A stretch of 64,000 bases of DNA from an uncultured Alphaproteobacteria bacterium (GTDB lineage Bacteria > Pseudomonadota > Alphaproteobacteria > HIMB59 > GCA-002718135). Where the stretch lies: positions 8,759 through 72,758 of the forward strand of contig CACJRM010000002.1 of NCBI GenBank assembly GCA_902595805.1. The letters run 5' to 3'. Shown here one piece after another: positions 1 to 64,000 of the stretch. Position 1 is the stretch's first letter. The number at the start of each line of letters is the position of its first letter. A program made the position numbers and the translations under genes. The notes beneath the pieces are model-generated. The model had not been told where the DNA came from. It was given only the letters and a program-made list of their open reading frames with translations, and ran no database searches.

Positions 1-52
1 CATACTTAAAAATAATTATAAAATTTTATATAATAATATATAAAATAAATAA

Positions 53-232
53 ATGACTGACTTGCAATGGTATGCTTATTTAGGAGGATTTGTAGCTTTT
101 GCAATTGGATGTTATGTTTATTATCTTTCTAGAAATAAAGAACTAAATGATCAACAGATTAAAAATAGAAAAAGAATTATGAATTTTTTTTTAATTATAG
201 CTTTAGTTTGTGTTGGTTATTCGTGGTTGTAA
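53..232 (+). CDS. small hypothetical membrane protein (59 aa, below ORF-track cutoff)
   Basis: ATG at 53 and TAA at 230-232. Translation MTDLQWYAYLGGFVAFAIGCYVYYL...NFFLIIALVCVGYSWL has two hydrophobic segments. No family recognised. Confidence 0.3.
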   Translation: MTDLQWYAYLGGFVAFAIGCYVYYLSRNKELNDQQIKNRKRIMNFFLIIALVCVGYSWL

Positions 233-248
233 AAATAAGAGATAACTT

Positions 249-1736
249 TTGAAATATTATATTGCAATTGATGCTGGGACTTCAGTAATAAAGACTGTAA
301 TTTTCAATACTAATTTCAAACAAATAAATTCTTATAGTGTAAAAAATCCAGTAGTAACTGACAAATTTGGCAAGTCTGAAATTGAAATGGAAAAATTTTG
401 GTTACTTACCGCAAAATGTATTAAACTTTTAATAAAAAAATCTAAACTTGAGACACAATCAATTGTTGGTTTAGGAATAACTGGAAATATGGTTGGGTTT
501 TGGTCTATAAATAATAAAAATAAACCAGTAAGAAATGCAATTTTGTGGAATGACACAAGAAGTAAAAAAATTTTCACTGATAAAAAAGTATTTGATCAAA
601 TTTATAAAATTACAGGGTCTATTGCACAATATGGCTGCACTATACCTATTTTAAAGTGGATGACTATATTTGAAAAAGAAAATTTAAAGAAAATTAAATA
701 CATTTTAACTTGTAAAGATTGGTTGAGATTTAAATTAACAGGTAATATAAATAATGATGAAACAGAAGTTTCCGTATATCCAGGTGATATAAAAAATAGA
801 AAATTATCAAAAAAAATATTCAAAATATTTAAATTAAACACAAAATATTTTAAACTTTTCCCAGAAATAAAAAAATCAAATGAATTAGGTGGATATGTTA
901 CTAAAAGTTCATCAAAATTAACAAGTTTAAAAGTTGGCACACCTGTTATTATAGGATGTGGAGACGTAATAGCTTCTATATTGGGTGCTGGAGGAATTAA
1001 TCATAACAAAAAAATAAGTATCATCGGAACTACATGTCATAATATTATAGTTAAAAATAATTCAAAAATTTCTAAAGATGGTTCAGGTTTATTTTTTGCT
1101 TCTTTAAATAATACATGGTTGGAAACTAAGATAAACGTCGCAGGAACTACTAATATTGATTGGGTCATTGATAATTTTTACAAAAATTCAAAAAAATATT
1201 CTGATAAGATTAAAATAATTAATAATTTTGAAAAAAAATATTTAACTTTTAATTATCCAGAAAATTCATTGATATTTCTTCCTTATATAAATTATGGAGG
1301 ATCAATATCGCCATTTGTAAATTTAAATTCTAAAGCTGAAATTTTTGGAATTTTACCACATCATAATAATTTTGATATTATGATTGCTTGTTATGAAGGA
1401 TTAGCATTATCAATAAAGGATTGTTATATGAATAAAATTAAATCTAAAGACAGTCTTTATCTTGCAGGAGGTGCATCAAAAAGTAAAATTTTACCTCAAT
1501 TAATTTCAAATGTTTTAAATATTAAAGTTAAAATTTTAACAAATTCAGAACTAGGTGCTCTAGGTATTTCATTCTTAATTGACAGTTACTTGCATAATAA
1601 AGATTTAAAAAAATTAATAAACGATCACAAGAATATTGGTCATATTTACACACCCCAAAGAAAACAATCTAAATATCTTAATAATAAATATCAAAAATAT
1701 AAAAAATTAAGAGAGTCATTGAATAATATTTGGTGA
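249..1736 (+). CDS. FGGY-family carbohydrate kinase (xylulokinase/glycerol kinase-like)
   Basis: TTG start. N-terminal AIDAGTSVIKTVIF phosphate-binding motif, ILWNDTRS, and C-terminal LAGGASKSKIL motif typical of FGGY kinases. Confidence 0.8.
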   Translation: MKYYIAIDAGTSVIKTVIFNTNFKQINSYSVKNPVVTDKFGKSEIEMEKFWLLTAKCIKLLIKKSKLETQSIVGLGITGNMVGFWSINNKNKPVRNAILWNDTRSKKIFTDKKVFDQIYKITGSIAQYGCTIPILKWMTIFEKENLKKIKYILTCKDWLRFKLTGNINNDETEVSVYPGDIKNRKLSKKIFKIFKLNTKYFKLFPEIKKSNELGGYVTKSSSKLTSLKVGTPVIIGCGDVIASILGAGGINHNKKISIIGTTCHNIIVKNNSKISKDGSGLFFASLNNTWLETKINVAGTTNIDWVIDNFYKNSKKYSDKIKIINNFEKKYLTFNYPENSLIFLPYINYGGSISPFVNLNSKAEIFGILPHHNNFDIMIACYEGLALSIKDCYMNKIKSKDSLYLAGGASKSKILPQLISNVLNIKVKILTNSELGALGISFLIDSYLHNKDLKKLINDHKNIGHIYTPQRKQSKYLNNKYQKYKKLRESLNNIW

Positions 1737-1807
1737 AAGATTCAAATTTAGTTGATAATATTAGTATATTGATATTAAAATATTAATCATAAATTAAGTG
1801 AGGAAAA

Positions 1808-3079
1808 ATGAATAAAATATTACTATTTTTTATTACAATTCTACTTTCTTTGAACGCTTATGCTGTAACAAATGTTACTTTTTGGCATATGGAAGGTGTT
1901 CCACATAGAGTAGATAGAATTCAAACATTAATAGATGAATTTAATTCTGCTAATCCAGATATTAATGTAACACAAGAAGTCCAAAACTGGGGTGAAATTT
2001 ACGCGAAAGCACCTGCATCTGTAGCTGCAGGAACTGCTCCAGAAATATTAGTTGGAATTCCAGATTTTACTCCTATTCTTGCTGATATGGGTGCAGCACA
2101 ACCCGTTGAGGATTTTGTTGCTGAGCTAGATTCAAAATATGGTTTTTACCAAAAAGCTCTAGATCAATATACTTACAATGGTCACACTTGGGCTGTTCCT
2201 TTATGGAACATGGGTTTATCACTTTGGTATAGAAAAAGTGATTTTGAAGCCGCTGGAATTGAACCTCCAAAAACATGGTCTGACTTAAAGAAAGCTGCTA
2301 AAGCTCTAACTAAAGATGGAGTTTATGGAATAGGTCTTCCAGGTAACAAGCAACTTTATACTGACCAAACTATCTATAGTTTTATGGTTAACTCAGGTGC
2401 AGAAGAAATTTATAATTCTGATGGCACATTAAGATTTGATAACCCTCAAACTGTAGCAGCTTATGATGTTTATAAAGAGTTATATCAATATTCAGCTCCA
2501 GATGCTGCAAACTGGACTTGGGGAGAGGCAGAAGCTTGTTTTGCAAGTAAAGGTTGTGCAATGATTTTACAGTTTACTGTTATATCTACTTACGATTCAC
2601 AAGCTGGTGGGGATGCGAGTGACTTAGGTGTTATTCAAATACCATATGCAAATGGTAAAGCTCACAGAGCAGGTACTGTTTCATATGTTAACTCTGCAAT
2701 GATAATGACTGCTGATGAAGCAAAGATGGAAGCATCTAAAAAGTTTCTAAGTTTCCTAATGGAACCAGGTAACTACGGCAGATTTATTAATATGGAACCA
2801 GGATTATTTTTACCAATAACTGAAGCTGGAAGTCAAGATTCAACTTATTGGGATGATCCGGTTGTTATAAAATATAAATCACAAGTAGAAACAATGTTAG
2901 ACAATTCAACAAGAGGAAGTCTATTTGGTTTTACGAATGGTAATACTTTTACAAGCATATCATCTATATCAGCTCAGAATTTATTAGCTCAAACTCTTCA
3001 ACTAACTTTAATCGATGGCAAAAGTGCAAAAGATGCAGTTAGTGAAGGTATGGAAATAATGACTGAAGCTATTGAGTAA
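1808..3079 (+). CDS. ABC transporter substrate-binding protein (family 1, carbohydrate-type)
   Basis: Signal peptide MNKILLFFITILLSLNAYA. Size and W/Y-rich sequence fit sugar-binding SBPs. Two MalF/MalG-type permease genes follow directly. Confidence 0.85.
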   Translation: MNKILLFFITILLSLNAYAVTNVTFWHMEGVPHRVDRIQTLIDEFNSANPDINVTQEVQNWGEIYAKAPASVAAGTAPEILVGIPDFTPILADMGAAQPVEDFVAELDSKYGFYQKALDQYTYNGHTWAVPLWNMGLSLWYRKSDFEAAGIEPPKTWSDLKKAAKALTKDGVYGIGLPGNKQLYTDQTIYSFMVNSGAEEIYNSDGTLRFDNPQTVAAYDVYKELYQYSAPDAANWTWGEAEACFASKGCAMILQFTVISTYDSQAGGDASDLGVIQIPYANGKAHRAGTVSYVNSAMIMTADEAKMEASKKFLSFLMEPGNYGRFINMEPGLFLPITEAGSQDSTYWDDPVVIKYKSQVETMLDNSTRGSLFGFTNGNTFTSISSISAQNLLAQTLQLTLIDGKSAKDAVSEGMEIMTEAIE

Positions 3080-3091
3080 TTAAAAACTTTT

Positions 3092-3114
3092 CAGCACCTC
3101 TAATAGAGGTGCTG
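3092..3114 (+). terminator. intercistronic hairpin (attenuator/terminator) between SBP and permease genes
   Basis: Perfect 9-bp stem CAGCACCTC / GAGGTGCTG with a 5-nt loop, GC-rich against the AT-rich background. Such hairpins are common after SBP genes, where they raise SBP:permease ratios. Confidence 0.4.
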
Positions 3115-3995
3115 TGATTTCTGTGAAAAAAAATAATATAGAAGGCTGGCTGTTTGTATCTCCATTATTTATTTGGATTTCCCTTATTATTTTAGTTCCA
3201 ATTTACATAGCATTTGAATTAAGTTTATTTAATGTCAAGATAATTGGTACATCAGGAAAATTTGTAGGTATTGATAACTATGTAAAACTATTTGGTAAAT
3301 CTAAATTTTTAAATGCTTCATTAAATAGTTTCTATTGGATAATTGGTAATGCAATCTGTCAGACATTTTTTGCATTCACTATTGCCTTAACTATTAACTA
3401 TAAATTCCCTGGTAAAAAAATTATGGCTAATTGGATTATTTTGTCATTTATTATTCCAACAGTAGTAGTCGTTGTTATTTGGAAATTAATGTTAAGTAGT
3501 AGTAGTGGTGTAATAAATTCAGTTTTAATTGATATTGGATTATTAGATGAAGCAACGGGTTTCTTTAGTTCTCCTAATAAAGCTTTTATAAGTTTAGTTC
3601 TAATAAACTCATGGCGTTGGAGTCCTTTTTTAGCATTAATTATTCTTTCTGGACTTAATTCTATAAATAGGGAAATGTATGATGCATCAAAAGTTGATGG
3701 AGCGAATTTTGTTCAACAATTTCTTTTTATTACTTTTCCAAACCTTAAAAGTGTTCTTTTTGTATTAGGTCTAGTTGGTACATTATTATCATTTAATATA
3801 TTTGACATTATATGGTTAATCACAAAGGGTGGACCCTCGAGCGCTACAACTACCTTACCATTATTAATTTATGAAACAGCTTTTACTAAATTTAGAATTA
3901 GTCAAGCTGCAACCCTATCAATAGTTACTAGCTTTTTGTTATTACTATTCTCAATAATATTTATCAAAACCATGGCGCCAAAAGAAGATGATTAA
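3114..3995 (+). CDS. ABC transporter permease (MalF/UgpA-like)
   Basis: Six hydrophobic segments. EAA-type loop region NREMYDASKVDGANFVQQFLFITFP. Start is GTG at 3114 or 3123. Confidence 0.85.
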   Translation: MISVKKNNIEGWLFVSPLFIWISLIILVPIYIAFELSLFNVKIIGTSGKFVGIDNYVKLFGKSKFLNASLNSFYWIIGNAICQTFFAFTIALTINYKFPGKKIMANWIILSFIIPTVVVVVIWKLMLSSSSGVINSVLIDIGLLDEATGFFSSPNKAFISLVLINSWRWSPFLALIILSGLNSINREMYDASKVDGANFVQQFLFITFPNLKSVLFVLGLVGTLLSFNIFDIIWLITKGGPSSATTTLPLLIYETAFTKFRISQAATLSIVTSFLLLLFSIIFIKTMAPKEDD

Positions 3996-4818
3996 AGAAA
4001 ATAATATCAAACTTATATTTTTAAGCTTATCTTTATTATTAATAATACTTATTTTTTTCTTTCCTTTTTTTTGGATAATCACATCTTCTTTTAAAAGCCC
4101 TGAAGAAATTATTGCTACATCTACAACTATTATTCCAAGATCTTTTACTTTAGATCATTATAATAAAATATTATTTAACTCAGATTTTTTTATATATTTA
4201 AAAAATAGTTTAATAGTTTCATTTTCTTCTATGATAATTTCCATCATTTTATCTGTATCGGCAGCTTATGGCTTACATAAACTTAAATTTTATGGAAATA
4301 AATTTGTAGAATACTCGCTTCTAGTTACTTATGCTTTTCCGGGAGTAATTCTATTAGTACCTATTTATTTATTGTTTGCAAAAGTAAATCTACTTAACAG
4401 TTATTTTGCTTTGATTGTTGTTAATGTTTTATTTGCCACTCCATTTGCAGTTTGGATGTTAAAAGCTTTTTTTAAGTTAATTCCAAATGAGATAGAGGAA
4501 GCGGCATATATTGATGGAGCATCAAGATATATTGTAATATCAAAAATTATCGTTCCATTAGCTGCTCCAGGTATAGCAAGTGTATCAATTTTTTGTTTTA
4601 TAATATCTTGGACAGAGTATCTATTTGCATCAATATTAATTAGCGGTGATGATTTAAAAACTTTGCCAGTAGGTTTAGCCGGAATTGTTGGTCAATATCA
4701 AATAGATTGGGGATTTTTATTATCTGGAGCTGTTTTAGCGAGCTTACCAGTGATTGCATTATTTGTATTTATTGGTAAATATTTTGTTTCAGGTTTAACT
4801 GAAGGAGCTATTAAATAA
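3988..4818 (+). CDS. ABC transporter permease (MalG/UgpE-like)
   Basis: EAA loop IEEAAYIDGASRYIVISKIIVPLAAPG. Overlaps the upstream permease gene by 8 nt. Confidence 0.85.
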   Translation: MIKENNIKLIFLSLSLLLIILIFFFPFFWIITSSFKSPEEIIATSTTIIPRSFTLDHYNKILFNSDFFIYLKNSLIVSFSSMIISIILSVSAAYGLHKLKFYGNKFVEYSLLVTYAFPGVILLVPIYLLFAKVNLLNSYFALIVVNVLFATPFAVWMLKAFFKLIPNEIEEAAYIDGASRYIVISKIIVPLAAPGIASVSIFCFIISWTEYLFASILISGDDLKTLPVGLAGIVGQYQIDWGFLLSGAVLASLPVIALFVFIGKYFVSGLTEGAIK

Positions 4819-4844
4819 TTATTATAATTTTAAGGAGGTAACAC

Positions 4845-5129
4845 ATGACTGTAGCAAGAGTCACTACTATTAATTTTAAAAATAAAGAAGATGCGGATAA
4901 ATCAATTGCAGATTATTCGGAAAAAGCACCAAGTGAATTTCCAGAAGCTGAACAATTATTACAAATTCGTGCAAGTGATACAACTGTAATGGCAGTCTCT
5001 TTATACGCTGATAGCAGTGCTATGGAACGAGCTAGTGCAGCTAGAACAAAGAGAATGAGTAATAATGAAAATACTTTCGATGTTGTTGATACTAAAACAG
5101 GTGAAGTAACTTTAAATCATAAAAATTAA
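4845..5129 (+). CDS. hypothetical small protein (possibly ABM/Dabb-like fold)
   Basis: AAGGAGG RBS lies just upstream. 94 aa with no diagnostic motif. Confidence 0.5.
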   Translation: MTVARVTTINFKNKEDADKSIADYSEKAPSEFPEAEQLLQIRASDTTVMAVSLYADSSAMERASAARTKRMSNNENTFDVVDTKTGEVTLNHKN

Positions 5130-5205
5130 ATTTTGAGTAAACAGCATATGTGTACTCTTTAATAACTTAAAAATTTTAAGTAACAATTGGTAGTATGATT
5201 TTACA

Positions 5206-5886
5206 GTGATAAAAAATATTATTTATATTTTTACACTTAAAAAAGTTCCAAAATTAGTATGGAGTTCTTCATATGAGTATAATTTAAAACCAAAAAAAAT
5301 TACATTATTTTATTTAGTTTTAGGATTAATTTTATTTGGTATAGGTGAAGGTTTATTAATTACTGCAAATATAGGTGTTTCACCTTGGTTTGTACTTCAC
5401 CAAGGTTTAGCATTTAAAACAGGGTACACAATTGGTTTAACTACTTTTATAGTAAGTATAATTGTTCTTTTGCTATGGTTACCTCTTAAAGAGAAACCGG
5501 GGTTAGGCACAATACTAAATGCAATTTTAATTTCAGTAGTAATAGATGTTTCCTTATTAATTTTACCTTACCCTGAACACTTCTTATTTCAATTAATTCA
5601 AGTTATAATTGGCATTTTAATTATTGGTATTGGCAGTGGTTATTACTTATGTAGTTTTCTTGGTGCTGGCCCTAGAGATGGCTTAAACCTTGCAATAAGT
5701 CGACACACCAACAAATCTATAGCTTTAGTTAGGACTATTCTTGAAGTAAGCGCTGTTGTAATCGGATTTTTTTTGGGAGGTATAGTTGGAATTGGAACAT
5801 TAATATATGCAATAGGAATAGGTTACTCGGTTTCCTTTGGGTTATTTTTTGTTGGAAAAATTTATAAAAAAATTGAGTCAAACTAA
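5206..5886 (+). CDS. integral membrane protein (YczE-like)
   Basis: GTG start. About six TM segments. GIGEGLLITANIGVSPW motif resembles YczE-type membrane proteins. Confidence 0.55.
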   Translation: MIKNIIYIFTLKKVPKLVWSSSYEYNLKPKKITLFYLVLGLILFGIGEGLLITANIGVSPWFVLHQGLAFKTGYTIGLTTFIVSIIVLLLWLPLKEKPGLGTILNAILISVVIDVSLLILPYPEHFLFQLIQVIIGILIIGIGSGYYLCSFLGAGPRDGLNLAISRHTNKSIALVRTILEVSAVVIGFFLGGIVGIGTLIYAIGIGYSVSFGLFFVGKIYKKIESN

Positions 5887-5970
5887 AATTTATTAATAAT
5901 TTTTGACCTTATATTGTTCATTATTTTATTTCCATAAATTCTGTTTCAATTATAAATTAATTTATAAATT

Positions 5971-6765
5971 ATGGATAAAGTTTTACAAAGATCTAATGGA
6001 AAAATAGATATTGAATTAATTGAAAATAATTTTAAAAAATATTTTCAAAGTGGTTGCTGTAAAATACTAAATCCTAATAGTTATAATGGTAATAATGAAT
6101 TAGTATTAATAAATACAGCTGGCGGTATTACTTGTAACGATCAAATAGAAATAAATACTTTTATTAAAAATTCAGAACTGATTATTTGTACTCAAGCTGC
6201 AGAAAAAATATATGCAGGTATTGGTGATCCTGCAAAAATCAATATTAATATTACTGTAAAAAATTCCAATCTTTTTTGGCTTCCAAAAGAATTAATTTTA
6301 TTTGATAATTCTAAACTTATTAGAAACATAAATATTAATCTTTTAGATAATTCTAATTTAATTTTTTGTGAAAGTACTATTTTTGGTAGAAAAGCAATGT
6401 CAGAGAAAATTCAGAATATATCATTTGCAGATCAATGGAAAATTAAAGTAAATTCATTATTAAAGCATTTTGAGGCGATAAACATAAACGGATCAATGAT
6501 TGATAATTATAAAAATTCTTATACCTTTAATAATCAATCGTCATTATCAACTATTTTAATTTTTGGAAAAATAATTAATCAATTAGAGGCAGAATTAAAA
6601 AAAATAATGAAAAATATAGAGAAACATTATTGTGAAATGACAAAATTTGATGAAAAAATTATCATTAGAAGTTTAGCTGAAGATAATTATGATTTAAAAA
6701 AAACAATAAATTATATTTTGAAAAATATAATTCATGATAAACTCCCCAAGAATTGGGATTTATAA
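5971..6765 (+). CDS. ureD: urease accessory protein UreD
   Basis: Sits immediately upstream of ureA. Size and sequence pattern (LINTAGGITCND) fit UreD/UreH. Confidence 0.75.
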   Translation: MDKVLQRSNGKIDIELIENNFKKYFQSGCCKILNPNSYNGNNELVLINTAGGITCNDQIEINTFIKNSELIICTQAAEKIYAGIGDPAKININITVKNSNLFWLPKELILFDNSKLIRNININLLDNSNLIFCESTIFGRKAMSEKIQNISFADQWKIKVNSLLKHFEAININGSMIDNYKNSYTFNNQSSLSTILIFGKIINQLEAELKKIMKNIEKHYCEMTKFDEKIIIRSLAEDNYDLKKTINYILKNIIHDKLPKNWDL

Positions 6766-7068
6766 ATGAAGCTTACACCTAGAGAAAAAGATAAACTAAT
6801 GATTAGTGTGGCAGCTAATGTTGCACGTAAACGTTTAGAAAGAGGAGTTAAGCTTAATTATCCTGAAGCTATAGCATTGATAAGTGATTTTGTTCTTGAA
6901 GGGGCAAGAGATGGAAAAACAGTAGCAGAACTAATGGAATCTGGAGCTCATGTTGTAACAAAAAAAATGTGTATGGAGGGTGTAACAGATATGATTCCAG
7001 AAGTGCAAGTTGAAGCAACATTTCCTGATGGAACAAAGTTAGTAACAGTCAATAAACCAATAAGATAA
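6766..7068 (+). CDS. ureA: urease subunit gamma
   Basis: [39 protein letters not shown] is a canonical UreA N-terminus. Confidence 0.95.
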
Positions 7069-7376
7069 TGAAACCAGGAGAAATTATAACAAAACCTAAT
7101 AGCGATATTATTTTAAACGAAGATCGCAAATCAATTACTTTAAAAGTATCAAATACTGGTGACCGTCCCATTCAAATTGGAAGTCATTATCATTTTGCAG
7201 AAACAAATGAATATTTAAAATTTGATAGAGAAAAATCGTATGGCATGCGACTAGACATACCTTCTGGTTCAGCTGTTAGATTTGAACCTGGTCAAACAAA
7301 AGATGTTGAATTAATTCCAGTAGTGGGAAATAGAAAAATATATGGTTTTAATAAAAAAGTTATGGGTGAATTATAA
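7068..7376 (+). CDS. ureB: urease subunit beta
   Basis: MKPGEII...[19 protein letters not shown] is a canonical UreB motif. TAATG overlap with ureA. Confidence 0.95.
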
Positions 7377-9082
7377 TGAAAAAAATAAATAGAGATGCTT
7401 ATTCAGATATGTATGGACCTACTACTGGTGATAAAATTAGACTTGCTGATACTGAACTTTTCATTGAGATAGAAAAAGATTATACAATTTATGGAGAAGA
7501 AGTAAAATTTGGTGGAGGTAAAACTATTCGAGATGGCATGGGACAATCTCAGGTTTCTCGAAGCGAAGGTGCTGTAGATACCGTTATTACAAATTGTGTT
7601 ATTGTAGATGTTCATGGTATTTATAAAGCTGATATCGGTATAAAAGATGGTTTAATTAATAATATTGGTAAAGCCGGTAATCCAGATGTACAACCTGCAG
7701 TTAATATTATTATAGGCCCTGGAACTGATATAATTGCAGGAGAAGGAAAAATTGTAACTGCAGGAGGTTTTGATAGCCATATTCATTTTATTTGTCCTCA
7801 GCAGATTGAAGAATCTTTACATTCTGGAATAACAACCATGTTAGGAGGTGGGACTGGACCTTCGACAGGAACACTTGCAACAACCGTTTCTCCTGGTGCT
7901 TTTCATATAGAAAGAATGTTACAGTCTAGTGATGCATTTTCAATGAATTTAGCTTTTGCTGGTAAAGGAAACACTTCTTTGCCTCTAGGAATTGAGGAGC
8001 AAATTATTGCGGGAGCATGTTCATTAAAACTTCATGAAGATTGGGGAACAACACCAGCAACTATCGATAATTGTCTTTCTGTTGCTGATAAACATGATGT
8101 GCAAGTTCTTATCCATACCGATACCCTCAATGAAAGTGGTTTTGTTGAAGCTACATTAAAAGCTATTAATGGAAGAACAATACACTTTTTTCATACGGAA
8201 GGTGCGGGTGGGGGGCATAGTCCCGACATTATAAAAGCATGTGGTGAAGAAAATGTAATACCATCTTCAACAAACCCAACAATGCCTTATACTGTTAATA
8301 CTGTTCAAGAGCACTTTAAAATGTTGCTAATTTGTCACCATCTTAATGAATCAATACCGGAAGATGTAGCATTTGCAGAAAGTAGAATTAGAAAAGAAAC
8401 AATTGCAGCAGAGGATATTCTTCATGACATGGGAGCATTTTCAATTATCGCTTCAGACTCACAAGCAATGGGAAGATGTGCAGAGGTCGTGTGTCGTGTT
8501 TGGCAAACCGCACATAAAATGAAAGTTCAACGTGGAAGACTCAAAGAAGAAACTGGTGATAATGATAATTATAGAGTTAAAAGATATATTGCTAAGTATA
8601 CAATTAACCCTGCTATCGCTCATGGTATGTCAGAAAGTATTGGTAGTATAGAAAAAAATAAAAGAGCAGACTTAGTTTTATGGGATCCTGCTTTCTTTGG
8701 TGTCAAAATAGATTTATCAATAATAGGAGGAAGTATAGCAGCATCACAAATGGGGGATCCAAACGCAAGTATTTCCACACCTCAACCAGTTTACACAAGG
8801 CCAATGTTTTCATCATTTGGAAAATCATTAGAAAAATCCTCAGTTACGTTTGTTAGTAAACTTTCTTTAGAAAAAGATACTTTTAAAAATTCTGGAATTA
8901 ATAAAACATTAATACCAGTAAAAAATGTAAGAAATATTTCTAAAAAAGACATGGTATTAAATGATTACTGTCCAAAGATTGAGGTTAATCCAGAAACTTA
9001 TGAAGTTAAAGTTGATGGAGAATTAATTACTTGTGAACCTGCTGAAACATTACCTTTAGCTCAACGTTATTTTTTATACTAA
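7376..9082 (+). CDS. ureC: urease subunit alpha
   Basis: Active-site motifs are present: [15 protein letters not shown] (carbamylated Lys), [33 protein letters not shown]. Confidence 0.97.
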
Positions 9083-9083
9083 A

Positions 9084-9530
9084 ATGCAGACATCCTTTAA
9101 TATAATCTCACACAATGAAAAAAATCAAGAAATAACTGATCAAATTTCATTAACTTATGAAGAGAGATTTATTCGAAGAAAAAAATTAATTACAGATAAA
9201 GGAGTTGAATTTTTAGTAAATTTAAAAGAAGCCAAGAACATTGATGAAAATCAATTTTTTGAATTAGATAATGGTAAATTAATAAAAATTGTATCAAAAA
9301 AAGAAAATTTAATTGAAATTACAGGAGATAATATTAACAAAATTATTTGGCATCTTGGAAATCGCCATGTTCAGGTTGAAATTAAAAATAATAAGGTTTT
9401 AATTGAAGATGATCCAATAATTTTAGATATGATATTAAAACTTAATGGAAATGTAAAAAAAGTATTTGAAAAATTTAACCCTGAAGGTGGGGCATATGGT
9501 TTAGGTCGCCCTCATAGTCACAAACACTAA
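9084..9530 (+). CDS. ureE: urease accessory protein UreE
   Basis: Position in operon. IIWHLGNRHVQVEI motif and a short His-rich tail PHSHKH. Confidence 0.8.
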   Translation: MQTSFNIISHNEKNQEITDQISLTYEERFIRRKKLITDKGVEFLVNLKEAKNIDENQFFELDNGKLIKIVSKKENLIEITGDNINKIIWHLGNRHVQVEIKNNKVLIEDDPIILDMILKLNGNVKKVFEKFNPEGGAYGLGRPHSHKH

Positions 9531-9531
9531 C

Positions 9532-10167
9532 ATGAATACATCAAAAGATCCTTTGCAAATATTACAGATTTGGTTTTCCTCTTCATTTCCTATAGGTTCT
9601 TATGCTTATTCTCATGGACTAGAAGCTCTAATTGATGAGAAAAAAATTACAAATAAAAATGATGTTGAAGAATATTTAAGAGCACTACTTTTTTATGGCT
9701 CACTTAGAAATGATTATATATTTTTGAAATCAATATATGAGGGTAAAGAAATAAATAATTTAATTGTATCCAGCGCATCATCTAAGGAAAGATATAAAGA
9801 AATAATCGATATGGGTAATTCATTTAGCAGGATAATGAGAGAAAGTTGGGATATTGATTTAAAAGAAAATCAATCATATACTTATTGTGTCGCTAAATCT
9901 GCTATACATTATAATATTAAATTTAAAGATTTAATTAAATTTTATCTGCAGTCATATATTTCAAATCTAATAAATGTATGTGTTAAACATATTCCTATGT
10001 CATATATAGATGGTCAATCAATAAATTTTATATTTATTGACGAAATTAATAAATTTTTGGAAGTATCTAAAAATTTAACTCTAAAAGATATTGGAACTAC
10101 TTTTTTTGTTGGAGATATGTATGCAATTAAACATGAAAATTTATATTCAAGGACTTACATAACATGA
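9532..10167 (+). CDS. ureF: urease accessory protein UreF
   Basis: Position in operon. FPIGSYAYSHGLE motif typical of UreF. Confidence 0.8.
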   Translation: MNTSKDPLQILQIWFSSSFPIGSYAYSHGLEALIDEKKITNKNDVEEYLRALLFYGSLRNDYIFLKSIYEGKEINNLIVSSASSKERYKEIIDMGNSFSRIMRESWDIDLKENQSYTYCVAKSAIHYNIKFKDLIKFYLQSYISNLINVCVKHIPMSYIDGQSINFIFIDEINKFLEVSKNLTLKDIGTTFFVGDMYAIKHENLYSRTYIT

Positions 10168-10775
10168 AAAATATAAATGGACCTTTAAAAATAGGTATTG
10201 GCGGTGGAATTGGAACAGGAAAAACAAGTTTAACAGAAGCAATAGCAAAAAATATTTCTAAAAAAATTTCTATGGCAGTAATATCAAACGATATTTATAC
10301 AACTGAAGATGCAGAGTATTTGATGAAAGCACAAGTTTTACCAATTGATCGCATTAAAGGAGTAGAAACTGGAGGGTGCCCCCATACAGCTGTGAGGGAT
10401 GAGCCCAGTATAAATTTATTAGCAGTAGAAGAAATGAAAAAAAAATTTCCAGACTTAGAATTATTATTATTAGAAAGTGGAGGAGATAATCTTGCTGCTA
10501 CTTTTAGTCCTGAGTTAGTAGATATGTCGATATACATGTTTGATGTTTGTATGGGGCAAGACATACCAAGAAAAAAATCTCCTGCTATAATAAAATCGGA
10601 TTTACTTGTAATAAATAAGATTGATCTTGCGCCATATGTAGATGTTGACTTAGATCAAATGAAAAAAGATGTAGAAGAAGCCAGAAATGGACTGCCATAT
10701 GTTTTTTGCGATATGAAAAAAAATATTGGAATTGATAAAATTACTGACTTCTTAATTTCTAATGGTGGTCTATAA
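10164..10775 (+). CDS. ureG: urease accessory GTPase UreG
   Basis: P-loop GGGIGTGKTSL, ETGGCPHTA metal-binding motif, ESGGDNL and NKIDL GTPase motifs. Confidence 0.95.
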   Translation: MKNINGPLKIGIGGGIGTGKTSLTEAIAKNISKKISMAVISNDIYTTEDAEYLMKAQVLPIDRIKGVETGGCPHTAVRDEPSINLLAVEEMKKKFPDLELLLLESGGDNLAATFSPELVDMSIYMFDVCMGQDIPRKKSPAIIKSDLLVINKIDLAPYVDVDLDQMKKDVEEARNGLPYVFCDMKKNIGIDKITDFLISNGGL

Positions 10776-11033
10776 TTATTCAACTTTTTGTAAAGAATAG
10801 ACCGTATCAGTACTATTAAATTTCGAATCAAATTCTTTTGATTTTGGATCATCAAATAAAGCATAAAATTTTTCTTCATCTGTAACATTACACATAATCA
10901 TCACATGACCATCTTTGACAAAAGCCATATCAAATGCATCTGTGTATTTAGCGATGTCATCTTTAAAAAAATTATATAATTCCATGTAATCTTCTTTCGT
11001 AAAAGATCCTTTGGATACAACACATAAATTCAT
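10776..11033 (-). CDS. hypothetical small protein (85 aa)
   Basis: ORF convergent on ureG (abutting the ureG stop), with a GGAG-type RBS upstream of its start. No family recognised. Confidence 0.5.
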   Translation of the reverse strand: MNLCVVSKGSFTKEDYMELYNFFKDDIAKYTDAFDMAFVKDGHVMIMCNVTDEEKFYALFDDPKSKEFDSKFNSTDTVYSLQKVE

Positions 11034-11045
11034 AATTATCTCCTA

Positions 11046-11085
11046 AAAAAAAATATCCTCAGCATTTTTCTTAATGTGAGGATAA
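11046..11085 (-). terminator. rho-independent terminator candidate (minus strand)
   Basis: Stem TATCCTCA / TGAGGATA (11055-11062 and 11078-11085). On the minus strand a run of 9 T follows (A-run 11046-11054 on plus). Lies downstream of the 11200-11604 gene. The 15-nt loop is rather large. Confidence 0.4.
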
Positions 11086-11199
11086 TTTATACGTATCTCA
11101 TTTTAGCTGCTTGTAAACCGCAATAGAGTCAAATCGTTTATTTTTATTAAATAATATTTAATTATTAAAATTCAATTACAATTAGAGAATTAATAGTTA

Positions 11200-11604
11200 T
11201 TACTCATATTTATCAGAATACAAATACGGTATCCCAATAACTAAAATAATATAGAAAACCATAAAGCCTGCAATCAGTGGTATTACCTCAGCTGCTGGTA
11301 CTGTGCTAAACGGACCAAAAACAAATCCGTAGATTACAAAAAGAATATTTAAACCTACTAAATAATAACCACCACTTCTTTTCATATTGTACAGCATATA
11401 AATTGTGTATGCGATTAATAATTGAAAAACTATACTAACAATAAAGTCTAAAGTGGAAATTTGAACATTAAAATCTCCTACAGGTGGTTGCACACCTTGA
11501 CCGGAAAAATATCCATACGTAATTCGATAAGATGTATCAATAAAATCAAGAGAGATAAGGATTAACATAATCCAATGTAGAGGTTTAAATAATCTTTCTT
11601 TCAT
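11200..11604 (-). CDS. hypothetical membrane protein (4 TM)
   Basis: Hydrophobic profile only. Confidence 0.55.
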   Translation of the reverse strand: MKERLFKPLHWIMLILISLDFIDTSYRITYGYFSGQGVQPPVGDFNVQISTLDFIVSIVFQLLIAYTIYMLYNMKRSGGYYLVGLNILFVIYGFVFGPFSTVPAAEVIPLIAGFMVFYIILVIGIPYLYSDKYE

Positions 11605-11621
11605 ACTAACAAATATAATTA

Positions 11622-12071
11622 CTAATCTTTTTTAATTGCTTCTTGTAATGAAGTATTATCTTCTGATGGTTTTGAATCTTTTTTAATAGGTTGTATTTTA
11701 TCAGATTTTTTAATATCACCACTGATTTGACCGCCTAATTTAATTTGTAAGTTTTGATACTCGACGACCCCCAAAGCAACTCCCTGCTCCTGGATTGTTA
11801 AAGTACCTGAAGCTTTCACTTCTCCCTCAAACGTTCCCCACACGTCCATATTATGTGTTTCTATATTCCCTTTGCAGTTTCCAGTAGCACCAATAACTAC
11901 ATTATCCGTTTTCATAACTACATCTGCTTCTCCGTCTATCTGGACTTCATCAGCTTTTTTAATTTCACCATTAATTGTTACACCGTGTCCAATTACAACT
12001 TTTGCAGATCCCTTTGCAGGTCTAAACACATCAGTTGTTGAATTTGTATTATCTTCTTTTTTATCAAACAT
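11622..12071 (-). CDS. bactofilin-family polymer-forming cytoskeletal protein
   Basis: Beta-helical repeat pattern VVIGHGVTINGEIK..VQIDGEADVVMK..VVIGATGNCKGNIE..MDVWGTFEGEVKASGTLTIQ typical of bactofilin (DUF583), with disordered termini. Confidence 0.8.
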   Translation of the reverse strand: MFDKKEDNTNSTTDVFRPAKGSAKVVIGHGVTINGEIKKADEVQIDGEADVVMKTDNVVIGATGNCKGNIETHNMDVWGTFEGEVKASGTLTIQEQGVALGVVEYQNLQIKLGGQISGDIKKSDKIQPIKKDSKPSEDNTSLQEAIKKD

Positions 12072-12185
12072 TTTAATTACCCCCCTTATAGTTTTGTTAA
12101 TGCAGGTAATCTACAACTGCTAAAATTATATTAAATGATTACCATATAAGTAATAATATTAGAAGATTTATATAAATTTTAAGGG

Positions 12186-12869
12186 TTATTTTTGATGATT
12201 TACTACTTCTACTAGGATCGCAATTACAAGATTAAGTATGGTAATTGAACAAATAGAAATAAACAATACGAAAAAAATCCAACTAAACCAGAATATTTTT
12301 TGTAATGGCAGCATAACAGTCTCCCAACTAGAAAGTGTTAATACTTGAAAGAGAGTTAGTAATGATTTTCCAAGATCACCCCATCTTTCAGGATCTGTTT
12401 CACTAAAAAGTATACTACCAATTGACCCAAATACGTACATTATTACAAATAGAAGCAAGCTTACGAAAAAAACTTTTTTAACAGAAGCAAGTAATGATTC
12501 TATAATTTTTTTTAATTCAGGAATAACTGATATTAATCGTAATACTCTAAATATACGAAGAAGACGTAAAACTAAAAAACTAGAATTATTTGGGATAGGT
12601 ACAAGTGAAATTAATACGATGAGACTATCAAATATATTCCACAAATCTTTAAAAAAATTTTTTTTCTCTTTCTCACCAATAAATCGAATAAGTATTTCAA
12701 TAACAAAGAAAATTGTAATTAGATAATCGAGAAAATAGATAGCATTTAAAAAAAAAGGGTCTAATTGATAAGTTGTGGCACCAATTAAAATAGCATTAAA
12801 AATAATTATAATTACAACTGAAAATTGAAAAATACGATTATCTTTTATTTTTGCAAAAAAATCTATCAT
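12186..12869 (-). CDS. voltage-gated ion channel, BacNaV (NaChBac)-like 6TM protein with non-canonical filter
   Basis: S4 voltage sensor LRLLRIFRVLRLISVIPEL. Pore SLLTLFQVLTLSSWETVM aligns with NaChBac SLLTLFQVVTLESWAS. The protein ends right after S6. Confidence 0.8.
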   Translation of the reverse strand: MIDFFAKIKDNRIFQFSVVIIIIFNAILIGATTYQLDPFFLNAIYFLDYLITIFFVIEILIRFIGEKEKKNFFKDLWNIFDSLIVLISLVPIPNNSSFLVLRLLRIFRVLRLISVIPELKKIIESLLASVKKVFFVSLLLFVIMYVFGSIGSILFSETDPERWGDLGKSLLTLFQVLTLSSWETVMLPLQKIFWFSWIFFVLFISICSITILNLVIAILVEVVNHQK

Positions 12870-12875
12870 ATTTAA

Positions 12876-13898
12876 TTAAATAGTTTTTAAATTATCAATT
12901 TTTCTATCCATAACAAAAAACCATAATGGAGGTATTAGTGCCATAATTAACATGACGGAATAGTTAGCAGGCATCTCTATTGCCTTTTCTTCTTGAGATA
13001 AAAGAGGATATGGTTTTGAAGCACTTTGATGATGCTCAGCATGAAGACCTAAATTAAATGTCGACCAATTAGCAGAGATGTGACGACTGTTCCAAGAATG
13101 TAAATCTGTAAATCTTTCGTACCTTCCATTTTCTTTTTTTCTTTCTAATCCATAATGTTGAATATAATTTACTAACTCTAATAATATTATTGAAACAAAA
13201 GAATGAAAGATAACAAAAACTAAACCATTCATACCAGCAATGAGATAAGCAAATACTAAAAATATAAATTCTAATACAAAGTAATGAATCATTCTGTTTT
13301 GAATACTAAAGGTATTTAGATTTTTTCTATCAAGAATATTTTTTTCAATAACCCAAGATGATAGCAAACTATTAATTACACAGCGAATAAAATAAAAATA
13401 AAAATTTTCACCTCTTCTTGCTGTGGCAGGATCTTCTTTAGTGGCTACATTTAAATGATGACCATAAATATGTTCAATTCGAAAATGTCCATAACAACAT
13501 AAAACTAGTAGCAATACTCCAATACCCCGCATAAATTTATTTTTTCGATGAATTAGTTCATGCGCAGTTGTAATGCCAATAGAACCGCCAGACATGCCTA
13601 CAGCTGCACCTAAAGAAGCAGCAGTTAATAAAGTGATACTAGGGTTAGAGACAACAATTAAACCAAATATAATTAAAAATAAAATACAGGGAAGCACAAT
13701 TAAAATAGAAAAGTTATGAAATACACTTTCATTTAGCTCAACATCATCTTTACTTAAGTAAGGTAATACAAGATCAATAATTGGAACTAATACAAAAACC
13801 CAAATAAAAGGGGAAATTGACCATGAGGGATTAATGATTAATCCTAAAGAACTAGCAAAAATCAAAATTAGTGGTGTTACAAGATAAAAAATCATCAA
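12876..13898 (-). CDS. AlkB-like integral-membrane alkane 1-monooxygenase / fatty acid desaturase family protein
   Basis: Histidine boxes HELIHR, EHIYGHH and LHAEHHQ, plus multiple TM segments. Confidence 0.8.
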   Translation of the reverse strand: MMIFYLVTPLILIFASSLGLIINPSWSISPFIWVFVLVPIIDLVLPYLSKDDVELNESVFHNFSILIVLPCILFLIIFGLIVVSNPSITLLTAASLGAAVGMSGGSIGITTAHELIHRKNKFMRGIGVLLLVLCCYGHFRIEHIYGHHLNVATKEDPATARRGENFYFYFIRCVINSLLSSWVIEKNILDRKNLNTFSIQNRMIHYFVLEFIFLVFAYLIAGMNGLVFVIFHSFVSIILLELVNYIQHYGLERKKENGRYERFTDLHSWNSRHISANWSTFNLGLHAEHHQSASKPYPLLSQEEKAIEMPANYSVMLIMALIPPLWFFVMDRKIDNLKTI

Positions 13899-13957
13899 AA
13901 TAATTATATATTATTTTTTTTTCTAAACTAATACCTAAATAATTTAAGAAAATTCAT

Positions 13958-14893
13958 ATGAATAATAACATTAAAGGGCTCTTTTTAATTATTGTGGGGA
14001 TGTTATTCATAATTACCCAGGACGTTTTAATTAAATACACCATCCATGATGCCTCATTGATGCAAATACTTGTATTTAGGGGAGTGGTGGGATTTTTATT
14101 GTTGTGCCTATATTTAATTTCTACAAAACAACCAATTTTCTTTGGAACCGCTCATCCCTATATAGCTATTTTTAGAGGTTTAACATTTTTCTTAGGTTTT
14201 ACATTGTTTTTTATTTCTTTAAGTCAAATTACTTTAGCAGAAGCAACAAGTTTATTCTTTGTAAGTCCTTTTTTTATTACTATTTATTCTTATTTTATTC
14301 TGAATATTAAAATTGGGCTAAATAGAATATTTTCAATTTTTGTAGGTTTTAGTGGAACACTTTTAATCATTAAACCTGAATTTAATGAAATAAATATCTA
14401 TATGTTATTTCCGATCATTGCCGCTTCTACATATGCATTATCGATGACTTTGGCTAAAAAAACTTCAATTAAAGATAATTTATATCAACAAACCTCTCAC
14501 ATTTATATGGGTGCTTTTATTGGAGGAAGTGTAACTAGTATTTTACTGCACAACTTAAGTTTTAACGTATCAATTTTTTCCATACTTAGTAATCCATGGA
14601 TATTAAATGATTTTCTAATAATTGGATTAATCCTTATTATTTCTATAACTGGAAGTCTTGGAATATTTTTTTTAATTGCTGCATACAGAGTAGGATCACC
14701 TTTAGTTAATAGTATAACTGAATACGTCCATTTAATTTTTGCGATAATAATAGGAATTATTATTTTTTCAGAAGTGCCTGATATAAACTCGTTTATTGGA
14801 ATTTTTCTTATCATGGTAAGCGGTATTTTTGTTGTATTTAGAGAAAATAGACGTAATGAATTAGTTGTTGCTGAAACTACGCTTAGAACGTAA
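13958..14893 (+). CDS. EamA/DMT-family transporter
   Basis: Ten hydrophobic segments in two EamA-like halves. Confidence 0.8.
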   Translation: MNNNIKGLFLIIVGMLFIITQDVLIKYTIHDASLMQILVFRGVVGFLLLCLYLISTKQPIFFGTAHPYIAIFRGLTFFLGFTLFFISLSQITLAEATSLFFVSPFFITIYSYFILNIKIGLNRIFSIFVGFSGTLLIIKPEFNEINIYMLFPIIAASTYALSMTLAKKTSIKDNLYQQTSHIYMGAFIGGSVTSILLHNLSFNVSIFSILSNPWILNDFLIIGLILIISITGSLGIFFLIAAYRVGSPLVNSITEYVHLIFAIIIGIIIFSEVPDINSFIGIFLIMVSGIFVVFRENRRNELVVAETTLRT

Positions 14894-14898
14894 TTGTT

Positions 14899-15870
14899 TT
14901 ATAATAATTCATTTAGAAACTTACTATTTTTTAAATCAGGGCAATTGTCTATTTTGTGATTATAATAATCATCATTATTGTAATCTAAATAATTTTTCCC
15001 TGATTGTTTGTGCATGAGATCATTTTTATTATCGTTAACATGAAAGAATTTATTATTTGTTGAACATTTTGCCGGAAAACCCAATGAATGAATCATTTCA
15101 TGTAAAATTGTTGCTTCTGCATCACCAAAAGTTTCATCATTTTTATTATTTAAATGATCTTTGTGAGTACAAGAAAATATTTTATCATTATTTGATAAAA
15201 TTATATCATTACCAATATATTTTTTAAATCTAGAATAGGTGTAGTAAATTGCAATATTACCATCAAATCGTGATTTTCCACATATATCATAATCAATATA
15301 TTTTCTTTTTTCCCAGCCTTCAAAAAAAATAATAAATTTCTTAGAAGAAAAATTATTAAATAGATTATGATTATCATTAATTATTTTTTCAATTTTATTT
15401 GATACTTCAGTAATATTTTTTGATTTATCTTTGGTTTGTAAATCCCCAAACCAATCCATCGTTTTGTTCACTCGTAAAAAAGTTACATCAATTTTACCAT
15501 TAATATTTCTATCAAATCTTATTTCTTGATTTAATGTTTGTTTTTTTAACCAATTATTTATTGCGAGGAGAGAGGAGCTAATTTTATTATTAATATCATA
15601 TTCGCGATCCTCTCTTTCGCATGGAAGTAGAAAAATTGGATGAAATTGATTTCCTTCATGTAAATCTTGTTCATCTTTATATGATCTGTTTATTTTTTTA
15701 TCTGTTTCATAGATTATAAATTTTGTTTCAATGTTATTATCACAATCTTCAGGAAGAGGTATTTTTGGAGCAATAAATTTCCAATTTTCATTTATGAATT
15801 GGAGAAAAAAAACAAAAATAGATACAATGATAAAAAATCCAATAAATGGGATTAAGAAATATCTGTGCAT
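14899..15870 (-). CDS. membrane-anchored hypothetical protein with HEXXH zinc-metallopeptidase motif
   Basis: N-terminal TM anchor. ATILHEMIHSLGF contains HEXXH. No further family recognised. Confidence 0.5.
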   Translation of the reverse strand: MHRYFLIPFIGFFIIVSIFVFFLQFINENWKFIAPKIPLPEDCDNNIETKFIIYETDKKINRSYKDEQDLHEGNQFHPIFLLPCEREDREYDINNKISSSLLAINNWLKKQTLNQEIRFDRNINGKIDVTFLRVNKTMDWFGDLQTKDKSKNITEVSNKIEKIINDNHNLFNNFSSKKFIIFFEGWEKRKYIDYDICGKSRFDGNIAIYYTYSRFKKYIGNDIILSNNDKIFSCTHKDHLNNKNDETFGDAEATILHEMIHSLGFPAKCSTNNKFFHVNDNKNDLMHKQSGKNYLDYNNDDYYNHKIDNCPDLKNSKFLNELL

Positions 15871-15995
15871 TAAATTATTTGATTTTTATTATAATTGGGG
15901 CAAAACTTCCGAAAGTTTGCGGACTTTATACCCCAAATCATTATATTGTATCTTTTTACATACTAAAACTATATTCAACCTAAAACAAAATTAAT

Positions 15996-17567
15996 ATGCG
16001 AAGAATTATTTTATTAATACTCATTATTGTTGTCGCAGGAGGTGGTTATTATTACTTTTCTTTAAATAATACTCAGATAGCAACTACAAGTTACGAATAT
16101 ATAAAAATAGAAAAAGGAAACATAAAAAAAACAGTTTCTGCTACGGGTAAAATTATACCAACATCTACTTTAACATTATCGTCAGAGATATCTGGAAAAA
16201 TAGTTGAGATCAATAAAGACTTTAATGAACAAATAAAAAAAGGTGAAGTTCTAGCAATATTTGATCAAAATCCTTTTACTTTAAGCGTAAAGGAATCTCA
16301 AACTTCAGTAGACATATCAAAATCTAAATTAAAACAAAAAAAAGCAAGTCTTGAAAAGGCAAAATCAGAATTAAATAACTCAGTTGCAAATAAATACAGT
16401 GCAGAATCACGTTTAGCAGACTCTAATTTATTTTTAAGCAAACTAGAAGAAAATCTTGAAGAACGTAAAGCTCTATTTGATAAAAAATTTATTTCTAAAA
16501 AAGAATTCGATGACACAAATTTTGATTATGAAAGTGCTATTATTCAAAATGCTACAATAAAATCAGAAATATCATCTTTAGATGCAATTATAAGTTCAAG
16601 ACAAGCACAAATAGAAATTATTAAAGCAGAGATTGAAGAAGTAGAAAAAATAATTAAACAATCTGAGTTGACTTTAGAAAGTGAAAAACTAGACTTAACA
16701 AAAACTAAAATAGTTTCACCTATAGATGGTTTTATTTTAGATAGACATATTAGTGTCGGTGATGTTCTTGGAGCTTATCAAAAAGATTCAATAATGTTTA
16801 CGATTGCAGAAACACTATCTAAAATGAATATAGAAATATTTATCGATGAATCAGATATTGGAAATATTCAATTAAATCAGGTTGTCGAATTTTCTACTGA
16901 TGCTTTTCCTGATAGAAAATTAAATGCTACGATTAGCCAAATACGTTATTCGCCAATAGATGATCAGAATGTTATCACGTATGAAGTAATTGCTTCTTTT
17001 GATAATCCAGAAAATCTTCTTCTACCTGGTATGACTGCTAACGTTGAAATTATTGTTCAAAATAAAGAAGAAGTTTTAAAAGTTAAAAATTCAGCTCTTT
17101 CTGTTAAACTCAATCAAAAGCCTAAACAAAATTCAGGTGGAAGTAGATGGGGCGGGGGCGGTCCATCTCAAATGCAAGAAATTATGGCTCAAATAAACAT
17201 GACAGCTGATCAACAAAATAAAATGAGAAGTGTGTATCCAAAACTAGGTAAAGTAAGAGGCTCTTTAGAAGCGAAAAACTTATCACCAGAAAAAATAAGA
17301 AAAGAAATTCAGTTATATATTGAGAATGCTTTAGTAGAATTATTAACTGATGAACAAAGAAATAAATATTTCTCTTTAAAAGAATCTTTAAATGTCAAAA
17401 AAGTTTACAAATTGGTTGATGGTTCTCATGAACAGATTGATTTGATTACAGGTCTTAACTCTGGCGGCTACACAGAAATAATAAAAGGTGATATTCAAGA
17501 AGGCGATGAAGTAATTTCTAAAGTTATTGTCGAAACGTCAGAAAAAAAAGCACTACGTCTATTTTAA
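15996..17567 (+). CDS. HlyD/MacA-family periplasmic adaptor subunit with C-terminal LTxxQ-containing insertion
   Basis: N-terminal anchor, lipoyl-like segment (SEISGKIVEINKDFNEQIKKGEVLAIFD), long coiled-coil hairpin and beta-barrel segment. An ABC ATPase gene and an FtsX-type permease gene follow. Confidence 0.8.
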   Translation: MRRIILLILIIVVAGGGYYYFSLNNTQIATTSYEYIKIEKGNIKKTVSATGKIIPTSTLTLSSEISGKIVEINKDFNEQIKKGEVLAIFDQNPFTLSVKESQTSVDISKSKLKQKKASLEKAKSELNNSVANKYSAESRLADSNLFLSKLEENLEERKALFDKKFISKKEFDDTNFDYESAIIQNATIKSEISSLDAIISSRQAQIEIIKAEIEEVEKIIKQSELTLESEKLDLTKTKIVSPIDGFILDRHISVGDVLGAYQKDSIMFTIAETLSKMNIEIFIDESDIGNIQLNQVVEFSTDAFPDRKLNATISQIRYSPIDDQNVITYEVIASFDNPENLLLPGMTANVEIIVQNKEEVLKVKNSALSVKLNQKPKQNSGGSRWGGGGPSQMQEIMAQINMTADQQNKMRSVYPKLGKVRGSLEAKNLSPEKIRKEIQLYIENALVELLTDEQRNKYFSLKESLNVKKVYKLVDGSHEQIDLITGLNSGGYTEIIKGDIQEGDEVISKVIVETSEKKALRLF

Positions 17568-17568
17568 G

Positions 17569-18252
17569 ATGATCAATATCAATTCTCTCTCAAAAGAATA
17601 CATCATGGGAGATAACAAGCTATTAGCTCTCGATAATATTGATCTTTCAATCAATGAAGGTGATTTTGTTAGTATTATGGGTTCATCTGGCTCTGGAAAA
17701 TCAACCTTAATGAATATTATAGGATGTTTAGATGTGCCATCTAGCGGGGAATATCATTTTAGGAATAATAATGTATCAACTTTAAATTCGAATAAACTAG
17801 CTGAATTACGTAACAAAGACATAGGATTTGTTTTTCAAAATTTTAATTTACTACCAAGATTGAACGCACAAGAAAATGTTGTGTTACCACTTTTATATTC
17901 TGGTAAAAATTTAAAAGAAAGAAATCAATTAGCAATAGATGCTTTAGAAAGTGTTGGATTAAAAGATCGTGTGCATCACAGACCTAATCAATTATCGGGT
18001 GGTCAACAACAAAGAGTGTCAATTGCAAGAGCTATTGCGGGTTCACCTAAATTAATTTTAGCAGACGAACCAACAGGGGCCTTAGATAGTAAAACAGGTT
18101 TAGAAATTATGAAAATTTTAAATGATCTAAATGCAAAAGGTATTACAATTGTTCTCGTTACACATGAAGATGATATCGCAAGCTATGGATCAAGAATTAT
18201 TAAAATGAAAGACGGTAAAATTTTAGAGGATAAAAAAAATGTCAATAACTGA
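17569..18252 (+). CDS. ABC transporter ATP-binding protein (MacB/LolD-type)
   Basis: Walker A GSSGSGKST, signature LSGGQQQRVSIARA, Walker B LILADEPTGALD. I use the ATG at 17569, 1 nt after the upstream stop, rather than the track start at 17527. Confidence 0.9.
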   Translation: MININSLSKEYIMGDNKLLALDNIDLSINEGDFVSIMGSSGSGKSTLMNIIGCLDVPSSGEYHFRNNNVSTLNSNKLAELRNKDIGFVFQNFNLLPRLNAQENVVLPLLYSGKNLKERNQLAIDALESVGLKDRVHHRPNQLSGGQQQRVSIARAIAGSPKLILADEPTGALDSKTGLEIMKILNDLNAKGITIVLVTHEDDIASYGSRIIKMKDGKILEDKKNVNN

Positions 18253-19465
18253 TCTTATATATCTCTCACAAAAAAGTTTACGCTCCAACATCTTAAGAAG
18301 TATTTTAACGTCTCTTGGTATCATTATTGGTGTTAGTTCAGTTATTACTATGATCTCAATTGGTTCAGGAGCAAGAATTGAAGTTGAGCAACAAATAGAA
18401 CGATTTGGATCAAATAACTTAATTGTTAGATCACAGAGCTCTTCTAATAGAGGTGTATCAATGGGTGCTAATTCAGTTAACACGTTAACATTAAAAGATA
18501 TGGAAGCTCTTAAAGAAGAATTACCAGCAATAAAAGCTATCGCACCAAGAGTAAGTTTAAGTACACAAATTGTTGCTAATGGAAATAATTGGCTTGCTAC
18601 TGTTACAGGAACAACAAATGATTATTTTGATTTAGGTAATTGGAAATTTGAAAATGGAAGAAGTTTTGAAGAAGAAGAGTTAGCTTCGGGTTCAAGAGTT
18701 GCCATTATAGGAAAAACAGTTCAAAAAAATTTATTTGATACTGATAGTCCTATTGATGAAGTAATACGAATTAATAAAGTTCCTTTTACTGTTATTGGAT
18801 TGTTAGATGCAAAAGGGGGAACAGCTTGGGCTGATTTAGATGATACAGTTATTGTTCCATTAAAAACGGCTAAACAACGTTTAGTGGCTAAAAAATTTCC
18901 TGGTGATCAAATTCGTAGCATGACCATTAATGTTCGATCTTCTGAATTACTTTTTAAAACAGAAAAAGATGTTGATACTGTTATGCGAAAACTTCATAAA
19001 ATTTCAGCTAATGGTAATCCTGATTTTGTGATTCGAAACTACGCACAATTCTTAAACGCTAGACAAGAATCTTCAAGAGTGATGTCTATTCTTCTAGCTA
19101 CAGTTGCAGGTATTTCATTAATAGTAGGGGGTATAGGTATTATGAACATCATGCTTGTTACCGTAACAGAGAGAACAAAAGAAATTGGTGTTTGTATGTC
19201 GGTTGGTGCAAAAAAAAGAGATATACTCCTTCAATTCTTGATTGAATCATTAATGATATCACTCATAGGAGGACTCATAGGAATTGCCTTAGGTTTAGGA
19301 GTAATATTTGGCGTTAGCGAATATTTTAAATGGAAAATGAGTCTTGATTATATGTCGATAGTACTCTCTTTTGTTTTTTCTTCATCAATAGGAATTATTT
19401 TTGGATTTTATCCAGCAAAAAAAGCGGCAAACCTTAATCCCATTGATGCATTAAGATACGAATAA
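18239..19465 (+). CDS. ABC transporter permease, MacB/FtsX-type
   Basis: N-terminal TM, large periplasmic domain, and C-terminal FtsX-like 3-TM bundle (TERTKEIGVCMSVGAKKRDIL). Confidence 0.85.
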   Translation: MSITDLIYLSQKSLRSNILRSILTSLGIIIGVSSVITMISIGSGARIEVEQQIERFGSNNLIVRSQSSSNRGVSMGANSVNTLTLKDMEALKEELPAIKAIAPRVSLSTQIVANGNNWLATVTGTTNDYFDLGNWKFENGRSFEEEELASGSRVAIIGKTVQKNLFDTDSPIDEVIRINKVPFTVIGLLDAKGGTAWADLDDTVIVPLKTAKQRLVAKKFPGDQIRSMTINVRSSELLFKTEKDVDTVMRKLHKISANGNPDFVIRNYAQFLNARQESSRVMSILLATVAGISLIVGGIGIMNIMLVTVTERTKEIGVCMSVGAKKRDILLQFLIESLMISLIGGLIGIALGLGVIFGVSEYFKWKMSLDYMSIVLSFVFSSSIGIIFGFYPAKKAANLNPIDALRYE

Positions 19466-19494
19466 ATTGAGGGCAAAATAATTATTGCCCTCAA
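19466..19494. terminator. bidirectional terminator hairpin between convergent genes
   Basis: Perfect stem ATTGAGGGCAA / TTGCCCTCAAT (19466-19476 and 19484-19494), between the stops at 19465 (+) and 19506 (-). Confidence 0.5.
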
Positions 19495-19505
19495 TAATAT
19501 AAAAT

Positions 19506-19775
19506 CTACTCAACTAAAAAAACTAATTCCTGGCTATCTAAATCAACACCAGCATCAGTTCTAAGTTTTGCTAATTCTGGATCTTGCATAGCTTGTTGCA
19601 TTTTTTCCATCGATTCAATCTCTAAAACTTGATAAATTTTAGTTTCATCATCTTTTGGATGGCCATATGCTAAAACTTTTATTCCATATTTTTCTCTATG
19701 AGTATCAACACTGAGAAAAAGATTTTTCCATTTTTCATAACCTTCTTTTAATTTAACATTCATGATTATTTTCAT
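19506..19775 (-). CDS. hypothetical small protein (89 aa)
   Basis: Clean ORF with an AAGGA-type RBS. No family recognised with confidence. Confidence 0.5.
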   Translation of the reverse strand: MKIIMNVKLKEGYEKWKNLFLSVDTHREKYGIKVLAYGHPKDDETKIYQVLEIESMEKMQQAMQDPELAKLRTDAGVDLDSQELVFLVE

Positions 19776-19841
19776 AATACGTCCTTTTTTATATTTCTTT
19801 TAATTGAATATAGTTGCATTTTCTTAATTACATTTAGCTAT

Positions 19842-20165
19842 TTAAGGTGCCTCTATAATTACTAAATTTCTTACAACTACATCCTCTTTATTTTCACCTA
19901 AAAGTGCCAATGCTTCTTGATAACGAGGATCATTGTAACCATCTATTGCGTCCTCTACGCTATTAAATTCAACAACTGCAGAAAATAACAAATCAAAATT
20001 CTTTTGAACATAGTGTTTTGGCTCACTACCAGCAGTAAATACAAAATTTCCTGATTTTTTTTCTGCTTCCTCTGCAACAATAGTCATAAATTTCTCTAAA
20101 TATTGCCCCCATATTTCTGCATTCTTTATTTCTTTTACTTGTCCTACCCAATATCCTTTTTTCAT
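19842..20165 (-). CDS. DUF1330-family protein
   Basis: Length and pattern (MKKGYWVGQV...AVVEFNSVEDAIDGYNDPRYQEA) match DUF1330. Confidence 0.6.
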   Translation of the reverse strand: MKKGYWVGQVKEIKNAEIWGQYLEKFMTIVAEEAEKKSGNFVFTAGSEPKHYVQKNFDLLFSAVVEFNSVEDAIDGYNDPRYQEALALLGENKEDVVVRNLVIIEAP

Positions 20166-20230
20166 ATATCCTCCAAAATTGTAAATTTTTATTATTTAAA
20201 TATGAGTTTAAAAGAAAAAAACTATTAAAC

Positions 20231-20620
20231 TTAAATAAATTTTTCTTTTCTAATATAACCAACTTCAGTTGTTTTATAATGTCTGAAGGGCACATTAAGA
20301 TCTTCAATGGCTTTAATAGTTTCATCTGTAATATTACCGTAAACTTCTATTTCAAATTTATCTGCTATTTCTTGATGTTTTTCTACATAAGCAACAACAG
20401 GAGGGTTATTAATGTGGTGAACCATCGCTTCACTTGTACGGTAGACTTCACTCCAGGTAAATTCTAATGGATCTGTTGGATCTTGATCAAAAGTATGTAT
20501 CAGCATATCTGGTTCTGATGCATTTACGGCGTCATCAGCTTCTTTTGCTATTTTGAGATACTCCTCAACCTTACCTTCTTTTACACGTATTCTAGCTATC
20601 AAAATAAAAGGATTAGACAT
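20231..20620 (-). CDS. ABM (antibiotic biosynthesis monooxygenase)-like domain protein
   Basis: ILIARIRVKEGKVEEYL...HTFDQDP...WSEVYRTSEAMVHH resembles ABM/Dabb-fold proteins. Confidence 0.5.
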   Translation of the reverse strand: MSNPFILIARIRVKEGKVEEYLKIAKEADDAVNASEPDMLIHTFDQDPTDPLEFTWSEVYRTSEAMVHHINNPPVVAYVEKHQEIADKFEIEVYGNITDETIKAIEDLNVPFRHYKTTEVGYIRKEKFI

Positions 20621-20730
20621 ATTATAATTTTAAACTCAAATCATAACATAATGAATTTTTGAGAACGGTTCAAATATTAAAAAAATTAACAAGGCATTTA
20701 TTTTTTAAAGAAAAGACCTATTTACTTAGA

Positions 20731-21099
20731 ATGAGACAATTTATAGTCGAATGCTGGGATAGTGTTATGAGTCACGATTTTAACCCATTAAAGCATATTC
20801 CAGACCTACAAGTCAGACACATGGTATTGCAAATATTAGCATGGATGTGGTGTATAGCATTCAGTCTTTATGTAGGATCGTGGTATGTAATGGGAGTTAC
20901 TTTTGCTACTCATTTTCTTTTAATCGCAGCCATTGCTATCACTATTGCTACTTTTAAAATATCGGAGAATGTTTATAAATTTAGAGAAGGTTACCATTCA
21001 GTGAATAGAGCACGAGGTAGCGTTATTTACAGAGATAAATATGGCAATCCCTATAAAGTTGAACTGCCAAAAAATGATCCGGGTGGAGAACACGACTAG
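20731..21099 (+). CDS. hypothetical membrane protein
   Basis: Two TM segments. I prefer the ATG at 20731 over the TTG at 20659. Confidence 0.45.
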   Translation: MRQFIVECWDSVMSHDFNPLKHIPDLQVRHMVLQILAWMWCIAFSLYVGSWYVMGVTFATHFLLIAAIAITIATFKISENVYKFREGYHSVNRARGSVIYRDKYGNPYKVELPKNDPGGEHD

Positions 21100-21139
21100 T
21101 TCTTTTAAATAACTACCAAACTTATTGTGAAGAAAATTA

Positions 21140-21556
21140 ATGAAAATTAGATTTTATATAAAGATTATAGTTGGTTTATTTATTGTTAAATTTGCATTTG
21201 CAGAAGTTATAGATGTCAATAATGAAGAAATAATAAAATTATCAAATCTTAATATTCCAATTGTAGATGTAAGAAGAAGTGCAGAGTGGGATCAAACTGG
21301 TGTTATTCCAAATAGTATTTTACTAACTTTTTTCGATGAAGAGGGGAATTATAATTTTGATGAATGGTACGAAAAATTACAACTAGAATTAAATATAACT
21401 GATCCAATAATCTTAATTTGTAGATCAGGAAAAAGATCCAAGGTAGTCGCTAATATGATAGATGAGAAATTCAATACTATTATTTACAATGCACAAAGTG
21501 GAATAAACTCTTGGATTAGTAAAAAATTAATAACTGTTGAACATCTAACCAATTAA
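21140..21556 (+). CDS. rhodanese-like domain protein (secreted)
   Basis: Signal peptide and active-site loop ILICRSGKRS. Confidence 0.75.
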   Translation: MKIRFYIKIIVGLFIVKFAFAEVIDVNNEEIIKLSNLNIPIVDVRRSAEWDQTGVIPNSILLTFFDEEGNYNFDEWYEKLQLELNITDPIILICRSGKRSKVVANMIDEKFNTIIYNAQSGINSWISKKLITVEHLTN

Positions 21557-21648
21557 TAAAAATAGAATATTTTTTTTCTTGCTTCTGTTTACCAGCAATT
21601 AGAATCAATTTTTTTTTAAAATTTTCAGATAATTATACTCTAAATAAT

Positions 21649-22257
21649 TTAAGCTTTTACAAATGCATTAAAAGAAAAACATCTTCGCTCGCCATCTTGA
21701 CGAAACGGATGAACATCATGCATTAAAAAAGCAGGAAATAAATACATATCTCCGACACGAGGTTTAAAGGTAATGCGATGTTTTACCAAAGGAGGGCTAT
21801 TACGTGGCATGGAGACACGGCCATCAAAAAAAGAGAGTCTTCCAGCAAAAGCAATCTCTTTGTTATATTTAATAGAATTTGGAACTTCAAGATAACACAC
21901 TCCACTAACATTCCCTCTATGAATATGTGGTGGGTTAAAATCACCAGCAAATTGTCTAACAATCCACGCGCGATCAATTTTAATGGAGGAGGGTTTTGTT
22001 TGAATGACGTTTTTGTAATAAGATTCAATAATGCGGTTAAGTTGTTTTTCTAAACCGCTTCTAAAAAGAAAATCCTTTGTTAAGCGAAATTGTTGCTGAA
22101 CATTTCCCACTAATCTGTGCGAATGATCTAACACTTTACTTTTATGTTTACTGTCAATTATTTTATTAGCATAAGAATTAACTTTATCAGTCAATTTATT
22201 CGATAAATTATATTTACCTATTGTGGGTCCAAAGGGTTTATAATACGTTTCTTTCAT
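21649..22257 (-). CDS. putative 2OG-Fe(II) oxygenase (TIGR02466-like family)
   Basis: NPPHIHRGNVSGVCYLEVP ... GDMYLFPAFLMHDVHPF ... RCFSFNA pattern. Confidence 0.7.
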   Translation of the reverse strand: MKETYYKPFGPTIGKYNLSNKLTDKVNSYANKIIDSKHKSKVLDHSHRLVGNVQQQFRLTKDFLFRSGLEKQLNRIIESYYKNVIQTKPSSIKIDRAWIVRQFAGDFNPPHIHRGNVSGVCYLEVPNSIKYNKEIAFAGRLSFFDGRVSMPRNSPPLVKHRITFKPRVGDMYLFPAFLMHDVHPFRQDGERRCFSFNAFVKA

Positions 22258-22412
22258 AGATTCTTATTTAATAACAGTCTTAGTAAAATCAATTAACTTT
22301 AACACCTTTCATCATCTAGTTCTTCTAATTTGATGAAAACATAGTGAATGAAAAATAAGAAATAATAGAGTATATTTTATAATAAAATTTTTTAATTATA
22401 TTTTAAATTGAT

Positions 22413-23162
22413 TTATTGAATTCTATAAGATGCTTCTTTTAATAAGTTTTCCTCAGGCATCTTAATTTTTTTCTCATTCTTTCTTAATTCTATAAGACAA
22501 TGATCAATGAGTTCAATTTTAGCATTTAAAAATTTAATATTTTGTGGAATAGGGATGTGAATAGGGTATCCTTTGATAAACTCTACATGTAAGTCGTATC
22601 CACCCATATAAAATTCTTTTAAGATTTTACCTTTATTTGAGAGATAATTATTCGATGATTCATGAATAATGGCACTTGCTGTGGAATTATTTCTTTCAAG
22701 AGACTCAAATAAAGTATTATTTTTAATAATTTCCATTGTGTAGGGATAGAGTTCCAATTTTTTCATATCACTAAAGGATAGCTCTTTATCAAAAGGTGTT
22801 AATTGTAACGTTTCTAATCTTACATAATTGATAATTGCTGGTGCATCATCAAAAAGAGCAGCGTAAAGGCTTACAACTATCCTTGTTCCTGTAAAATCAA
22901 CTGTCGTAAGCTCATACCCACATAAACTCACCTCATCTTGTTCATCAAAAACAACTAAAGGATCAAAATAAAATGTTCTTTTAGGATATTCCTGAGCTTC
23001 CGTAATAATAAGTTTGTCATTTCCTTGGTCAAGGGGAAGTTCTTTTTTAATAAATTCTTTGGAACTTAATAATTGATCCCCTTTAGCAGCACCAGCTAGA
23101 AGGAGAACAATAATAAGGAGGGAGAATAGAAAAATTATAATTCTTTTGATAACTGGTGCCAC
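22413..23162 (-). CDS. hypothetical secreted protein
   Basis: N-terminal signal/anchor IIIFLFSLLIIVLLLAGAAKG. No family recognised. Confidence 0.5.
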   Translation of the reverse strand: MAPVIKRIIIFLFSLLIIVLLLAGAAKGDQLLSSKEFIKKELPLDQGNDKLIITEAQEYPKRTFYFDPLVVFDEQDEVSLCGYELTTVDFTGTRIVVSLYAALFDDAPAIINYVRLETLQLTPFDKELSFSDMKKLELYPYTMEIIKNNTLFESLERNNSTASAIIHESSNNYLSNKGKILKEFYMGGYDLHVEFIKGYPIHIPIPQNIKFLNAKIELIDHCLIELRKNEKKIKMPEENLLKEASYRIQ

Positions 23163-23178
23163 TAAAGCTTCTATAAAA

Positions 23179-23230
23179 ATAAAATTTGATAAAAATGAGA
23201 AATGATTAAGGTAATATTAAGATCAAATTA
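23179..23230. repeat. direct repeat copy A (~50 bp)
   Basis: ATAAAATTTGATAAAAATGAGAAATGATTAAGGTAATATTAAGATCAAAT. About 45 of 50 positions match copy B at 23545. Confidence 0.7.
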
Positions 23231-23327
23231 AAATATTCTAAAATACTCAAAGTATGATAAAAGAGAATAGTCCTGATTTAGATACTCTAATTGCTGGGAC
23301 ACTAAACAAAACGCTAAAGGAGATATA

Positions 23328-23516
23328 ATGTTCAACTTTAAATTATATTTTGCAAAATCTATTAGAGATTTTATTAATCAACGAGAAAAAAAAGAAGGTA
23401 TTAAAAATATTTTTTTTAAAAAATTAGATAAAAACTTTCTAGAACTATCAAGAGAAGAACAACTTCAAAGGTTAATAAAAATTTTAGAAGAACAAGGTTT
23501 TAAACTGAAGAAATAA
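23328..23516 (+). CDS. hypothetical small protein (62 aa)
   Basis: AAAGGAG RBS 6 nt upstream and a terminator hairpin downstream. Lysine-rich. Confidence 0.45.
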   Translation: MFNFKLYFAKSIRDFINQREKKEGIKNIFFKKLDKNFLELSREEQLQRLIKILEEQGFKLKK

Positions 23517-23524
23517 TTTAATAA

Positions 23525-23544
23525 GAGAGGCATACATGCCTCTC
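23525..23544 (+). terminator. terminator hairpin
   Basis: Stem GAGAGGCA / TGCCTCTC with a 4-nt loop, directly after the stop at 23516. The T-tract is weak. Confidence 0.45.
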
Positions 23545-23598
23545 ATAAAATTTGATAAAAATGAGCAATCATTGGGGTAATATTAAGAACAAATCTTA
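23545..23598. repeat. direct repeat copy B (~50 bp)
   Basis: ATAAAATTTGATAAAAATGAGCAATCATTGGGGTAATATTAAGAACAAAT. See copy A. Confidence 0.7.
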
Positions 23599-23623
23599 AT
23601 CTAAACATAATTTAAACCCGAAT

Positions 23624-24469
23624 TTGCCTAAATTAATAAATACAAATATTTTTGTGGCACTGAGTCTAAAAAATATTCATTATAAAATTATAAAATTAAT
23701 CATTTTAAAACTCCTCTTAAGTGCCACACCTTTATTAGCTCATTACGAACTACCAAGAGAGATTGATTTAATGATGATAGAACATGATTTAAATAAATGC
23801 TCCAAAGGTAAAATTGATAGTTATTTTTTTCATAAAGAAAAAAATCCAGATTATTGGCTAGGAATCTATACTAGTTCTAATCTTGATTTAGAATGTTTAA
23901 GGGAACAATTTCAGAATAAGATTACTAATTACCCAGTTAATTTTCTAAACAACCCTAGGATAAAAGTTTCACATGATTTGAGCTATTATAAATCTTACAT
24001 TACAAATTTTAATAGAGTAGTTTGTGGTGAAAGATGCTATCTTGATGAAGATTCAATTTTATTTGTAGATGATAATTATTGGTACATCTATGATTTATAT
24101 AATTCTTATGGACACAAAGCGAATTTTATAAAAACTTTGGATAATAAAATCCATATTCAATTATTAGAGTCAACTCATATTAAAAATATTGTATTTGATA
24201 TTGTTACTAAAGATTTTTTATATCTTTATGATGGAATATTAGAATTTCATGACGATTATTATATTGCCACACATTCTAAAAGCTATTTTTATGGAGGAGG
24301 AGCCTTTTGGTATTCGGCTAAAAGAGATTATCAAAATAATATTTTAGAGTTAATTGATTTAAAAACCAACTTTTCAAATTGTGAAGATACAAAATTATAT
24401 TCTTGGTCTGGTCAATTATATGATTTTATTTTGGAAACTAATAATTTACAAAATTGCAGGGAGCATTAA
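23624..24469 (+). CDS. hypothetical secreted protein
   Basis: TTG start. Hydrophobic N-terminus. Y/N/D-rich. No family recognised. Confidence 0.5.
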   Translation: MPKLINTNIFVALSLKNIHYKIIKLIILKLLLSATPLLAHYELPREIDLMMIEHDLNKCSKGKIDSYFFHKEKNPDYWLGIYTSSNLDLECLREQFQNKITNYPVNFLNNPRIKVSHDLSYYKSYITNFNRVVCGERCYLDEDSILFVDDNYWYIYDLYNSYGHKANFIKTLDNKIHIQLLESTHIKNIVFDIVTKDFLYLYDGILEFHDDYYIATHSKSYFYGGGAFWYSAKRDYQNNILELIDLKTNFSNCEDTKLYSWSGQLYDFILETNNLQNCREH

Positions 24470-24738
24470 TGGAATCTTTATCAAGGGTTATTTTATTTTT
24501 AACATCCTATTTTATTGTTTTAGCTTTATCTTTTAGTATCAATATAGAATTTGAATATTTACAAAGTGGATTATTCTTATTCATTTCTATAATTATAGCA
24601 TCGTGGCTGTATTATTTACATTTTAAGAAAAAAGAAGCTCCAGAATTTCAAAAAGAAGTTTTGTATGTCATGTTTTTTCTCTGTCTTGTAACATCTACAT
24701 GGTCATTTAAATTAAATTATTTTCATTTGTATGATTAA
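24454..24738 (+). CDS. hypothetical small membrane protein
   Basis: Three hydrophobic segments. Overlaps neighbours on both sides. Confidence 0.4.
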   Translation: MQGALMESLSRVILFLTSYFIVLALSFSINIEFEYLQSGLFLFISIIIASWLYYLHFKKKEAPEFQKEVLYVMFFLCLVTSTWSFKLNYFHLYD

Positions 24739-25024
24739 TAATTTCTGGTTGTATTTCTTAATTACACCTGTTGTAGTCTCTATTATAGCTCTAAACTCTT
24801 TGTTTGTTCATAAAAGCCCAAGCACACCAGTATTTGAAAATGCTTTAGAATATTGTCAAAGTGTAGATAATAATTATGTTTATAGTGATCAAGGAACTGC
24901 TCAAGATATTTGTATCGATGAATATATGAATGCTCCCTGGGCATTAGAGTTAGTTATAAAAATATTCTTACTATTTGGATTTATTTTTATTGTACCACTC
25001 ATATTTTATTTGAGATCTAGATAA
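24731..25024 (+). CDS. hypothetical small membrane protein
   Basis: N- and C-terminal TM segments. Confidence 0.4.
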   Translation: MINNFWLYFLITPVVVSIIALNSLFVHKSPSTPVFENALEYCQSVDNNYVYSDQGTAQDICIDEYMNAPWALELVIKIFLLFGFIFIVPLIFYLRSR

Positions 25025-25029
25025 TAAAT

Positions 25030-25863
25030 TTACCATTTTAAATTTAACATTATATCAAAGGGCTTATAGGATTGTCTGACAATATTGATACTATAATTAA
25101 ATCCTTTAAATGTTTTTGAAAGTCTTTCACTTATTGATTCATTTTCTATAATTTTATTTATTTCCTCATTTGAATATTTCATGAGAACATAATTTGATGT
25201 TATTGTTTTACTCATAGAGTAATTGATATTATTTTTACCTTTTTTAGCAGCTAATAAAGTGTCGTTTCTATAGTTTCTTGAAATACTATTTATAAATGAA
25301 TGCATTAAAAGTGATAACTGGTTTTCTTTTTTTTCTAATTTTATTCTTTGTTCTTTTTCCTTATTTCTTATAGCATCTGAAGTAATTTCTCTTAGCTGTA
25401 AAATAAAATCATCATCGGACAGAGATATTATTTTATTATCATTTTCATTTAAAATATTTTGATTTTCCGTTTGAATATTTTTTAAAAAATATTCTTCTTG
25501 TCTTTTCTTCTTAAAATCTGGAAGTTCGTTAATAGGGGCGGTAGAAATGTTTCTTTCAAATAAGAAAAGAACATTTTTTAAATCACTTGGAAATATTTTT
25601 AGCAATTCTGTTTGATCAATATTTCTTTGACTATTTCCAATAGCGTAAGAATAAATATTTTCTTGATTGGTTGGATAAATGCGTATTGAACTTCTGATAC
25701 CTGGCTTTCCAAAAATAACATAAAGCCCAGGCCCTTCAGATGCCCTTACAAGCTTTACGTTACTATTTGAATTAATTGTTAAAAAGATATTCTCTATTTG
25801 CTGTTCTAATTTTGTAAAATTGTCAGTTATTTGCATTTCAATTAATAAATTATTTAATAACAA
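25030..25863 (-). CDS. hypothetical protein (last gene of minus-strand operon)
   Basis: 277-aa ORF (alternative start at 25834). No motif recognised. Confidence 0.55.
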   Translation of the reverse strand: MLLNNLLIEMQITDNFTKLEQQIENIFLTINSNSNVKLVRASEGPGLYVIFGKPGIRSSIRIYPTNQENIYSYAIGNSQRNIDQTELLKIFPSDLKNVLFLFERNISTAPINELPDFKKKRQEEYFLKNIQTENQNILNENDNKIISLSDDDFILQLREITSDAIRNKEKEQRIKLEKKENQLSLLMHSFINSISRNYRNDTLLAAKKGKNNINYSMSKTITSNYVLMKYSNEEINKIIENESISERLSKTFKGFNYSINIVRQSYKPFDIMLNLKW

Positions 25864-25895
25864 CCACTTTCAAAATTCAACAAAAAGGTTCGTTG

Positions 25896-26468
25896 TTATA
25901 TCCCTTTTGTATCAAACTCTATTTTCATGTTTTCTATTTCCAGTAACTCATCTTCATCATTATCTTCGTCAATTTCCATATTAAATTCAGGCCTTGGAAG
26001 CCTAGAGAGTGATATTTCTAGTGTTTTTAGAGTATCTGATGTTCCAAAACTAATTAAGTCAAGCTGCGTATCAAAATGATCTTGATTATCGATAAATTTA
26101 GCAAATTCTGGCTTGAGAGGGACTACTGTATCTGGCCTTTTACTGAAATGAATTGATTTCCATACATCGCTTCTTTCATGACTGTCCATTTCGTAAGAAT
26201 TCCAATATTTTTGATATAAATGCTCCTCAATTTGATTGGCTATATCTTGTGCAGCCCAAACAGGTATTAATTTCTTTGATTTAGCCGTAATAATATCAAT
26301 TTCTCCGGTTTTACCATCTTGAATAACAGTATAATTGTCAAAAAGATCATTTGCTAAGACAGGTACAATGGTAAAATGACTATCATTATGAAATAATTCA
26401 TGTTTTTCAATAATTAAATTTTGTTTTTTAATACTATTTCTAAGGCTTATACCAAACAAACAATCCAT
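25896..26468 (-). CDS. hypothetical protein with acidic C-terminal tail
   Basis: 190-aa ORF with an EIDEDNDEDELLEIE tail. No family recognised. Confidence 0.55.
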   Translation of the reverse strand: MDCLFGISLRNSIKKQNLIIEKHELFHNDSHFTIVPVLANDLFDNYTVIQDGKTGEIDIITAKSKKLIPVWAAQDIANQIEEHLYQKYWNSYEMDSHERSDVWKSIHFSKRPDTVVPLKPEFAKFIDNQDHFDTQLDLISFGTSDTLKTLEISLSRLPRPEFNMEIDEDNDEDELLEIENMKIEFDTKGI

Positions 26469-26473
26469 TTTTT

Positions 26474-26653
26474 CTATATTTCCCTTGTTATCACAGGTTT
26501 ATAGCCTGTTTCTTTATCCAGTTTCTTTTTATAGTACTCATAATCCATAAACATTACGGCGACTCCGCTTGCACAAATAGTAATCACAAGAGTGACGACT
26601 ATAATTGTCAAAAAATAGAAAATATTTCTGTCTAGTTCTAGATTAAAACGCAT
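26474..26653 (-). CDS. small single-TM protein (59 aa, below ORF-track cutoff)
   Basis: Minus-strand ATG at 26653-26651 and TAG at 26476-26474. Translation is MRFNLELDRNIFYFLTIIVVTLVITICASGVAVMFMDYEYYKKKLDKETGYKPVITREI. It fills the gap between flanking genes exactly (1-nt and 5-nt spacers). Confidence 0.4.
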   Translation of the reverse strand: MRFNLELDRNIFYFLTIIVVTLVITICASGVAVMFMDYEYYKKKLDKETGYKPVITREI

Positions 26654-26654
26654 A

Positions 26655-26960
26655 TTAAAAACCTGTTATCATTCGAAAGGTTAAACTGAGTGTAATAAAA
26701 ACACTCATAAGAAAGAATAGGGGGATGATACTTTTAGGCTCAAATAACATTGCCAATGTTTTCAAAATAAAATGTCTCAGAAATATTAGTCTTAAAAGGA
26801 ATTTTGAATAAGAAATATGCCAATAAATTTTTAAAAGATCATTAACCTTGAACGGAGAAAAATATTTCCAAAGACGCGATCCCTTTATGACATGATAACG
26901 AAATGAGCGGTCAAGCTTTGATAATTCTTTTCTTTCCTCGGTTGTTAGTAATTTTTTCAA
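26655..26960 (-). CDS. hypothetical protein with C-terminal TM segments
   Basis: TTG start overlapping the upstream TGA stop (TTGA). Basic N-terminus and a hydrophobic C-terminal half. Confidence 0.5.
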   Translation of the reverse strand: MKKLLTTEERKELSKLDRSFRYHVIKGSRLWKYFSPFKVNDLLKIYWHISYSKFLLRLIFLRHFILKTLAMLFEPKSIIPLFFLMSVFITLSLTFRMITGF

Positions 26961-28042
26961 TTATGACTTTCTATTTTTGGTATATCCAAACTTTCAATCC
27001 TTTTGATTGAATTTCCTGCAATTCCCTTAAGAGATCCATAAATATTAGAAGTACTTTTTACGAGAATGGATAATTCCTTTTCTCTTTTCTTCCATTGAGT
27101 TTGGTGCTGTCGTATTTCGCTATCCAAATCATCTTGAAGCTTCATGAAAGTACCAACAATGCTTTCCATCTCCTGGCGAAACTCGTGTCCGGTTACATAA
27201 TTATATATTAGTGATGTTTTATCAGTCTTATTAAGCTGTGTTCCAATTACATTATTTACTTCCAATATCATGAGACGAAGTGAATTGATGAGAAACTTGA
27301 ACTGTGTAAAGGTACAGATCCATACACCATTTAATTGTTTCCCGATTACATGATTTTTAGGGAGTACATCGGTAATAATAACAGCAATCATGCAACCGGA
27401 ATTTTTTGCGTCTTCTTTCACCTTATTGATCCATGAATTCTGAAAATCTTTCGCTCTTTTACTTTCAATACACATTTTGCCGGCAACATTGTCCTGAAAC
27501 ATAACTTCATGAATTACATCTGCACCTCTTGCACCTTTTTTAATTTCGGTAATAACATCTTCTGGAAATTCTTGACGAAGCCACTCCTCAATTTTTAATT
27601 CTTGCGCTTCTCCCTGAAGTTGTACCGATCCCTGGTTGGCACGTGTTTGCATTTTCATCATATCATTTTTCATTTGTTCAATTTGAATGTCTTTTTCTTT
27701 AATAGTTGTTTCTTTTTTATCGAGTTCTTCTGTTAGTTTTTCCTCATATTTTACTGCAATATCACTTTCCAATTCCTGTTTTTGACGCTCAAGAGATTTA
27801 ATTCTTGATTTCATTCTATTCTGATCAACAAGTTTCTTTGAATAATTTTCAAGTTCATGATCCTTCTCAAGAAGTTCATCAGAATATTCTTTTTCTATTT
27901 TTTTTCGAAGAGTAGTTTCATTTTCTTTTTTAAACTTTGTCATTTCTTTTGATACATACGTATCAATAATAGCCTGCTCAATATTGACGTCCTTGCTACA
28001 ATGGGGGCAAGTTATATGTTTATTATTATTCTTTTCTACCAT
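26957..28042 (-). CDS. DUF2130-family protein (N-terminal CxxC, long coiled coil, C-terminal PD-(D/E)xK-like domain)
   Basis: ITCPHCSKDV, then about 130 aa of E/K-rich coiled coil. This is followed by EEWLRQEFPEDVITEIKKGARGADVIHEV...GKMCIESKRAKDFQNSWINKVKED, the conserved DUF2130 core with a D...E-x-K arrangement. I prefer the ATG at 28042 (TAATG coupling) over the GTG at 28054. Confidence 0.75.
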   Translation of the reverse strand: MVEKNNNKHITCPHCSKDVNIEQAIIDTYVSKEMTKFKKENETTLRKKIEKEYSDELLEKDHELENYSKKLVDQNRMKSRIKSLERQKQELESDIAVKYEEKLTEELDKKETTIKEKDIQIEQMKNDMMKMQTRANQGSVQLQGEAQELKIEEWLRQEFPEDVITEIKKGARGADVIHEVMFQDNVAGKMCIESKRAKDFQNSWINKVKEDAKNSGCMIAVIITDVLPKNHVIGKQLNGVWICTFTQFKFLINSLRLMILEVNNVIGTQLNKTDKTSLIYNYVTGHEFRQEMESIVGTFMKLQDDLDSEIRQHQTQWKKREKELSILVKSTSNIYGSLKGIAGNSIKRIESLDIPKIESHN

Positions 28043-28146
28043 TAAAAAAACCACTCAATAATGAAGTAGATAACCACTACAAAACCAACAAGAGATATAA
28101 TGACAGAGAGACAGCTACCAAATAAACCAAAAATAAAATTTAACAT
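28042..28146 (-). CDS. 34-aa hydrophobic micro-ORF (candidate TM peptide)
   Basis: Translation MLNFIFGLFGSCLSVIISLVGFVVVIYFIIEWFF. Its ATG overlaps the upstream TAA by 1 nt (TAATG), and its TAA overlaps the downstream ATG by 1 nt (TAATG). Confidence 0.3.
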   Translation of the reverse strand: MLNFIFGLFGSCLSVIISLVGFVVVIYFIIEWFF

Positions 28147-29099
28147 TATAGTTCATTCCTCATTTGTTTAGAAAAACAGGTAAAGTGTATAATCTTGTCA
28201 TCAAGCATTAGAATTGTTGCACAAATATCATTTGTATTAATTGTAAACAGATTGCCCAATCCGGAATTCTTACATTGCTTAGCAAGAGAATTATCAGCAT
28301 CATGAATAATTTTCTTTGCATCATCAAGACTTGGTTGATTATTGTTTCGATTTTTTCTTTCGATTGCATCGAGCGCATAACTTTTAAGAAGTTGTGGGTA
28401 TAAAGAAGCAAACAATTGATGACTTGAGAATAATTCAAAACCAAGAACACAGTTACCTATGGCAAAGATACAGCCAACTGCATTCTCAGGCATCGTTAGT
28501 TCTTTTTCAAATTCTGCTAAAATATCTTCCTTATTTTTATAAATATCCTGCATACTCTCACTGGAAGAGTAGTCATTAAAGCTTGAGAATTTTCTATTTA
28601 TTTGTTCCCAGGTTTGTTGTTGATCAGCAGATTTATCATAACTTTCATTTGAAGACTCATTTGCTCTTTGACTCATTGTTTCCATTTTGGAAAAACGTGC
28701 CTTGGCAAACATTGAAGAGTCTCTTGAGGCAAATTCTCTGTCAGTTCTACTCCAGCGTCCTCTTTCACTACATAGAACGCTAAGTTTCATTGTGCTTGTT
28801 TCTGGAATAAGAGTTGAAACAGTAATAATTCTATTTTGTTTTAGTTTTTTACCAGTAATTGTCTGACCGTCTATAATAAATACTGGTGTCAAATTTCTAT
28901 TATGAACATTTAACGAGGGGACAGAGCCTTGGTCAGAAATTTCAGATACCTCTAAACTTTCATCATTTATAGCCTGATGAAATGTGATCAGATTATCAAG
29001 GTTATTTCTTCCAATAATGGGGAATACACTTAGGTTTTTATAATTTTTACAATTATCAATTAGGGTTTCCTGAAGAGTAGTATTTTGTTTGGTTATCAT
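28146..29099 (-). CDS. DUF6569-like protein (first gene of minus-strand operon)
   Basis: Pattern LSVFPIIG...LEVSEISDQGSVPSLNVHNRNLTPVFIIDGQTITGKKLKQNRIITVSTLIP...LSVLCSERGRWS matches my memory of the DUF6569 conserved core. The family name is recalled, not searched. Confidence 0.55.
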   Translation of the reverse strand: MITKQNTTLQETLIDNCKNYKNLSVFPIIGRNNLDNLITFHQAINDESLEVSEISDQGSVPSLNVHNRNLTPVFIIDGQTITGKKLKQNRIITVSTLIPETSTMKLSVLCSERGRWSRTDREFASRDSSMFAKARFSKMETMSQRANESSNESYDKSADQQQTWEQINRKFSSFNDYSSSESMQDIYKNKEDILAEFEKELTMPENAVGCIFAIGNCVLGFELFSSHQLFASLYPQLLKSYALDAIERKNRNNNQPSLDDAKKIIHDADNSLAKQCKNSGLGNLFTINTNDICATILMLDDKIIHFTCFSKQMRNEL

Positions 29100-29190
29100 T
29101 CTTTTCCTTTTCTGGTATGAAGAACAATAATAAAATTTTTAATCTTCTCTAGTGGTGGAAAGAATTTTTTTTTTTGCTATTGTATATTAA

Positions 29191-31356
29191 ATGATAGAAA
29201 AATTTCAGATTAGCAATTTCAAGGGATTTAACGAGCCACTCAAAATTGATATAGCTCCAATCACTCTTATTTTTGGACCAAATAGTGCTGGTAAATCCTC
29301 AATATCTGATAGTCTTCAAATGATAAAATATAGTGGTCCAAATAGTCTTCAAACTTATTTAGAAAATAAAATTGATTTAGGATCAAATGAAGAAATTTTA
29401 TCAAGGCAAAACACTCCCATAAATAAAAATATCGAATATGCTTTTACTCTTAAATATCCAGAAATAATTAAATCTAATTTTAACGTATTAAATTTAACTA
29501 AAAAAATAAAGATTACTAAAAATTTTAAAATAAATGAATCTGGTTTTTTTAGTATTAACAAAATTTCAATTTTTACAGATAACGAAATTTTTTTTTCAAT
29601 AGATCTTACTGAAAGTAAGAGTGGAGAATTTGATTATGAGTGTAAATTAAATCAATTTTTAGAAAATGATGATAAATTAAAAGAATATTTAAGATCTTTT
29701 GAATACTATGGAAATAAAGAATTATTTTCAGGTTTAAAAAATCAAATTAAGTTCATAATCGATAATAGAAAAAAAGATCTATCTGAGTGGAAAAATAAAA
29801 AAAATAAATTTGAAAATGAATTAATAGAATTAAATAAACAATTAAAAAATGTTTTGGATTACTCAAAATTAATGGATGAATTTTATGAGTTTTATAAAAT
29901 AATTCCAAATATCAATAAAAAGAATAAGGAGCTTAGAAATATATTAAATATATTTATTGAGAATGGTTTAGAAAATTATGAAATTGATGTTATTTTTAAA
30001 TTATTATTAAATATCAAAAAACCTGTAAAAATTTCTATTTCCGATACTTTTGTAAAAGAATTTATAAATTCTGAAAATTATGACCCTCTCATACTTGACT
30101 ATTTTGGAGAGAACAAAGATAGCGCTACAATCGGACTTTTAATCGAAAATATAACTCAAAAATTAAAGAAAATATATTCTGATTCACTGATTACTAAAAC
30201 AAATAATGGATATATTTGGGATGATACAAATTTAAAAACTTACACAATTCCAAGATTAAGAGCGGAAAGTATAAGGTTAAATAATGAATATGATAAATTG
30301 ATTAATCTTACAAATAATGGTGAAAAAATGAGTTTTACAGATCAATTTGCTGATTTTGACAGCAATATTTTAATGAATTATTTAGATATAATAAATAAAC
30401 TCATCTTAAATTCAGAAAAACTAGAAAGTAATAGAAAACCTATAAGTTATGAAAAAGAATTAGATAAATTTAATATTAATTTTTTCAAAATTATAAAAAA
30501 TGATTTTAAGAATAATTATCATTTAAAAGTTGAAGCAAAATATAAGGATAGATTGAATTTTAAATATTTTAGAAATAAAAATACATTTTTGGATTTTTTA
30601 AATATTTCTATTGATAATTTTTTTCCTAACATAGAAGATTTATTATCAGACTATGATCAATTTATTGAAGATTCACTAAATGAATTTACTTTCGTATCAT
30701 GTTATAGAAACTATGACAGGGTTTATCGATCTATTAAAAAATCACAATCATCAATAAATGATATAACTAATTCAACAGCTGATTTAGTTGAAACTTTATC
30801 AAGGGATAAAAAACTACTTGATAAAATAAATTCATGGTTTGAAAAATCAACACTACAATCAAAAATATCGATAGAAGAAACATCTCAAACAAGAACATTA
30901 AATGTTTTTGAAAGAGGTAGTGATGTCAAAATTAATATAGCTGATGCTGGATCAGGAATAAGAAATTTAATTCCAATAATTGCTGTATCATTGTATTCAG
31001 AAACTAAACAGAATAATATTCAAACTTCTAAAATTGAATATAAACCAATAATTGGACTCGAGGAACCCGAAGTTAATCTTCATCCAAGACTACAAATAGA
31101 TCTTGCTTCTTTCATAGCAGACTTTTGTAGATCAAAAAATTTTTTAATCGAAACACATAGTGAAATAATGATGAGAAAAATTCAACAATTAATAAGAGAT
31201 AAAAACTATCACCTATCAAATAAAGATGTAAAAGTTTATTGTGTAAGAAAAAATAGTGATGGTCATTATGTAGATGAAATAAAAATAGACGAAGATGGCA
31301 AATTTCTTGATAAATGGCCACATGGATTTTTTAAAGAAAGAAGTCAACTTTTATAA
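29191..31356 (+). CDS. ABC/SMC-like AAA ATPase with C-terminal DUF3696-type domain
   Basis: Walker A at residues 29-36 (GPNSAGKS, in IFGPNSAGKSSI). About 550 aa of low-complexity/coiled insert. Signature-like ADAGSGIRNLIPI, Walker B IIGLEEPEVNLHP, H-loop IETHSE, C-terminal KWPHGFF. Confidence 0.8.
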   Translation: MIEKFQISNFKGFNEPLKIDIAPITLIFGPNSAGKSSISDSLQMIKYSGPNSLQTYLENKIDLGSNEEILSRQNTPINKNIEYAFTLKYPEIIKSNFNVLNLTKKIKITKNFKINESGFFSINKISIFTDNEIFFSIDLTESKSGEFDYECKLNQFLENDDKLKEYLRSFEYYGNKELFSGLKNQIKFIIDNRKKDLSEWKNKKNKFENELIELNKQLKNVLDYSKLMDEFYEFYKIIPNINKKNKELRNILNIFIENGLENYEIDVIFKLLLNIKKPVKISISDTFVKEFINSENYDPLILDYFGENKDSATIGLLIENITQKLKKIYSDSLITKTNNGYIWDDTNLKTYTIPRLRAESIRLNNEYDKLINLTNNGEKMSFTDQFADFDSNILMNYLDIINKLILNSEKLESNRKPISYEKELDKFNINFFKIIKNDFKNNYHLKVEAKYKDRLNFKYFRNKNTFLDFLNISIDNFFPNIEDLLSDYDQFIEDSLNEFTFVSCYRNYDRVYRSIKKSQSSINDITNSTADLVETLSRDKKLLDKINSWFEKSTLQSKISIEETSQTRTLNVFERGSDVKINIADAGSGIRNLIPIIAVSLYSETKQNNIQTSKIEYKPIIGLEEPEVNLHPRLQIDLASFIADFCRSKNFLIETHSEIMMRKIQQLIRDKNYHLSNKDVKVYCVRKNSDGHYVDEIKIDEDGKFLDKWPHGFFKERSQLL

Positions 31357-31358
31357 TT

Positions 31359-32504
31359 ATGATTTTCAATTATGCATTAACACATCACTGTTGTGAAGAG
31401 TCTATATTTGATGAAACAGTCTATCAAAATTTTATATTTTTATTTGAAGAAGTTATTAATCACAATATTATTTTGATAGTAGATAATGAAAATTATTTAA
31501 TTGATAAATTAAAAAAATCTATACTAACTCATATAGATAATGACGAAAATGATCATATAATTAACTTAATTAGTGAATTAGAGGATCAAAATAAACTTTA
31601 TAAACATAATTATAAATATGATGAAAATGATATTGATTTATACTTAGATTCAATAGTTAAAAAAAATATAAATCTTGATGCAATATTAGTTGATTATATT
31701 GAAGAAAAAAATTTTATGAAAGCAATTCCAATTCAAAAATTTAATAAAAGACATAAATTTGATGAGGAAAGAAGAAAAATAAGTAAATCTGGTTTAAAAC
31801 TTACTGATTTTAATATTAAACAATTAGATAAGCATTACGAAAGGCTTACATGGGACTCGCCAGTTTTTTATTATTATGATTATAATTTGGGAAGTGGGGG
31901 TTTAAAAGATTATGAAATCAAAAATCTAAAATCTATAACTTATAATAATAAAAATTATATTTACTTACCTGGTGGAATTAAAAATAAGCAATTAGAGAAA
32001 TTTAAAGCAGGCTTTACTTCATTAAAAAGAAATATAGAGGAAATATATAAATATTTTAATAAATCTAAGAGGATAACAATAAATATTTATACTCCACAGC
32101 CAAATAAAATTTACAAAAATTTATCTTTAGAAGAAAGAATAGAAGCTTACGAAAAAAATAGGCGAATGCTAGATTTTCTAAACAACAATATATTTGATGA
32201 ATTAAATAATGAAAATATAGAATTTATTCTCTATTTTTACGATTCACTTATGAATGAAGACAGTAAATTTGGATCTTCTGAGCACAATAGAATATTTTAT
32301 TCATTAAGCTCTAAACCATTAGATGTTGCAAAAGGACTTGATATTTATGATGTACCCTCAGGTGTAATTCAACAGGGTAAGTGGCGATTTATTTCAGATG
32401 ATAAAGATGAGATTTATGAAGAAATATTACAAAAAAACCCTAGAATATCTAAAAAATATGAAGAAAAAATAAATCATTTAATATTATCTAGGCCAAGTAC
32501 TTGA
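31359..32504 (+). CDS. hypothetical protein, partner of the ATPase
   Basis: Starts 2 nt after the ATPase stop. 381 aa with no nuclease, HNH, TOPRIM or other motif that I can recognise. Confidence 0.6.
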   Translation: MIFNYALTHHCCEESIFDETVYQNFIFLFEEVINHNIILIVDNENYLIDKLKKSILTHIDNDENDHIINLISELEDQNKLYKHNYKYDENDIDLYLDSIVKKNINLDAILVDYIEEKNFMKAIPIQKFNKRHKFDEERRKISKSGLKLTDFNIKQLDKHYERLTWDSPVFYYYDYNLGSGGLKDYEIKNLKSITYNNKNYIYLPGGIKNKQLEKFKAGFTSLKRNIEEIYKYFNKSKRITINIYTPQPNKIYKNLSLEERIEAYEKNRRMLDFLNNNIFDELNNENIEFILYFYDSLMNEDSKFGSSEHNRIFYSLSSKPLDVAKGLDIYDVPSGVIQQGKWRFISDDKDEIYEEILQKNPRISKKYEEKINHLILSRPST

Positions 32505-32554
32505 ATTTATTTTAAAATTTATTATTATAATATTTATAGGCATCGCAGCATGGT

Positions 32555-33433
32555 ATGTATATTTATCCTGTGGGTCGGCTGCAGACCCCAGAGCCTTTAA
32601 AAAATAAACTTTGGAGACTATCCAAAACTAATTCTATTTCACCTGTTGAAGAGTGCGATTTAATAAATAGATGTATTAAGTTTAACTGCAAAAAATCTTA
32701 TAATAAACTTTATTTTTCTCATATTAAAATAGTAAATAAATTTGCATTAAAATTCTCAAAATCCTTTAATGACTTATTTTATGAATTACAGGGGGAAGGT
32801 TTCAAGGGATTATCTCATGCAATACAAAAAATAGATCCTAAGAAAGCAAGATTATCAACCTACGCTCCTTTCTGGATAAGTTATTATATAGAAACATATT
32901 TTTTACAGAATAATTTTGGGAACATAAGTATAGGAGTAAGTAGTGTTGAGAAAAAAATATTTTATTATCTAAGAAATTTAAAAATTGATCATAAGGAACT
33001 TAGTGAAGATGAAATAATCAAAATTGCAAAAAAAAATAAAGTAAAAACCAATCTTGTAAAAGATATTCTTTCATTTGTCAGTGTTAGAAATAAGGAAAAT
33101 AAACAAAAAGATTTAAGTCAGAATTTTGAAAATTCCTCATCATCTAGAACAATCCTAGATAATCTCGCTTATGAGATGAATATAGATCATAATTCATATG
33201 ATGAGACTGATAAAAATATAGACTTGGAAAAATATATGAGAAAAATAAAATCATGGCTATCATGTATAAATAGCAGAGACAGAAGAATATTTGAAAAAAA
33301 ACACTTAATGGAAAAAACATACAATGAAATTGCAAAAGAAGAAAAAATCTCTTTTCAAAGAGTAAGCCAGATAGACAAAAAAAACTTTAATGAACTAAAA
33401 AAATACATGATGGACTATAATTATGCTGCCTAA
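32555..33433 (+). CDS. sigma-70 family RNA polymerase sigma factor, RpoH-like
   Basis: Region 2 LQGEGFKGLSHAIQKIDPKKARLSTYAPFWISYYIETYF. RpoH-box-like ISIGVSSVEKKIFYYLRNLK (compare RpoH VKVATTKAQRKLFFNLRK). Region 4 HTH TYNEIAKEEKISFQRVSQIDKKNFNELKKY. Confidence 0.7.
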   Translation: MYIYPVGRLQTPEPLKNKLWRLSKTNSISPVEECDLINRCIKFNCKKSYNKLYFSHIKIVNKFALKFSKSFNDLFYELQGEGFKGLSHAIQKIDPKKARLSTYAPFWISYYIETYFLQNNFGNISIGVSSVEKKIFYYLRNLKIDHKELSEDEIIKIAKKNKVKTNLVKDILSFVSVRNKENKQKDLSQNFENSSSSRTILDNLAYEMNIDHNSYDETDKNIDLEKYMRKIKSWLSCINSRDRRIFEKKHLMEKTYNEIAKEEKISFQRVSQIDKKNFNELKKYMMDYNYAA

Positions 33434-33466
33434 CATGCTATATTTTTTATCAAAAAAGGAAATATC

Positions 33467-33847
33467 ATGGATGCAAACTATACTAAAGACGAGATTAAAA
33501 TACGTATCCTCGTATTACTTGCCATTGCTGACAAAGAATTTCATGAAAGCGAAGATAAGATGATTAAAAATATACTTAAGGAGCATCAAATAGAATCTAA
33601 AAACTATGATGTTATTAGAGACCAAGTATTAAACTCACCAGAAACTTTTGATGAAATTTGTGCAAATTCACTTAAACAAATTAAAGACAGTGATGAACAG
33701 CAGGATTTGTTAAAAATCCTGTTTGTCTTATCGATGGCAGATTATATTCTTCATGAAGATGAAATTAGATTTATTGAACTTTGTGCAAAGGAATGGGGTG
33801 TCTACGGAGACTCTTTTAAAGAAATGATTAAGGACAATAATGGTTAA
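33467..33847 (+). CDS. TerB-like domain protein
   Basis: Two helical repeats with the TerB-type signature: LLAIADKEFHESEDKMI and VLSMADYILHEDEIRFI. Confidence 0.5.
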   Translation: MDANYTKDEIKIRILVLLAIADKEFHESEDKMIKNILKEHQIESKNYDVIRDQVLNSPETFDEICANSLKQIKDSDEQQDLLKILFVLSMADYILHEDEIRFIELCAKEWGVYGDSFKEMIKDNNG

Positions 33848-35168
33848 AGAATTACCTCCTAGTGCAGCTTCAATGATAATGGCTCTAAGAGCTTTTGGTT
33901 ATACACCAGAGTCTGCCATAGCTGATATCATTGATAATTCTATCAAAGCTAATGCTAGGAACATTGATTTTCAAACATATGATGGAGGCATAGATAAAGC
34001 AAAAAATTATGTTTCTATTTGCGATGATGGAGATGGCCTGAACGATAACGAAATTGTTGAGAAGGCCATGCCTTGGGGTGCGAAAGATGAACTACGTGAA
34101 GAAAAAGATTTAGGTAAATTTGGATTTGGTTTGAAATCGGCCTCTTTATCTCAATGTAAAAAATTAACAGTAATTTCAAAGGGTAGTCAGGGTAAAATCA
34201 AACACTATACTTGGGATGTAGATCATGTTCAGACACATGACAAATGGGAAATTACTGATGATTATTCTGATAGTTTTCAACCACATTTTGATAGACTTGA
34301 TAAAATGAAAAGTGGCACTGTAATCCTCTGGCAAAATCTTGATAGATTATATGAAGCCGAAAATTATGATAAGAAATGGCAACACCGAATTTTAGGAAAG
34401 GTAAGAAATAAAGCTAAAGCACATATTTCAATGATCTTTCATAAATATGCTGATGAAATAAATTTTACATTACAAGGGAATCTCTTTCCTATCAAACCTT
34501 GGAGCCCGTTTTATGAAGATCATATGCATACAATTGCATCTCCAGCTCAAAAAATTCTACACAAAGAGAGTACAACCCTAGTTCAGTCTTTTATATTACC
34601 AGAAGAAAAATATTTTTTAGATGAAGAAAATTTTAAAGGGCCAACTGGTAATTCTACTGATAGACAAGGTATATACGTATATAGAAAAAAAAGATTAATA
34701 GTTCCAGGAGGTTGGCATAATATTACTTCGTCAAGAAATAAACCCATAATTAGTAAAGAAAAATATAACCGTTTAAGAATTATGGTTGATTATGATGGAA
34801 AGAATGACAATGATTGGAGACTTGACGTGAAAAAAGACAGTGTAATTATTCCAGGTTATGTAAGTAATCAACTTTCATCAATAGTTGCGCATCAATTAGA
34901 TATATTACAGAAAGAAAATTATAAAGTAAAACCTATAAAAAAACAGGGAGCTGTAACACCATGGCAAATTATAAATAATTATGGAAAAATAAGTGCAAAA
35001 ATTGATAGACAAAATGAATTAGTAAAAAAAATTATGGATTCAGAAAAATTGAATAGAGATGAATTTGAAAAATTTATGAAAGTTATTGAAACAACAATAC
35101 CACTTGAAAATATAGACTTTAATAATCACAATTTTGATGATGAAGATACAATAGGAGAAAATAGTTGA
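33840..35168 (+). CDS. GHKL-superfamily ATPase (HATPase_c_3 / MORC-MutL-like) of an R-M-associated module
   Basis: N-box IADIIDNSIKANA, G1 box ICDDGDGL, G2 box GKFGFGLKSAS. Confidence 0.8.
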   Translation: MVKELPPSAASMIMALRAFGYTPESAIADIIDNSIKANARNIDFQTYDGGIDKAKNYVSICDDGDGLNDNEIVEKAMPWGAKDELREEKDLGKFGFGLKSASLSQCKKLTVISKGSQGKIKHYTWDVDHVQTHDKWEITDDYSDSFQPHFDRLDKMKSGTVILWQNLDRLYEAENYDKKWQHRILGKVRNKAKAHISMIFHKYADEINFTLQGNLFPIKPWSPFYEDHMHTIASPAQKILHKESTTLVQSFILPEEKYFLDEENFKGPTGNSTDRQGIYVYRKKRLIVPGGWHNITSSRNKPIISKEKYNRLRIMVDYDGKNDNDWRLDVKKDSVIIPGYVSNQLSSIVAHQLDILQKENYKVKPIKKQGAVTPWQIINNYGKISAKIDRQNELVKKIMDSEKLNRDEFEKFMKVIETTIPLENIDFNNHNFDDEDTIGENS

Positions 35169-38092
35169 GTAGCGAAGATTATAAAAGAGTTAGAAAAAAT
35201 GTTCTTGATATTCTTAAACCAGATGATGATGACGATAATAATGTTGTAGAAGAACATGTAATTGAAGAAACTGTTGATCAATTATTTAAAATGCGTCCCA
35301 AATGGAGAGAAACAGTAGATAAAAAACTTCTTATAAAAGATTTATACGAGACACTTTTAGTAAAAATAAACGGAGAAGAAATTATTTTTGCAGATAAAAA
35401 AAATAATAGACATAAACCATGGCTAGATGAAAAAATTAGTAAAATAAAGTGGAAATTTTTTGACAGATATATGGAGCATCTTGAAAATTCAACTGATATT
35501 GCCCCTAGAGCTCTAGCAAAAATTAAATCTATGAGTGCCAAAATTCTATCGAACATTGAAGATCCTGAAAGAGAAGATCTTCAGTGGGATGTGAGAGGGA
35601 TGGTTGTTGGAGAAGTTCAGGCTGGCAAAACAGCAAGTTATATCGCCCTAATTAATAGAGCTATAGACGCAGGTTACAAACGCATTGTAGTTTTATGTGG
35701 ATTAAATAATGATTTACGATCCCAAACACAACAAAGAATAGAGGAGGGCGTAATTGGAAGAGACAACTCCCAGACTGGAGGTATGAACAAAATTATAGGT
35801 GTTGGAAATATAGAGGGGTATGATGATATTCAAAATAAAGTTCAAATACATACTACAAGAGATGACGCAGGTGATTTTAATGTAATAAGAGCTAGAACTT
35901 TTGCTCCAATAGGGGATGCACCAGTTGTTTTAATTGTTAAGAAAAATGTATCTGTTCTCGAAAATATTCTTTTATGGATAATGAGAGATGCTGCCCCATC
36001 ATTTGATGAAAATACCTCATGGGATTGGAGTGAAAGATTATTTAAAGACATCAAAGCAATGTCAATTGATGGAAACTCTCTTAAAACATACGCTCCAAAA
36101 GTGAAAAATAAACCATTACTTCTAATTGATGATGAGTGTGACCAAGCATCAGTAGATACAAATCCTGATCATTCAGTAATTAGTGGAGAAGAAGCAAACC
36201 CTGAACATGATCCAACAAAAACAAATAAGCTTATAAGAAGAATTTTAAAAGCTTATGATAAATCTTCTTATGTTGGATATACCGCCACTCCCTACAGTAA
36301 TGCTTTTATATCAAATGATTTAAAAACAGATAAAGAGGGTGCTGATATTTATCCTAGGGATTTCATAATCAATTTGCCTTCACCAAGTAACTACATTGGA
36401 GCACTTAGAATATTTTCTGATGAAGAAAAAATACCAAATCTAATAAATAATATAAGTGACTACATTGATGAAAACATAGATCCTAATAAAGAGCCTAATG
36501 GATGGATGCCACCTTTTCATAAAATAACTCATAAACCAAAATATAAAAATAATCAGTCTATTCCTCCTAGTTTAGAGAATGCTATAATTTCTTTTTTAAT
36601 ATCTTGCGCAATTAGAAAGTTAAGAGGTTATGATAATGGTAATAGCATGCTCGTACATGTATCAAGGTATGTGCCAGTATCAGAAATTGTAGCAGATCAA
36701 ATACAGCAATATGTAACAGATTTAGAGAGTATAATTGATGGTAATGAATTTTATTTAAACAAAGTTAATAAAATCTATGAAACAAATTTTAAAAATAAAC
36801 TTAATAATGAATACAATATTGGAAGAGAAGAGGTTAATTTTGATAATATAATAAAAATTATTCAACAAGATATTGAAATTGGAAAAATAGTCGTTGAGCT
36901 TGTTAATGGATCTGCTTTAAGTAAAAAAGAATATGATAGATCGCTGAGAGCAAAAAAGAATATCATTGCAGTTGGCGGTCAACGTCTTTCAAGAGGACTT
37001 ACATTAAAAAGTCTAATGATTAGTTATTTTTTAAGAACTGCAAAAAGACCTTTAACAGATACAATGACACAAATGGGTAGATGGTTTGGATACAGACCTC
37101 TTTATGATGATTTATGTAAATTATATTTAACAGGTGAGTCAGAACATAGTTTTAGAGAATTTGCTGAAAGAGATTATGAATTTAGATCAAAAATTGAAGA
37201 TATGAACGACCAGGAAAGAACACCAGAACAATACATTCTGATGATTGAAAGAGATCCTCATTACGAACTTACTTCTAAAAGAAAAACGAAATATACTGCA
37301 AATGTTCAATTAGATTTTAGTGGCTGGTTTGCTCAAACAGTAGTTTTGCACAAAGAAAATAATAAAGAAGAGTTAAATAAAAAAAATAGGGAAGCTGTTA
37401 AAAATCTTATAAAAAATATCGGAAAAACTTCAGACAAAAGAGATAAAAATATTAATTCATACCTTTGGAAAAATGTAGATAGTAAAAAAATAATCGAATT
37501 TTTTAAAAATTTTCGACATCATAAAGATAATAGAAAAGTCAGTCCAGAGAGCTTTAATCATTACATTGAAAGAATGAATAAAAGAAATGAATTAAATTTT
37601 TGGTCAGTTGGAATAATATCATCAAGTGACAATGTTAAAGAATTATTAATTCATGAAGATTTAAAAGAATATAAAATAAAACCTCATGTTAGAAAATCAA
37701 ATAATCCAGAAAAAGATGATGAGTCAACACATCGAATTCAAACACTATCTTCTGCAACTCATGAAAGTTTTGATTTAAATGATGAAGAATATAATGCAGC
37801 ATTAATAAAATGGAAAGAGTCAGGTGGTGAAGAAAAAAAAGAATCAAAAAGGCTATATTATAGATGGGCTAGAGGTTCAGCCTTTCTTGAAAATATTTAC
37901 TCCGATAAAAATGACAATGGTATCCGCCCCTTACTCCTAATTTATCCAGTAATTGGTAAACCAAATGATGACACATCAAAAGAATTTCCAATGATTGGAT
38001 TGGCAGTTGCGTTTCCAAAATTAGGAAAAAGTGATCCTAAACAATACATTATGTCATTAGATCAAAAAAAGAGGTTGTTTGAAGAAGAATAG
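35165..38092 (+). CDS. Z1-domain protein (SF2 helicase-like ATPase)
   Basis: Walker A GEVQAGKTAS, DExx box LLLIDDECDQASVDT, motif III GYTATPYSN. Z1 signature GGQRLSRGLTLKSLMISYF...DTMTQMGRWFGYRPLYDDLCKLY. Confidence 0.8.
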   Translation: MSSEDYKRVRKNVLDILKPDDDDDNNVVEEHVIEETVDQLFKMRPKWRETVDKKLLIKDLYETLLVKINGEEIIFADKKNNRHKPWLDEKISKIKWKFFDRYMEHLENSTDIAPRALAKIKSMSAKILSNIEDPEREDLQWDVRGMVVGEVQAGKTASYIALINRAIDAGYKRIVVLCGLNNDLRSQTQQRIEEGVIGRDNSQTGGMNKIIGVGNIEGYDDIQNKVQIHTTRDDAGDFNVIRARTFAPIGDAPVVLIVKKNVSVLENILLWIMRDAAPSFDENTSWDWSERLFKDIKAMSIDGNSLKTYAPKVKNKPLLLIDDECDQASVDTNPDHSVISGEEANPEHDPTKTNKLIRRILKAYDKSSYVGYTATPYSNAFISNDLKTDKEGADIYPRDFIINLPSPSNYIGALRIFSDEEKIPNLINNISDYIDENIDPNKEPNGWMPPFHKITHKPKYKNNQSIPPSLENAIISFLISCAIRKLRGYDNGNSMLVHVSRYVPVSEIVADQIQQYVTDLESIIDGNEFYLNKVNKIYETNFKNKLNNEYNIGREEVNFDNIIKIIQQDIEIGKIVVELVNGSALSKKEYDRSLRAKKNIIAVGGQRLSRGLTLKSLMISYFLRTAKRPLTDTMTQMGRWFGYRPLYDDLCKLYLTGESEHSFREFAERDYEFRSKIEDMNDQERTPEQYILMIERDPHYELTSKRKTKYTANVQLDFSGWFAQTVVLHKENNKEELNKKNREAVKNLIKNIGKTSDKRDKNINSYLWKNVDSKKIIEFFKNFRHHKDNRKVSPESFNHYIERMNKRNELNFWSVGIISSSDNVKELLIHEDLKEYKIKPHVRKSNNPEKDDESTHRIQTLSSATHESFDLNDEEYNAALIKWKESGGEEKKESKRLYYRWARGSAFLENIYSDKNDNGIRPLLLIYPVIGKPNDDTSKEFPMIGLAVAFPKLGKSDPKQYIMSLDQKKRLFEEE

Positions 38093-39092
38093 ACAATCAA
38101 TTTTTGAAATAACACTTGATACAATTGATATATCAAATCAAAAAGATGGTTTAATAGCAAAAAAACTTCCCATTAATAATGAGAATAGAATTTTTGCAGC
38201 ATATAAAGCTCCTGAAAAACTTATTACACTAATCGTTGAAGTTCCAAGTAGTATAGTCAAGTTTGAAAATAAATTTGAGTCAAAAGGCTTTGATGTAGTT
38301 CATCAAATAAAAAAAAATGAAAAAAAAATAACTCAAGTCATAATCTTTCTTAAGGATAATAAATTTAAGGAAATTTTTTTTGAAATAGTCGATTTATTTA
38401 TCCAAAAAATAAAGGATATAGAGGATGATAAGGAATTTTATAATAATCTAATTCATCGCATAAAACTCTTTATCGATTTTTTTGAAAAATATTCTAAGTC
38501 TGGAATGCTAATTAATCAACAGCAGGGTTTATTTTCCGAGCTTGAAATAATGGAAAAATATTTTTTTGATCATTATGGAATTTCGAAAACTCTAGATATG
38601 TGGAGAGGTCCAAAAAGTGGACTTCATGATTTTACAATTAAAGGGACTTCTCTTGAAGTAAAATCTACAAATAATTTTCCTGCACTCGAAGTAAATATAA
38701 CAAATGAGAACCAATTAAATAATGAAAGAGTAAATAATCTTTTTTTATCTGTACTGGAAATTATTAGAGGATCGAGTACTGGAGAAAGTCTTGCAGAAAA
38801 GGTAATAAAATTAAGAGAAATAATTAACTCAAAGGAAGAAGCTCTGATAAATAAGTTTAATGAACTATTGAATGAGTATGGTTATTATGACTCGCAATCA
38901 TTTAATTATCTTGAGACATTTAAGTCAAATGTTATTTATTTTTATAAAGTTGAAAAAAATTTCCCAAGAATTCTACCCTCGTCATTACTGAGAGGTATAA
39001 AAAATGTAAAATATAGGATAGAGTTGAACAACTGTGAAGAATACCAAGTTGAATATGAATTAATAAAGAAAGAATTTGATAATGTCATATAA
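38079..39092 (+). CDS. PD-(D/E)XK motif protein (DUF4420-like)
   Basis: TTG start. GLHDFTIKGTSLEVKST gives a D...E-x-K catalytic arrangement. Position between Z1 and AIPR matches the known neighbourhood. Confidence 0.65.
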   Translation: MKKNRQSIFEITLDTIDISNQKDGLIAKKLPINNENRIFAAYKAPEKLITLIVEVPSSIVKFENKFESKGFDVVHQIKKNEKKITQVIIFLKDNKFKEIFFEIVDLFIQKIKDIEDDKEFYNNLIHRIKLFIDFFEKYSKSGMLINQQQGLFSELEIMEKYFFDHYGISKTLDMWRGPKSGLHDFTIKGTSLEVKSTNNFPALEVNITNENQLNNERVNNLFLSVLEIIRGSSTGESLAEKVIKLREIINSKEEALINKFNELLNEYGYYDSQSFNYLETFKSNVIYFYKVEKNFPRILPSSLLRGIKNVKYRIELNNCEEYQVEYELIKKEFDNVI

Positions 39093-41103
39093 GGAAGAAA
39101 TTAAAAATTTTTCATATAAAATTCATAATAGTGCAATAGAACTAGATCCATTTAAAGAAAATGGTTTTGTAATTGCCAGCTGTCAAATAATGCATGATGC
39201 CGGCATAATCGAGGATTATGAAGTTATGCATTTTGAAAAAAAAGTTCAACACACAACATATAAAATTAATGCTTCAAATAGCTATAACAATAAAGAGGCT
39301 CTAGATCTTTTTGTATGTAATTTTTCCGATTTTGTTGAGCCAAAAAAAATTGATTCAAAGATGTTGAAATCTGAAGCTAAAAAATTACATTCCTTTTTTA
39401 AAGACTCTCTTGCTTCACTATCAGGATTATTGCCAAAAAATACAGATGTTTATTCAATAGCCAGATCAATAAAAGATAATGCCAAAAAATTAAAAAAGGT
39501 AAATATGTATGTTCTGACTGATTGTATCTGTCCAATTGAAACAAAAGTGACTGATAAGATTAAGGGAATAGATGTCGTAATTGAATTTATTGATTTAGGT
39601 AAATTATATCAATATTCAGTAATTGGAAAAATATCAGATCAAATAAATGTAGAATTCGATCTTTCAAAAGATAAAATTGAGTGTGTGAAGTCTGGAACTA
39701 ATCCAAGAAAAGTTGAGAGTTACCTAGCAATCATTCCAGGGGAAACACTTTATAGACTATACGAATATTGGGGATCACAATTAATGGAACTAAATGTTCG
39801 TTCTTTTCTTCAAGTCTCAGGTAAAGTTAATAAGGGTATTAGAACAACTCTTATCGAAGAACCTAATATGTTTTTTGCATATAATAATGGTATTGCTGCA
39901 ACAGCAGAAAAAATTAAATTTGTTGTTGAGGATGGAGTCAAATACATAAAAGAAATAGTAGGTTTTCAAATTGTTAATGGCGGTCAAACTACTGCAAGCA
40001 TACACCGTGCCAAAAAAAATGATGATATAGATTTGGATGAAATATCTATTCCTGCAAAAATATCAGTTATTCAAAAAGAAGATATTAAAACTTTTGTTCC
40101 ACTTATTTCAAGATATTCAAATAGTCAAAATGCTGTTAAGCAATCTGATTTTCATTCTGATAATATTTATCTAAAAAAAATAGACGAATTAAGCAAAAAA
40201 ATTTTTATTCCAGGAGAAAGTGGTAGATGGTTTTTTGAGAGAAAAACTGGTGAATTTCAAAACGAAAAACACAAACATTCAAATACGCCTGAAACAAAAA
40301 ATAGATTTAACACACTCATCCCACCATCTAGAAAAATAAGTAAGGAAGAAATTGCTAAATATCATAATTGTTGGGAATGCTTACCACACATAGCTTGTAT
40401 GGGAGTACAAAAGAATTTTATATATTTCATGAATGATCATGCAGTTGTTGCAGTTAAGGAGAAAATTATTGATGAAGATTATTATAAGAGCTTAATAGCA
40501 AAGGCAATTTTATATCGTGGTATAGAAAAAATTATTAAAAAATCGGAACTTAAGGCATATAAAACACAAATATGTAATTACACTATTTCTTTACTATCAT
40601 TCCTATCTAAACAAAAATTTAATTTTTCTGCTATCTGGCAAGATCAACAAATTTCGAATGAACTATCTGATATAATTTTTAATATGATCGAAAAGATTAA
40701 TACTTGTCTTCGTAAAAGTGCAGGCGATCTCAATCCTGGAGAATGGCTTAAAAAAGCTGATTGTTGGAAAGAATTAAAAAAAGAAAATTTTTTACTTCCT
40801 AAGAACAATATTCCAATTGAACTTGTTGTTTCAGTAAAAAAATCAAAATCAAGAGCAGTATCTTTTGATGAAGAATATTACGAGCATCTAGATTTATGCA
40901 AACAAGTAACTGAAAAAAGCTGGTATAAAATTGCTAAATTTATCCAAGAGAACCCTGAATTAGAAAGTGAATTTCACGGAATGTGTCTAACTCTTGCAAA
41001 GATGGCGGCAGATGAATGGTATAATGATCCAACACCAAAAATGGCAGAAGATGCATACGCTATTATAGATCTTGCATTAGAAAACGAAGTAATAAAAATA
41101 TAA
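39076..41103 (+). CDS. AIPR (abortive infection phage resistance) family protein
   Basis: LNVRSFLQVSGKVNKGIRTTLIEEPNMFFAYNNGIAATAE...FQIVNGGQTTASI is the AIPR core. Confidence 0.7.
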   Translation: MIMSYKEEIKNFSYKIHNSAIELDPFKENGFVIASCQIMHDAGIIEDYEVMHFEKKVQHTTYKINASNSYNNKEALDLFVCNFSDFVEPKKIDSKMLKSEAKKLHSFFKDSLASLSGLLPKNTDVYSIARSIKDNAKKLKKVNMYVLTDCICPIETKVTDKIKGIDVVIEFIDLGKLYQYSVIGKISDQINVEFDLSKDKIECVKSGTNPRKVESYLAIIPGETLYRLYEYWGSQLMELNVRSFLQVSGKVNKGIRTTLIEEPNMFFAYNNGIAATAEKIKFVVEDGVKYIKEIVGFQIVNGGQTTASIHRAKKNDDIDLDEISIPAKISVIQKEDIKTFVPLISRYSNSQNAVKQSDFHSDNIYLKKIDELSKKIFIPGESGRWFFERKTGEFQNEKHKHSNTPETKNRFNTLIPPSRKISKEEIAKYHNCWECLPHIACMGVQKNFIYFMNDHAVVAVKEKIIDEDYYKSLIAKAILYRGIEKIIKKSELKAYKTQICNYTISLLSFLSKQKFNFSAIWQDQQISNELSDIIFNMIEKINTCLRKSAGDLNPGEWLKKADCWKELKKENFLLPKNNIPIELVVSVKKSKSRAVSFDEEYYEHLDLCKQVTEKSWYKIAKFIQENPELESEFHGMCLTLAKMAADEWYNDPTPKMAEDAYAIIDLALENEVIKI

Positions 41104-41107
41104 TTTT

Positions 41108-41548
41108 ATGAATGATATAGTTTCTAAATCTCAACGCTCATTAATTATGAGCAAAATAAGATCTAAAAATACAAAACCTGAAATAATAATTAGAAGTTTT
41201 CTTCATAACTGTGGATTTAGATTTCGTTTACACCAGAAACATTTACCTGGTAAACCAGATATTGTAATGCCAAAATATAATAGCGCACTTCAAATTAGAG
41301 GGTGTTTTTGGCACCCACATGTAAACTGTAAGTTATCAAACCTTCCAAAAACCAATACAAATTTTTGGAAAAATAAGCTCTCAGGCAATGTAATCAGGGA
41401 TAAAAAAAATGATAGACTTCTTAAGCAACTGGGATGGAAATTGATAGTGATTAGAGAATGTCAGATTAGAAATAAAAATAAAATTGAAAAAACATTTGGC
41501 ATATTAAAAAAGAAAATTCTCAAAAACTACAATGAAAGAGTTGTATGA
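41108..41548 (+). CDS. vsr: very short patch repair endonuclease
   Basis: SQRSLIMSKIRSKNTKPEIIIRSFLHNCGFRFRLH..LPGKPDIVMPKYNSALQIRGCFWHPH is the canonical Vsr sequence. Confidence 0.9.
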   Translation: MNDIVSKSQRSLIMSKIRSKNTKPEIIIRSFLHNCGFRFRLHQKHLPGKPDIVMPKYNSALQIRGCFWHPHVNCKLSNLPKTNTNFWKNKLSGNVIRDKKNDRLLKQLGWKLIVIRECQIRNKNKIEKTFGILKKKILKNYNERVV

Positions 41549-42321
41549 TGGAAGTGTGGAAAAACCAAATCAAGGAAAGAAGAAAGGAATATATCAAGAC
41601 GGTAAAATATTATTTTAAGGAAACAATGACTAAAATTTCCAATGAAGTAATTTTTAATAAAAAAGATGATATTTCAAAATATTTTAGACAAGTTTATAAA
41701 AAATCATACGAGTTAATGATGCATGATCAGGAAAAATTTAGAAAATCAGTATTAAGAGATCTAATGATTACCAATAATATCGATGAAAAGGATGGATTTG
41801 AGCAAAATGTTTTGGATAACTACAACGAACTTTATGAACTTACAAAAAGCGACTCACAGTCAAATAAATCTAGGTCTGGAATAATACTGGAGCTACTGGT
41901 GATAGACCTTTTGGAAACATTTGAATATCCCCATGATAATCAGAAAAAAATTGGCAAAAAGAAATTTGCCAAGGATTTGGGGAAACAAATCGACACCATA
42001 GTTCCAGGAATAGATGAGTTTAAAAGAAATCCATCTAACTGTCTTTTACTTTCGCAAAAAACAACGGTCAGGGAAAGATGGCAGGAGGTAGGAGAGGAAG
42101 TTTCAAGAACAGGAGCCAATGAAGCTTATCTTATTACATTTGGAGAAGATTTAACTGACAATATTATTGAAACGGCTAAAGAACAGAGAATTCACTTTGT
42201 TGTACCCAAAAATATAAAGGAAAGTAAATTTAATAATAAAAATACAGTGTACTCATTTGAAAATTTTTTTAAAAGAAGAATTAAAAGAACCTTGCAACTG
42301 TTAGATAATGAAAACAATTAA
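41545..42321 (+). CDS. type II restriction endonuclease candidate, EcoRII-C-terminal-domain-like (PD-(D/E)XK)
   Basis: NKSRSGIILELLV ... QIDTIVPG ... LLLSQKTTVRERWQEVGEEVSR ... AYLITFGEDLT ... IHFVVPKN parallels the EcoRII catalytic domain pattern (KSRAG..LE / PDFxFP / KTTxKDRWRQ / LVVP). Flanked by vsr and dcm. Confidence 0.6.
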   Translation: MMEVWKNQIKERRKEYIKTVKYYFKETMTKISNEVIFNKKDDISKYFRQVYKKSYELMMHDQEKFRKSVLRDLMITNNIDEKDGFEQNVLDNYNELYELTKSDSQSNKSRSGIILELLVIDLLETFEYPHDNQKKIGKKKFAKDLGKQIDTIVPGIDEFKRNPSNCLLLSQKTTVRERWQEVGEEVSRTGANEAYLITFGEDLTDNIIETAKEQRIHFVVPKNIKESKFNNKNTVYSFENFFKRRIKRTLQLLDNENN

Positions 42322-43309
42322 AACAATAGATCTGTTTGCTGGAATAGGTGGAATGAGAATTGGAGTTGAATTAGCAGCCAGATCATTAAAATTAAAACAT
42401 AAAAATGTATTTTCTTCAGAAATCGATAAATATTGCTGTCAGTTATATGAATTAAATTTTGGAGAAAAACCTTTTGGAGATATTACAAAGCCAAAGAATA
42501 GTGAAATAGATAAAATCATACCCAATCATGATTTATTACTTGCTGGTTTTCCCTGCCAGCCTTTTTCTCAAGCTGGATTGAAAAAGGGTTTTGAAGATAC
42601 AAGGGGTACATTATTTTATGATATTTTGAGAATATTAAAAAAGAAAAAGCCAAAGGCTTTTCTGCTTGAGAATGTATCCAACCTTAAAGGACACGATAAT
42701 GGTAGAACTCTCAAAATTATTCTCGAAAATTTAAATAAAATTGGATACTCTGTTCCATATCCAGAAATATTAAGTTCAAAGGATTTTGGATTGCCTCAAA
42801 ATAGAAGAAGAATTTTTATAGTTGGCTTTCTAAAAAAACTTAAATGTGAATTTGAATGGCCAAGCACAATTAACAAAAAAACAAAGGTAGGGGATATTCT
42901 TGAACCTAAATCAAAAGTTCCAAAGAAATATTTTATTTCTAATAAACTTTGGGCTGGCCATAAAAGAAGAAAGAAGCAAAATAAATTAGATGGAAAGGGA
43001 TTTGGATTTGGACTGGTCAATAGTAAATCTCAATATACAAATACAATTTCTGCAAGATATTATAAGGATGGAAGCGAAATATTAATACAGCAGGGGAGTG
43101 GAAATCCTAGAAAGTTAATGCCTGTGGAAGCAAAAAGATTACAGGGTTTTCCAAAGACATTTAAGATTTCTTCTATTTCCGACGCACAATTATATAAACA
43201 ATTTGGAAATAGTGTGAGCGTTAATGTTATTAGAGAAATTTCCAAGAATATAATAAAATCACTCCAGGGTAAAAAAATTAAAAATTACCAATTTGACTTA
43301 GGATTTTAA
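42308..43309 (+). CDS. dcm: DNA (cytosine-5)-methyltransferase
   Basis: Motif I DLFAGIGGMRIG, motif IV GFPCQPFSQAG, motif VI ENV, motif VIII QNRRRIFIVG, motif X FGNSVSV. Confidence 0.93.
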   Translation: MKTIKTIDLFAGIGGMRIGVELAARSLKLKHKNVFSSEIDKYCCQLYELNFGEKPFGDITKPKNSEIDKIIPNHDLLLAGFPCQPFSQAGLKKGFEDTRGTLFYDILRILKKKKPKAFLLENVSNLKGHDNGRTLKIILENLNKIGYSVPYPEILSSKDFGLPQNRRRIFIVGFLKKLKCEFEWPSTINKKTKVGDILEPKSKVPKKYFISNKLWAGHKRRKKQNKLDGKGFGFGLVNSKSQYTNTISARYYKDGSEILIQQGSGNPRKLMPVEAKRLQGFPKTFKISSISDAQLYKQFGNSVSVNVIREISKNIIKSLQGKKIKNYQFDLGF

Positions 43310-43338
43310 ATTAATTTGTTAAAAAAATTTAAATTAAT

Positions 43339-43776
43339 ATGAATGAAAATAAAAAAATTAAAATGATTTCAAAAATGATAATTGATGCCAATCTGGAAAA
43401 TTTCGAAATTGATGATATAATTTCCATATTCAAAACATCTGGTTATGAATTCAATAATAAAGAAATTGAGATAGCAAAAAATATCGTAGGAATTGAAAGA
43501 GAGGGCCAAACAAATAATTTAGATGATAATATAGAAGAAGAAAAACAATGGATCAGTGAACCGCCTGATAATTGTGATATTTGTGGAAAAAAAATCAAAC
43601 AATACTTTGTAGATGGAAGAACAAATTTAGATCTACATGCTCCGTGGGGTTTTATGTGTATTTTGTGCCATGAAGAATCAATGGTAGGTTTAGGTACTGG
43701 TAAAGGTCAGTTATATTATAAAAAAGAAATAAATGGTAAATTTAAATGGATAGGCCTTTATGGTTTTAATTATTAA
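43339..43776 (+). CDS. hypothetical protein with C-terminal CxxC...CxxC zinc-binding module
   Basis: CDICGKKIKQYFVDGRTNLDLHAPWGFMCILCH...GLGTGKGQLY resembles a small Zn module common in phage and plasmid ORFs. Confidence 0.5.
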   Translation: MNENKKIKMISKMIIDANLENFEIDDIISIFKTSGYEFNNKEIEIAKNIVGIEREGQTNNLDDNIEEEKQWISEPPDNCDICGKKIKQYFVDGRTNLDLHAPWGFMCILCHEESMVGLGTGKGQLYYKKEINGKFKWIGLYGFNY

Positions 43777-44228
43777 TGAAAAAAAATTATATTAGAAATG
43801 CTGAAGGCAATAATCAATGGAAATTGAGATCCAATCACGAAATTCAAAAAATAATAAATAAATATCCAGATCACTGGACTAAAAAAGATTTTAGAGGAGA
43901 GGGGAAAAATAATTCTAAGAAAATACTAACGAAAAGTGAGACTGAAAGAGAGGGTCTGGTATTTAAATATTCTGGAAAAGCAAAACAGCCTTTAAAAGAG
44001 GTATACAAACACTCAACACAAGAAAGCATTCAAGAATTTGAACAAAAGCTAATTTCTGAAGAAATTTTTAGAGATAGAGCTAGGGTAAAAAAACAAAGAG
44101 ATTTAATGCCAATAGAGGAAAAAAAAATTAACAATAGAGAGAGATATCGTAATTTTACAAAAAAGCAGAAAGAAGCAAAAAGAATTAGTAACGAGAACTA
44201 TCGTAAAAAGAAGTTAGATAGAAAATAA
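43776..44228 (+). CDS. hypothetical basic protein
   Basis: ATG overlaps the upstream stop (TAATG). K/R-rich C-terminus RERYRNFTKKQKEAKRISNENYRKKK. Confidence 0.5.
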   Translation: MKKNYIRNAEGNNQWKLRSNHEIQKIINKYPDHWTKKDFRGEGKNNSKKILTKSETEREGLVFKYSGKAKQPLKEVYKHSTQESIQEFEQKLISEEIFRDRARVKKQRDLMPIEEKKINNRERYRNFTKKQKEAKRISNENYRKKKLDRK

Positions 44229-44300
44229 AATTCTTTTTATAATTCATTGAATTTAAATTTTTTTTTATTAATAAAGAAAATGAATCAAATAAATTTATAG

Positions 44301-44597
44301 ATGAAAAAAAATATTAAGTCTGAATTACTAAAACAAGGACAAAAGCATGTCAAAGAACATTATGACTATTACTCAGGTGTAAACTGTCCAGAATGTCAAT
44401 CTCACTACCTTAGAAATCCTGATGAGCAAGAATTTCGAAGACTGGTTAACTTAAAGAAAGTAAATAAAAATGATTACAATTATACGTATGTATGTTGTGA
44501 GTGTGATAATCTTTTTGTTGAGAGATTTGAGAATAAGGATCCAGAGTTTGAAGTAAACTCTGAATTATACTATGCGAAAAATGATGTATATGAATAA
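44301..44597 (+). CDS. hypothetical zinc-ribbon protein
   Basis: CPECQS ... CCECDN pair. Confidence 0.45.
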   Translation: MKKNIKSELLKQGQKHVKEHYDYYSGVNCPECQSHYLRNPDEQEFRRLVNLKKVNKNDYNYTYVCCECDNLFVERFENKDPEFEVNSELYYAKNDVYE

Positions 44598-44598
44598 A

Positions 44599-44805
44599 AT
44601 GAATATAAACTGCTCTCATTGTAATTCACCATATGTTCACAAAGCTGGTAAACAAGAATTAAAAAAAATTGGTGTATCTAAAAAATATTCACAATACATT
44701 TTCACATGTTTAAGTTGTCAAAAAAATTTTAGTACAAAAAATACAAAATATCTTTCAAATGGAGAATTTGACGAAGATTACTCAAAATCAGAAGTTTATA
44801 ATTAA
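44599..44805 (+). CDS. hypothetical zinc-ribbon protein (paralogue-like of the preceding gene)
   Basis: CSHCNS ... CLSCQK pair. I chose the in-frame ATG at 44599, just after the upstream stop; the track start is 44572. Confidence 0.4.
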   Translation: MNINCSHCNSPYVHKAGKQELKKIGVSKKYSQYIFTCLSCQKNFSTKNTKYLSNGEFDEDYSKSEVYN

Positions 44806-44830
44806 TTTTTTTAAAAAAAATAAATAAGAA

Positions 44831-45553
44831 TTATTTATCTAAAAGCAAATTTTTGAACTCAACTACTGACACTGTAGCGGGTTTTCCATACAACCCATAA
44901 TCAAACAAATCACTACTTACTGTTCTTTCAAGGTTTATTTCTACTGTAGGCTTATTCATTTGCTTAAATATTTCTACAATTGTATTTGCAGGTGCTACAA
45001 GAGAGCTGGTGCCACAGCTAACAAACATATCTGAAGTTTTAATTAATTCATCTATTTTGTCCATGTGTAATACTTGCTCTGAAAACCATACGACGTTTAC
45101 TCTTAGCAATCCTCCACACTTAGGACAAAAATCGTTAGTAGAAAGATTTTTTTTCCATTCAAAAATATGTTCTCTATTATTTTCACAGAAAACTGAAAGC
45201 AGATTTCCATGCATTTGTATTACAGTTTTTGATCCTGCTCTTTTATGAAGATCAGAAATGTTTTGTGTCACAATATTAAATTCAAAATATTTATCCAATT
45301 CAGCTAATGCGTAATGGGCTTTATTAGGTTTTACAGATGGCGAGAGGAGGTGACTTCTCCTTTCATTATAAAAGGAGTTAACTAGGTCTTTATCCCTTTT
45401 CCAACCATCAGGATGAGCCACATTATAAATATCGTGACCTTCCCAGGTACCATCGCTGCCTCTAAAAGTTTTGATATTGCTTTCGGCGTCAACACCTGCA
45501 CCAGTCAAGCAAAGAATACTTTTAATATTTTTATTAAAAATGTTATTTTTCAA
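44831..45553 (-). CDS. cobB: Sir2-family NAD-dependent protein deacylase (CobB-like)
   Basis: LTGAGVDAESNIKTFRG, QNISDLHKRAG, catalytic HGN, Zn site CPKCGG, VVWFSE, and VSCGTSSLVAPA. Confidence 0.8.
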   Translation of the reverse strand: MKNNIFNKNIKSILCLTGAGVDAESNIKTFRGSDGTWEGHDIYNVAHPDGWKRDKDLVNSFYNERRSHLLSPSVKPNKAHYALAELDKYFEFNIVTQNISDLHKRAGSKTVIQMHGNLLSVFCENNREHIFEWKKNLSTNDFCPKCGGLLRVNVVWFSEQVLHMDKIDELIKTSDMFVSCGTSSLVAPANTIVEIFKQMNKPTVEINLERTVSSDLFDYGLYGKPATVSVVEFKNLLLDK

Positions 45554-45827
45554 TATTTTAAATTATAAATCTTAAGTAAAATGCTACATATTTGCAACAT
45601 TTAAGTTTGTCTGAAATTATAAATTTTAAAGTATTATCATAATCTTTGTTTTTCAATAAAAAATGAAAATTGTCTTAATTAATAGGAATATTAAGAGTTT
45701 TCATTATATTTAGAATATTTTCATGAAATAGGGTGTTTATTTTTTAAATATCCTATTTTTGAAGCAGATAACATTAATAATATTTATCTATAAAATTTGA
45801 TGATTAATTTCATCTTTATTATCCTAG

Positions 45828-45891
45828 GGATATAAAAATAAGGATTAAAAAGTAATTAATATCGATTCCATTTTATATCCTTGTTTTTTTT
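45828..45891. repeat. 10-bp perfect inverted repeat followed by a T-run in the long non-coding gap
   Basis: GGATATAAAA (45828-45837) and TTTTATATCC (45871-45880), then TTGTTTTTTTT. Function unknown; it could be a terminator-like element or a recombinase site. Confidence 0.5.
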
Positions 45892-46026
45892 CTACATACC
45901 ACTGTATATTGTGTTTTTTTAATTATAAATATTTACCAGAAATCTGGGATTATTTATTTTTCATGTGAAAATACCTGCGTTTTTTTATATACTAATACTT
46001 GATTTAAATATTACGTTCGGTAAAGA

Positions 46027-47226
46027 GTGTTATCGCACCTAACATTAAAAAAGGCAGTTAAATTGGAGAAAAATAAAGAAATAATTATAAATCTAGATGA
46101 TGATGTTAATGTTAATAAACTAAAACAATCAGCGAAAAGTAGATCAACTAGAACGAAATATCTAGGAGATTGGAAAAAGTTTGTTGCATACACAGAACAA
46201 TATTTAAATTTTAATCCTGAATCTAAGGAAATAAGGCTCTCTAAAGAAAATGCAGAAAAATCTCTAGTGAAGTATGTTTCATGGTTAAAGGAGGACTCTA
46301 AGGCAAAAGATTTAAAAGGTAAGAGTGAAATTACAAACAGAAAACATATGAAGATAGATCAAGATAACTCCCCTCCTATTAATTATAAAATCTCAACTTT
46401 AACTCGTAAAATAGCATCAATTAAATATTACTTCAAAATACATAGAGGAATTACAATTAATACAAAAAATCAAAATTTAGTTGAGGTATTGGACGGTATT
46501 AAACAAGAATATAAAGATAAAGATGAAACTAAAACTAAAAAAGCATATGAAATAATCAAAAAAGATCTAAAACGATTAATAGATTCTATTCCTGAAGATG
46601 AAAATCTTACCAATATTAGAGATAAAGCACTGATACTACTTGGATGGTATTCAGATTGTAGAAGATCAGAAATACTTAATCTTGAATTTGAAGATTTAAC
46701 ATTTGAAGATGATTATTTTGTAATTAAAATTCGTTATTCTAAAACTGATCAAGGAGGTGAAGGTGATGAAAAACCCCTGCCAAGACATGGCGGGAAATAT
46801 TGTCCCTACGATGCATTAAAAAAATGGTTAGAGATATCTCATATCTATAGTGGTCCACTATTTTATAAAATAAGAAAACAAACAATTGAAGAAAAGGAAA
46901 AATACGAAAAAGAAAAAATTGATTCAATAGCAAGAATTCAAAAACAGGCTGGAAAAAATGGTATTAAAAAAAGTCTCTCTGATGCAAGATTTGTCTGGAT
47001 ATTAAAAAATAGAGCTAAAGAAGCTGGTTTTGAGGAATGGAAAGTTGAAAATATTAGTGGTCATAGTCTAAGAAGAGGTTTTATTACTCAAGCAACAATA
47101 GAAAATTTTAGTAAAGATGAAATTAAACTAGCATCAGGGCATACAGATATAAGAACTGTTGAGACATACACTAACATCAGAGACAAGAAAAATAAAAGTC
47201 CTGCGATGTTTATAAAAATAGAATAA
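46027..47226 (+). CDS. tyrosine recombinase / phage-type integrase (1 of 2)
   Basis: Catalytic residues in RRSEILNLEFEDL (Arg), GHSLRRGFIT (His-x-x-Arg) and HTDIRTVETYT (His...Tyr). The start is uncertain (GTG at 46027). Confidence 0.85.
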   Translation: MLSHLTLKKAVKLEKNKEIIINLDDDVNVNKLKQSAKSRSTRTKYLGDWKKFVAYTEQYLNFNPESKEIRLSKENAEKSLVKYVSWLKEDSKAKDLKGKSEITNRKHMKIDQDNSPPINYKISTLTRKIASIKYYFKIHRGITINTKNQNLVEVLDGIKQEYKDKDETKTKKAYEIIKKDLKRLIDSIPEDENLTNIRDKALILLGWYSDCRRSEILNLEFEDLTFEDDYFVIKIRYSKTDQGGEGDEKPLPRHGGKYCPYDALKKWLEISHIYSGPLFYKIRKQTIEEKEKYEKEKIDSIARIQKQAGKNGIKKSLSDARFVWILKNRAKEAGFEEWKVENISGHSLRRGFITQATIENFSKDEIKLASGHTDIRTVETYTNIRDKKNKSPAMFIKIE

Positions 47227-47288
47227 ATTCCTAATAATCCATTTTTTATAAGAAATTCGGAATAATTACGTTAACTGTAATTATCGTA

Positions 47289-48368
47289 ATGTATTATTTT
47301 GTTATGGTAAAGATATTATTAAATGAAAATGTAAAGAAATTAAAAGAAAAATCTAAAGCCAAAAATACACAAGATAAATATCAGGGAGATTGGCTTAAAT
47401 TTATCGATTATTGTAAAAATAAGCATAATTGTAGTCCTTTAGAGGTTGATGATTTAGAAAGCGCTTATGCATTAACTTGTAATTACTTAGATTGGCTCCA
47501 TGAAGATCCAGAAGCGAAAATATTGAAGGGAACAAGCAACATTCCTGGTAGAGAAAAAATTAATAATAACCCCTACTCGTCATCTGCTTATAAAGCATCT
47601 ACAATTCAAAGAATTTTAGCATCAATAACATATAAATATAGGATAAACGGTTTTCAATTTGACAGAAAAAACAATAATATTTCTGAAACTATTGGAGCAA
47701 TAGTTAGAAACGAAAAAAATAATAAATCGGGTCAAGCTAAAGAGTTATTAAGAAAAGATATTGAGCAAATTATCAATTCAATTCCAGATGATACTGATGA
47801 TTATAAAAATATTAGAGATAAAGCTCTTATATTAGTTGGGTATTTTAGTTTTTGTAGAAGATCAGAATTACTGGGAATGAGATATGAACATTTAACTTAT
47901 GATAATGGTGGAATTCAAATTTTAATACCATTTTCAAAAACTGACCAAAAATGTGAAGGTAGAATAATATATTTGCAAAAAAGAGATGATAGTGAATTAT
48001 ATTGTCCAATTAGAGCTCTTAACAAATGGTTAGAGGTATCTATGATAAACTCTGGCCCCCTCTTTTACAGAATTGACAAAGCAAATTCTATTATAAAATA
48101 TGAATTAAATGACAATAATAAAAAAATTAGTTTAACAGATACAAGTTTTGTTTTAATTTTAAAAAAAAGAGCCCGTCTAGCCGGACTAAATGATTGTGAT
48201 AAAATATCAGGTCACAGTCTGAGAATAGGTGCAATTACACAAGCAAGAATGAATGGTGCATTAACTCACGAAATTATGAAAATGAGTGGGCACAAGACAG
48301 AACAGATGATCAATAGATACACTAAAATTACTGACATCAAATCAATAAGTGTTGGAAAGAAAATTTAA
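47289..48368 (+). CDS. tyrosine recombinase / phage-type integrase (2 of 2)
   Basis: RRSELLGMRYEHL, GHSLRIGAIT and HKTEQMINRYT. Clearly paralogous to the upstream gene (KYxGDWxKF, IRDKALILxGxxSxCRRSE). Confidence 0.85.
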   Translation: MYYFVMVKILLNENVKKLKEKSKAKNTQDKYQGDWLKFIDYCKNKHNCSPLEVDDLESAYALTCNYLDWLHEDPEAKILKGTSNIPGREKINNNPYSSSAYKASTIQRILASITYKYRINGFQFDRKNNNISETIGAIVRNEKNNKSGQAKELLRKDIEQIINSIPDDTDDYKNIRDKALILVGYFSFCRRSELLGMRYEHLTYDNGGIQILIPFSKTDQKCEGRIIYLQKRDDSELYCPIRALNKWLEVSMINSGPLFYRIDKANSIIKYELNDNNKKISLTDTSFVLILKKRARLAGLNDCDKISGHSLRIGAITQARMNGALTHEIMKMSGHKTEQMINRYTKITDIKSISVGKKI

Positions 48369-48378
48369 TTATTTGAAT

Positions 48379-48804
48379 TTAATAAAATGCAATTGCTGCT
48401 GCAATTAAAACTATTACTAACAGCCCTCTTCCACTCATTGTAGCTATTTTCATTATAGATTTGTTAGGTGGTAAATTATTTTTAGAGCAATTAAAAACGT
48501 GAAAATTTACATAAGCAGATAGGCCTAAAAGAAAACCTGCAGCAATTAATTTGATTGTAAATGCACTATTAATAATAAAGCCTCCATATAAATTAATTGA
48601 AAGAATAATTCCTGATATCCATAAGATAATAAGAGATATCAAACCTATGTAACCAAGTAATTTTAATATCTTTGCTGTATTTAAATCAGGAATTTGATTT
48701 GCCTTAGCATAAACAGACTGTATTACTCCACCACCAACCAAAACACCGCCTGAAAAAACTATTGCAAGGTAATGTATGAACTTTAGTATAATTATTATTG
48801 TCAT
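48379..48804 (-). CDS. hypothetical membrane protein (4 TM)
   Basis: Hydrophobic profile only. Confidence 0.5.
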   Translation of the reverse strand: MTIIIILKFIHYLAIVFSGGVLVGGGVIQSVYAKANQIPDLNTAKILKLLGYIGLISLIILWISGIILSINLYGGFIINSAFTIKLIAAGFLLGLSAYVNFHVFNCSKNNLPPNKSIMKIATMSGRGLLVIVLIAAAIAFY

Positions 48805-48850
48805 TAGAATTTAATATTAAATTATTATTTTTATAGTATTATGATTATGT

Positions 48851-49390
48851 ATGAAAATAAAAAAAGGAGATAAATTAGAAGAAATTACCCTACCTCGACA
48901 TGATGGTAATCAATTTAATTTATCAGATACTAAAGGAAAAAAAGTTTTATTAACTTTTTATAGAGTTGCTGGATGCACTTTTTGTAACTTAAGACTACTT
49001 GAGTTTAATAAAAGATTTAATGAATTTGGTCCAAATTTCACCCATGTAGGAATTTTTCATTCAAATGTAAATCTTTTGAAATCAAATATGAAAAAACACG
49101 GCCCTATTCCATTTACTGTCTTGGCTGATGAAGAATTTAAATATTTTGATAAATACTCAATAGAGCGTAGTTGGTTTAAGCTATTTTTAGCAGGTATTTA
49201 TAAAACATTTGCAATCTTTCCAGCCTTAATAAGAGGATTCATGCCTATTCCTCTTGGAGGATATTTTAACACTGTAGTAACAGATATAATGATTAATGAA
49301 GAAGGTATCGTAGAAGAAGTTTTATATGCAAAAAAACATGCCGCAGATCATTTTGCATTTCATAAAGTAAAAGAATTTTCTTTAAGTTGA
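48851..49390 (+). CDS. peroxiredoxin-like / AhpC-TSA family redoxin
   Basis: KKVLLTFYRVAGCTFCNLRL fits the thioredoxin-fold CxxC-type region of peroxiredoxin-like proteins. Confidence 0.6.
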   Translation: MKIKKGDKLEEITLPRHDGNQFNLSDTKGKKVLLTFYRVAGCTFCNLRLLEFNKRFNEFGPNFTHVGIFHSNVNLLKSNMKKHGPIPFTVLADEEFKYFDKYSIERSWFKLFLAGIYKTFAIFPALIRGFMPIPLGGYFNTVVTDIMINEEGIVEEVLYAKKHAADHFAFHKVKEFSLS

Positions 49391-49392
49391 TA

Positions 49393-49418
49393 AAAGCTGG
49401 GAATTGAACCCCAGCTTT
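49393..49418. terminator. bidirectional terminator hairpin between convergent genes
   Basis: Perfect 9-bp stem AAAGCTGGG / CCCAGCTTT with an 8-nt loop, between the stops at 49390 (+) and 49422 (-). Confidence 0.55.
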
Positions 49419-49421
49419 ATG

Positions 49422-49832
49422 TTACATATAAATTATATCTGACATATTATATATAAGATATATTGATATAAATAAAAATAGATGTCCTATTACCTCATCA
49501 GCAACATCACTTTTTGCATCCGGGTCTATAAATTTTAATCTTTGGGCCCAACTTAAAATAACTTGAGCAAAAGAAAGTAAAAATCCGTTTACAAAAAATA
49601 TCCAGCAAGATTGTGGTCCGTTTTCTCTAAATAATATCCAAATTCCAATTATTACTATTGGCACAATAAATGTTCCTATGATTCTTACAATTGGCAAAGC
49701 CTTTTCTCCTAAATCATATCTTGTAACAAGTGAATTTGGTGAAAATACAGTTAGGAAACCATAGTAAGATATACCTAATAAATTAATTAAAAATAAAATT
49801 AGATTTAAAGTACTTCCAAAATTTTCAACCAT
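49422..49832 (-). CDS. hypothetical membrane protein (tandem paralogue A)
   Basis: 4 TM. N-terminus MVENFGSTLNLILFLINL resembles the neighbouring gene. Confidence 0.5.
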   Translation of the reverse strand: MVENFGSTLNLILFLINLLGISYYGFLTVFSPNSLVTRYDLGEKALPIVRIIGTFIVPIVIIGIWILFRENGPQSCWIFFVNGFLLSFAQVILSWAQRLKFIDPDAKSDVADEVIGHLFLFISIYLIYNMSDIIYM

Positions 49833-49852
49833 AATTACTCCTTTTAAAATTA

Positions 49853-50269
49853 TTATAGATAAATTTTATCAGATAAACCATAAATTATAATTAAGTTTAG
49901 TACTAGAACAACTGCTGATACAATTGGCTGTTCTATTGTCGAATTAACCTTATCCCTTCCAAAAAGGAAAGCTATTTTAAAATGAAAACAAAAGTTGTAG
50001 ACAGTTGCCATTGCAAAGACAATAACATTAATTATAAAGAAAGGCCAAGTACCTTCGGGTCCAGTAAATAAAATATAAAGCCCAACAAAGAAAAAAGCAG
50101 TAACCCAAAAAATTCCAAAATTCGCTGCAGGTGCAGCACTTGAATCAGTGTTATATTTTGCGAATTCTTTTTCTTTATTAAATAAAAATGTAAATGAATA
50201 ATAACCAGCTAATGCAATGTTAATTATATATAAAATCAAATAAAAAATACTATTAAAATTTTCAACCAT
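49853..50269 (-). CDS. hypothetical membrane protein (tandem paralogue B)
   Basis: 4 TM. N-terminus MVENFNSIFYLILYIINI. The C-termini are also similar (SDKIYL versus SDIIYM). Confidence 0.5.
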   Translation of the reverse strand: MVENFNSIFYLILYIINIALAGYYSFTFLFNKEKEFAKYNTDSSAAPAANFGIFWVTAFFFVGLYILFTGPEGTWPFFIINVIVFAMATVYNFCFHFKIAFLFGRDKVNSTIEQPIVSAVVLVLNLIIIYGLSDKIYL

Positions 50270-50370
50270 AAATACTCCTAAACTTATAATATAATATTTT
50301 ATCTAGATTCTCTGACTCAAGTTGACACATTTTAGTAGAAATAATATCTAAAATTAGTTAAAAAATATTT

Positions 50371-52200
50371 ATGAATTCTGATAGAAAATTAGCCACTATT
50401 CTTGCTACTGATTGTGTCAACTTTAGTAAACATATGGAAGAAAACGAAGAAAAAACTCTTCGAAATTTAAATGAATGTCGCAAAATAATAGATGCTAAAA
50501 TCACAGAATTTGGAGGAAGAATATTTAAAACTGAGGGTGATAGTGTTGTATGTGAGTTTGCTTCACCTGTAAATTGCTTAAAAGCAGCAATAGAATTTCA
50601 AAATGAAATTTATAAAAGAAATGATCATTCTATTACAGAATTAAAATTAGAATGGCGAGTTGGAATACATGTAGATGATGTAATAGTTGAAGGTGATAAT
50701 ATAATGGGTTCAGGAGTTAATGTATCAGCTAGACTAGAAAGCGAATGTGAACCAGGAGGCATTTTAATTTCTACTATTGTTAAGGATCAAGTTAATAAAA
50801 GGTTAGATGCTAAAATTGAAAGTGATGGGACGAGAAATTTAAAAAATATAAGTGAAAATTTTGAAGTTTATAAAATTTCTAATTTACTTATTCATGAAGA
50901 TGATTTTTTAAAAGAAGAAGAAAAACCAACAAACGATAACAATAAAGAACCAATAGCTCAAACTAAAATGATTAAAGCAAAAAAAATTAAACTAGCAATT
51001 CTTCCTTTTGAAAATTTAAGTAAAGATGAAGATTCAGAATTTTTGGTAGAAGGAGTATTTAGAGATTTAATACAAGAATTTTCAAGAATGCAAGAATTTG
51101 AAATCCTTTCACATCAAACATCTATGGATTTTAAAAAAAGTGATGAAGATGCACTTGGATTTGCTAAGAAGCATTTCGTTGATTATTTAATTGGTGGTAA
51201 TATTCGTTCTGCTGGCAAAAGAATAAGAGTTAGTGTTGACTTAACTGATGCTAGTGATGGTGCGAATTTATGGGGTGAAAAATACGATAGAGTAATAGAA
51301 GATATTTTTGATCTACAAGATGAAATCGTAATGAAAATGTCTCGACAATTACTAGGTAATATTGAAATAAGTAGCTTACAACGGATTAAAAGAAAACCAT
51401 CAGAAAATTTAAATTCATATGAATGGTTAATAAAAGGAACTTATCATCATGTTCGATCTGGAAAGGAAAATAATCTAAAAGCTATTGAAGCACTTGATAA
51501 AGCAATTGAAACTGATGAAACAAATGCAAGAGCTCATGCCTTAAAAGCTTGTACTATTGGTGGTGGATACGGCAAAGGTTATTATGAAGATCCAGATAAA
51601 ATGATGAGTATGGGTCTTGAGCACGTCAAGAAAAGTCTTGAGGCTGATGAAAATGATTTTGAAGTATTGAGAATTTCATCTGCTATAGCTCATGGTAATA
51701 AAGATTTTAATAAATCGATTGAACATGCAAAAAAAGGACATTCAATTAATCCTAATGACCCAAGAATTTTAGATAGGTATGGTACTTGCCTAGTAAAACT
51801 TGATAATGTTGATGAAGGTTTAAAACATCTACATAAAGCATTAGAACTTGATCCAATTCCTCAAGGTGCTGCTACATCATGTTCGCGCTATGACGCATTA
51901 ACAATAGGTTATTTTTGTAAAGAAGATTTTGAAAAATGCATCTCTTGGGGAGAAAAAATACAATACATGGGCGCTTCAACTTGGTTAACGATTTTATATG
52001 CTATTTCTAAAAATGAAGATATCAGTAAAGTTAAAGAACATAACATTTACAAAAAATATGAAAATGATTTTAAAGAAACAAATTGGGAAAAAACTATACA
52101 TAATATGCATTTTAGACCTGAAGATACAAAACATATTAATCTTTTAGAATTTTCTAATAAAATATTTCCTAATATAAAAATTGTAGAAAAAACTGCTTAA
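50371..52200 (+). CDS. class III adenylate/guanylate cyclase fused to a TolB-N-like region and TPR repeats
   Basis: ATILATDCVNFSKHM, FKTEGDSVVCEF and RVGIHVDDVIVEGDNIMGSGVNVSARLES, followed by LAILPFENLS...GGNIR and TPR-like helices. Confidence 0.85.
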   Translation: MNSDRKLATILATDCVNFSKHMEENEEKTLRNLNECRKIIDAKITEFGGRIFKTEGDSVVCEFASPVNCLKAAIEFQNEIYKRNDHSITELKLEWRVGIHVDDVIVEGDNIMGSGVNVSARLESECEPGGILISTIVKDQVNKRLDAKIESDGTRNLKNISENFEVYKISNLLIHEDDFLKEEEKPTNDNNKEPIAQTKMIKAKKIKLAILPFENLSKDEDSEFLVEGVFRDLIQEFSRMQEFEILSHQTSMDFKKSDEDALGFAKKHFVDYLIGGNIRSAGKRIRVSVDLTDASDGANLWGEKYDRVIEDIFDLQDEIVMKMSRQLLGNIEISSLQRIKRKPSENLNSYEWLIKGTYHHVRSGKENNLKAIEALDKAIETDETNARAHALKACTIGGGYGKGYYEDPDKMMSMGLEHVKKSLEADENDFEVLRISSAIAHGNKDFNKSIEHAKKGHSINPNDPRILDRYGTCLVKLDNVDEGLKHLHKALELDPIPQGAATSCSRYDALTIGYFCKEDFEKCISWGEKIQYMGASTWLTILYAISKNEDISKVKEHNIYKKYENDFKETNWEKTIHNMHFRPEDTKHINLLEFSNKIFPNIKIVEKTA

Positions 52201-52940
52201 TCCTTTTTTCTTTTTCTCTCCGTAAAAGCGCTAGCTAATATACCTGCTGGTAAAGCAACCGCTCCAATTCCAAATAAAGCTGTGCAGACTGCAGCAAACC
52301 TTCCTAAAAATGTAATTGGTGTATAATCACCATAACCAGTTGACAATAAAGCAGCAGAACTAACCCAAAGAGATCTTGGGATCGAACCAAAAGCTTCTGG
52401 TTGCAAATCCCCTTCTACAACATAAAGTAACGTTGCAGATAATAACATTAAACTTAAAGTAATCAAAAGTGAGAATATTAATTCATGCCTTCTTTCATAT
52501 ATCGCATGAAGTATAAAATCTACTGACTCACTAAAACGTCCAAAACGAAGTATGCTAAAAATCCTTATAGCTCTTAACAAACGTACTAAGAAACCTTCAT
52601 TAATACCAATTAAAAATAATGGAATAAGTGCAATTGCATCAATTAGAGCAGGTACAGTAAAAATATACTTTATCTTGCCATTTAAACCTTTAAATTTATC
52701 AATTTGATCTACGGCAATTAATCTGCAAATATACTCAATTAAAAATACTATACCAAAAAAAAGTTTTGCTGAGTCAAAGAGTTGATTATATTGCTCATAA
52801 ATCAATTTTTCTGACTCAATAACAACAAAAACACAGTTTAATATAATAAGAAAGAATATAATTTTTTCAATAAGTGTAAAATCCTTCTCTTCAAGACCAA
52901 AATGTAAGTGTTCGAATAAATACTTTGAAAATGAATTCAT
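52197..52940 (-). CDS. voltage-gated-type (6TM) potassium channel
   Basis: S4 LRLLRAIRIFSILRFGR and K+ selectivity filter STGYGDYTP. Confidence 0.85.
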   Translation of the reverse strand: MNSFSKYLFEHLHFGLEEKDFTLIEKIIFFLIILNCVFVVIESEKLIYEQYNQLFDSAKLFFGIVFLIEYICRLIAVDQIDKFKGLNGKIKYIFTVPALIDAIALIPLFLIGINEGFLVRLLRAIRIFSILRFGRFSESVDFILHAIYERRHELIFSLLITLSLMLLSATLLYVVEGDLQPEAFGSIPRSLWVSSAALLSTGYGDYTPITFLGRFAAVCTALFGIGAVALPAGILASAFTERKRKKD

Positions 52941-52974
52941 TTTTATATAAATTCTTTATAGCAAAAATTACGAA

Positions 52975-54645
52975 ATGAAAATTAACATTTTTTACCTACT
53001 GTCTAAGATTAGTATAATTTTAATAAGCTTATTATGTATTTTATCTATTCTGTTATTTTATAATAATTTAGTTACTTTAAATTCTTTATATTTACTCATT
53101 TCTATATTCATTATTGGTTCTGTAATACGGCTGAACAAATTAAAGAAATTTACACGAGTATTATTTACTATCATTATACTACCCATTTTATCTTATCTAA
53201 TGGTAAATTTTTCCTATGATATAGTTATTCAAAAGGAATTTTTTTTAATTAATGAAACTATAAGTAAACTTACAGATAAAATCTTACTAATAACTTTGTA
53301 TTTTATTCCATCAATATTCATAATGTTGTTTTATAAATACGAAATATTATCACTAAATGATAAATCAGGAACAACAATACCTGAGATAATAACATTTCTA
53401 TTTCAGTTTTTATTATTTGCGATACCTGCATTTTTAGTTTTATCCTTTGTTTTTAATTTCGAACTTACAAGTATACTTGCTGCAGGTGGTATAGTTTTTG
53501 CTGCAATTGCCCTTTCTCTACAATCAAGCTTATCGGATTTAATTAAAGGAATTTTTGTAAATATTGAGAGACCATTTGCAATAAATGATTGGATTACTGT
53601 TGATGACAAAACAGGTTATGTAGAAAATATTACTTGGAGAAGTACAAGAATAAGAACATTTCAGAATACTGAAGTAATAATTCCTAATGAAATAGTTGCA
53701 GATTCAATTTTAACTAATTGGAGCAAGCAAGATAAAGAAAAAATGAGTGAGGGATTCCATATTTTTAATAAATTATATTTTCACCCATCTCATGACCCAG
53801 AAAATATTTCAAAATTGCTTTATAATGCTCTTAAAAAAGCAAAACCTGTTGATGGTAGAGAGCAATTAAATTTACAGTGGGTTCGTTTTATTGGCGCTAA
53901 TGAGTTTGGATTAGAATTTGTTGTTGCTTTTGATTGCACAAAAAGAATTTTAAAAAATTCGATGCAAGATAGTGTTATGATGGAAATTCATAAAACTTTA
54001 AGACATGCAGGTGTTCAAATGTCTGCGGGAAAACTTTATGGAAAACTTGAAGAAGATACAGGACTGCATGCTCTAGATATACACAGAAGTCGAGAAGATT
54101 TTGAAAAAAGCCAGGTTAGTGAATTTAATCCTTATAACGAGTCAGTAAAAAATAGGGTACTACTACAAAAAATTCCTATTTTTATGTCTTTAAATTCTGA
54201 AGATTTAGATGAAATTGCTGAAAATGCAGAAAGACTCCATTTTGAAAAAGACGATTACATTATTAAACAAAATGATTCTGGAGAATCTCTTTACGTTATA
54301 AATGACGGAGTAGTATCTGTTTACTTAGATAATGAAAATAAAGATAAAGTATTTTTAGCCAAACTTGGTGTTGGAGACTTTGTTGGTGAAGGAAGTCTTC
54401 TTACTGGCGAACCAAGATCTGCTAATGTAATAGCAGAAACTCCTTGTATAGTAATAAAAGTTAGCAAAGATATTATAAAAGATATATTTTCTAAAAATCC
54501 TAATGTGTATGATTATGTTGCAAATATTTTAGCACAAAGAAAGTTAAAACTAGATAAGAAAAAAAATGAAAGTCAACTAACTAAAGATGAAAATAAAAAT
54601 CTTGTTAATGATATTAAGAATGCAATAATAAATTTTTTAAAATAA
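52975..54645 (+). CDS. MscS-family mechanosensitive channel with C-terminal cyclic-nucleotide-binding domain (bCNG-type)
   Basis: Multi-TM N-terminus. MscS core LSDLIKGIFVNIERPFAINDWITVDDKTGYVENITWRSTRIRTFQN. cNMP-binding GDFVGEGSLLTGEPRSANVIAET. Confidence 0.85.
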   Translation: MKINIFYLLSKISIILISLLCILSILLFYNNLVTLNSLYLLISIFIIGSVIRLNKLKKFTRVLFTIIILPILSYLMVNFSYDIVIQKEFFLINETISKLTDKILLITLYFIPSIFIMLFYKYEILSLNDKSGTTIPEIITFLFQFLLFAIPAFLVLSFVFNFELTSILAAGGIVFAAIALSLQSSLSDLIKGIFVNIERPFAINDWITVDDKTGYVENITWRSTRIRTFQNTEVIIPNEIVADSILTNWSKQDKEKMSEGFHIFNKLYFHPSHDPENISKLLYNALKKAKPVDGREQLNLQWVRFIGANEFGLEFVVAFDCTKRILKNSMQDSVMMEIHKTLRHAGVQMSAGKLYGKLEEDTGLHALDIHRSREDFEKSQVSEFNPYNESVKNRVLLQKIPIFMSLNSEDLDEIAENAERLHFEKDDYIIKQNDSGESLYVINDGVVSVYLDNENKDKVFLAKLGVGDFVGEGSLLTGEPRSANVIAETPCIVIKVSKDIIKDIFSKNPNVYDYVANILAQRKLKLDKKKNESQLTKDENKNLVNDIKNAIINFLK

Positions 54646-54656
54646 AATAATCTCCC

Positions 54657-55943
54657 CTATTCATCTTCAATTTCTTTACTAAAATCTTCTTGTAGTTTTT
54701 TTAATTCTTTCATTGCAGCTTTCATATCGGAACTATCAAATATTTGAATATCCACGTGCTTACCTTTTTTCGAATATGATTTTTTTGCTTTACTATTACT
54801 TTTATTTTTAAAACTAATTACCTTGTAAGTTTTAACAGGTCTCACAAAACCCTTAGGTGTTATTTCTTTGTACTCCTCACAATTTATTTGATTTTTAACT
54901 AAATTATATGTCAAATCAGAGATTATAATTTCATTTTCAGGAGCAATAGATTGTAATCTAGATGCTAGATTTACAGAAGAACCAACAGCTGTATAATTAC
55001 TCATTACACTAGATCCAAAATCTCCAACATTTGCAAAACCAGAAGAGATGCCATACCTTACCTTCAATCCATCTTTAACACCCTGTCTAATCCAGAAAGA
55101 TTGCAGTTCATTAACTCGTTCTTTCATTTCTAATGCCATGCTAATACAATTAATAGCATCATTTTCATCTCCTAGTGTTTCAGGTGCACCGTGAAAAGAA
55201 AGTATTGCATCACCTATAAATTTATCAATCGTAGCATTTGAATTTATTGCAATTAAACTCATCTCACTAAGATAATTATTTAGAATAAGTGCAAGTTTTT
55301 CAGCTTCTAATGAATCAGATAAATCAGTAAAATTGACAATATCGGAGAAAAATATTGTTAAATTTTTCCTTACATAATTTTCTTTTGTTTTTTTACCTGA
55401 CTCTTCTTCATCAAAAATAGACTTATATACTTGGGGAGAAAGATATTTTGATAGCCTATTAGCAATATTTTCTAATCTTTTAGTTTTTTCTTCAATCAAT
55501 TCTCTATCTTTTAATTTTTGATCAAGTAATTCTTCTTTTTCCCTTCTAAGATTATATTCATCTGTTCGATCGACAAATTGTCCTTGAATACCATTTAAAA
55601 AAGGGAAATCTTTGTTTTCAGTATAAGCAGAAAGTAAAGAATATACTTTAATTTCATTATCAATTTTAATTTCTATTTTAGGTATAATAACAAAACCATT
55701 TTTTTCTAAATTTTGTTGAAAATTTTTAATATATTCATCCTCAACTCCAAGCTGCTCTAAAATACTAGTAAAGGGAATATTATTTACAGTTTTAAGTATT
55801 GGAAAAAATTTTTTAAAATTTTTATTTACTCGTAGAACTTCTAAGTTTCGATTGGCAAAATATGCTGCAGTAACGGCATTAGAGAAATTAAAAAAACTTA
55901 AATCTATGATAGTTTTTTTATCAAAAAACTTATCAAGTTTCAT
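54657..55943 (-). CDS. class III adenylate/guanylate cyclase with N-terminal sensor-like domain
   Basis: LTIFFSDIVNFTDLSD, KFIGDAILSFHGAP and VRYGISSGFANVGDFGS...YTAVGSSVNLASRLQS. About 150 aa of N-terminal domain plus a coiled coil. Confidence 0.85.
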   Translation of the reverse strand: MKLDKFFDKKTIIDLSFFNFSNAVTAAYFANRNLEVLRVNKNFKKFFPILKTVNNIPFTSILEQLGVEDEYIKNFQQNLEKNGFVIIPKIEIKIDNEIKVYSLLSAYTENKDFPFLNGIQGQFVDRTDEYNLRREKEELLDQKLKDRELIEEKTKRLENIANRLSKYLSPQVYKSIFDEEESGKKTKENYVRKNLTIFFSDIVNFTDLSDSLEAEKLALILNNYLSEMSLIAINSNATIDKFIGDAILSFHGAPETLGDENDAINCISMALEMKERVNELQSFWIRQGVKDGLKVRYGISSGFANVGDFGSSVMSNYTAVGSSVNLASRLQSIAPENEIIISDLTYNLVKNQINCEEYKEITPKGFVRPVKTYKVISFKNKSNSKAKKSYSKKGKHVDIQIFDSSDMKAAMKELKKLQEDFSKEIEDE

Positions 55944-55954
55944 TTTTAATTTTA

Positions 55955-56473
55955 TTAAGGATGATGTTTAGTATTTCCGCTTACATAATCCATTATTGCT
56001 ATAACTAGACCTGATAAAATAAATATAGCATGAATATATATCATTAAGTAGATTTCCTCTGATGTTTTTGAACCAACATCAATAAAAGCTTCTAATAAAC
56101 CAATACTTGAAATAGCAACAATGGAAGCAATTAATTTTAATTTTAAACCAGAAAAGTCAACAGCTCCCATCCATGAGCGACGGTCAGGATGATTTTTTGC
56201 TACTTCTATTTTACTTATGAAATTCTCGTACGAAGCATATACGACCATAAGAACTAAGTTCCCGACTAAAGCTAAATCTACAATATGCAAAACAAATACA
56301 AGAAGTTCATTTAATGATAATTCATTTAAATGAGTGATTTCATATAAAAATAAAGCAATAACTTTATACGTAATTACTAAAAGTGTTAGACATAGAGTAA
56401 CATAAACAGGAGCTAGTGCCCATCTGCTAGAAAACATTGCTCTTTCGAGAATTCGTTCTATAAATTTACCCAT
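55955..56473 (-). CDS. YqhA-family (UPF0114) membrane protein
   Basis: FSSRWALAPVYVTL...YENFISKI...ASIVAISSI closely parallels E. coli YqhA. Confidence 0.8.
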   Translation of the reverse strand: MGKFIERILERAMFSSRWALAPVYVTLCLTLLVITYKVIALFLYEITHLNELSLNELLVFVLHIVDLALVGNLVLMVVYASYENFISKIEVAKNHPDRRSWMGAVDFSGLKLKLIASIVAISSIGLLEAFIDVGSKTSEEIYLMIYIHAIFILSGLVIAIMDYVSGNTKHHP

Positions 56474-56517
56474 AAAATTAAATTAATTTTTAAAAAAAAT
56501 TTGTCAATTAAATTATT

Positions 56518-57441
56518 TTATTTACCCCAATTCATTGAAACTAAATCATATTTTTTTGCAATTGATATAAGGAGATTTTTAGTATGATCATCTAAAATTT
56601 TTATAGGATGTCTACAAAACGCTGATTTAATTACACCACCCTCTTTCATAGCAATTTTTGTTGCTTGAAATCCGCATTGCTTGTGTTCAAAATTAATTAA
56701 AGGTAAAATATTATTATATTTTTCGACGGCACTATCAATTTTTCCATCTAAAAAGTCCATTACAACAGGCCTAATTTTATCAGGTAAAAGAGCTGAACTC
56801 ATAGAGCCACTTATGCCTGCATAAAGATTACTGAGCACTGATATCGATTCTAAACCGTCCATCGGTCCTTGAATTTTACCATCACAATTTTTAATTAACT
56901 GCTTTATCTTAGCAGAAGGTTGTGCGCTTTCAATTTTAAAGCAGTTTACATATTCAAAGTCTGATATGAGTTTTGTTAAAAAAGGCACGGATGCATCAAT
57001 CCCACTAACTTCAGGTGCATCTTGATACATAATATCTATTCCTAATGAATTTAAAACTTCAAATTGTTTATATATTTGTTCTTCATTACCTTTTATATTT
57101 GGTCCATAAAAAGGGGGCATAGACATTAGAATGTCAGTTCCCTCAGATTTAGCTAAATTTGCCCTTGCAAGAGCAATATCAGTTGAAAAATGAGAAATAG
57201 TAGTAATTGTTTTGACCCTACCATCAATTTTTCTTAAACAATGTTTAGTTAATTTTTCTCTTTCATCATCTGAGAGTAAAAATTGTTCTGAATAATTTGC
57301 AAGTATACAAATTCCATCAGCTTGTTGATCGATCATACATTCTAGAATATTAGACATAGAATCGTAATCAACTTCACCATTATCATGAAATGGCGTGGGA
57401 GCTACAGGCCACATTCCAAAATATTTATATTTAGATTTCAT
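56518..57441 (-). CDS. dihydrodipicolinate synthase (DapA)-family lyase
   Basis: Length and pattern (VAPTPFHDNGEVDYDS..., GICILANYSEQFLLSDDER) fit class I aldolase/DapA-family enzymes. Confidence 0.7.
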   Translation of the reverse strand: MKSKYKYFGMWPVAPTPFHDNGEVDYDSMSNILECMIDQQADGICILANYSEQFLLSDDEREKLTKHCLRKIDGRVKTITTISHFSTDIALARANLAKSEGTDILMSMPPFYGPNIKGNEEQIYKQFEVLNSLGIDIMYQDAPEVSGIDASVPFLTKLISDFEYVNCFKIESAQPSAKIKQLIKNCDGKIQGPMDGLESISVLSNLYAGISGSMSSALLPDKIRPVVMDFLDGKIDSAVEKYNNILPLINFEHKQCGFQATKIAMKEGGVIKSAFCRHPIKILDDHTKNLLISIAKKYDLVSMNWGK

Positions 57442-57457
57442 ATTTTAATTATATAAA

Positions 57458-58348
57458 TTAGTTTTTAAGCAGAATTGAATTTTTTGCTACATCTTTTTTC
57501 AAGTAGTTTTCTCTGTAAGTTATAATCAGTACAGAAATAAATACTAGTGTTCCACCAATGTAAGTAAAATAATTTAAACTCTCCTCTGCGAAAAGAAAAA
57601 ACGAAAAAAAAGTTGCCCATAATAGTTGAGTAAACCATATGGGTTGTAAAACACTCAATGGAGCATTTTTATAAGAAAAATTAATTGCTAGATGAAGGAC
57701 AGTTCCTACTATAGCTGCCATAAAAGTATAAAAAACTGATAAAATTGTAATATTAGACCAATAAATAACTGCAAATGGTAGTGTAAACAAAGATACAAGT
57801 GTATATTGATATGTAATAATAGTCATTGCTGAGTCAGATTTTGACATATATTTGGTAATTAATACTATTGTAGACCAAAGTAAGGTTGAGGCTAAAACCA
57901 TGTAAGCACCTATACTAACATCAATAATGCCTGGTCTAAGTATTATCATTACACCAACAAAACCTAGTAATAAGGAAAATGTTCTGATTAAATAAATTCG
58001 CTCATTTAAAAAAATAACACTCAATACAACGACAAAAATTGGACTTAAAAAACCTATAGCTTTAATTTGCTCAAGTGGAATATACATAAGAGCAGAGAAA
58101 CCTAATATCATCATAGGGACATTAATGATACATCGTGTAATATGAAATTTTAGGTTATTAGTCTTATATATTTTAAATTTTGATTTAAAAATAAAAGGTA
58201 AGATTAATATAAAGCCAAAAAAAAACCTCATAAATCCAACTGTATATACATTTGAGTCTTCTTGTGCATACTTGAGAAAAACACTCATAAGTACAGCACA
58301 AAAAGAAGATAATAATGCAAGGAATATTCCTTTAACATTATTAGTCAT
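57458..58348 (-). CDS. EamA/DMT-family transporter
   Basis: Ten TM segments in two EamA halves. Confidence 0.8.
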   Translation of the reverse strand: MTNNVKGIFLALLSSFCAVLMSVFLKYAQEDSNVYTVGFMRFFFGFILILPFIFKSKFKIYKTNNLKFHITRCIINVPMMILGFSALMYIPLEQIKAIGFLSPIFVVVLSVIFLNERIYLIRTFSLLLGFVGVMIILRPGIIDVSIGAYMVLASTLLWSTIVLITKYMSKSDSAMTIITYQYTLVSLFTLPFAVIYWSNITILSVFYTFMAAIVGTVLHLAINFSYKNAPLSVLQPIWFTQLLWATFFSFFLFAEESLNYFTYIGGTLVFISVLIITYRENYLKKDVAKNSILLKN

Positions 58349-58357
58349 AGAAGTTAT

Positions 58358-59485
58358 TTATAAAAAAGGTAATGAGCAAACCTCCCCTTTATATTTTTGA
58401 TCATTAACAATAATTTCAAACTCTTGACCAACATTAAAATAACCATTTTGCATCATTGCAATTCCTATAACCTGCTTATACTTAGGATTAGGACTAAAAA
58501 CTGCAGATCTTAGTTCCCCAATTATAATATCATTTAGATAAATATTAATTTCAGAATCAACCTCTATTTGTTTTAGATCTTTAATTTTAACACCCATTAA
58601 TTTTTTTTTAACTCCCTCATTCCTTTGCTTTTTTAATATTTCTTTGCCTAGAAAATTAGCATCTGAGTCTAAATTGCAAAATTTATCTAAACCCACTTCA
58701 AGGGGTGAATCAAATATATCCATATCATTGCCATATGATAATAATCCACCTTCTATTCTTTCAATTAAATTGGGGTATCCAGGTTTAATATTTAGATCTT
58801 TACCAATTTCAAATAAATAATCATATAATTCTAAACCTTCTTTATGTTGATCAGGTGATATCCAGACTTCATTACCAGTCATTTTTGTCCATCCTAATCT
58901 GCCAACTAAAAAAGAATTATTGTTAAAATCAAAATAATCATAATTATAAAATTTTTGATCCATTATTTTATCTCCAAATACTCTACGAGATAATTCAAAA
59001 CTATTTTTTCCTTGAATAGCCATAATTTGATATTTTGTTCTTTCAATATTAACTTCTAAACCCATTCCTGTAGCTAAGCCTGATGCAAATAAATCGACAG
59101 CACTATCAGCAATTGAAACAAGCCATTCATCTTCTTTTAAGCGGAGAACAACAGGGTCATTTAACAGATTGCCTTCTTCATTCGTAAATGGGCAATAATA
59201 ACATTTTCCAAAAATAGCATTTGTTAAATCTCTAGGTGTTAACAATTGAACTAATTTTTTTGAATCTTTTCCGGTAAACCGAATAACTACTTGGCCTGCT
59301 ACATCGAATATTTGAACACCATCTCCTGTTAAATGGAAATAATCTTCCTCCAAACTATCTTTGAAAGCTGTAGGAAGTAAAGTTTGGGCGTAGACTGTAT
59401 ATCCAGACAAGCCTTGCTCTTCCAGTCTATCTGTAAATATTGTTTTTTTAATTCGCCTTGATTTAGATAAAATTGGTTTATTCAT
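58358..59485 (-). CDS. GcvT-family aminomethyltransferase, DmdA (DMSP demethylase)-like
   Basis: GcvT-fold pattern. It strongly resembles my memory of Pelagibacter DmdA (KCYYCPFTNEEGNLLNDPVVLRL, PNLIERIEGGLLSYGND, GELRSAVFSP..QVIGIAM, C-terminal CSLPFL). Substrate cannot be assigned from sequence. Confidence 0.7.
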   Translation of the reverse strand: MNKPILSKSRRIKKTIFTDRLEEQGLSGYTVYAQTLLPTAFKDSLEEDYFHLTGDGVQIFDVAGQVVIRFTGKDSKKLVQLLTPRDLTNAIFGKCYYCPFTNEEGNLLNDPVVLRLKEDEWLVSIADSAVDLFASGLATGMGLEVNIERTKYQIMAIQGKNSFELSRRVFGDKIMDQKFYNYDYFDFNNNSFLVGRLGWTKMTGNEVWISPDQHKEGLELYDYLFEIGKDLNIKPGYPNLIERIEGGLLSYGNDMDIFDSPLEVGLDKFCNLDSDANFLGKEILKKQRNEGVKKKLMGVKIKDLKQIEVDSEINIYLNDIIIGELRSAVFSPNPKYKQVIGIAMMQNGYFNVGQEFEIIVNDQKYKGEVCSLPFL

Positions 59486-59544
59486 TTTCTTTGCGCTATA
59501 AATATTTGGTTAATATATGTCAAACATTCAAATAAAACATAACT

Positions 59545-59709
59545 TTAAAAATTAAAAAAATAATAAATTGAAAAAATAGCTAATATTATTGCAATCCATA
59601 TTGAAAGATTTGTAAAAAAAGTTTTTAGACTATTATTAGTGTTCATAAAAGCTGGTAAAATTAAAAGAAAAACTCCAATCATATAAATAATTGGAACAAT
59701 TTGATCCAT
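59545..59709 (-). CDS. small 2-TM membrane protein (54 aa, below ORF-track cutoff)
   Basis: Translation MDQIVPIIYMIGVFLLILPAFMNTNNSLKTFFTNLSIWIAIILAIFSIYYFFNF. It starts 3 nt after the upstream stop. Confidence 0.3.
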   Translation of the reverse strand: MDQIVPIIYMIGVFLLILPAFMNTNNSLKTFFTNLSIWIAIILAIFSIYYFFNF

Positions 59710-59712
59710 TTA

Positions 59713-60573
59713 TTAGTATTTATCCTTATCGATTAATTCACTAACTAGATAATTACCATATCCTTTTTTAGATGCATCACTGTAAAATGATTTTGCTATT
59801 TTTATAAGTTTATTTGCATTAGGCAAATCAGAGACAAGATCATTAATATAATGAAGGTCTTTATATGTATTATCAACTGAAAACACATAGCCTTTATAAT
59901 TTCCTTTTATTGCCTTACCAGCAATTCGATCTAATGCTCCAGAATTTCCAGATCCAAGTTTTGCTACTTCACATAATAGCTTTATATCAACATTTAATTT
60001 TTTTGCAGATTTAAAAAATTCTATAACACTAGTTGTAGTAAGCAAAGACAAGAAATTGGATAATAGTTTAGCTGATGATGCTTTGGTAACATCACCAAAA
60101 TTAAAGACTGACTTACAAAATGAATTAAGGTACTTTTTGCATTTTATAAAATTACTTTTTTTACCTCCATAAATACCACCCAATATACCTTTTTCACTTT
60201 GAACTGGACCGCCCATAACTCCACAAAAATTATAATCGATATTTTTAGATTTAAAAATTTTATTCATTTGTGATGCACCTTTTTTATGGTGCGTGGTAAG
60301 ATCAATAATAATTGTTTTTTTATTTATGAAATTCTTAATTTCGTCAGCTACCTTGAGTGCAATCGGGGTATTAGTTACACAAAGCATTAAACAATTTAAA
60401 TTATTATTTTTTAATTCTTTATAAGACTTTAATTCTATTGCTCCTAATTTTACTAATTTATTTATTGGTTTTCTATTTTTATGAGCAAAAATAAAAACAT
60501 TGTGTTTTTTTAATAAGTTTTTAACCATTCCATAGCCCATATATCCCACACCAATAAAGCCCACATTAGTCAT
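59713..60573 (-). CDS. NAD(P)-dependent oxidoreductase (3-hydroxyisobutyrate / 6-phosphogluconate dehydrogenase family)
   Basis: Rossmann motif VGFIGVGYMGYGMVKNL. Length fits the beta-hydroxyacid dehydrogenase family. Confidence 0.75.
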   Translation of the reverse strand: MTNVGFIGVGYMGYGMVKNLLKKHNVFIFAHKNRKPINKLVKLGAIELKSYKELKNNNLNCLMLCVTNTPIALKVADEIKNFINKKTIIIDLTTHHKKGASQMNKIFKSKNIDYNFCGVMGGPVQSEKGILGGIYGGKKSNFIKCKKYLNSFCKSVFNFGDVTKASSAKLLSNFLSLLTTTSVIEFFKSAKKLNVDIKLLCEVAKLGSGNSGALDRIAGKAIKGNYKGYVFSVDNTYKDLHYINDLVSDLPNANKLIKIAKSFYSDASKKGYGNYLVSELIDKDKY

Positions 60574-60618
60574 TAAAATAACTATAAATAAAATATCTAA
60601 TTTTTAAAGATTTTTATA

Positions 60619-61782
60619 TTAAATTGATTTTTTGGATGCGCGAAAAGAAACTAATGCAACAATTATCAAAAGTGGAATACAAAGTATATTTAGTATTTTC
60701 CAGTTAGAATAATATAAAAGAAAACCAGCAGATAAAGCTCCTATACCTTGTGTAGAAAAAACAATAAAATCATTTAAACCTTGTGCGGTAAACTTATCTT
60801 TTTCTTCGTAAGAAACAACTAACAAACTAGATCCAGAAACAAATAAAAAATTCCAACCTATGCCGAGTAATATCAAACCTACCAAATATGAATAGTAAAA
60901 ATCAAATGATGTGTTAATAATTATACTCATAAATAAAATAATTACACCAGAATAAATTATATTAGTATTTCCAAATTTTTTTACTAGATCTCCAGAAAAT
61001 AATGAAGGTAGGAACATTCCTATAACATGAAATTGTATAACTAAACTTGTTTGAAATAAAGTAAAGTTGTTCACTAAATGCATATGTAATGGTGTTGCAG
61101 TCATGATAATTGCCATTATAAAATATCCAAATCCTGCACTAATAATAGCTTGTAGAATTTTTATATTTTTTATTAGAGAAACAATAGTTTTGAACTGAAA
61201 TTTACTTTTATTTTTAGTATTTACATTTTCATCATAAAATAAAAGAATAAAAATTGGAATTACAGCTGTTATAGATAAAAAAATATAACTTCCAAGAAAT
61301 AAATAATTTGGAAAATAATCTTTAAAGTATTCAGAAAAATTAGTAGACAATAAAGCTGATATAATTCCTAACAATAAAATTATAGATATAGACCTTGGTA
61401 TATATTCATTAGAAACTGACTCTGATGCCGCAAACCTATATTGATTACTAAATGCTTGAGAAGATCCAATTAAAAAATTTCCTAAAGCAAAAATAATAAA
61501 GTCCTGATTATATATTGATAATGAACATAATAATAATGCGAAAGTACTTAGAAAAGAAGAAAATATAAAACCTTTTTTCCTGCCCCAAATACTCATTAAT
61601 TTTGATGCAATTGGTGCAGACAATGCTATACCAATAATCATTAAAGTCATTGGCAAAGTTGCTAATGAGTCTTTTAACATTATTTTTGAAGTTATAATTC
61701 CTCCTAATAAAACAACTATCATTGGTGGAAAAGCTGCAATCATAGAAGATAGGCAAATAATGATAAAATTTTTGTTAAACAT
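60619..61782 (-). CDS. MFS transporter
   Basis: Twelve hydrophobic segments and the MFS loop motif WGRKKG. Confidence 0.8.
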   Translation of the reverse strand: MFNKNFIIICLSSMIAAFPPMIVVLLGGIITSKIMLKDSLATLPMTLMIIGIALSAPIASKLMSIWGRKKGFIFSSFLSTFALLLCSLSIYNQDFIIFALGNFLIGSSQAFSNQYRFAASESVSNEYIPRSISIILLLGIISALLSTNFSEYFKDYFPNYLFLGSYIFLSITAVIPIFILLFYDENVNTKNKSKFQFKTIVSLIKNIKILQAIISAGFGYFIMAIIMTATPLHMHLVNNFTLFQTSLVIQFHVIGMFLPSLFSGDLVKKFGNTNIIYSGVIILFMSIIINTSFDFYYSYLVGLILLGIGWNFLFVSGSSLLVVSYEEKDKFTAQGLNDFIVFSTQGIGALSAGFLLYYSNWKILNILCIPLLIIVALVSFRASKKSI

Positions 61783-61898
61783 AATTAAATTGACTTATAT
61801 TTCGTTATATTAATTTAAATATAAGTCACTCTTTTGTTTTCATTTTTATATTTTTATTATTTAGTAGATCAATAATAACTATTACGATAAAAATAATA

Positions 61899-62789
61899 AT
61901 GGTTTCAAGTCATGATTTTCTTAAAGATAAAAGAAATAATAATATAAAAATTTATATAAATGGTAAATTTTATAAAAGAAAAGATGCTAAAATATCAGTT
62001 TTTGATTCATCAGTTCTTCTTGGAGATGGAGTCTGGGACTCATTAAGGTATCATAATAATAATTTTGTTTTTCTTAAGGATCATTTAAATAGATTGTATA
62101 AAGATGCTAAACTAATCAACTTAAAAATTCATTTATCACGTAAAAAACTTACTGAAGCCTTAAAGAATACAATTAAAATTAATAAAATGAAAACAGATGT
62201 TCATTTAAGAATAATTATTTCTAGAGGTATTAAATCTACTCCTTATCAATCTCCAAGAGTAACAATTTCTAACCCTACAGTAATAATTATTCCAGAATAT
62301 AAAAAGCCTGATACAAGAGCTTATAAAAAGGGATTAAAATTAGTTACAGTAAATACAATAAGAGGTCCTATTAATGTTCAAAATCCACAAATAAATTCAC
62401 TTAGTAAACTAAATTGTATTCTCGCTTGTATTGAGGCTAATAAAAAAAATGCAGATGAGGCTCTAATGTTTGATATTAACGGAAATATAGCTACAAATAA
62501 TAGTACACATTTCTTCTTTGTAAAAGATAACACGGTTTTTACCTCAACTGGTAAATATTGTGTAACAGGAATTACTAGAAAAAAAATTATAGAATTATGT
62601 AAAAAAAATAAAATCAAAGTAAAAGAAAAGAACTTTAAATTAAAAGAAGTATTAAATGCTGATGAAGCATTTGTAACCGGTTCATTTGCAGGTATTGTAC
62701 CCGTTAATGCAATAAATAAAATAAAATTCAGTCTAAAAAATAATCCAGTTACAATAAAATTATCAAATTTTTATAATAATTTATTTTAA
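61899..62789 (+). CDS. class IV aminotransferase (branched-chain / D-amino acid aminotransferase family)
   Basis: VFDSSVLLGDGVWDSLRYHNN, ISRG, EALMFDINGNIATNNSTHFFFV and FVTGSFAGIVPV patterns. Confidence 0.8.
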   Translation: MVSSHDFLKDKRNNNIKIYINGKFYKRKDAKISVFDSSVLLGDGVWDSLRYHNNNFVFLKDHLNRLYKDAKLINLKIHLSRKKLTEALKNTIKINKMKTDVHLRIIISRGIKSTPYQSPRVTISNPTVIIIPEYKKPDTRAYKKGLKLVTVNTIRGPINVQNPQINSLSKLNCILACIEANKKNADEALMFDINGNIATNNSTHFFFVKDNTVFTSTGKYCVTGITRKKIIELCKKNKIKVKEKNFKLKEVLNADEAFVTGSFAGIVPVNAINKIKFSLKNNPVTIKLSNFYNNLF

Positions 62790-63503
62790 ATGATTAATAT
62801 ATTCATGTGGTCGGGTCCTAGAAATATCAGTACTGCATTAATGAGATCGTTCGAAAATAGGACTGATACAAAAGTTTATGATGAGCCTTTTTATGCATAC
62901 TACCTAAAACATACTAATTTAAATCATCCTATGAAAGAAGAAATTATAAATACTTACCCATTTAATGAAAAAGAAATTATAAATTTAATTACAAAAAATG
63001 ATGATAATTATAAAATATTTTATCAAAAACATATGACTCATCACATTTTAGATGAAACAAATTTAGAGTGGATAAATAAAGGTTTAAATTGTTTTTTAAT
63101 TCGCGATCCAGCAAAAGTAATTGTTTCATACATAAAAAAAAATACTTTAAGATCAATAAAAGATGTTGGATTTGAAAAACTTTATCAAATTTTTAAATTA
63201 TTAAATTCAAAAAAACCAATTGTAATTAATTCAGATTATTTATTGGAAAATCCAGAAAAATATTTAAAAATTTTATGTAAAAAATTAAATTTAAACTTTG
63301 ATGAAAAAATGCTCAACTGGCCAACAGGTTATAGAGATACTGATGGAATTTGGTCTAAAGTTTGGTATCAGGATGTGATTTCAACATCAACATTTAATAC
63401 TAATAGTAAAAAAGATTACAATGTACCTAAAGATTTTATAAATATTTATAAAGAATGCCTAGAGATCTATGAAGAAATAAATGAATATTCAATTCAAATA
63501 TGA
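62790..63503 (+). CDS. sulfotransferase-like P-loop protein
   Basis: N-terminal WSGPRNISTALMRSF resembles the PAPS-binding loop of sulfotransferase-family proteins. Weak call. Confidence 0.45.
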   Translation: MINIFMWSGPRNISTALMRSFENRTDTKVYDEPFYAYYLKHTNLNHPMKEEIINTYPFNEKEIINLITKNDDNYKIFYQKHMTHHILDETNLEWINKGLNCFLIRDPAKVIVSYIKKNTLRSIKDVGFEKLYQIFKLLNSKKPIVINSDYLLENPEKYLKILCKKLNLNFDEKMLNWPTGYRDTDGIWSKVWYQDVISTSTFNTNSKKDYNVPKDFINIYKECLEIYEEINEYSIQI

Positions 63504-64000
63504 TCAAAGAAAATATTCAAGAAGCATCAAAAATTTTATTTGAACATAGGTTAAATAAAACAGGATTAAGTTCGTTAAAACATTTAGAACCAAAAACAAT
63601 TAATGATGCTTATGAAATACAAGAAAATCTTAAACTAAGATATTTAGAATTAAAAGATAATTTCTGTATTGGAAAAAAGGTTGGATGCACATCTCTAGCT
63701 GCTCAGAAACAGATGAATATAAAAGAGCCTTTCTATGGAAATCTATTTAACCGATACAGTTCAAAAAATATTCAATTATTAAATTCTAAAAATTTCTCTG
63801 AACCATATGTTGAGCCAGAAATTAGTTTCAGAATAAAAGATGATATAAATATTTCTAAAGCACCTTTCAAATTTAAAGACTTAGATTATTTGTTAGATGG
63901 TTTATTTTGTTCAGTTGAAATTGTTGATTTTAGATTTAGAAAACCATTATCAGAGATTGGCGCCTTAAATGTAATATCAACTAATGGAGCCTCAGAATTT
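63500..64000 (+). CDS. 2-keto-4-pentenoate hydratase / fumarylacetoacetate hydrolase-family protein (3'-truncated by window edge)
   Basis: ATG at 63500 overlaps the upstream TGA. INDAYEIQENL...GKKVGCTSLAAQKQMNIKEPFYGNLF...VEPEISFRI matches the MhpD-like pattern. The ORF is open to the window end. Confidence 0.6.
   Translation, partial: MIKENIQEASKILFEHRLNKTGLSSLKHLEPKTINDAYEIQENLKLRYLELKDNFCIGKKVGCTSLAAQKQMNIKEPFYGNLFNRYSSKNIQLLNSKNFSEPYVEPEISFRIKDDINISKAPFKFKDLDYLLDGLFCSVEIVDFRFRKPLSEIGALNVISTNGASEF

Follow-up and report, generated by a model that had tools for sequence, protein, structure and literature searches.

The ARPP domain (ARPP-1, PF20208, the same as DUF6569) has been predicted to serve as an enzymatic part of conflict systems centred on ADP-ribose, is described as an orphan-fold Cys/Gln protein and has been found with HIRAN, a DNA 3'-end-binding domain (Iyer et al. 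2022, PMC9503650). The DUF2130 family (PF09903) has been classed as PD-(D/E)xK (Steczkiewicz et al. 2012, PMC3424549). In the window, by which we mean the whole 64,000-nucleotide stretch of DNA that was analysed, both are encoded in one operon, and we favour, with a probability of about 0.42, the reading that this operon is specific to its clade and encodes a membrane-associated module that uses a nuclease against mobile elements or phages. The original prediction held that no component had a characterised function, which overlooked that DUF6569 is ARPP, a domain whose role Iyer et al. (2022, PMC9503650) had already predicted.

Operon architecture

All seven predicted ORFs are present on the minus strand between 25030 and 29099, and the junctions proposed for them are exact in the sequence: the ARPP stop and m34 start overlap in TAATG, as do the m34 stop and DUF2130 start, the DUF2130 stop overlaps the p101 start in TTGA, and gaps of 1, 5 and 32 nt separate p101 from p59, p59 from p190 and p190 from p277. 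The order is conserved across lineages for every ORF, and all seven, including the 34-aa m34, are under purifying selection, with dN/dS values, measured across lineages with synonymous sites near saturation, of 0.10 to 0.30 for ARPP, 0.07 to 0.19 for m34, 0.05 to 0.10 for DUF2130 (the lowest of the operon), 0.18 to 0.61 for p101, 0.21 for p59, 0.05 to 0.20 for p190 and 0.15 for p277. Conserved order together with purifying selection at near-saturated synonymous sites places the operon and its coding status beyond chance; 25030-29099 is one co-translated operon, and the conservation of its seven ORFs exceeds chance. No PADLOC, NCBIfam or PHROG model matches any of the seven products.

ARPP and DUF2130

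The lead protein (28146-29099, minus strand, 317 aa) is ARPP-1, as its earlier assignment to DUF6569 implied (PF20208, E = 5e-73; 246.5 bits against a cut-off of 27), and one homologue carries the RefSeq label "DUF6569 family protein". It retains 15/15 positions that are invariant among 85 ARPPs (E53, G58, G78, Q88, R90, V108, C110, E112, G114, R115, W116, F123, Q160, W164 and G209), which include an invariant Cys/Gln/Glu/Arg/Trp constellation. Its AF2 model (pLDDT 89, pTM 0.90) has no structural relative in PDB or BFVD (best E 0.04 to 0.06, TM ≤0.17), and we predict a cytoplasmic orphan-fold protein acting as a sensing or enzymatic component. The other ARPP contexts recovered here, namely ARG with R-P phosphatase (including a fusion), WYL-WCX, AbiEii, Schlafen helicase and MerR HTH, are of the conflict type, in agreement with Iyer et al. 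(2022, PMC9503650). Since the usual partners ARG, R-P phosphatase and WYL were not found at the window locus, the ADP-ribose link is borrowed from distant ARPP relatives (~30% identity). The absence of these defining partners and of a PADLOC match counts against the reading we favour.

DUF2130 (26957-28042, minus strand, 361 aa, with an alternative GTG start at 28054) is confirmed by Pfam (E = 1e-51) and by an intact CPxC and D175...E193-x-K195 core. An N-terminal CPxC knuckle is followed by a coiled coil, which is present as proposed, at about 110 rather than 130 aa, and by a C-terminal PD-(D/E)xK nuclease domain; C12/C15, E145/E148/E152, D175 and E193-S-K195 are invariant in the alignment. 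From these sequence features, DUF2130 is predicted to be a DNA-cleaving effector. At other loci, members of the family have been recruited next to NTPases of the defence type. HerA is the gene immediately upstream of DUF2130 in four loci, and AAA_15/OLD-TOPRIM ATPases adjoin it in L109, in L123 and on an Aliarcobacter plasmid whose gene order is DUF2130, a GajA-like gene and a UvrD-like gene. On a Sulfurimonas plasmid DUF2130 precedes an RT-like gene.

At other loci DUF2130 mostly stands alone among housekeeping genes, and the nearest outgroup copies, which lack ARPP, adjoin an exonuclease I-like gene. Among these nearest non-ARPP relatives, L095 has a TM/coiled-coil ORF overlapping the start of DUF2130, and a 3-TM p94-type protein directly follows DUF2130 in L009, L095 and L096. 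The solo copies and the exonuclease I-like neighbour could speak for a housekeeping module. In it, DUF2130 and its small membrane partners would make up a recombination or repair nuclease that is split, RmuC-like and tethered to the membrane, ARPP might process sugar damage in DNA, such as an abasic or ADP-ribosylated site, by analogy with SRAP (Iyer et al. 2022, PMC9503650), and the position of the operon at the border of a defence island or tRNA hotspot would be incidental. RmuC itself combines an N-terminal TM, a coiled coil and a nuclease domain, but homology between DUF2130 and RmuC is undetected (hhalign probability 0.1%). The association of DUF2130 with p94/p97 membrane proteins is older and wider than its pairing with ARPP, and the low dN/dS of DUF2130, the co-occurrence of ARPP with HIRAN and the stability of the operon, far above that of the neighbouring ATPase half (swapped in L012), also suit a repair role. 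We nevertheless consider it unlikely, given that the ARPP-DUF2130 form has a very patchy distribution, with only 3 of the best 80 ARPP loci carrying it in a scan of 185,579 species-representative genomes, that the operon is embedded in a defence island in every case, that its 3' cargo is variable, with tRNA scars after the operon in relatives, that the other ARPP contexts are conflict systems and that DUF2130 also occurs on plasmids beside Gabija-like and RT genes. For the favoured module, the solo DUF2130 genes, the exonuclease I-like neighbour and the standing of DUF2130 as the most conserved gene of the operon, unlike a fast-evolving effector, are observations on the negative side; on the positive side are the conflict-type ARPP contexts, the intact nuclease core, the defence-type NTPases beside DUF2130 at other loci, the island setting, the patchy distribution, the variable 3' end and the membrane-protein ORFs that adjoin DUF2130 in its nearest non-ARPP relatives.

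Small membrane proteins

Hydropathy bears out the three small TM proteins of the operon, with one TM in m34, two in p101 and one in p59, and the positions of these small ORFs, which the original prediction had proposed to check, are conserved across lineages. The micro-protein m34 (28042-28146, minus strand, 34 aa), left uncalled in the source assembly annotation, has one strong TM (KD 2.94) and homologues of the same length in L002, L006, L012, L013, L094, L176 and L177 (66 to 97% identity), and its 34-codon length and tight junctions are kept in 8/8 lineages examined. The protein p101 (26655-26960, minus strand, ~100 aa, TTG start) has a basic N-terminal half (18 K/R) and two C-terminal TM helices, has no family match in Pfam, PADLOC, NCBIfam or PHROG and lies directly 3' of DUF2130 in every clade lineage with sequence there (30 to 97% identity). 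The single-TM protein p59 (26474-26653, minus strand, 59 aa) carries a conserved juxtamembrane motif, MDY(E/Q)YYK, and has homologues at 42 to 100% identity in L012, L013, L094, L176 and L177; it is absent from L002/L014.

The tight translational coupling favours a role of these TM proteins as stoichiometric partners or anchors over one as stand-alone toxins. We regard as quite improbable a membrane-toxin or abortive-infection module, on which the original prediction laid its emphasis, in which m34, p101 and p59 would kill by membrane depolarisation, with ARPP and DUF2130 as sensor or accessory, or with the set being toxin-antitoxin-like. Three small hydrophobic proteins are conserved, the operon lies in a defence island, and m34 has a size and hydrophobicity which we take to be like those of type I toxin peptides; however, with stop and start codons overlapping, the small proteins should be co-translated constitutively and at a fixed ratio to ARPP and DUF2130, as expected of subunits or anchors and not of a repressed toxin. 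In addition, neither an antitoxin-like partner nor an antisense feature was identified, the complete catalytic core argues for DUF2130 as the effector, and a small TM ORF follows DUF2130 in 4/69 loci, being clade-specific and no general family feature.

Distribution, core and accessory genes

All seven genes occur in three diverged lineages (the window, L013 and L176), at least six in L177, six in L012, five in L094 and four in L002/L014, the lineages at 62% identity having four or five only. The conserved core is ARPP, m34, DUF2130 and p101, usually then p59, so that of the predicted seven-cistron unit a core of four or five genes stands, while p190 and p277 can be missing or replaced. The 3' end of the operon is variable and abuts tRNA-Arg or a tRNA-Arg fragment in relatives. 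The co-occurrence of DUF6569 with DUF2130, which the original prediction had proposed to test, holds within one small clade of marine low-GC Alphaproteobacteria and fails elsewhere, with a DUF2130 partner in 0/77 distant ARPP loci and an ARPP partner in 0/77 other DUF2130 loci. Because all lineages are fairly closely related, the conserved synteny is partly vertical inheritance.

The last two genes, p190 and p277, are lineage-restricted accessory genes. The soluble acidic protein p190 (25896-26468, minus strand, 190 aa) has the acidic tail originally noted (37 D/E versus 20 K/R), conserved and ending in FDTKG(I/L); it is present in L012, L013, L176 and L177, absent from L094 and L002, and has only three relatives in an exhaustive HMMER search of 1.84 billion representatives. 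The soluble protein p277 (25030-25863, minus strand) exists as an ORF of 277 aa, although the length proposed for it is probably too great: translation probably begins at the ATG at 25836, for a length of 268 aa, since the source assembly gene call is 268 aa, the closest homologue clusters are 268 aa and cover that form end to end, and the alignment of the L013 homologue starts only at residue 6 of the 277-aa ORF. It is present in L013 and L176, absent from L094 and L002, and has only three homologue clusters among 5.8 billion proteins; its AF2 model (pLDDT 68, pTM 0.37) gave no fold match.

Unrelated genes are tightly packed in streamlined marine genomes, and the seven genes could be co-oriented neighbours of which only some work together. 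Consistent with this, the last three cistrons are dispensable (none in L002, part in L094, and an unrelated opposite-strand gene in place of p277 in L012), p190 and p277 are near-orphans, and a gap of 32 to 59 nt precedes p277. The four-gene core, however, keeps its order and overlapping junctions in 8/8 lineages, down to 62% identity, and three lineages share the full seven-gene order at 47 to 75% identity, which makes mere adjacency very improbable to us.

Genomic context

The defence-type setting originally described is evident from the neighbours, which comprise an AAA_15/DUF3696 ATPase, a sigma-r4 protein, TerB, MzaB-E, Vsr, EcoRII-C, Dcm and an integrase, and the divergence from an ABC-type ATPase system was likewise read correctly, the AAA_15 ATPase lying across a 91-bp intergenic region. 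The operon is always back-to-back with an NsnB-like ATPase module and the Mza system, and in the lineages examined it is seen only together with this island; this constant company is an observation against an autonomous module. Within the intergenic region, a 21-nt block, TTCTTTCCACCACTAGAGAAG (29144-29164, minus strand), is conserved in the window, L013, L094 and L002 and absent from L012 and L006, both of which have differing ATPase variants. The block is unique in the window (0 expected by chance) and is a candidate shared operator or promoter element.

The operon might be one arm of a composite system with the divergent ATPase, p381, the sigma-r4 protein and TerB, the ARPP arm giving sensing and/or a nuclease effector under shared regulation. 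An AAA_15-type ATPase is back-to-back with ARPP in 8/8 lineages, even in L012 with its variant plus-strand half, the 21-nt block, conserved in four lineages, covaries with the ATPase variant, and p381 and sigma-r4 genes are present wherever the contig reaches, as is TerB, except in L176. AAA_15/OLD ATPases also adjoin DUF2130 in unrelated loci and on a plasmid, and the window ATPase matches PADLOC NsnB (5e-35) and PDC-M55A (5.5e-40). It carries a DUF3696 tail, which in the known Menshen system docks effectors, and the Pfam-scanned neighbours include no ParB-DUF262 NsnA gene; the ATPase arm resembles a Menshen system without its NsnA sensor. The two arms nevertheless differ in evolutionary history, and a recombination breakpoint separates them: in the comparison of the window with L012, dS is 0.03 to 0.09 from DUF2130 through p190 and 0.23 for ARPP, whereas the ATPase is only ~35% identical, and the whole plus-strand half of L012 is a 24 to 41%-identical variant beside an ARPP arm that is 92 to 99% identical. 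Moreover, the ATPase already has a downstream partner in the NsnC position, p381 (itself without a PADLOC match or plasmid homologue), and, as any defence island commonly has AAA_15 ATPases, their adjacency may be positional. We therefore hold a composite system to be unlikely.

Proposed mechanism and comparison with known systems

In the membrane-associated nuclease module that we favour, the cytoplasmic, Cys/Gln enzyme-like ARPP would recognise or process a ribose-, ADP-ribose- or sugar-bearing moiety on invading nucleic acid or, alternatively, a nucleotide-derived signal. Translational coupling would keep ARPP and DUF2130 in fixed proportion, DUF2130 would cut DNA as the effector, and the tiny TM proteins would keep the complex at the inner membrane or gate it there. 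The original "sensor, nuclease, membrane-effector" logic is a plausible hypothesis; a physical complex or membrane tethering, the substrate and direction of signalling, and defence as the phenotype are all inferred.

In E. coli RmuC the membrane anchor is present in cis, whereas here we propose that it is supplied in trans by the tiny TM proteins. The locus had been put forward as an undescribed system; this kind of conflict system was already predicted (Iyer et al. 2022, PMC9503650), and what is new here is the partner set of the ARPP domain.

Operon structure and coding status

Seven minus-strand open reading frames (ORFs) were found at 25030-29099, exactly where the original prediction had placed them: ARPP (28146-29099), the 34-aa transmembrane (TM) micro-ORF m34 (28042-28146), a DUF2130 predicted nuclease (26957-28042), p101 (26655-26960), p59 (26474-26653), p190 (25896-26468) and p277 (25030-25863). 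The junctions also read as described, with TAATG overlaps joining ARPP to m34 and m34 to DUF2130, a TTGA overlap between DUF2130 and p101, and gaps of 1 nt before p59 and 5 nt before p190. The 32-nt gap described before p277 stands for the 277-aa ORF but becomes 59 nt with the ATG at 25836. We consider this start, which gives 268 aa, the likelier one, because the source assembly calls a gene of 268 aa, because the closest homologue clusters are 268 aa long and cover that form end to end, and because the alignment with the homologue in L013, a related locus, does not begin before residue 6 of the 277-aa ORF. By hydropathy, m34 and p59 each have one predicted TM helix and p101 has two, and the composition of p190 is acidic.

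All seven ORFs are under purifying selection (dN/dS across lineages). For m34, dN/dS is 0.07-0.19 with synonymous sites near saturation, and the ORF has 34 codons in every lineage, with junctions that overlap or abut within 1 nt. The annotation of an identical copy of the locus (assembly GCA_902558555.1) misses both m34 and p101, making m34, which is conserved and under selection, a clear case of a membrane micro-protein overlooked by standard annotation. Within the window, where GC content is 23-33%, promoter and terminator scans were uninformative (59 promoter-like sites versus 65 expected at 28% GC).

Two other readings of m34 were considered. The TTTTTTTAATG junction in the window sets DUF2130 in the -1 frame, and a frameshift fusion of the two proteins was rejected given the lack of conservation of the T-run and a different frame relation in two of the more divergent loci (L094 and L002). 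Type I toxins are toxic membrane peptides that are repressed by antisense RNA and expressed apart from their neighbors. Because m34 overlaps the stop and start codons of both flanking genes in all lineages, it appears to fit a co-translated subunit better than such a repressed toxin; the three small TM proteins are what a membrane-toxin module would offer, and we regard that explanation of the operon as improbable.

No match in Pfam, PADLOC, NCBIfam or PHROGs was obtained for m34, p101, p59, p190 or p277, and PADLOC, NCBIfam and PHROG searches with all seven products returned nothing useful. In PADLOC-DB v2, no family was matched at E ≤0.1 by any of the seven, while neighboring genes do match NsnB/PDC-M55A and MzaB-E. 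The last two proteins are rare, with three relatives of p190 among 1.84 billion representative proteins and three homologue clusters of p277 among 5.8 billion proteins; the structural model of p277, built on a four-sequence alignment, is weak (pLDDT 68, pTM 0.37) and gave no fold match.

Distribution across lineages

Relatives were collected by exact-protein look-ups, by scanning 185,579 species-representative genomes with an alignment of ARPP and metagenomes with one of DUF2130. We observe the operon in eight distinct lineages (ARPP identity to the window in brackets). All seven cistrons occur in the same order in the window, L013 (74%) and L176 (68%), and at least six in L177 (75%), where the contig ends. 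L012 (92%) has six cistrons, with an unrelated opposite-strand gene in place of p277, and L006 (71%) has at least the first four before its contig ends. In L094 (62%), five cistrons from ARPP through p59 are followed by unrelated genes, and L002/L014 (62%) carries four, from ARPP through a TM protein of ~100 aa. This cistron content points to a core of ARPP, m34, DUF2130 and p101, usually with p59, and to p190 and p277 as accessory. The seven-cistron operon originally predicted holds in full order for the window, L013 and L176 and in part elsewhere, four or five cistrons being the conserved core. That functional unity ends with the core is a reading which the variable 3' end favors and the recurrence of the full seven-gene order in three lineages disfavors, and we give it very little credence.

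An intact tRNA-Arg(CCT) gene lies just past the operon in L094 (8665-8741), and a 41-nt fragment identical to it directly follows the last cistron in L013 (12021-12061), which suggests an integration or recombination scar at the variable 3' end; neither tRNA genes nor tRNA-Arg fragments were found in the window.

The ARPP protein and its contexts

The lead protein had been called DUF6569-like, correctly so: it matches Pfam ARPP-1 (PF20208) at E 5e-73 (246.5 bits, cut-off 27), its residues 17-309 spanning profile positions 7-297 of 297, and a homologue carries the RefSeq label "DUF6569 family protein." The accompanying view that no component was known to have a characterized function overlooks that DUF6569 is ARPP, already named and discussed by Iyer et al. 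(2022, PMC9503650; Viruses 14:1977), who pointed out one Cys and one Gln as absolutely conserved, predicted enzymatic activity toward ribose or sugar moieties and described its contexts as ARG-centred systems and two-gene neighborhoods with HIRAN, WYL or a deacetylase. Fifteen positions are invariant in all 85 ARPPs that we collected, including C110, Q88, Q160, E53, R90, E112, R115 and W116 with the motif E112-x-G-R-W, and the window protein has all 15. The AlphaFold2 model is confident (pLDDT 89, pTM 0.90) and describes a beta-rich protein with helical inserts, for which Foldseek found no relative in the PDB (structures up to April 2026) or among the BFVD viral models. Since neither solved nor viral predicted structures yielded a relative, ARPP remains, judging by this model, an orphan fold. 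It is also a widespread domain, with at least 563 loci confirmed in the genome scan, and the role proposed for it in ADP-ribose-linked immunity derives solely from gene context.

The expected co-occurrence of DUF6569 with DUF2130 is found in the eight related lineages but at none of the other loci sampled. A DUF2130 gene was absent within 8 kb of ARPP at all 77 distant ARPP loci, and ARPP was absent from all 77 other DUF2130 loci (≤56% identity); ARPP lies upstream of DUF2130 only where the DUF2130 protein is ≥60% identical to that of the window. Of the best 80 among the at least 563 ARPP loci, three are close to the window, at 92, 74 and 62% identity, after which identity falls to 34-35%. The association is therefore narrow, confined to a few related uncultured lineages, which limits its significance.

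At the distant ARPP loci we recover the contexts already published, ARG with an R-P phosphatase (including a fusion) and WYL-WCX, together with MerR-type HTH, AbiEii and Schlafen-type helicase neighbors. A natural ARPP-ARG fusion of 711 aa in a Chromatiaceae MAG (L022, 7929-10064) bears out the functional link that has been published for these two domains. The idea that ARPP generally has one dominant effector downstream was rejected, the 36 same-strand neighbors being heterogeneous, and so was the idea that a small hydrophobic ORF behind ARPP is typical of the whole family (0 of 77 distant loci).

Partners of this kind were sought around the operon as well. There was no ADP_ribosyl_GH match among the Pfam-scanned genes at 21649-47226, and tblastn with two ARG proteins gave no match in either the window or the clade loci. 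No R-P/DSP phosphatase was found in the operon or its scanned neighbors, and WYL or MerR-type homologues, both present in distant ARPP loci, are missing from the window and the clade loci. The name ARPP refers to an association with the rhodanese-phosphatase superfamily, and a single-domain rhodanese gene (21140-21556, plus strand; PF00581, annotated on the identical contig L001) does occur ~3.5 kb past the operon end, among metabolic genes; its proximity is probably coincidental.

The DUF2130 protein and its family

The assignment of 26957-28042 to DUF2130, with a CxxC motif and a D...ExK core, is borne out by a profile match (PF09903, COG4487; E 1e-51, 176.1 bits, cut-off 26.7) and by the subclade alignment, in which the predicted catalytic core D175...E193-x-K195, the QLxGE helix and the N-terminal CPxC are invariant. 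Steczkiewicz et al. (2012, PMC3424549) placed DUF2130 in the PD-(D/E)xK superfamily. We detected no relationship to solved structures, a profile search of PDB sequences returning coiled-coil noise only.

The family is large (>4,800 matches), and the protein in the window is one of a marine subclade with short members (361-382 aa). The other DUF2130 genes share the family and the same predicted catalytic core, and most stand alone among housekeeping genes. Occasionally they lie beside defense-type NTPases (HerA and AAA_15/OLD/GajA-like ATPases). A HerA (DUF87) ATPase is directly upstream on the same strand at four metagenome loci (L009, L121, L125 and L160), a pairing that recalls HerA-NurA and HerA-based defense systems, and AAA_15/OLD-TOPRIM ATPases adjoin DUF2130 in L109, L123 and an Aliarcobacter plasmid. 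On that plasmid (L173, Aliarcobacter butzleri NZ_CP104379, 4662-9868), DUF2130 is immediately upstream of a Gabija-like pair, an AAA_15 + OLD-TOPRIM ATPase (GajA-like) followed by a UvrD helicase, with a methyltransferase after them; on a Sulfurimonas plasmid (L175, 4680-7611), it is upstream of a gamma-glutamylcyclotransferase and a reverse-transcriptase-like gene. Such plasmid loci possibly represent unrecognized accessory roles of DUF2130 in known defense systems.

The nearest relatives without ARPP (46-56% identity) adjoin an exonuclease I-like gene or a HerA gene; no exonuclease I homologue was found in the window. In three of these non-ARPP loci (L009, L095 and L096, where downstream sequence exists), a 3-TM protein homologous to the plus-strand ORF 24454-24738 of the window directly follows DUF2130, and in L095 a TM/coiled-coil ORF overlaps the DUF2130 start. 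Because these non-ARPP relatives already have such proteins, the link between DUF2130 and small membrane proteins in the marine subclade appears older than the link to ARPP, and ARPP and m34 look like later additions to a DUF2130 set. A small TM ORF after DUF2130 was rejected as a family-wide trait (4 of 69 loci, all but one in the marine subclade), as was homology between p101 and p94, two TM proteins of ~100 aa located behind DUF2130 in different lineages (hhalign probability 0.2%). As a whole, the locus hints that DUF2130 nucleases function alongside membrane partners and have repeatedly been recruited beside defense ATPases.

Past the 3' end of the operon, the window has a convergent three-gene membrane cluster of p281, 3-TM p94 and 2-TM p97, with p249 nearby (23624-25024, plus strand, and 22413-23162, minus strand). 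Homologues of p94 directly follow DUF2130 on the same strand in L009, L095 and L096, and L095 also has p97 and p249 homologues; the p281/p94/p97 (p249) set may belong functionally with DUF2130.

The divergent ATPase arm and the defense island

The divergently transcribed neighbor (29191-31356) is by Pfam an ABC ATPase of the AAA_15 family that has DUF3696 as its tail, in agreement with the ABC-type ATPase foreseen there, and it matches the PADLOC families PDC-M55A, NsnB (Menshen ATPase) and AriA. A 381-aa protein, p381, begins 3 nt after it, in the position of NsnC, and has no family or PADLOC match; a sigma-70 region-4 protein and TerB complete this plus-strand arm (29191-33847). It is followed on the same strand (33840-43309) by a complete Mza-type candidate defense system, with HATPase_c_3 (MzaB), Z1 (MzaC), DUF4420 (MzaD) and AIPR (MzaE) genes, and then by Vsr, an EcoRII-C-domain protein and a Dcm C5-methylase, which together bear out the defense-island setting. 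On the far side of the Mza/Dcm block, a Sir2-family gene (44831-45553, minus strand) and a phage-type integrase (46027-47226, plus strand) possibly mark the other boundary of the island.

Menshen NsnABC, which is related to Gabija, PARIS and Septu, likewise ABC-ATPase defense systems, consists of NsnA, a ParB-DUF262 sensor, NsnB, an ABC ATPase with DUF3696, and NsnC, which combines inPIN with an effector. The likeness to Menshen lies in the neighboring arm, with its NsnB-like ATPase and p381 in the NsnC position, and not in the operon, whose seven proteins match no Menshen component. No ParB-DUF262 NsnA gene was found among the scanned neighbors, and the arm may represent a variant of the Menshen type that relies on another sensor. 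A search of plasmids for p381 homologues, seeking the ATPase module alone, found none.

In each of the eight lineages, the ARPP operon has an ATPase arm of this type beside it. Evolution of the ATPase and of p381 is much faster than that of the ARPP arm. Between L012 (1-7500) and the window (29191-38092), the ATPase, p381, sigma, TerB and MzaB/C proteins are 24-41% identical, compared with 92-99% for the ARPP arm. The dS values argue for different histories of the two arms and locate a breakpoint at the ARPP 5' end, and the plus-strand half of L012 looks like an allelic replacement of a defense module. In the divergent intergenic region, a 21-nt block (29144-29164, minus strand), TTCTTTCCACCACTAGAGAAG, is conserved in the window, L013, L094 and L002 and missing from L012 and L006, which have different ATPase variants; we regard it as a candidate operator or promoter shared by the two arms, possibly one used by the sigma-like factor of the island. 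The constant company and the shared block would suit an operon that forms a composite system together with the NsnB-like ATPase arm, and the separate histories speak against it. We think such a composite rather unlikely; it would be compatible with an anti-invader role for the operon itself.

Proposed function

We favor, with a probability of about 0.4, a clade-specific, membrane-associated, nuclease-based anti-invader module, which would represent a new partner set for ARPP. This reading starts from an operon of selected ORFs, two families with intact motifs, a conserved but narrow co-occurrence and an island setting. In such a module, ARPP would sense or act as an enzyme, DUF2130 would be the effector that cuts DNA, and the co-translated micro-proteins would serve as anchors or gates; the complex, its tethering to the membrane, the substrate and the phenotype are what we infer. 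A more specific proposal, which we hold to be doubtful, is that ARPP, m34, DUF2130 and p101, with or without p59, are a self-contained, undescribed defense system in which the Cys enzyme would detect a sugar- or ADP-ribose-type DNA mark, or a nucleotide-derived alarm, and license a membrane-held nuclease. Invading DNA would then be cut at its entry point, and the ARPP domain would gain its first defined biochemical role. The context is stripped down to one ARPP, one predicted nuclease with an intact active site and tiny membrane proteins, with no ARG, phosphatase or WYL, and the operon is therefore a compact, tractable test-bed for the role of ARPP and for nuclease control.

Comparison with known systems

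With respect to its architecture, the DUF2130 protein resembles E. coli RmuC (YigN), reportedly a membrane-anchored recombination-limiting protein, in that a long coiled coil precedes a PD-(D/E)xK domain, with a membrane association that for DUF2130 is predicted. In an alternative reading, the operon would be a split RmuC-like repair or recombination module and ARPP a sugar-lesion enzyme. The DUF2130 profile aligns to RmuC with an hhalign probability of 0.1%, indicating that the two are alike in architecture alone and not as diverged relatives, and no match to the RmuC family (PF02646) was seen for the DUF2130 protein of the operon in Pfam at E ≤0.1. RmuC also carries its own N-terminal TM helix, whereas the DUF2130 protein has an N-terminal CPxC knuckle and no TM segment, the TM proteins being encoded in trans directly before and after the nuclease gene; and RmuC is a solo housekeeping gene, whereas DUF2130 is here operonic with ARPP in a defense island. 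We judge the repair alternative unlikely, and retain the anti-invader module as the preferred reading.

The closest published counterparts are the ARG-centred ARPP systems, among whose variable partners are restriction-endonuclease-fold effectors (Iyer et al. 2022, PMC9503650). The window shares with them a bona fide ARPP-1 protein with all family-invariant residues and a location in a defense island. In contrast to them, no ARG, rhodanese-phosphatase, Macro/NADAR or Nudix/WYL regulator was found in the operon, the window or the clade loci. The DUF2130 partner is not among the published ARPP neighborhoods (ARG systems, HIRAN, WYL, deacetylase), and interleaved conserved TM micro-proteins, present at none of the 77 distant loci, have not been described for any ARPP context. 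The original claim of an undescribed system must thus be narrowed, since predicted conflict systems built around ARPP, with nuclease effectors as one of their variable components, have been published before; what is new is this set of partners, the lack of ARG, phosphatase and WYL, and the conserved micro-proteins interleaved with the larger genes.

What the first reader, a model, noticed from the sequence alone, without database searches (positions are those of the whole stretch)
33467..43309. Eight-gene translationally coupled operon: TerB-like, MORC-like GHKL ATPase, Z1 helicase, DUF4420 nuclease, AIPR, Vsr, EcoRII-C-type endonuclease, Dcm
Seen in sequence: eight + strand ORFs are joined by overlaps or tiny gaps. 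The junctions are 33840/33847, 35165/35168 (TTGA), 38079/38092, 39076/39092, a 4-nt gap at 41103/41108, 41545/41548 (ATGA) and 42308/42321. They are almost certainly one transcription and translation unit.

Established: a GHKL ATPase + Z1 SF2 ATPase + PD-(D/E)XK protein + AIPR neighbourhood linked to Dcm and Vsr was predicted computationally as an R-M-like system. I recall this from Iyer, Abhiman and Aravind 2008, on MutL/MORC homologues in R-M systems. To my knowledge it has no published mechanism.

Unusual here:
- The same operon also encodes a separate, conventional-looking EcoRII-C-type endonuclease between vsr and dcm. One methyltransferase would therefore protect against two different restriction machineries.
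- The operon opens with a TerB-like protein whose stop overlaps the GHKL ATPase start.
- An RpoH-like sigma factor sits 33 nt upstream.

Inference: this is a composite, possibly two-tier system, with simple cleavage plus an ATP-driven MORC/Z1/AIPR module. The AIPR module may act as an abortive-infection back-up. The TerB-like protein may serve as a sensor or tether.
Basis: partly seen in the sequence, partly recalled or inferred. Interest (0 to 1): 0.78.

Follow-up and report, generated by a model that had tools for sequence, protein, structure and literature searches.

The report
TerB-led MZA defence operon in SAR11
This is a SAR11 (Pelagibacteraceae) copy of the known but mechanistically unsolved MZA anti-phage system, in its common DNA-methylase-linked form; what is unusual is a lineage-specific TerB gene at its head, a short sigma factor in place of the usual MzaA, and an inserted ordinary restriction enzyme that shares the same methylase.

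Summary
All eight ORFs, their coordinates and their overlaps are as described, and all eight Pfam assignments pass the gathering cut-offs.

The core is MzaB-C-D-E of the MZA system. Sources cite Gao 2020 for it and call it validated. Its Dcm/Vsr-linked form was predicted by Iyer 2008 and Miller 2022, and a December 2025 preprint lists Mza in SAR11.

In 85 loci surveyed:
- Dcm accompanies MzaBCDE in 75 and Vsr in 53, so that part is ordinary.
- The upstream sigma gene sits where MzaA sits. Here it is a 292-aa sigma-32-like protein, not the canonical ~700-aa ankyrin + RpoD-like MzaA.
- The TerB leader is the real distinguishing feature. Every TerB-leader relative recovered lies directly upstream of MzaB wherever the contig extends that far. 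Their MzaB proteins form one deep clade.
- The endonuclease is Ecl18kI/SsoII-like, with intact catalytic and CC:GG-reading residues. The Dcm target-recognition domain is CCWGG-type.
- CC(N/W)GG-family enzymes appear only in loci with that Dcm type (window, L001, L009, L041).
- Sister loci keep the orthologous Dcm without the enzyme, so it and Vsr are insertions that share a resident methylase.

Verdict: a new variant of a known kind. The two-tier mechanism is plausible but untested.

The parts
29191..31356 (+). AAA_15/DUF3696 ABC-type ATPase (721 aa), first gene of the co-directional block. Probably a separate two-gene defence module together with the next gene.
   Evidence: Pfam gives AAA_15, AAA_21 and DUF3696. 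PADLOC gives PDC-M55A, NsnB and AriA-like hits. It is present upstream of sigma in the five SAR11-type locus records L001-L005 (three distinct loci) and again in L087/L088, which re-sample L003/L005. It is absent from 80 other MZA loci. It is only 43% identical to its L001 counterpart, where MzaB is 95%.
31359..32504 (+). Unknown 381-aa partner of the AAA_15 ATPase.
   Evidence: No Pfam, NCBIfam, PADLOC or PHROGs hit. It always follows the ATPase in SAR11-type loci. It is 42-45% identical to the L001 and L002 orthologues.
32555..33433 (+). Short sigma-70-family factor (292 aa, sigma-32-like), positional analogue of MzaA.
   Evidence: Pfam Sigma70_r4. NCBIfam TIGR02937 scores 62.7 against a cut-off of 42.9, and the best named hit is RpoH-like at 101 bits, below its cut-off. 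No hit to the MzaA model at E <= 0.01. A gene in the same position is conserved in L001, L002 and L005. Canonical MzaA is ankyrin repeats plus an RpoD-like sigma, about 650-900 aa as called.
33467..33847 (+). TerB-domain protein (126 aa). Its stop overlaps the MzaB start by 8 nt. It is the lineage-defining leader.
   Evidence: Pfam TerB scores 36.7 bits against a gathering cut-off of 24.4 and covers 7-113 of 118 profile positions. Twin conserved motifs: AxADKEFHExE (Ala21, Asp22, Lys23, Phe25, His26, Glu29 invariant) and SMADxILHEDE (Ser89 invariant, the rest conserved in at least 90%). Relatives down to 31% identity sit directly upstream of MzaB in 13 of 16 metagenomic loci. In two more, one AspBHI_N gene intervenes, and one contig ends before MzaB. 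Six distant leaders also score above the gathering cut-off. The AlphaFold2 model is all-helical with pLDDT 81.5. Foldseek against the PDB was not significant.
33840..35168 (+). MzaB: MORC/MutL-like GHKL ATPase (442 aa).
   Evidence: HATPase_c_3 E 3.5e-31. PADLOC MzaB E 6e-54 and NCBIfam MzaB E 1e-69, the latter at 235 bits against an equivalog cut-off of 850. Weak match to the MutL N-terminal domain in the PDB. The Bergerat-fold motifs D29..D32-N33, D62xGxG66 and G92xxGxG97 are conserved.
35165..38092 (+). MzaC: DEAD-Z1 SF2 helicase-like motor (975 aa).
   Evidence: Z1 E 1.5e-57. NCBIfam MzaC E 2e-177. The invariant motifs GxVQxGKT (149-156), DDEAD (322-326), TATP (373-376) and QMGR (636-639) match the unusual Walker A and QxxR motif VI described for the CglI H-subunit.
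38079..39092 (+). MzaD: DUF4420 PD-(D/E)XK nuclease-fold protein (337 aa).
   Evidence: DUF4420 E 7.7e-55. NCBIfam MzaD E 7e-39. E154, D184 and E193-x-K195 are conserved in at least 85% of 78 homologues. This is the E-D-ExK pattern noted by Iyer 2008.
39076..41103 (+). MzaE: AIPR_N + AIPR protein (675 aa). ATG 39082 is an alternative start.
   Evidence: AIPR E 2.3e-85 and AIPR_N E 3.6e-27. NCBIfam MzaE E 6e-119. No PDB relative.
41108..41548 (+). Vsr very-short-patch T:G mismatch endonuclease (146 aa). It is an insertion relative to L001.
   Evidence: Pfam Vsr E 1e-27. TIGR00632 scores 125 bits against a cut-off of 97.85. D51 and F67-W68-H69 are conserved. It is absent from L001, L002 and L005 but present in 53 of 85 MZA loci.
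41545..42321 (+). Ecl18kI/SsoII-like type IIP restriction endonuclease (258 aa), predicted to cut CCNGG or CCWGG.
   Evidence: EcoRII-C E 6.6e-15. PDB R.Ecl18kI 2fqz E 6e-27 and PspGI 1.6e-6. The alignment shows that the counterparts of Ecl18kI E125, D160, K182 and R186-E187-R188 are conserved. It is 56% identical to the L001 gene although the flanking genes are 86% identical. There are only 7 relatives in 5.8 billion proteins.
42308..43309 (+). Dcm: C5-cytosine methyltransferase (333 aa) with a Dcm/EcoRII-type (CCWGG-like) target-recognition domain.
   Evidence: DNA_methylase E 5e-100. TIGR00675 above its cut-off. The target-recognition segment alone matches only Shigella Dcm 3lx6/3me5 at E 9e-11. 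Orthologues with the same target-recognition domain follow MzaE in L002 and L005, which have no restriction enzyme.

Best explanation
The locus is a TerB-led subtype of the MZA anti-phage system, sitting in a genomic island of a Pelagibacteraceae (SAR11) genome.

Shown here:
- MzaB (MORC/MutL-like GHKL ATPase), MzaC (DEAD-Z1 motor), MzaD (PD-(D/E)XK nuclease fold) and MzaE (AIPR) are encoded in the canonical order with overlapping reading frames and intact catalytic motifs.
- A resident Dcm with a CCWGG-type target-recognition domain is part of the conserved unit.
- The Ecl18kI/SsoII-like endonuclease, and in this genome also Vsr, were inserted between mzaE and dcm.
- The head of the unit is a short sigma-32-like factor plus a TerB protein translationally coupled to MzaB. 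This replaces the ankyrin + RpoD-like MzaA of canonical systems.

Inferred mechanism:
1. Dcm methylates the inner cytosine of CC(N/W)GG and so marks self DNA.
2. The small type IIP enzyme cuts unmethylated incoming double-stranded DNA at those sites.
3. MzaC, like the CglI H-subunit, translocates on DNA at the expense of ATP. Together with the MzaB ATP-driven clamp it licenses cleavage by MzaD on DNA that lacks the mark.
4. Vsr repairs the T:G mismatches that 5-methylcytosine deamination creates.
5. The sigma factor and TerB act as the regulatory or sensing head. The roles of sigma, TerB and AIPR are unknown.
For: Family assignments are.

Motifs are intact in MzaB, MzaC, MzaD and Vsr and in the restriction enzyme.

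The DEAD-Z1 motor precedent, ATP-driven dsDNA translocation that activates a nuclease, comes from PMC5861437.

Dcm belongs to the unit:
- It is adjacent to MzaBCDE in 75 of 85 loci, almost always without a classical restriction enzyme.
- In the sister loci L002 and L005 an orthologous Dcm directly follows MzaE. Its divergence (52-54% identity) is comparable to that of MzaC and MzaE (45-64%).

Specificities match:
- The Dcm target-recognition domain hits only the CCWGG methylase Dcm.
- The restriction enzyme hits Ecl18kI (CCNGG) and PspGI (CCWGG).
- CC(N/W)GG-family enzymes occur only in loci whose Dcm carries that signature (window, L001, L009, L041). None was found among the 67 loci with other target-recognition domains, although gap ORFs there were only partly screened.

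TerB is a component:
- Thirteen of 16 metagenomic relatives sit immediately upstream of or overlapping MzaB.
- Two more are separated from MzaB only by an AspBHI_N gene, and one contig ends before MzaB.
- TerB-linked MzaB proteins form one clade in a neighbour-joining tree without support values.

The sources read cite Gao 2020 for mzaABCDE. Miller 2022 calls it validated. The SAR11 preprint says it defends against ssDNA phages.
Against: - No experiment on this locus exists, and the Gao 2020 paper itself could not be read.
- Canonical enterobacterial MZA, such as L023, has no linked methylase. The Mza machinery may therefore not depend on methylation.
- MZA-linked methylases have heterogeneous target-recognition domains: 67 of 75 are not CCWGG-type. 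A fixed sequence-reading model is therefore unlikely. Which Mza protein, if any, reads methylation is unknown.
- CCNGG is only mildly depleted in the window, and not significantly (42 sites, O/E 0.77).
- The window proteins score well below the NCBIfam equivalog cut-offs for MzaB-E, so they are distant relatives of the tested system.
- The TerB fold could not be confirmed by structure search.
Confidence: 0.6

Rival explanations
1. There are two independent neighbours. A methylation-independent MZA system works as it does in enterobacteria, where no methylase is linked. It happens to abut a conventional Vsr-R-M type II cassette whose Dcm protects only against the Ecl18kI-like enzyme.
For: - Canonical MzaABCDE loci L023 and L025 lack a linked Dcm.
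- The restriction enzyme, Vsr and Dcm form a self-sufficient and specificity-matched set.
- Defence islands commonly juxtapose unrelated systems. The AAA_15 module upstream evolves independently of the Mza genes.
Against: - Dcm is adjacent to MzaBCDE in 75 of 85 loci across many phyla, usually with no restriction enzyme at all.
- In the sister loci L002 and L005 the orthologous Dcm follows MzaE without any restriction enzyme. The methylase therefore predates the enzyme in this lineage.
- An orphan methylase this tightly and widely linked argues for a functional tie.
Confidence: 0.2
2. The MORC/Z1/DUF4420/AIPR genes together with Dcm and Vsr are mainly a methylation-reading DNA maintenance or surveillance machine, in effect an extended very-short-patch or mismatch-type pathway. 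5mC would recruit or activate the complex rather than protect from it. Defence would be secondary.
For: - MutL homologue + Vsr + Dcm is the very-short-patch repair triad highlighted by Iyer 2008.
- 5mC-reader (AspBHI_N/SRA-like) genes recur in MZA loci. One version without a nuclease domain lies between TerB and MzaB in L005 and L093.
- L012 carries a HhH-GPD glycosylase in place of Vsr.
Against: - Sources read here describe mzaABCDE as a validated defence system active against phages.
- The locus lies in a variable island with integrases and another defence-type ATPase.
- The system is patchily distributed and mosaic, as defence genes are.
Confidence: 0.12
3. The operon is a decaying or silent remnant with no current function.
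For: SAR11 genomes are streamlined, so a block of more than 14 kb is costly. Some related ENA contigs carry fragmented copies of mzaC, dcm and the restriction gene.
Against: All eleven ORFs are full length relative to their orthologues, and their catalytic motifs are intact. The fragmented copies are confined to a few ENA assemblies in which several genes are broken at once. That pattern looks like assembly or frameshift error.
Confidence: 0.05

Closest known systems
MZA (mzaABCDE) anti-phage system, attributed to Gao et al. 2020 Science by the sources read; PADLOC MzaA-E; NCBIfam NF041931-NF041935
   Same: It has MzaB (GHKL/MORC-like), MzaC (DEAD-Z1), MzaD (DUF4420 PD-(D/E)XK) and MzaE (AIPR) in the same order with overlapping frames. 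A sigma-family gene sits immediately upstream.
   Different: - Identity to the nearest non-marine relatives is only about 30-36%, and scores are far below the NCBIfam equivalog cut-offs.
- MzaA (ankyrin + RpoD-like, 726-position model) is replaced by a 292-aa sigma-32-like protein without ankyrin repeats, plus a separate TerB protein.
- Dcm, Vsr and a type II restriction enzyme are linked, whereas the enterobacterial form (L023) has none.
Dcm/Vsr-linked MORC - Z1 helicase - novel RE - AIPR neighbourhoods (Iyer, Abhiman and Aravind 2008, PMC2292703) and the Z1 + DUF4420 + C5-methylase systems, types I, II-A and II-B, of Miller et al. 2022 (PMC9523054)
   Same: The gene content is the same: MORC, a Z1 helicase with the DThhQxxRhFG-type motif, an E-D-ExK nuclease, AIPR, a cytosine methylase and Vsr. 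The figure legend of Iyer 2008 lists a Candidatus Pelagibacter neighbourhood and a 'T2ENDO' gene.
   Different: Neither paper mentions TerB (no occurrence in the main text of PMC2292703). The short sigma, the TerB leader and the matching of restriction enzyme to Dcm specificity are not described. The Iyer figure itself is not held, so I cannot tell whether exactly this arrangement was drawn.
CglI / NgoAVII ATP-dependent restriction enzymes (R2H2; PMC5861437, PMC4267653)
   Same: Both have a DEAD-Z1 motor with the unusual Walker A (Q in GxxQxGKT) and the short QxxR motif VI. Both pair a C5 methylase with a nuclease that needs ATP-driven dsDNA translocation.
   Different: The nuclease partner here has a PD-(D/E)XK fold (DUF4420), not a B3 + PLD R-subunit. 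MzaC is 975 aa, with extra N- and C-terminal regions. The system adds a GHKL ATPase and an AIPR protein.
SsoII / Ecl18kI / PspGI / EcoRII type II R-M systems with Vsr (CCNGG / CCWGG)
   Same: The endonuclease aligns to R.Ecl18kI (E 6e-27) with the catalytic E-D-K and the R-E-R CC:GG reader conserved. The methylase target-recognition domain matches Dcm. Vsr is intact.
   Different: The methylase starts at motif I and lacks the roughly 71-residue N-terminal extension of its best PADLOC MTase_II profile. No C-protein is present. The genes are embedded in, and translationally coupled to, the MZA operon rather than forming a stand-alone cassette. The endonuclease is shorter (258 against 305 aa) and divergent at its N terminus.

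Membership tests
MZA anti-phage system (mzaABCDE) | MzaB GHKL/MORC-like ATPase | tested here: met
   PADLOC MzaB E 6e-54 and NCBIfam MzaB E 1e-69 over 12-428. The Bergerat motifs are conserved. At 235 bits it is below the equivalog cut-off of 850, so it is a homologue, not an equivalog.
MZA anti-phage system (mzaABCDE) | MzaC DEAD-Z1 helicase-like protein | tested here: met
   Z1 E 1.5e-57. NCBIfam MzaC E 2e-177 at 591 bits, against a cut-off of 1500. Walker A, DDEAD, TATP and QMGR are invariant.
MZA anti-phage system (mzaABCDE) | MzaD DUF4420 PD-(D/E)XK protein and MzaE AIPR protein, in the order B-C-D-E | tested here: met
   Searches give the assignments. The E-D-ExK motif is conserved. The gene order and overlaps match 78-81 of 85 surveyed loci.
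MZA anti-phage system (mzaABCDE) | MzaA: ankyrin repeats + RpoD-like sigma-70 factor (about 700 aa) upstream of MzaB | tested here: not met
   The window sigma is 292 aa, has no ankyrin repeats, and does not hit NCBIfam or PADLOC MzaA at E <= 0.01. L023 MzaA scores 829 bits against a cut-off of 800 and has Ank + r2 + r4. A sigma-family gene is nevertheless present in the same position.
MZA anti-phage system (mzaABCDE) | Confers phage resistance | not testable with these tools
   Only second-hand statements about homologues are available. The Gao 2020 text is not held.
Type IIP R-M of the SsoII/Ecl18kI/PspGI/EcoRII-C group | Endonuclease with the EcoRII-C/Ecl18kI catalytic core (E, D, K) and the R-(D/E)-R CC:GG recognition motif | tested here: met
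   The alignment to 2fqz shows the equivalents of E125, D160, K182 and R186-E187-R188 conserved. Pfam EcoRII-C is above its gathering score.
Type IIP R-M of the SsoII/Ecl18kI/PspGI/EcoRII-C group | Cognate C5 methylase of matching specificity | tested here: inconclusive
   The target-recognition domain matches only the CCWGG methylase Dcm (E 9e-11). Co-occurrence of that signature with CC(N/W)GG-family enzymes agrees with this. CCNGG cannot be told apart from CCWGG by sequence, and no methylome is available.
Type IIP R-M of the SsoII/Ecl18kI/PspGI/EcoRII-C group | Regulatory N-terminal extension on the methylase (as I recall for M.SsoII) or a C-protein | tested here: not met
   The methylase begins at motif I (MKTIKTIDLFAGIGG) and aligns to positions 72-397 of PADLOC MTase_II PDLC03272. 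No C-protein-like ORF is present.
TerB domain family (PF05099) | Profile match over the whole domain, above the curated threshold | tested here: met
   36.7 bits against 24.4, covering profile positions 7-113 of 118. Six distant leaders score 25.3-39.6 bits.
TerB domain family (PF05099) | TerB three-dimensional fold | tested here: inconclusive
   The AlphaFold2 model is a 7-helix bundle with pLDDT 81.5. Foldseek against the PDB gave nothing better than E 1.1.
CglI/NgoAVII-type ATP-dependent restriction enzymes | DEAD-Z1 motor subunit | tested here: met
   The motifs of PMC5861437, the Q-containing Walker A and QxxR motif VI, are present and invariant.
CglI/NgoAVII-type ATP-dependent restriction enzymes | R-subunit with a B3-like DNA-binding domain and a PLD nuclease | tested here: not met
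   No PLD or B3 domain was found in any ORF of the block. The nuclease candidate is DUF4420, a PD-(D/E)XK protein.

The most novel reading that the evidence does not exclude
The TerB-led loci would be a distinct, deep-branching MZA subtype of low-GC aquatic bacteria. In it a small TerB protein, translationally coupled to the MORC-like ATPase, takes over the sensing or regulatory role that the ankyrin + sigma-70 MzaA plays elsewhere. It does so with or without an accessory sigma-32-like factor.

This subtype also offers a natural series built on one CCWGG-type Dcm:
- no accessory gene (L002)
- a nuclease-less 5mC reader of the AspBHI_N type (L005, L093)
- a type II enzyme (L001)
- a type II enzyme plus Vsr (the window)

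That series would imply that the Mza machinery itself reads CC(W/N)GG 5-methylcytosine as the self mark. It would give a direct handle on the unsolved MZA mechanism.
Probability: 0.3. Interest if true: 0.55.

Novelty: new variant of a known kind. Interest (0 to 1): 0.4.

Why it matters
MZA is widespread. Its mechanism is unknown and no structure has been solved for MzaC, MzaD or MzaE.

This SAR11 lineage supplies three useful things:
1. A compact variant in which the large MzaA is replaced by two small proteins (sigma and TerB) that are easier to dissect.
2. A sequence-based prediction that the self mark is CC(N/W)GG 5mC. This is testable with existing marine methylome or nanopore data.
3. Naturally occurring sister loci with and without the extra restriction enzyme, Vsr or a 5mC reader.

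It also documents a block of more than 14 kb, with several defence-type modules, in a streamlined SAR11 genome. That is relevant to the debate on how SAR11 resists pelagiphages. None of this is a new category of system.

Tried and rejected
- Site avoidance. CCNGG and CCWGG counts in the 64-kb window give O/E 0.77 (42 sites). This is too weak to support or refute the predicted target.
- Promoter scan. The number of hits equals that in shuffled sequence in this AT-rich DNA, so it is uninformative. All terminator-like hits are intragenic.
- Island borders. No tRNA gene was found and no att-like direct repeats. The borders are undefined.
- TerB fold. Foldseek against the PDB gave no significant match.
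- Gao 2020. Neither the DOI nor the PMC id is held. Statements on experimental validation are therefore second-hand.
- Methylase swap. I considered that the Dcm had arrived together with the restriction enzyme. I rejected this because the L002 and L005 Dcm co-diverge with the Mza core and share the target-recognition domain.
- Split MzaA. I considered that TerB is a fragment of a split MzaA or MzaB. I rejected it for three reasons. Canonical MzaA has ankyrin repeats, not TerB. My TerB HMM hits nothing in the 80 other loci. The extra length of the canonical MzaB model is C-terminal.
- AAA_15 + unknown 381-aa pair as integral Mza components. I think this unlikely. The pair is absent from TerB-only and canonical loci. 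It is only 42-43% identical between the window and L001, where Mza genes other than MzaC are 86-95%.
- Restriction enzyme homologue search. It returned only 7 relatives, and the non-SAR11 one lies on a contig too short to give context.

Full report

Yes. The ORF listing returns the eight + strand ORFs at exactly the stated coordinates. Reading the junctions gives gaps of -8, -4 (TTGA), -14, -17, +4, -4 (ATGA) and -14 nt.

The TTG starts of the Z1 and DUF4420 genes are the only start codons available. Each has an AGGAG or AGAGG Shine-Dalgarno sequence. The AIPR gene may start two codons later, at ATG 39082.

No terminator-like hairpin lies between genes. The promoter scan found no more hits than in shuffled sequence in this 28% G+C DNA, so it says nothing.

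All eight domain calls pass Pfam gathering scores. The co-directional block is in fact longer. An AAA_15 ATPase (29191-31356), an unknown 381-aa ORF, and the sigma gene precede TerB with gaps of +2, +50 and +33 nt.

**2. What is it?**

PADLOC and NCBIfam identify the four central proteins as MzaB, MzaC, MzaD and MzaE of the MZA anti-phage system. E-values run from 1e-17 to 1e-177, but scores are far below the NCBIfam equivalog cut-offs.

A 2025 review table places mzaABCDE among the systems of its reference 20. Miller et al. 2022 cite Gao et al. 2020 for it and call it validated. They describe mzaA as a sigma factor. They also describe related systems built on Z1 + DUF4420 + cytosine methylase, with AIPR, MORC, a regulator and repair endonucleases.

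Iyer et al. 2008 predicted the MORC - Z1 helicase - E-D-ExK nuclease - AIPR - Dcm - Vsr neighbourhood. Their figure legend lists Candidatus Pelagibacter and a 'T2ENDO' gene.

The window comes from a Pelagibacteraceae genome. Exact protein look-ups place it on a 148,756-bp NCBI contig. A flanking protein clusters with proteins named Pelagibacteraceae bacterium.

A December 2025 preprint already lists Mza operons in SAR11. It says that Mza defends against ssDNA phages and that the mechanism is unknown. No PDB entry is related to MzaC, MzaD or MzaE.

**3. How common is each feature?**

I scanned species-representative genomes with an MzaC alignment. I kept the best 80 loci, which span many bacterial phyla and include one Methanoregula.

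I annotated them, together with five close marine locus records, using iterated HMMs. The five records represent three distinct loci, because L002, L003 and L004 are the same locus. Counts out of 85:

| Gene | Loci |
|---|---|
| MzaB | 84 |
| MzaD | 81 |
| MzaE | 78 |
| Dcm | 75 |
| Vsr | 53 |
| sigma-like | 38, nearly all immediately upstream of MzaB |
| TerB leader | 5 |
| AAA_15 and the unknown 381-aa protein | 5 each |
| Ecl18kI-like endonuclease | 2 (L001; L009, a Caulobacter) |

So MORC/Z1/DUF4420/AIPR with Dcm and Vsr is the ordinary architecture.

Unannotated ORFs next to Dcm/Vsr revealed other accessory genes:
- full-length AspBHI/MspJI-like genes (AspBHI_N + Mrr_cat) in L006, L029 and L076
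- an MvaI/BcnI-family enzyme in L041
- a HhH-GPD glycosylase in L012
- a 453-aa EcoRII-C protein in L009

An extra nuclease is therefore a recurrent minority feature, at roughly one locus in ten. It is not unique to this window.

**4. The close relatives**

Three independent marine loci (MzaC 70%, 55% and 45% identical) carry a common set. On the minus strand they have ARPP-1, with DUF2130 beyond it in L001, L004 and L005. Then follow AAA_15, the unknown protein, a short sigma, TerB, MzaBCDE and Dcm. The window has the same DUF2130/ARPP-1 pair.
- L001 adds the EcoRII-C gene but no Vsr.
- L002 has neither.
- L005 has a 220-aa AspBHI_N-only gene between TerB and MzaB.

Per-gene identity, window against L001:

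| Gene | % identity |
|---|---|
| MzaB | 95 |
| MzaD | 90 |
| MzaE | 86 |
| Dcm | 86 |
| TerB | 83 |
| MzaC | 70 |
| sigma | 62 |
| restriction enzyme | 56 |
| AAA_15 | 43 |
| unknown 381-aa protein | 42 |

The block is therefore mosaic, and the AAA_15 pair behaves as a separate module. The Dcm of L002 and L005 (52-54% identical) diverges about as much as MzaC and MzaE do (45-64%). The methylase is thus a resident, orthologous component, and the endonuclease and Vsr are later insertions.

**5. The restriction-modification part**

The endonuclease aligns to R.Ecl18kI (2fqz, E 6e-27), PspGI (1.6e-6) and weakly to EcoRII. The counterparts of Ecl18kI E125, D160 and K182 and of the R186-E187-R188 reader are conserved.

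The whole methylase scores best against M.HhaI. Its target-recognition segment alone, however, matches only the CCWGG methylase Dcm (3lx6/3me5, E 9e-11).

The signature SARYYKDGSE occurs in only 8 of 75 Dcm-bearing survey loci: L001-L005, L009, L013 and L041. It also occurs in the TerB-only locus L091. CC(N/W)GG-family endonucleases (window, L001, L009, L041) occur only in loci whose Dcm carries this signature. Other loci with the signature (L002-L005, L013, L091) have no such enzyme.

I infer a CC(N/W)GG target. The mild depletion of CCNGG in the window (O/E 0.77) neither supports nor refutes this. Vsr has its conserved D51 and FWH69 residues.

Most MZA-linked methylases have other target-recognition domains. 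The Mza core therefore cannot be tied to one fixed sequence.

**6. The head of the operon**

Canonical MzaA (for example Enterobacter L023, 829 bits against a cut-off of 800) consists of N-terminal ankyrin repeats plus an RpoD-like sigma. It is about 650-900 aa as called.

The window's sigma is 292 aa and has no ankyrin repeats. It is sigma-32-like (101 bits, below that model's cut-off). It passes the generic sigma-70 model TIGR02937. It does not hit the MzaA models. It is a positional analogue of MzaA, not a member of that family.

In non-marine loci the sigma gene abuts or overlaps MzaB, which leaves no room for another gene.

The TerB protein shows two conserved motifs, AxADKEFHExE and SMADxILHEDE. 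A metagenome scan with the TerB-leader alignment gave 16 loci, all with 25-36% G+C. Two of them (L087, L088) re-sample contigs already in hand (L003, L005).
- In 13 the TerB gene is immediately upstream of or overlapping MzaB.
- In two the AspBHI_N gene intervenes.
- One contig ends before MzaB.

Eleven of the 16 are more distant loci. In the ten whose MzaB could be compared, it is 29-34% identical to the window's.
- No sigma gene was detected upstream of TerB in any of the eleven.
- Where enough upstream sequence exists, it holds an opposite-strand ORF or an unrelated gene. TerB is then the first gene of the operon.
- One locus, L091, has TerB-MzaB-MzaC-MzaD-Dcm and no AIPR gene.

Six of the distant leaders pass the Pfam TerB threshold.

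In a neighbour-joining tree of 90 MzaB proteins, without support values, all TerB-linked MzaB form one deep clade. That clade is separate from the MzaA-linked clade and from the leaderless clades.

The AlphaFold2 model is a confident helical bundle (pLDDT 81.5). Foldseek against the PDB was not significant. No held paper links TerB with prokaryotic MORC or MZA systems.

**7. Mechanism**

Shown:
- MzaB has intact GHKL motifs.
- MzaC has the unusual Q-containing Walker A, DDEAD, TATP and QMGR. These are the hallmarks of the CglI H-subunit. In that enzyme ATP-driven dsDNA translocation is needed to activate the nuclease.
- MzaD has E-D-ExK.

Inferred:
- Dcm marks self DNA at CC(N/W)GG.
- The type IIP enzyme gives immediate site-specific cleavage.
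- The MzaB/C/D(/E) complex acts as an ATP-dependent translocating nuclease on DNA that lacks the mark.
- Vsr offsets 5mC deamination.
- Sigma and TerB regulate or sense.

The main rival is that MZA is methylation-independent, as its enterobacterial form without a linked methylase suggests, and merely abuts a type II cassette. The near-universal linkage of an otherwise orphan Dcm, and the enzyme-less sister loci, argue against this.

**8. Verdict**

The system itself is known by name, is reported to be experimentally validated in homologues, and has already been noted in SAR11.

What I found no description of:
- a TerB-led clade of MZA
- the replacement of MzaA by a short sigma-32-like factor plus TerB
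- the evidence that a CC(N/W)GG-type restriction enzyme and Vsr were inserted next to a resident, specificity-matched Dcm

This is a new variant of a known kind and of moderate interest.

Noticed in passing
window 29191-32504 (+): An AAA_15/DUF3696 ATPase (PADLOC PDC-M55A/NsnB/AriA-like) and an unknown 381-aa protein with no hit in any library. The pair is conserved upstream of sigma in all SAR11-type loci. It is only 42-45% identical where Mza genes other than MzaC are 86-95%. It looks like a separate, fast-diversifying two-gene defence module.
   Followed up: partly
window 26957-29099 (-): A DUF2130 (365 aa) and ARPP-1 (317 aa) gene pair, divergently oriented from the block. It is conserved next to the block in L001, L004 and L005 at 71-74% identity (60-62% in the L002 group). 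It could be another conflict-system module or part of the island backbone.
   Followed up: partly
window 43339-44597 (+): Three small ORFs (145, 150 and 98 aa) directly after dcm, with gaps of +29, -1 and +72 nt. They are absent from L001. The first hits phrog_29767 (unknown function, E 8.5e-7). The others have no significant family hit.
   Followed up: partly
window 46027-48368 (+): Two tandem paralogous tyrosine integrase genes, which share repeats D1 and D4 (72-74% identity over 53-78 nt). No tRNA gene or att-like direct repeat was found to define island ends.
   Followed up: partly
window 35165-38092 (MzaC) against L001 10001-12940: MzaC is only 70% identical between the window and L001, while the flanking MzaB, MzaD and MzaE are 86-95%. 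Identity dips to about 58-64% around residues 200-250, 400-450, 550-600 and 700-850. This may reflect diversifying selection or recombination in a specificity region.
   Followed up: partly
L005 6480-7142 (= L088); L093, about 1300-1960: A 220-aa protein consisting only of the AspBHI N-terminal (SRA-like 5mC-reading) domain, without a nuclease domain, is inserted between the TerB gene and mzaB in two sister loci. Full-length AspBHI_N + Mrr_cat genes sit next to Dcm/Vsr in L006, L029 and L076.
   Followed up: partly
L091 722-7444: A TerB-led locus with TerB-MzaB-MzaC (1030 aa)-MzaD-Dcm and no AIPR gene. It shows that AIPR is dispensable in part of the TerB-led clade.
   Followed up: no
L012 5311-6009 (-): A HhH-GPD/EndoIII-type glycosylase lies beside the Dcm in a locus where no Vsr was detected. 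It may be an alternative T:G repair function.
   Followed up: no
window 23179-23228 and 23545-23594: A 50-nt direct repeat (90% identical, 366 nt apart) in an intergenic-looking region left of the island.
   Followed up: no
ENA contigs of 34,332, 12,873, 7,222 and 61,200 bp (proteins P0145-P0153, P0157, P0158, P0183, P0184, P0186): Near-identical copies of mzaC, dcm and the restriction gene are called as fragments on these assemblies. Several genes are broken at once, which looks like frameshift-prone assembly rather than pseudogenisation. This was not verified.
   Followed up: no
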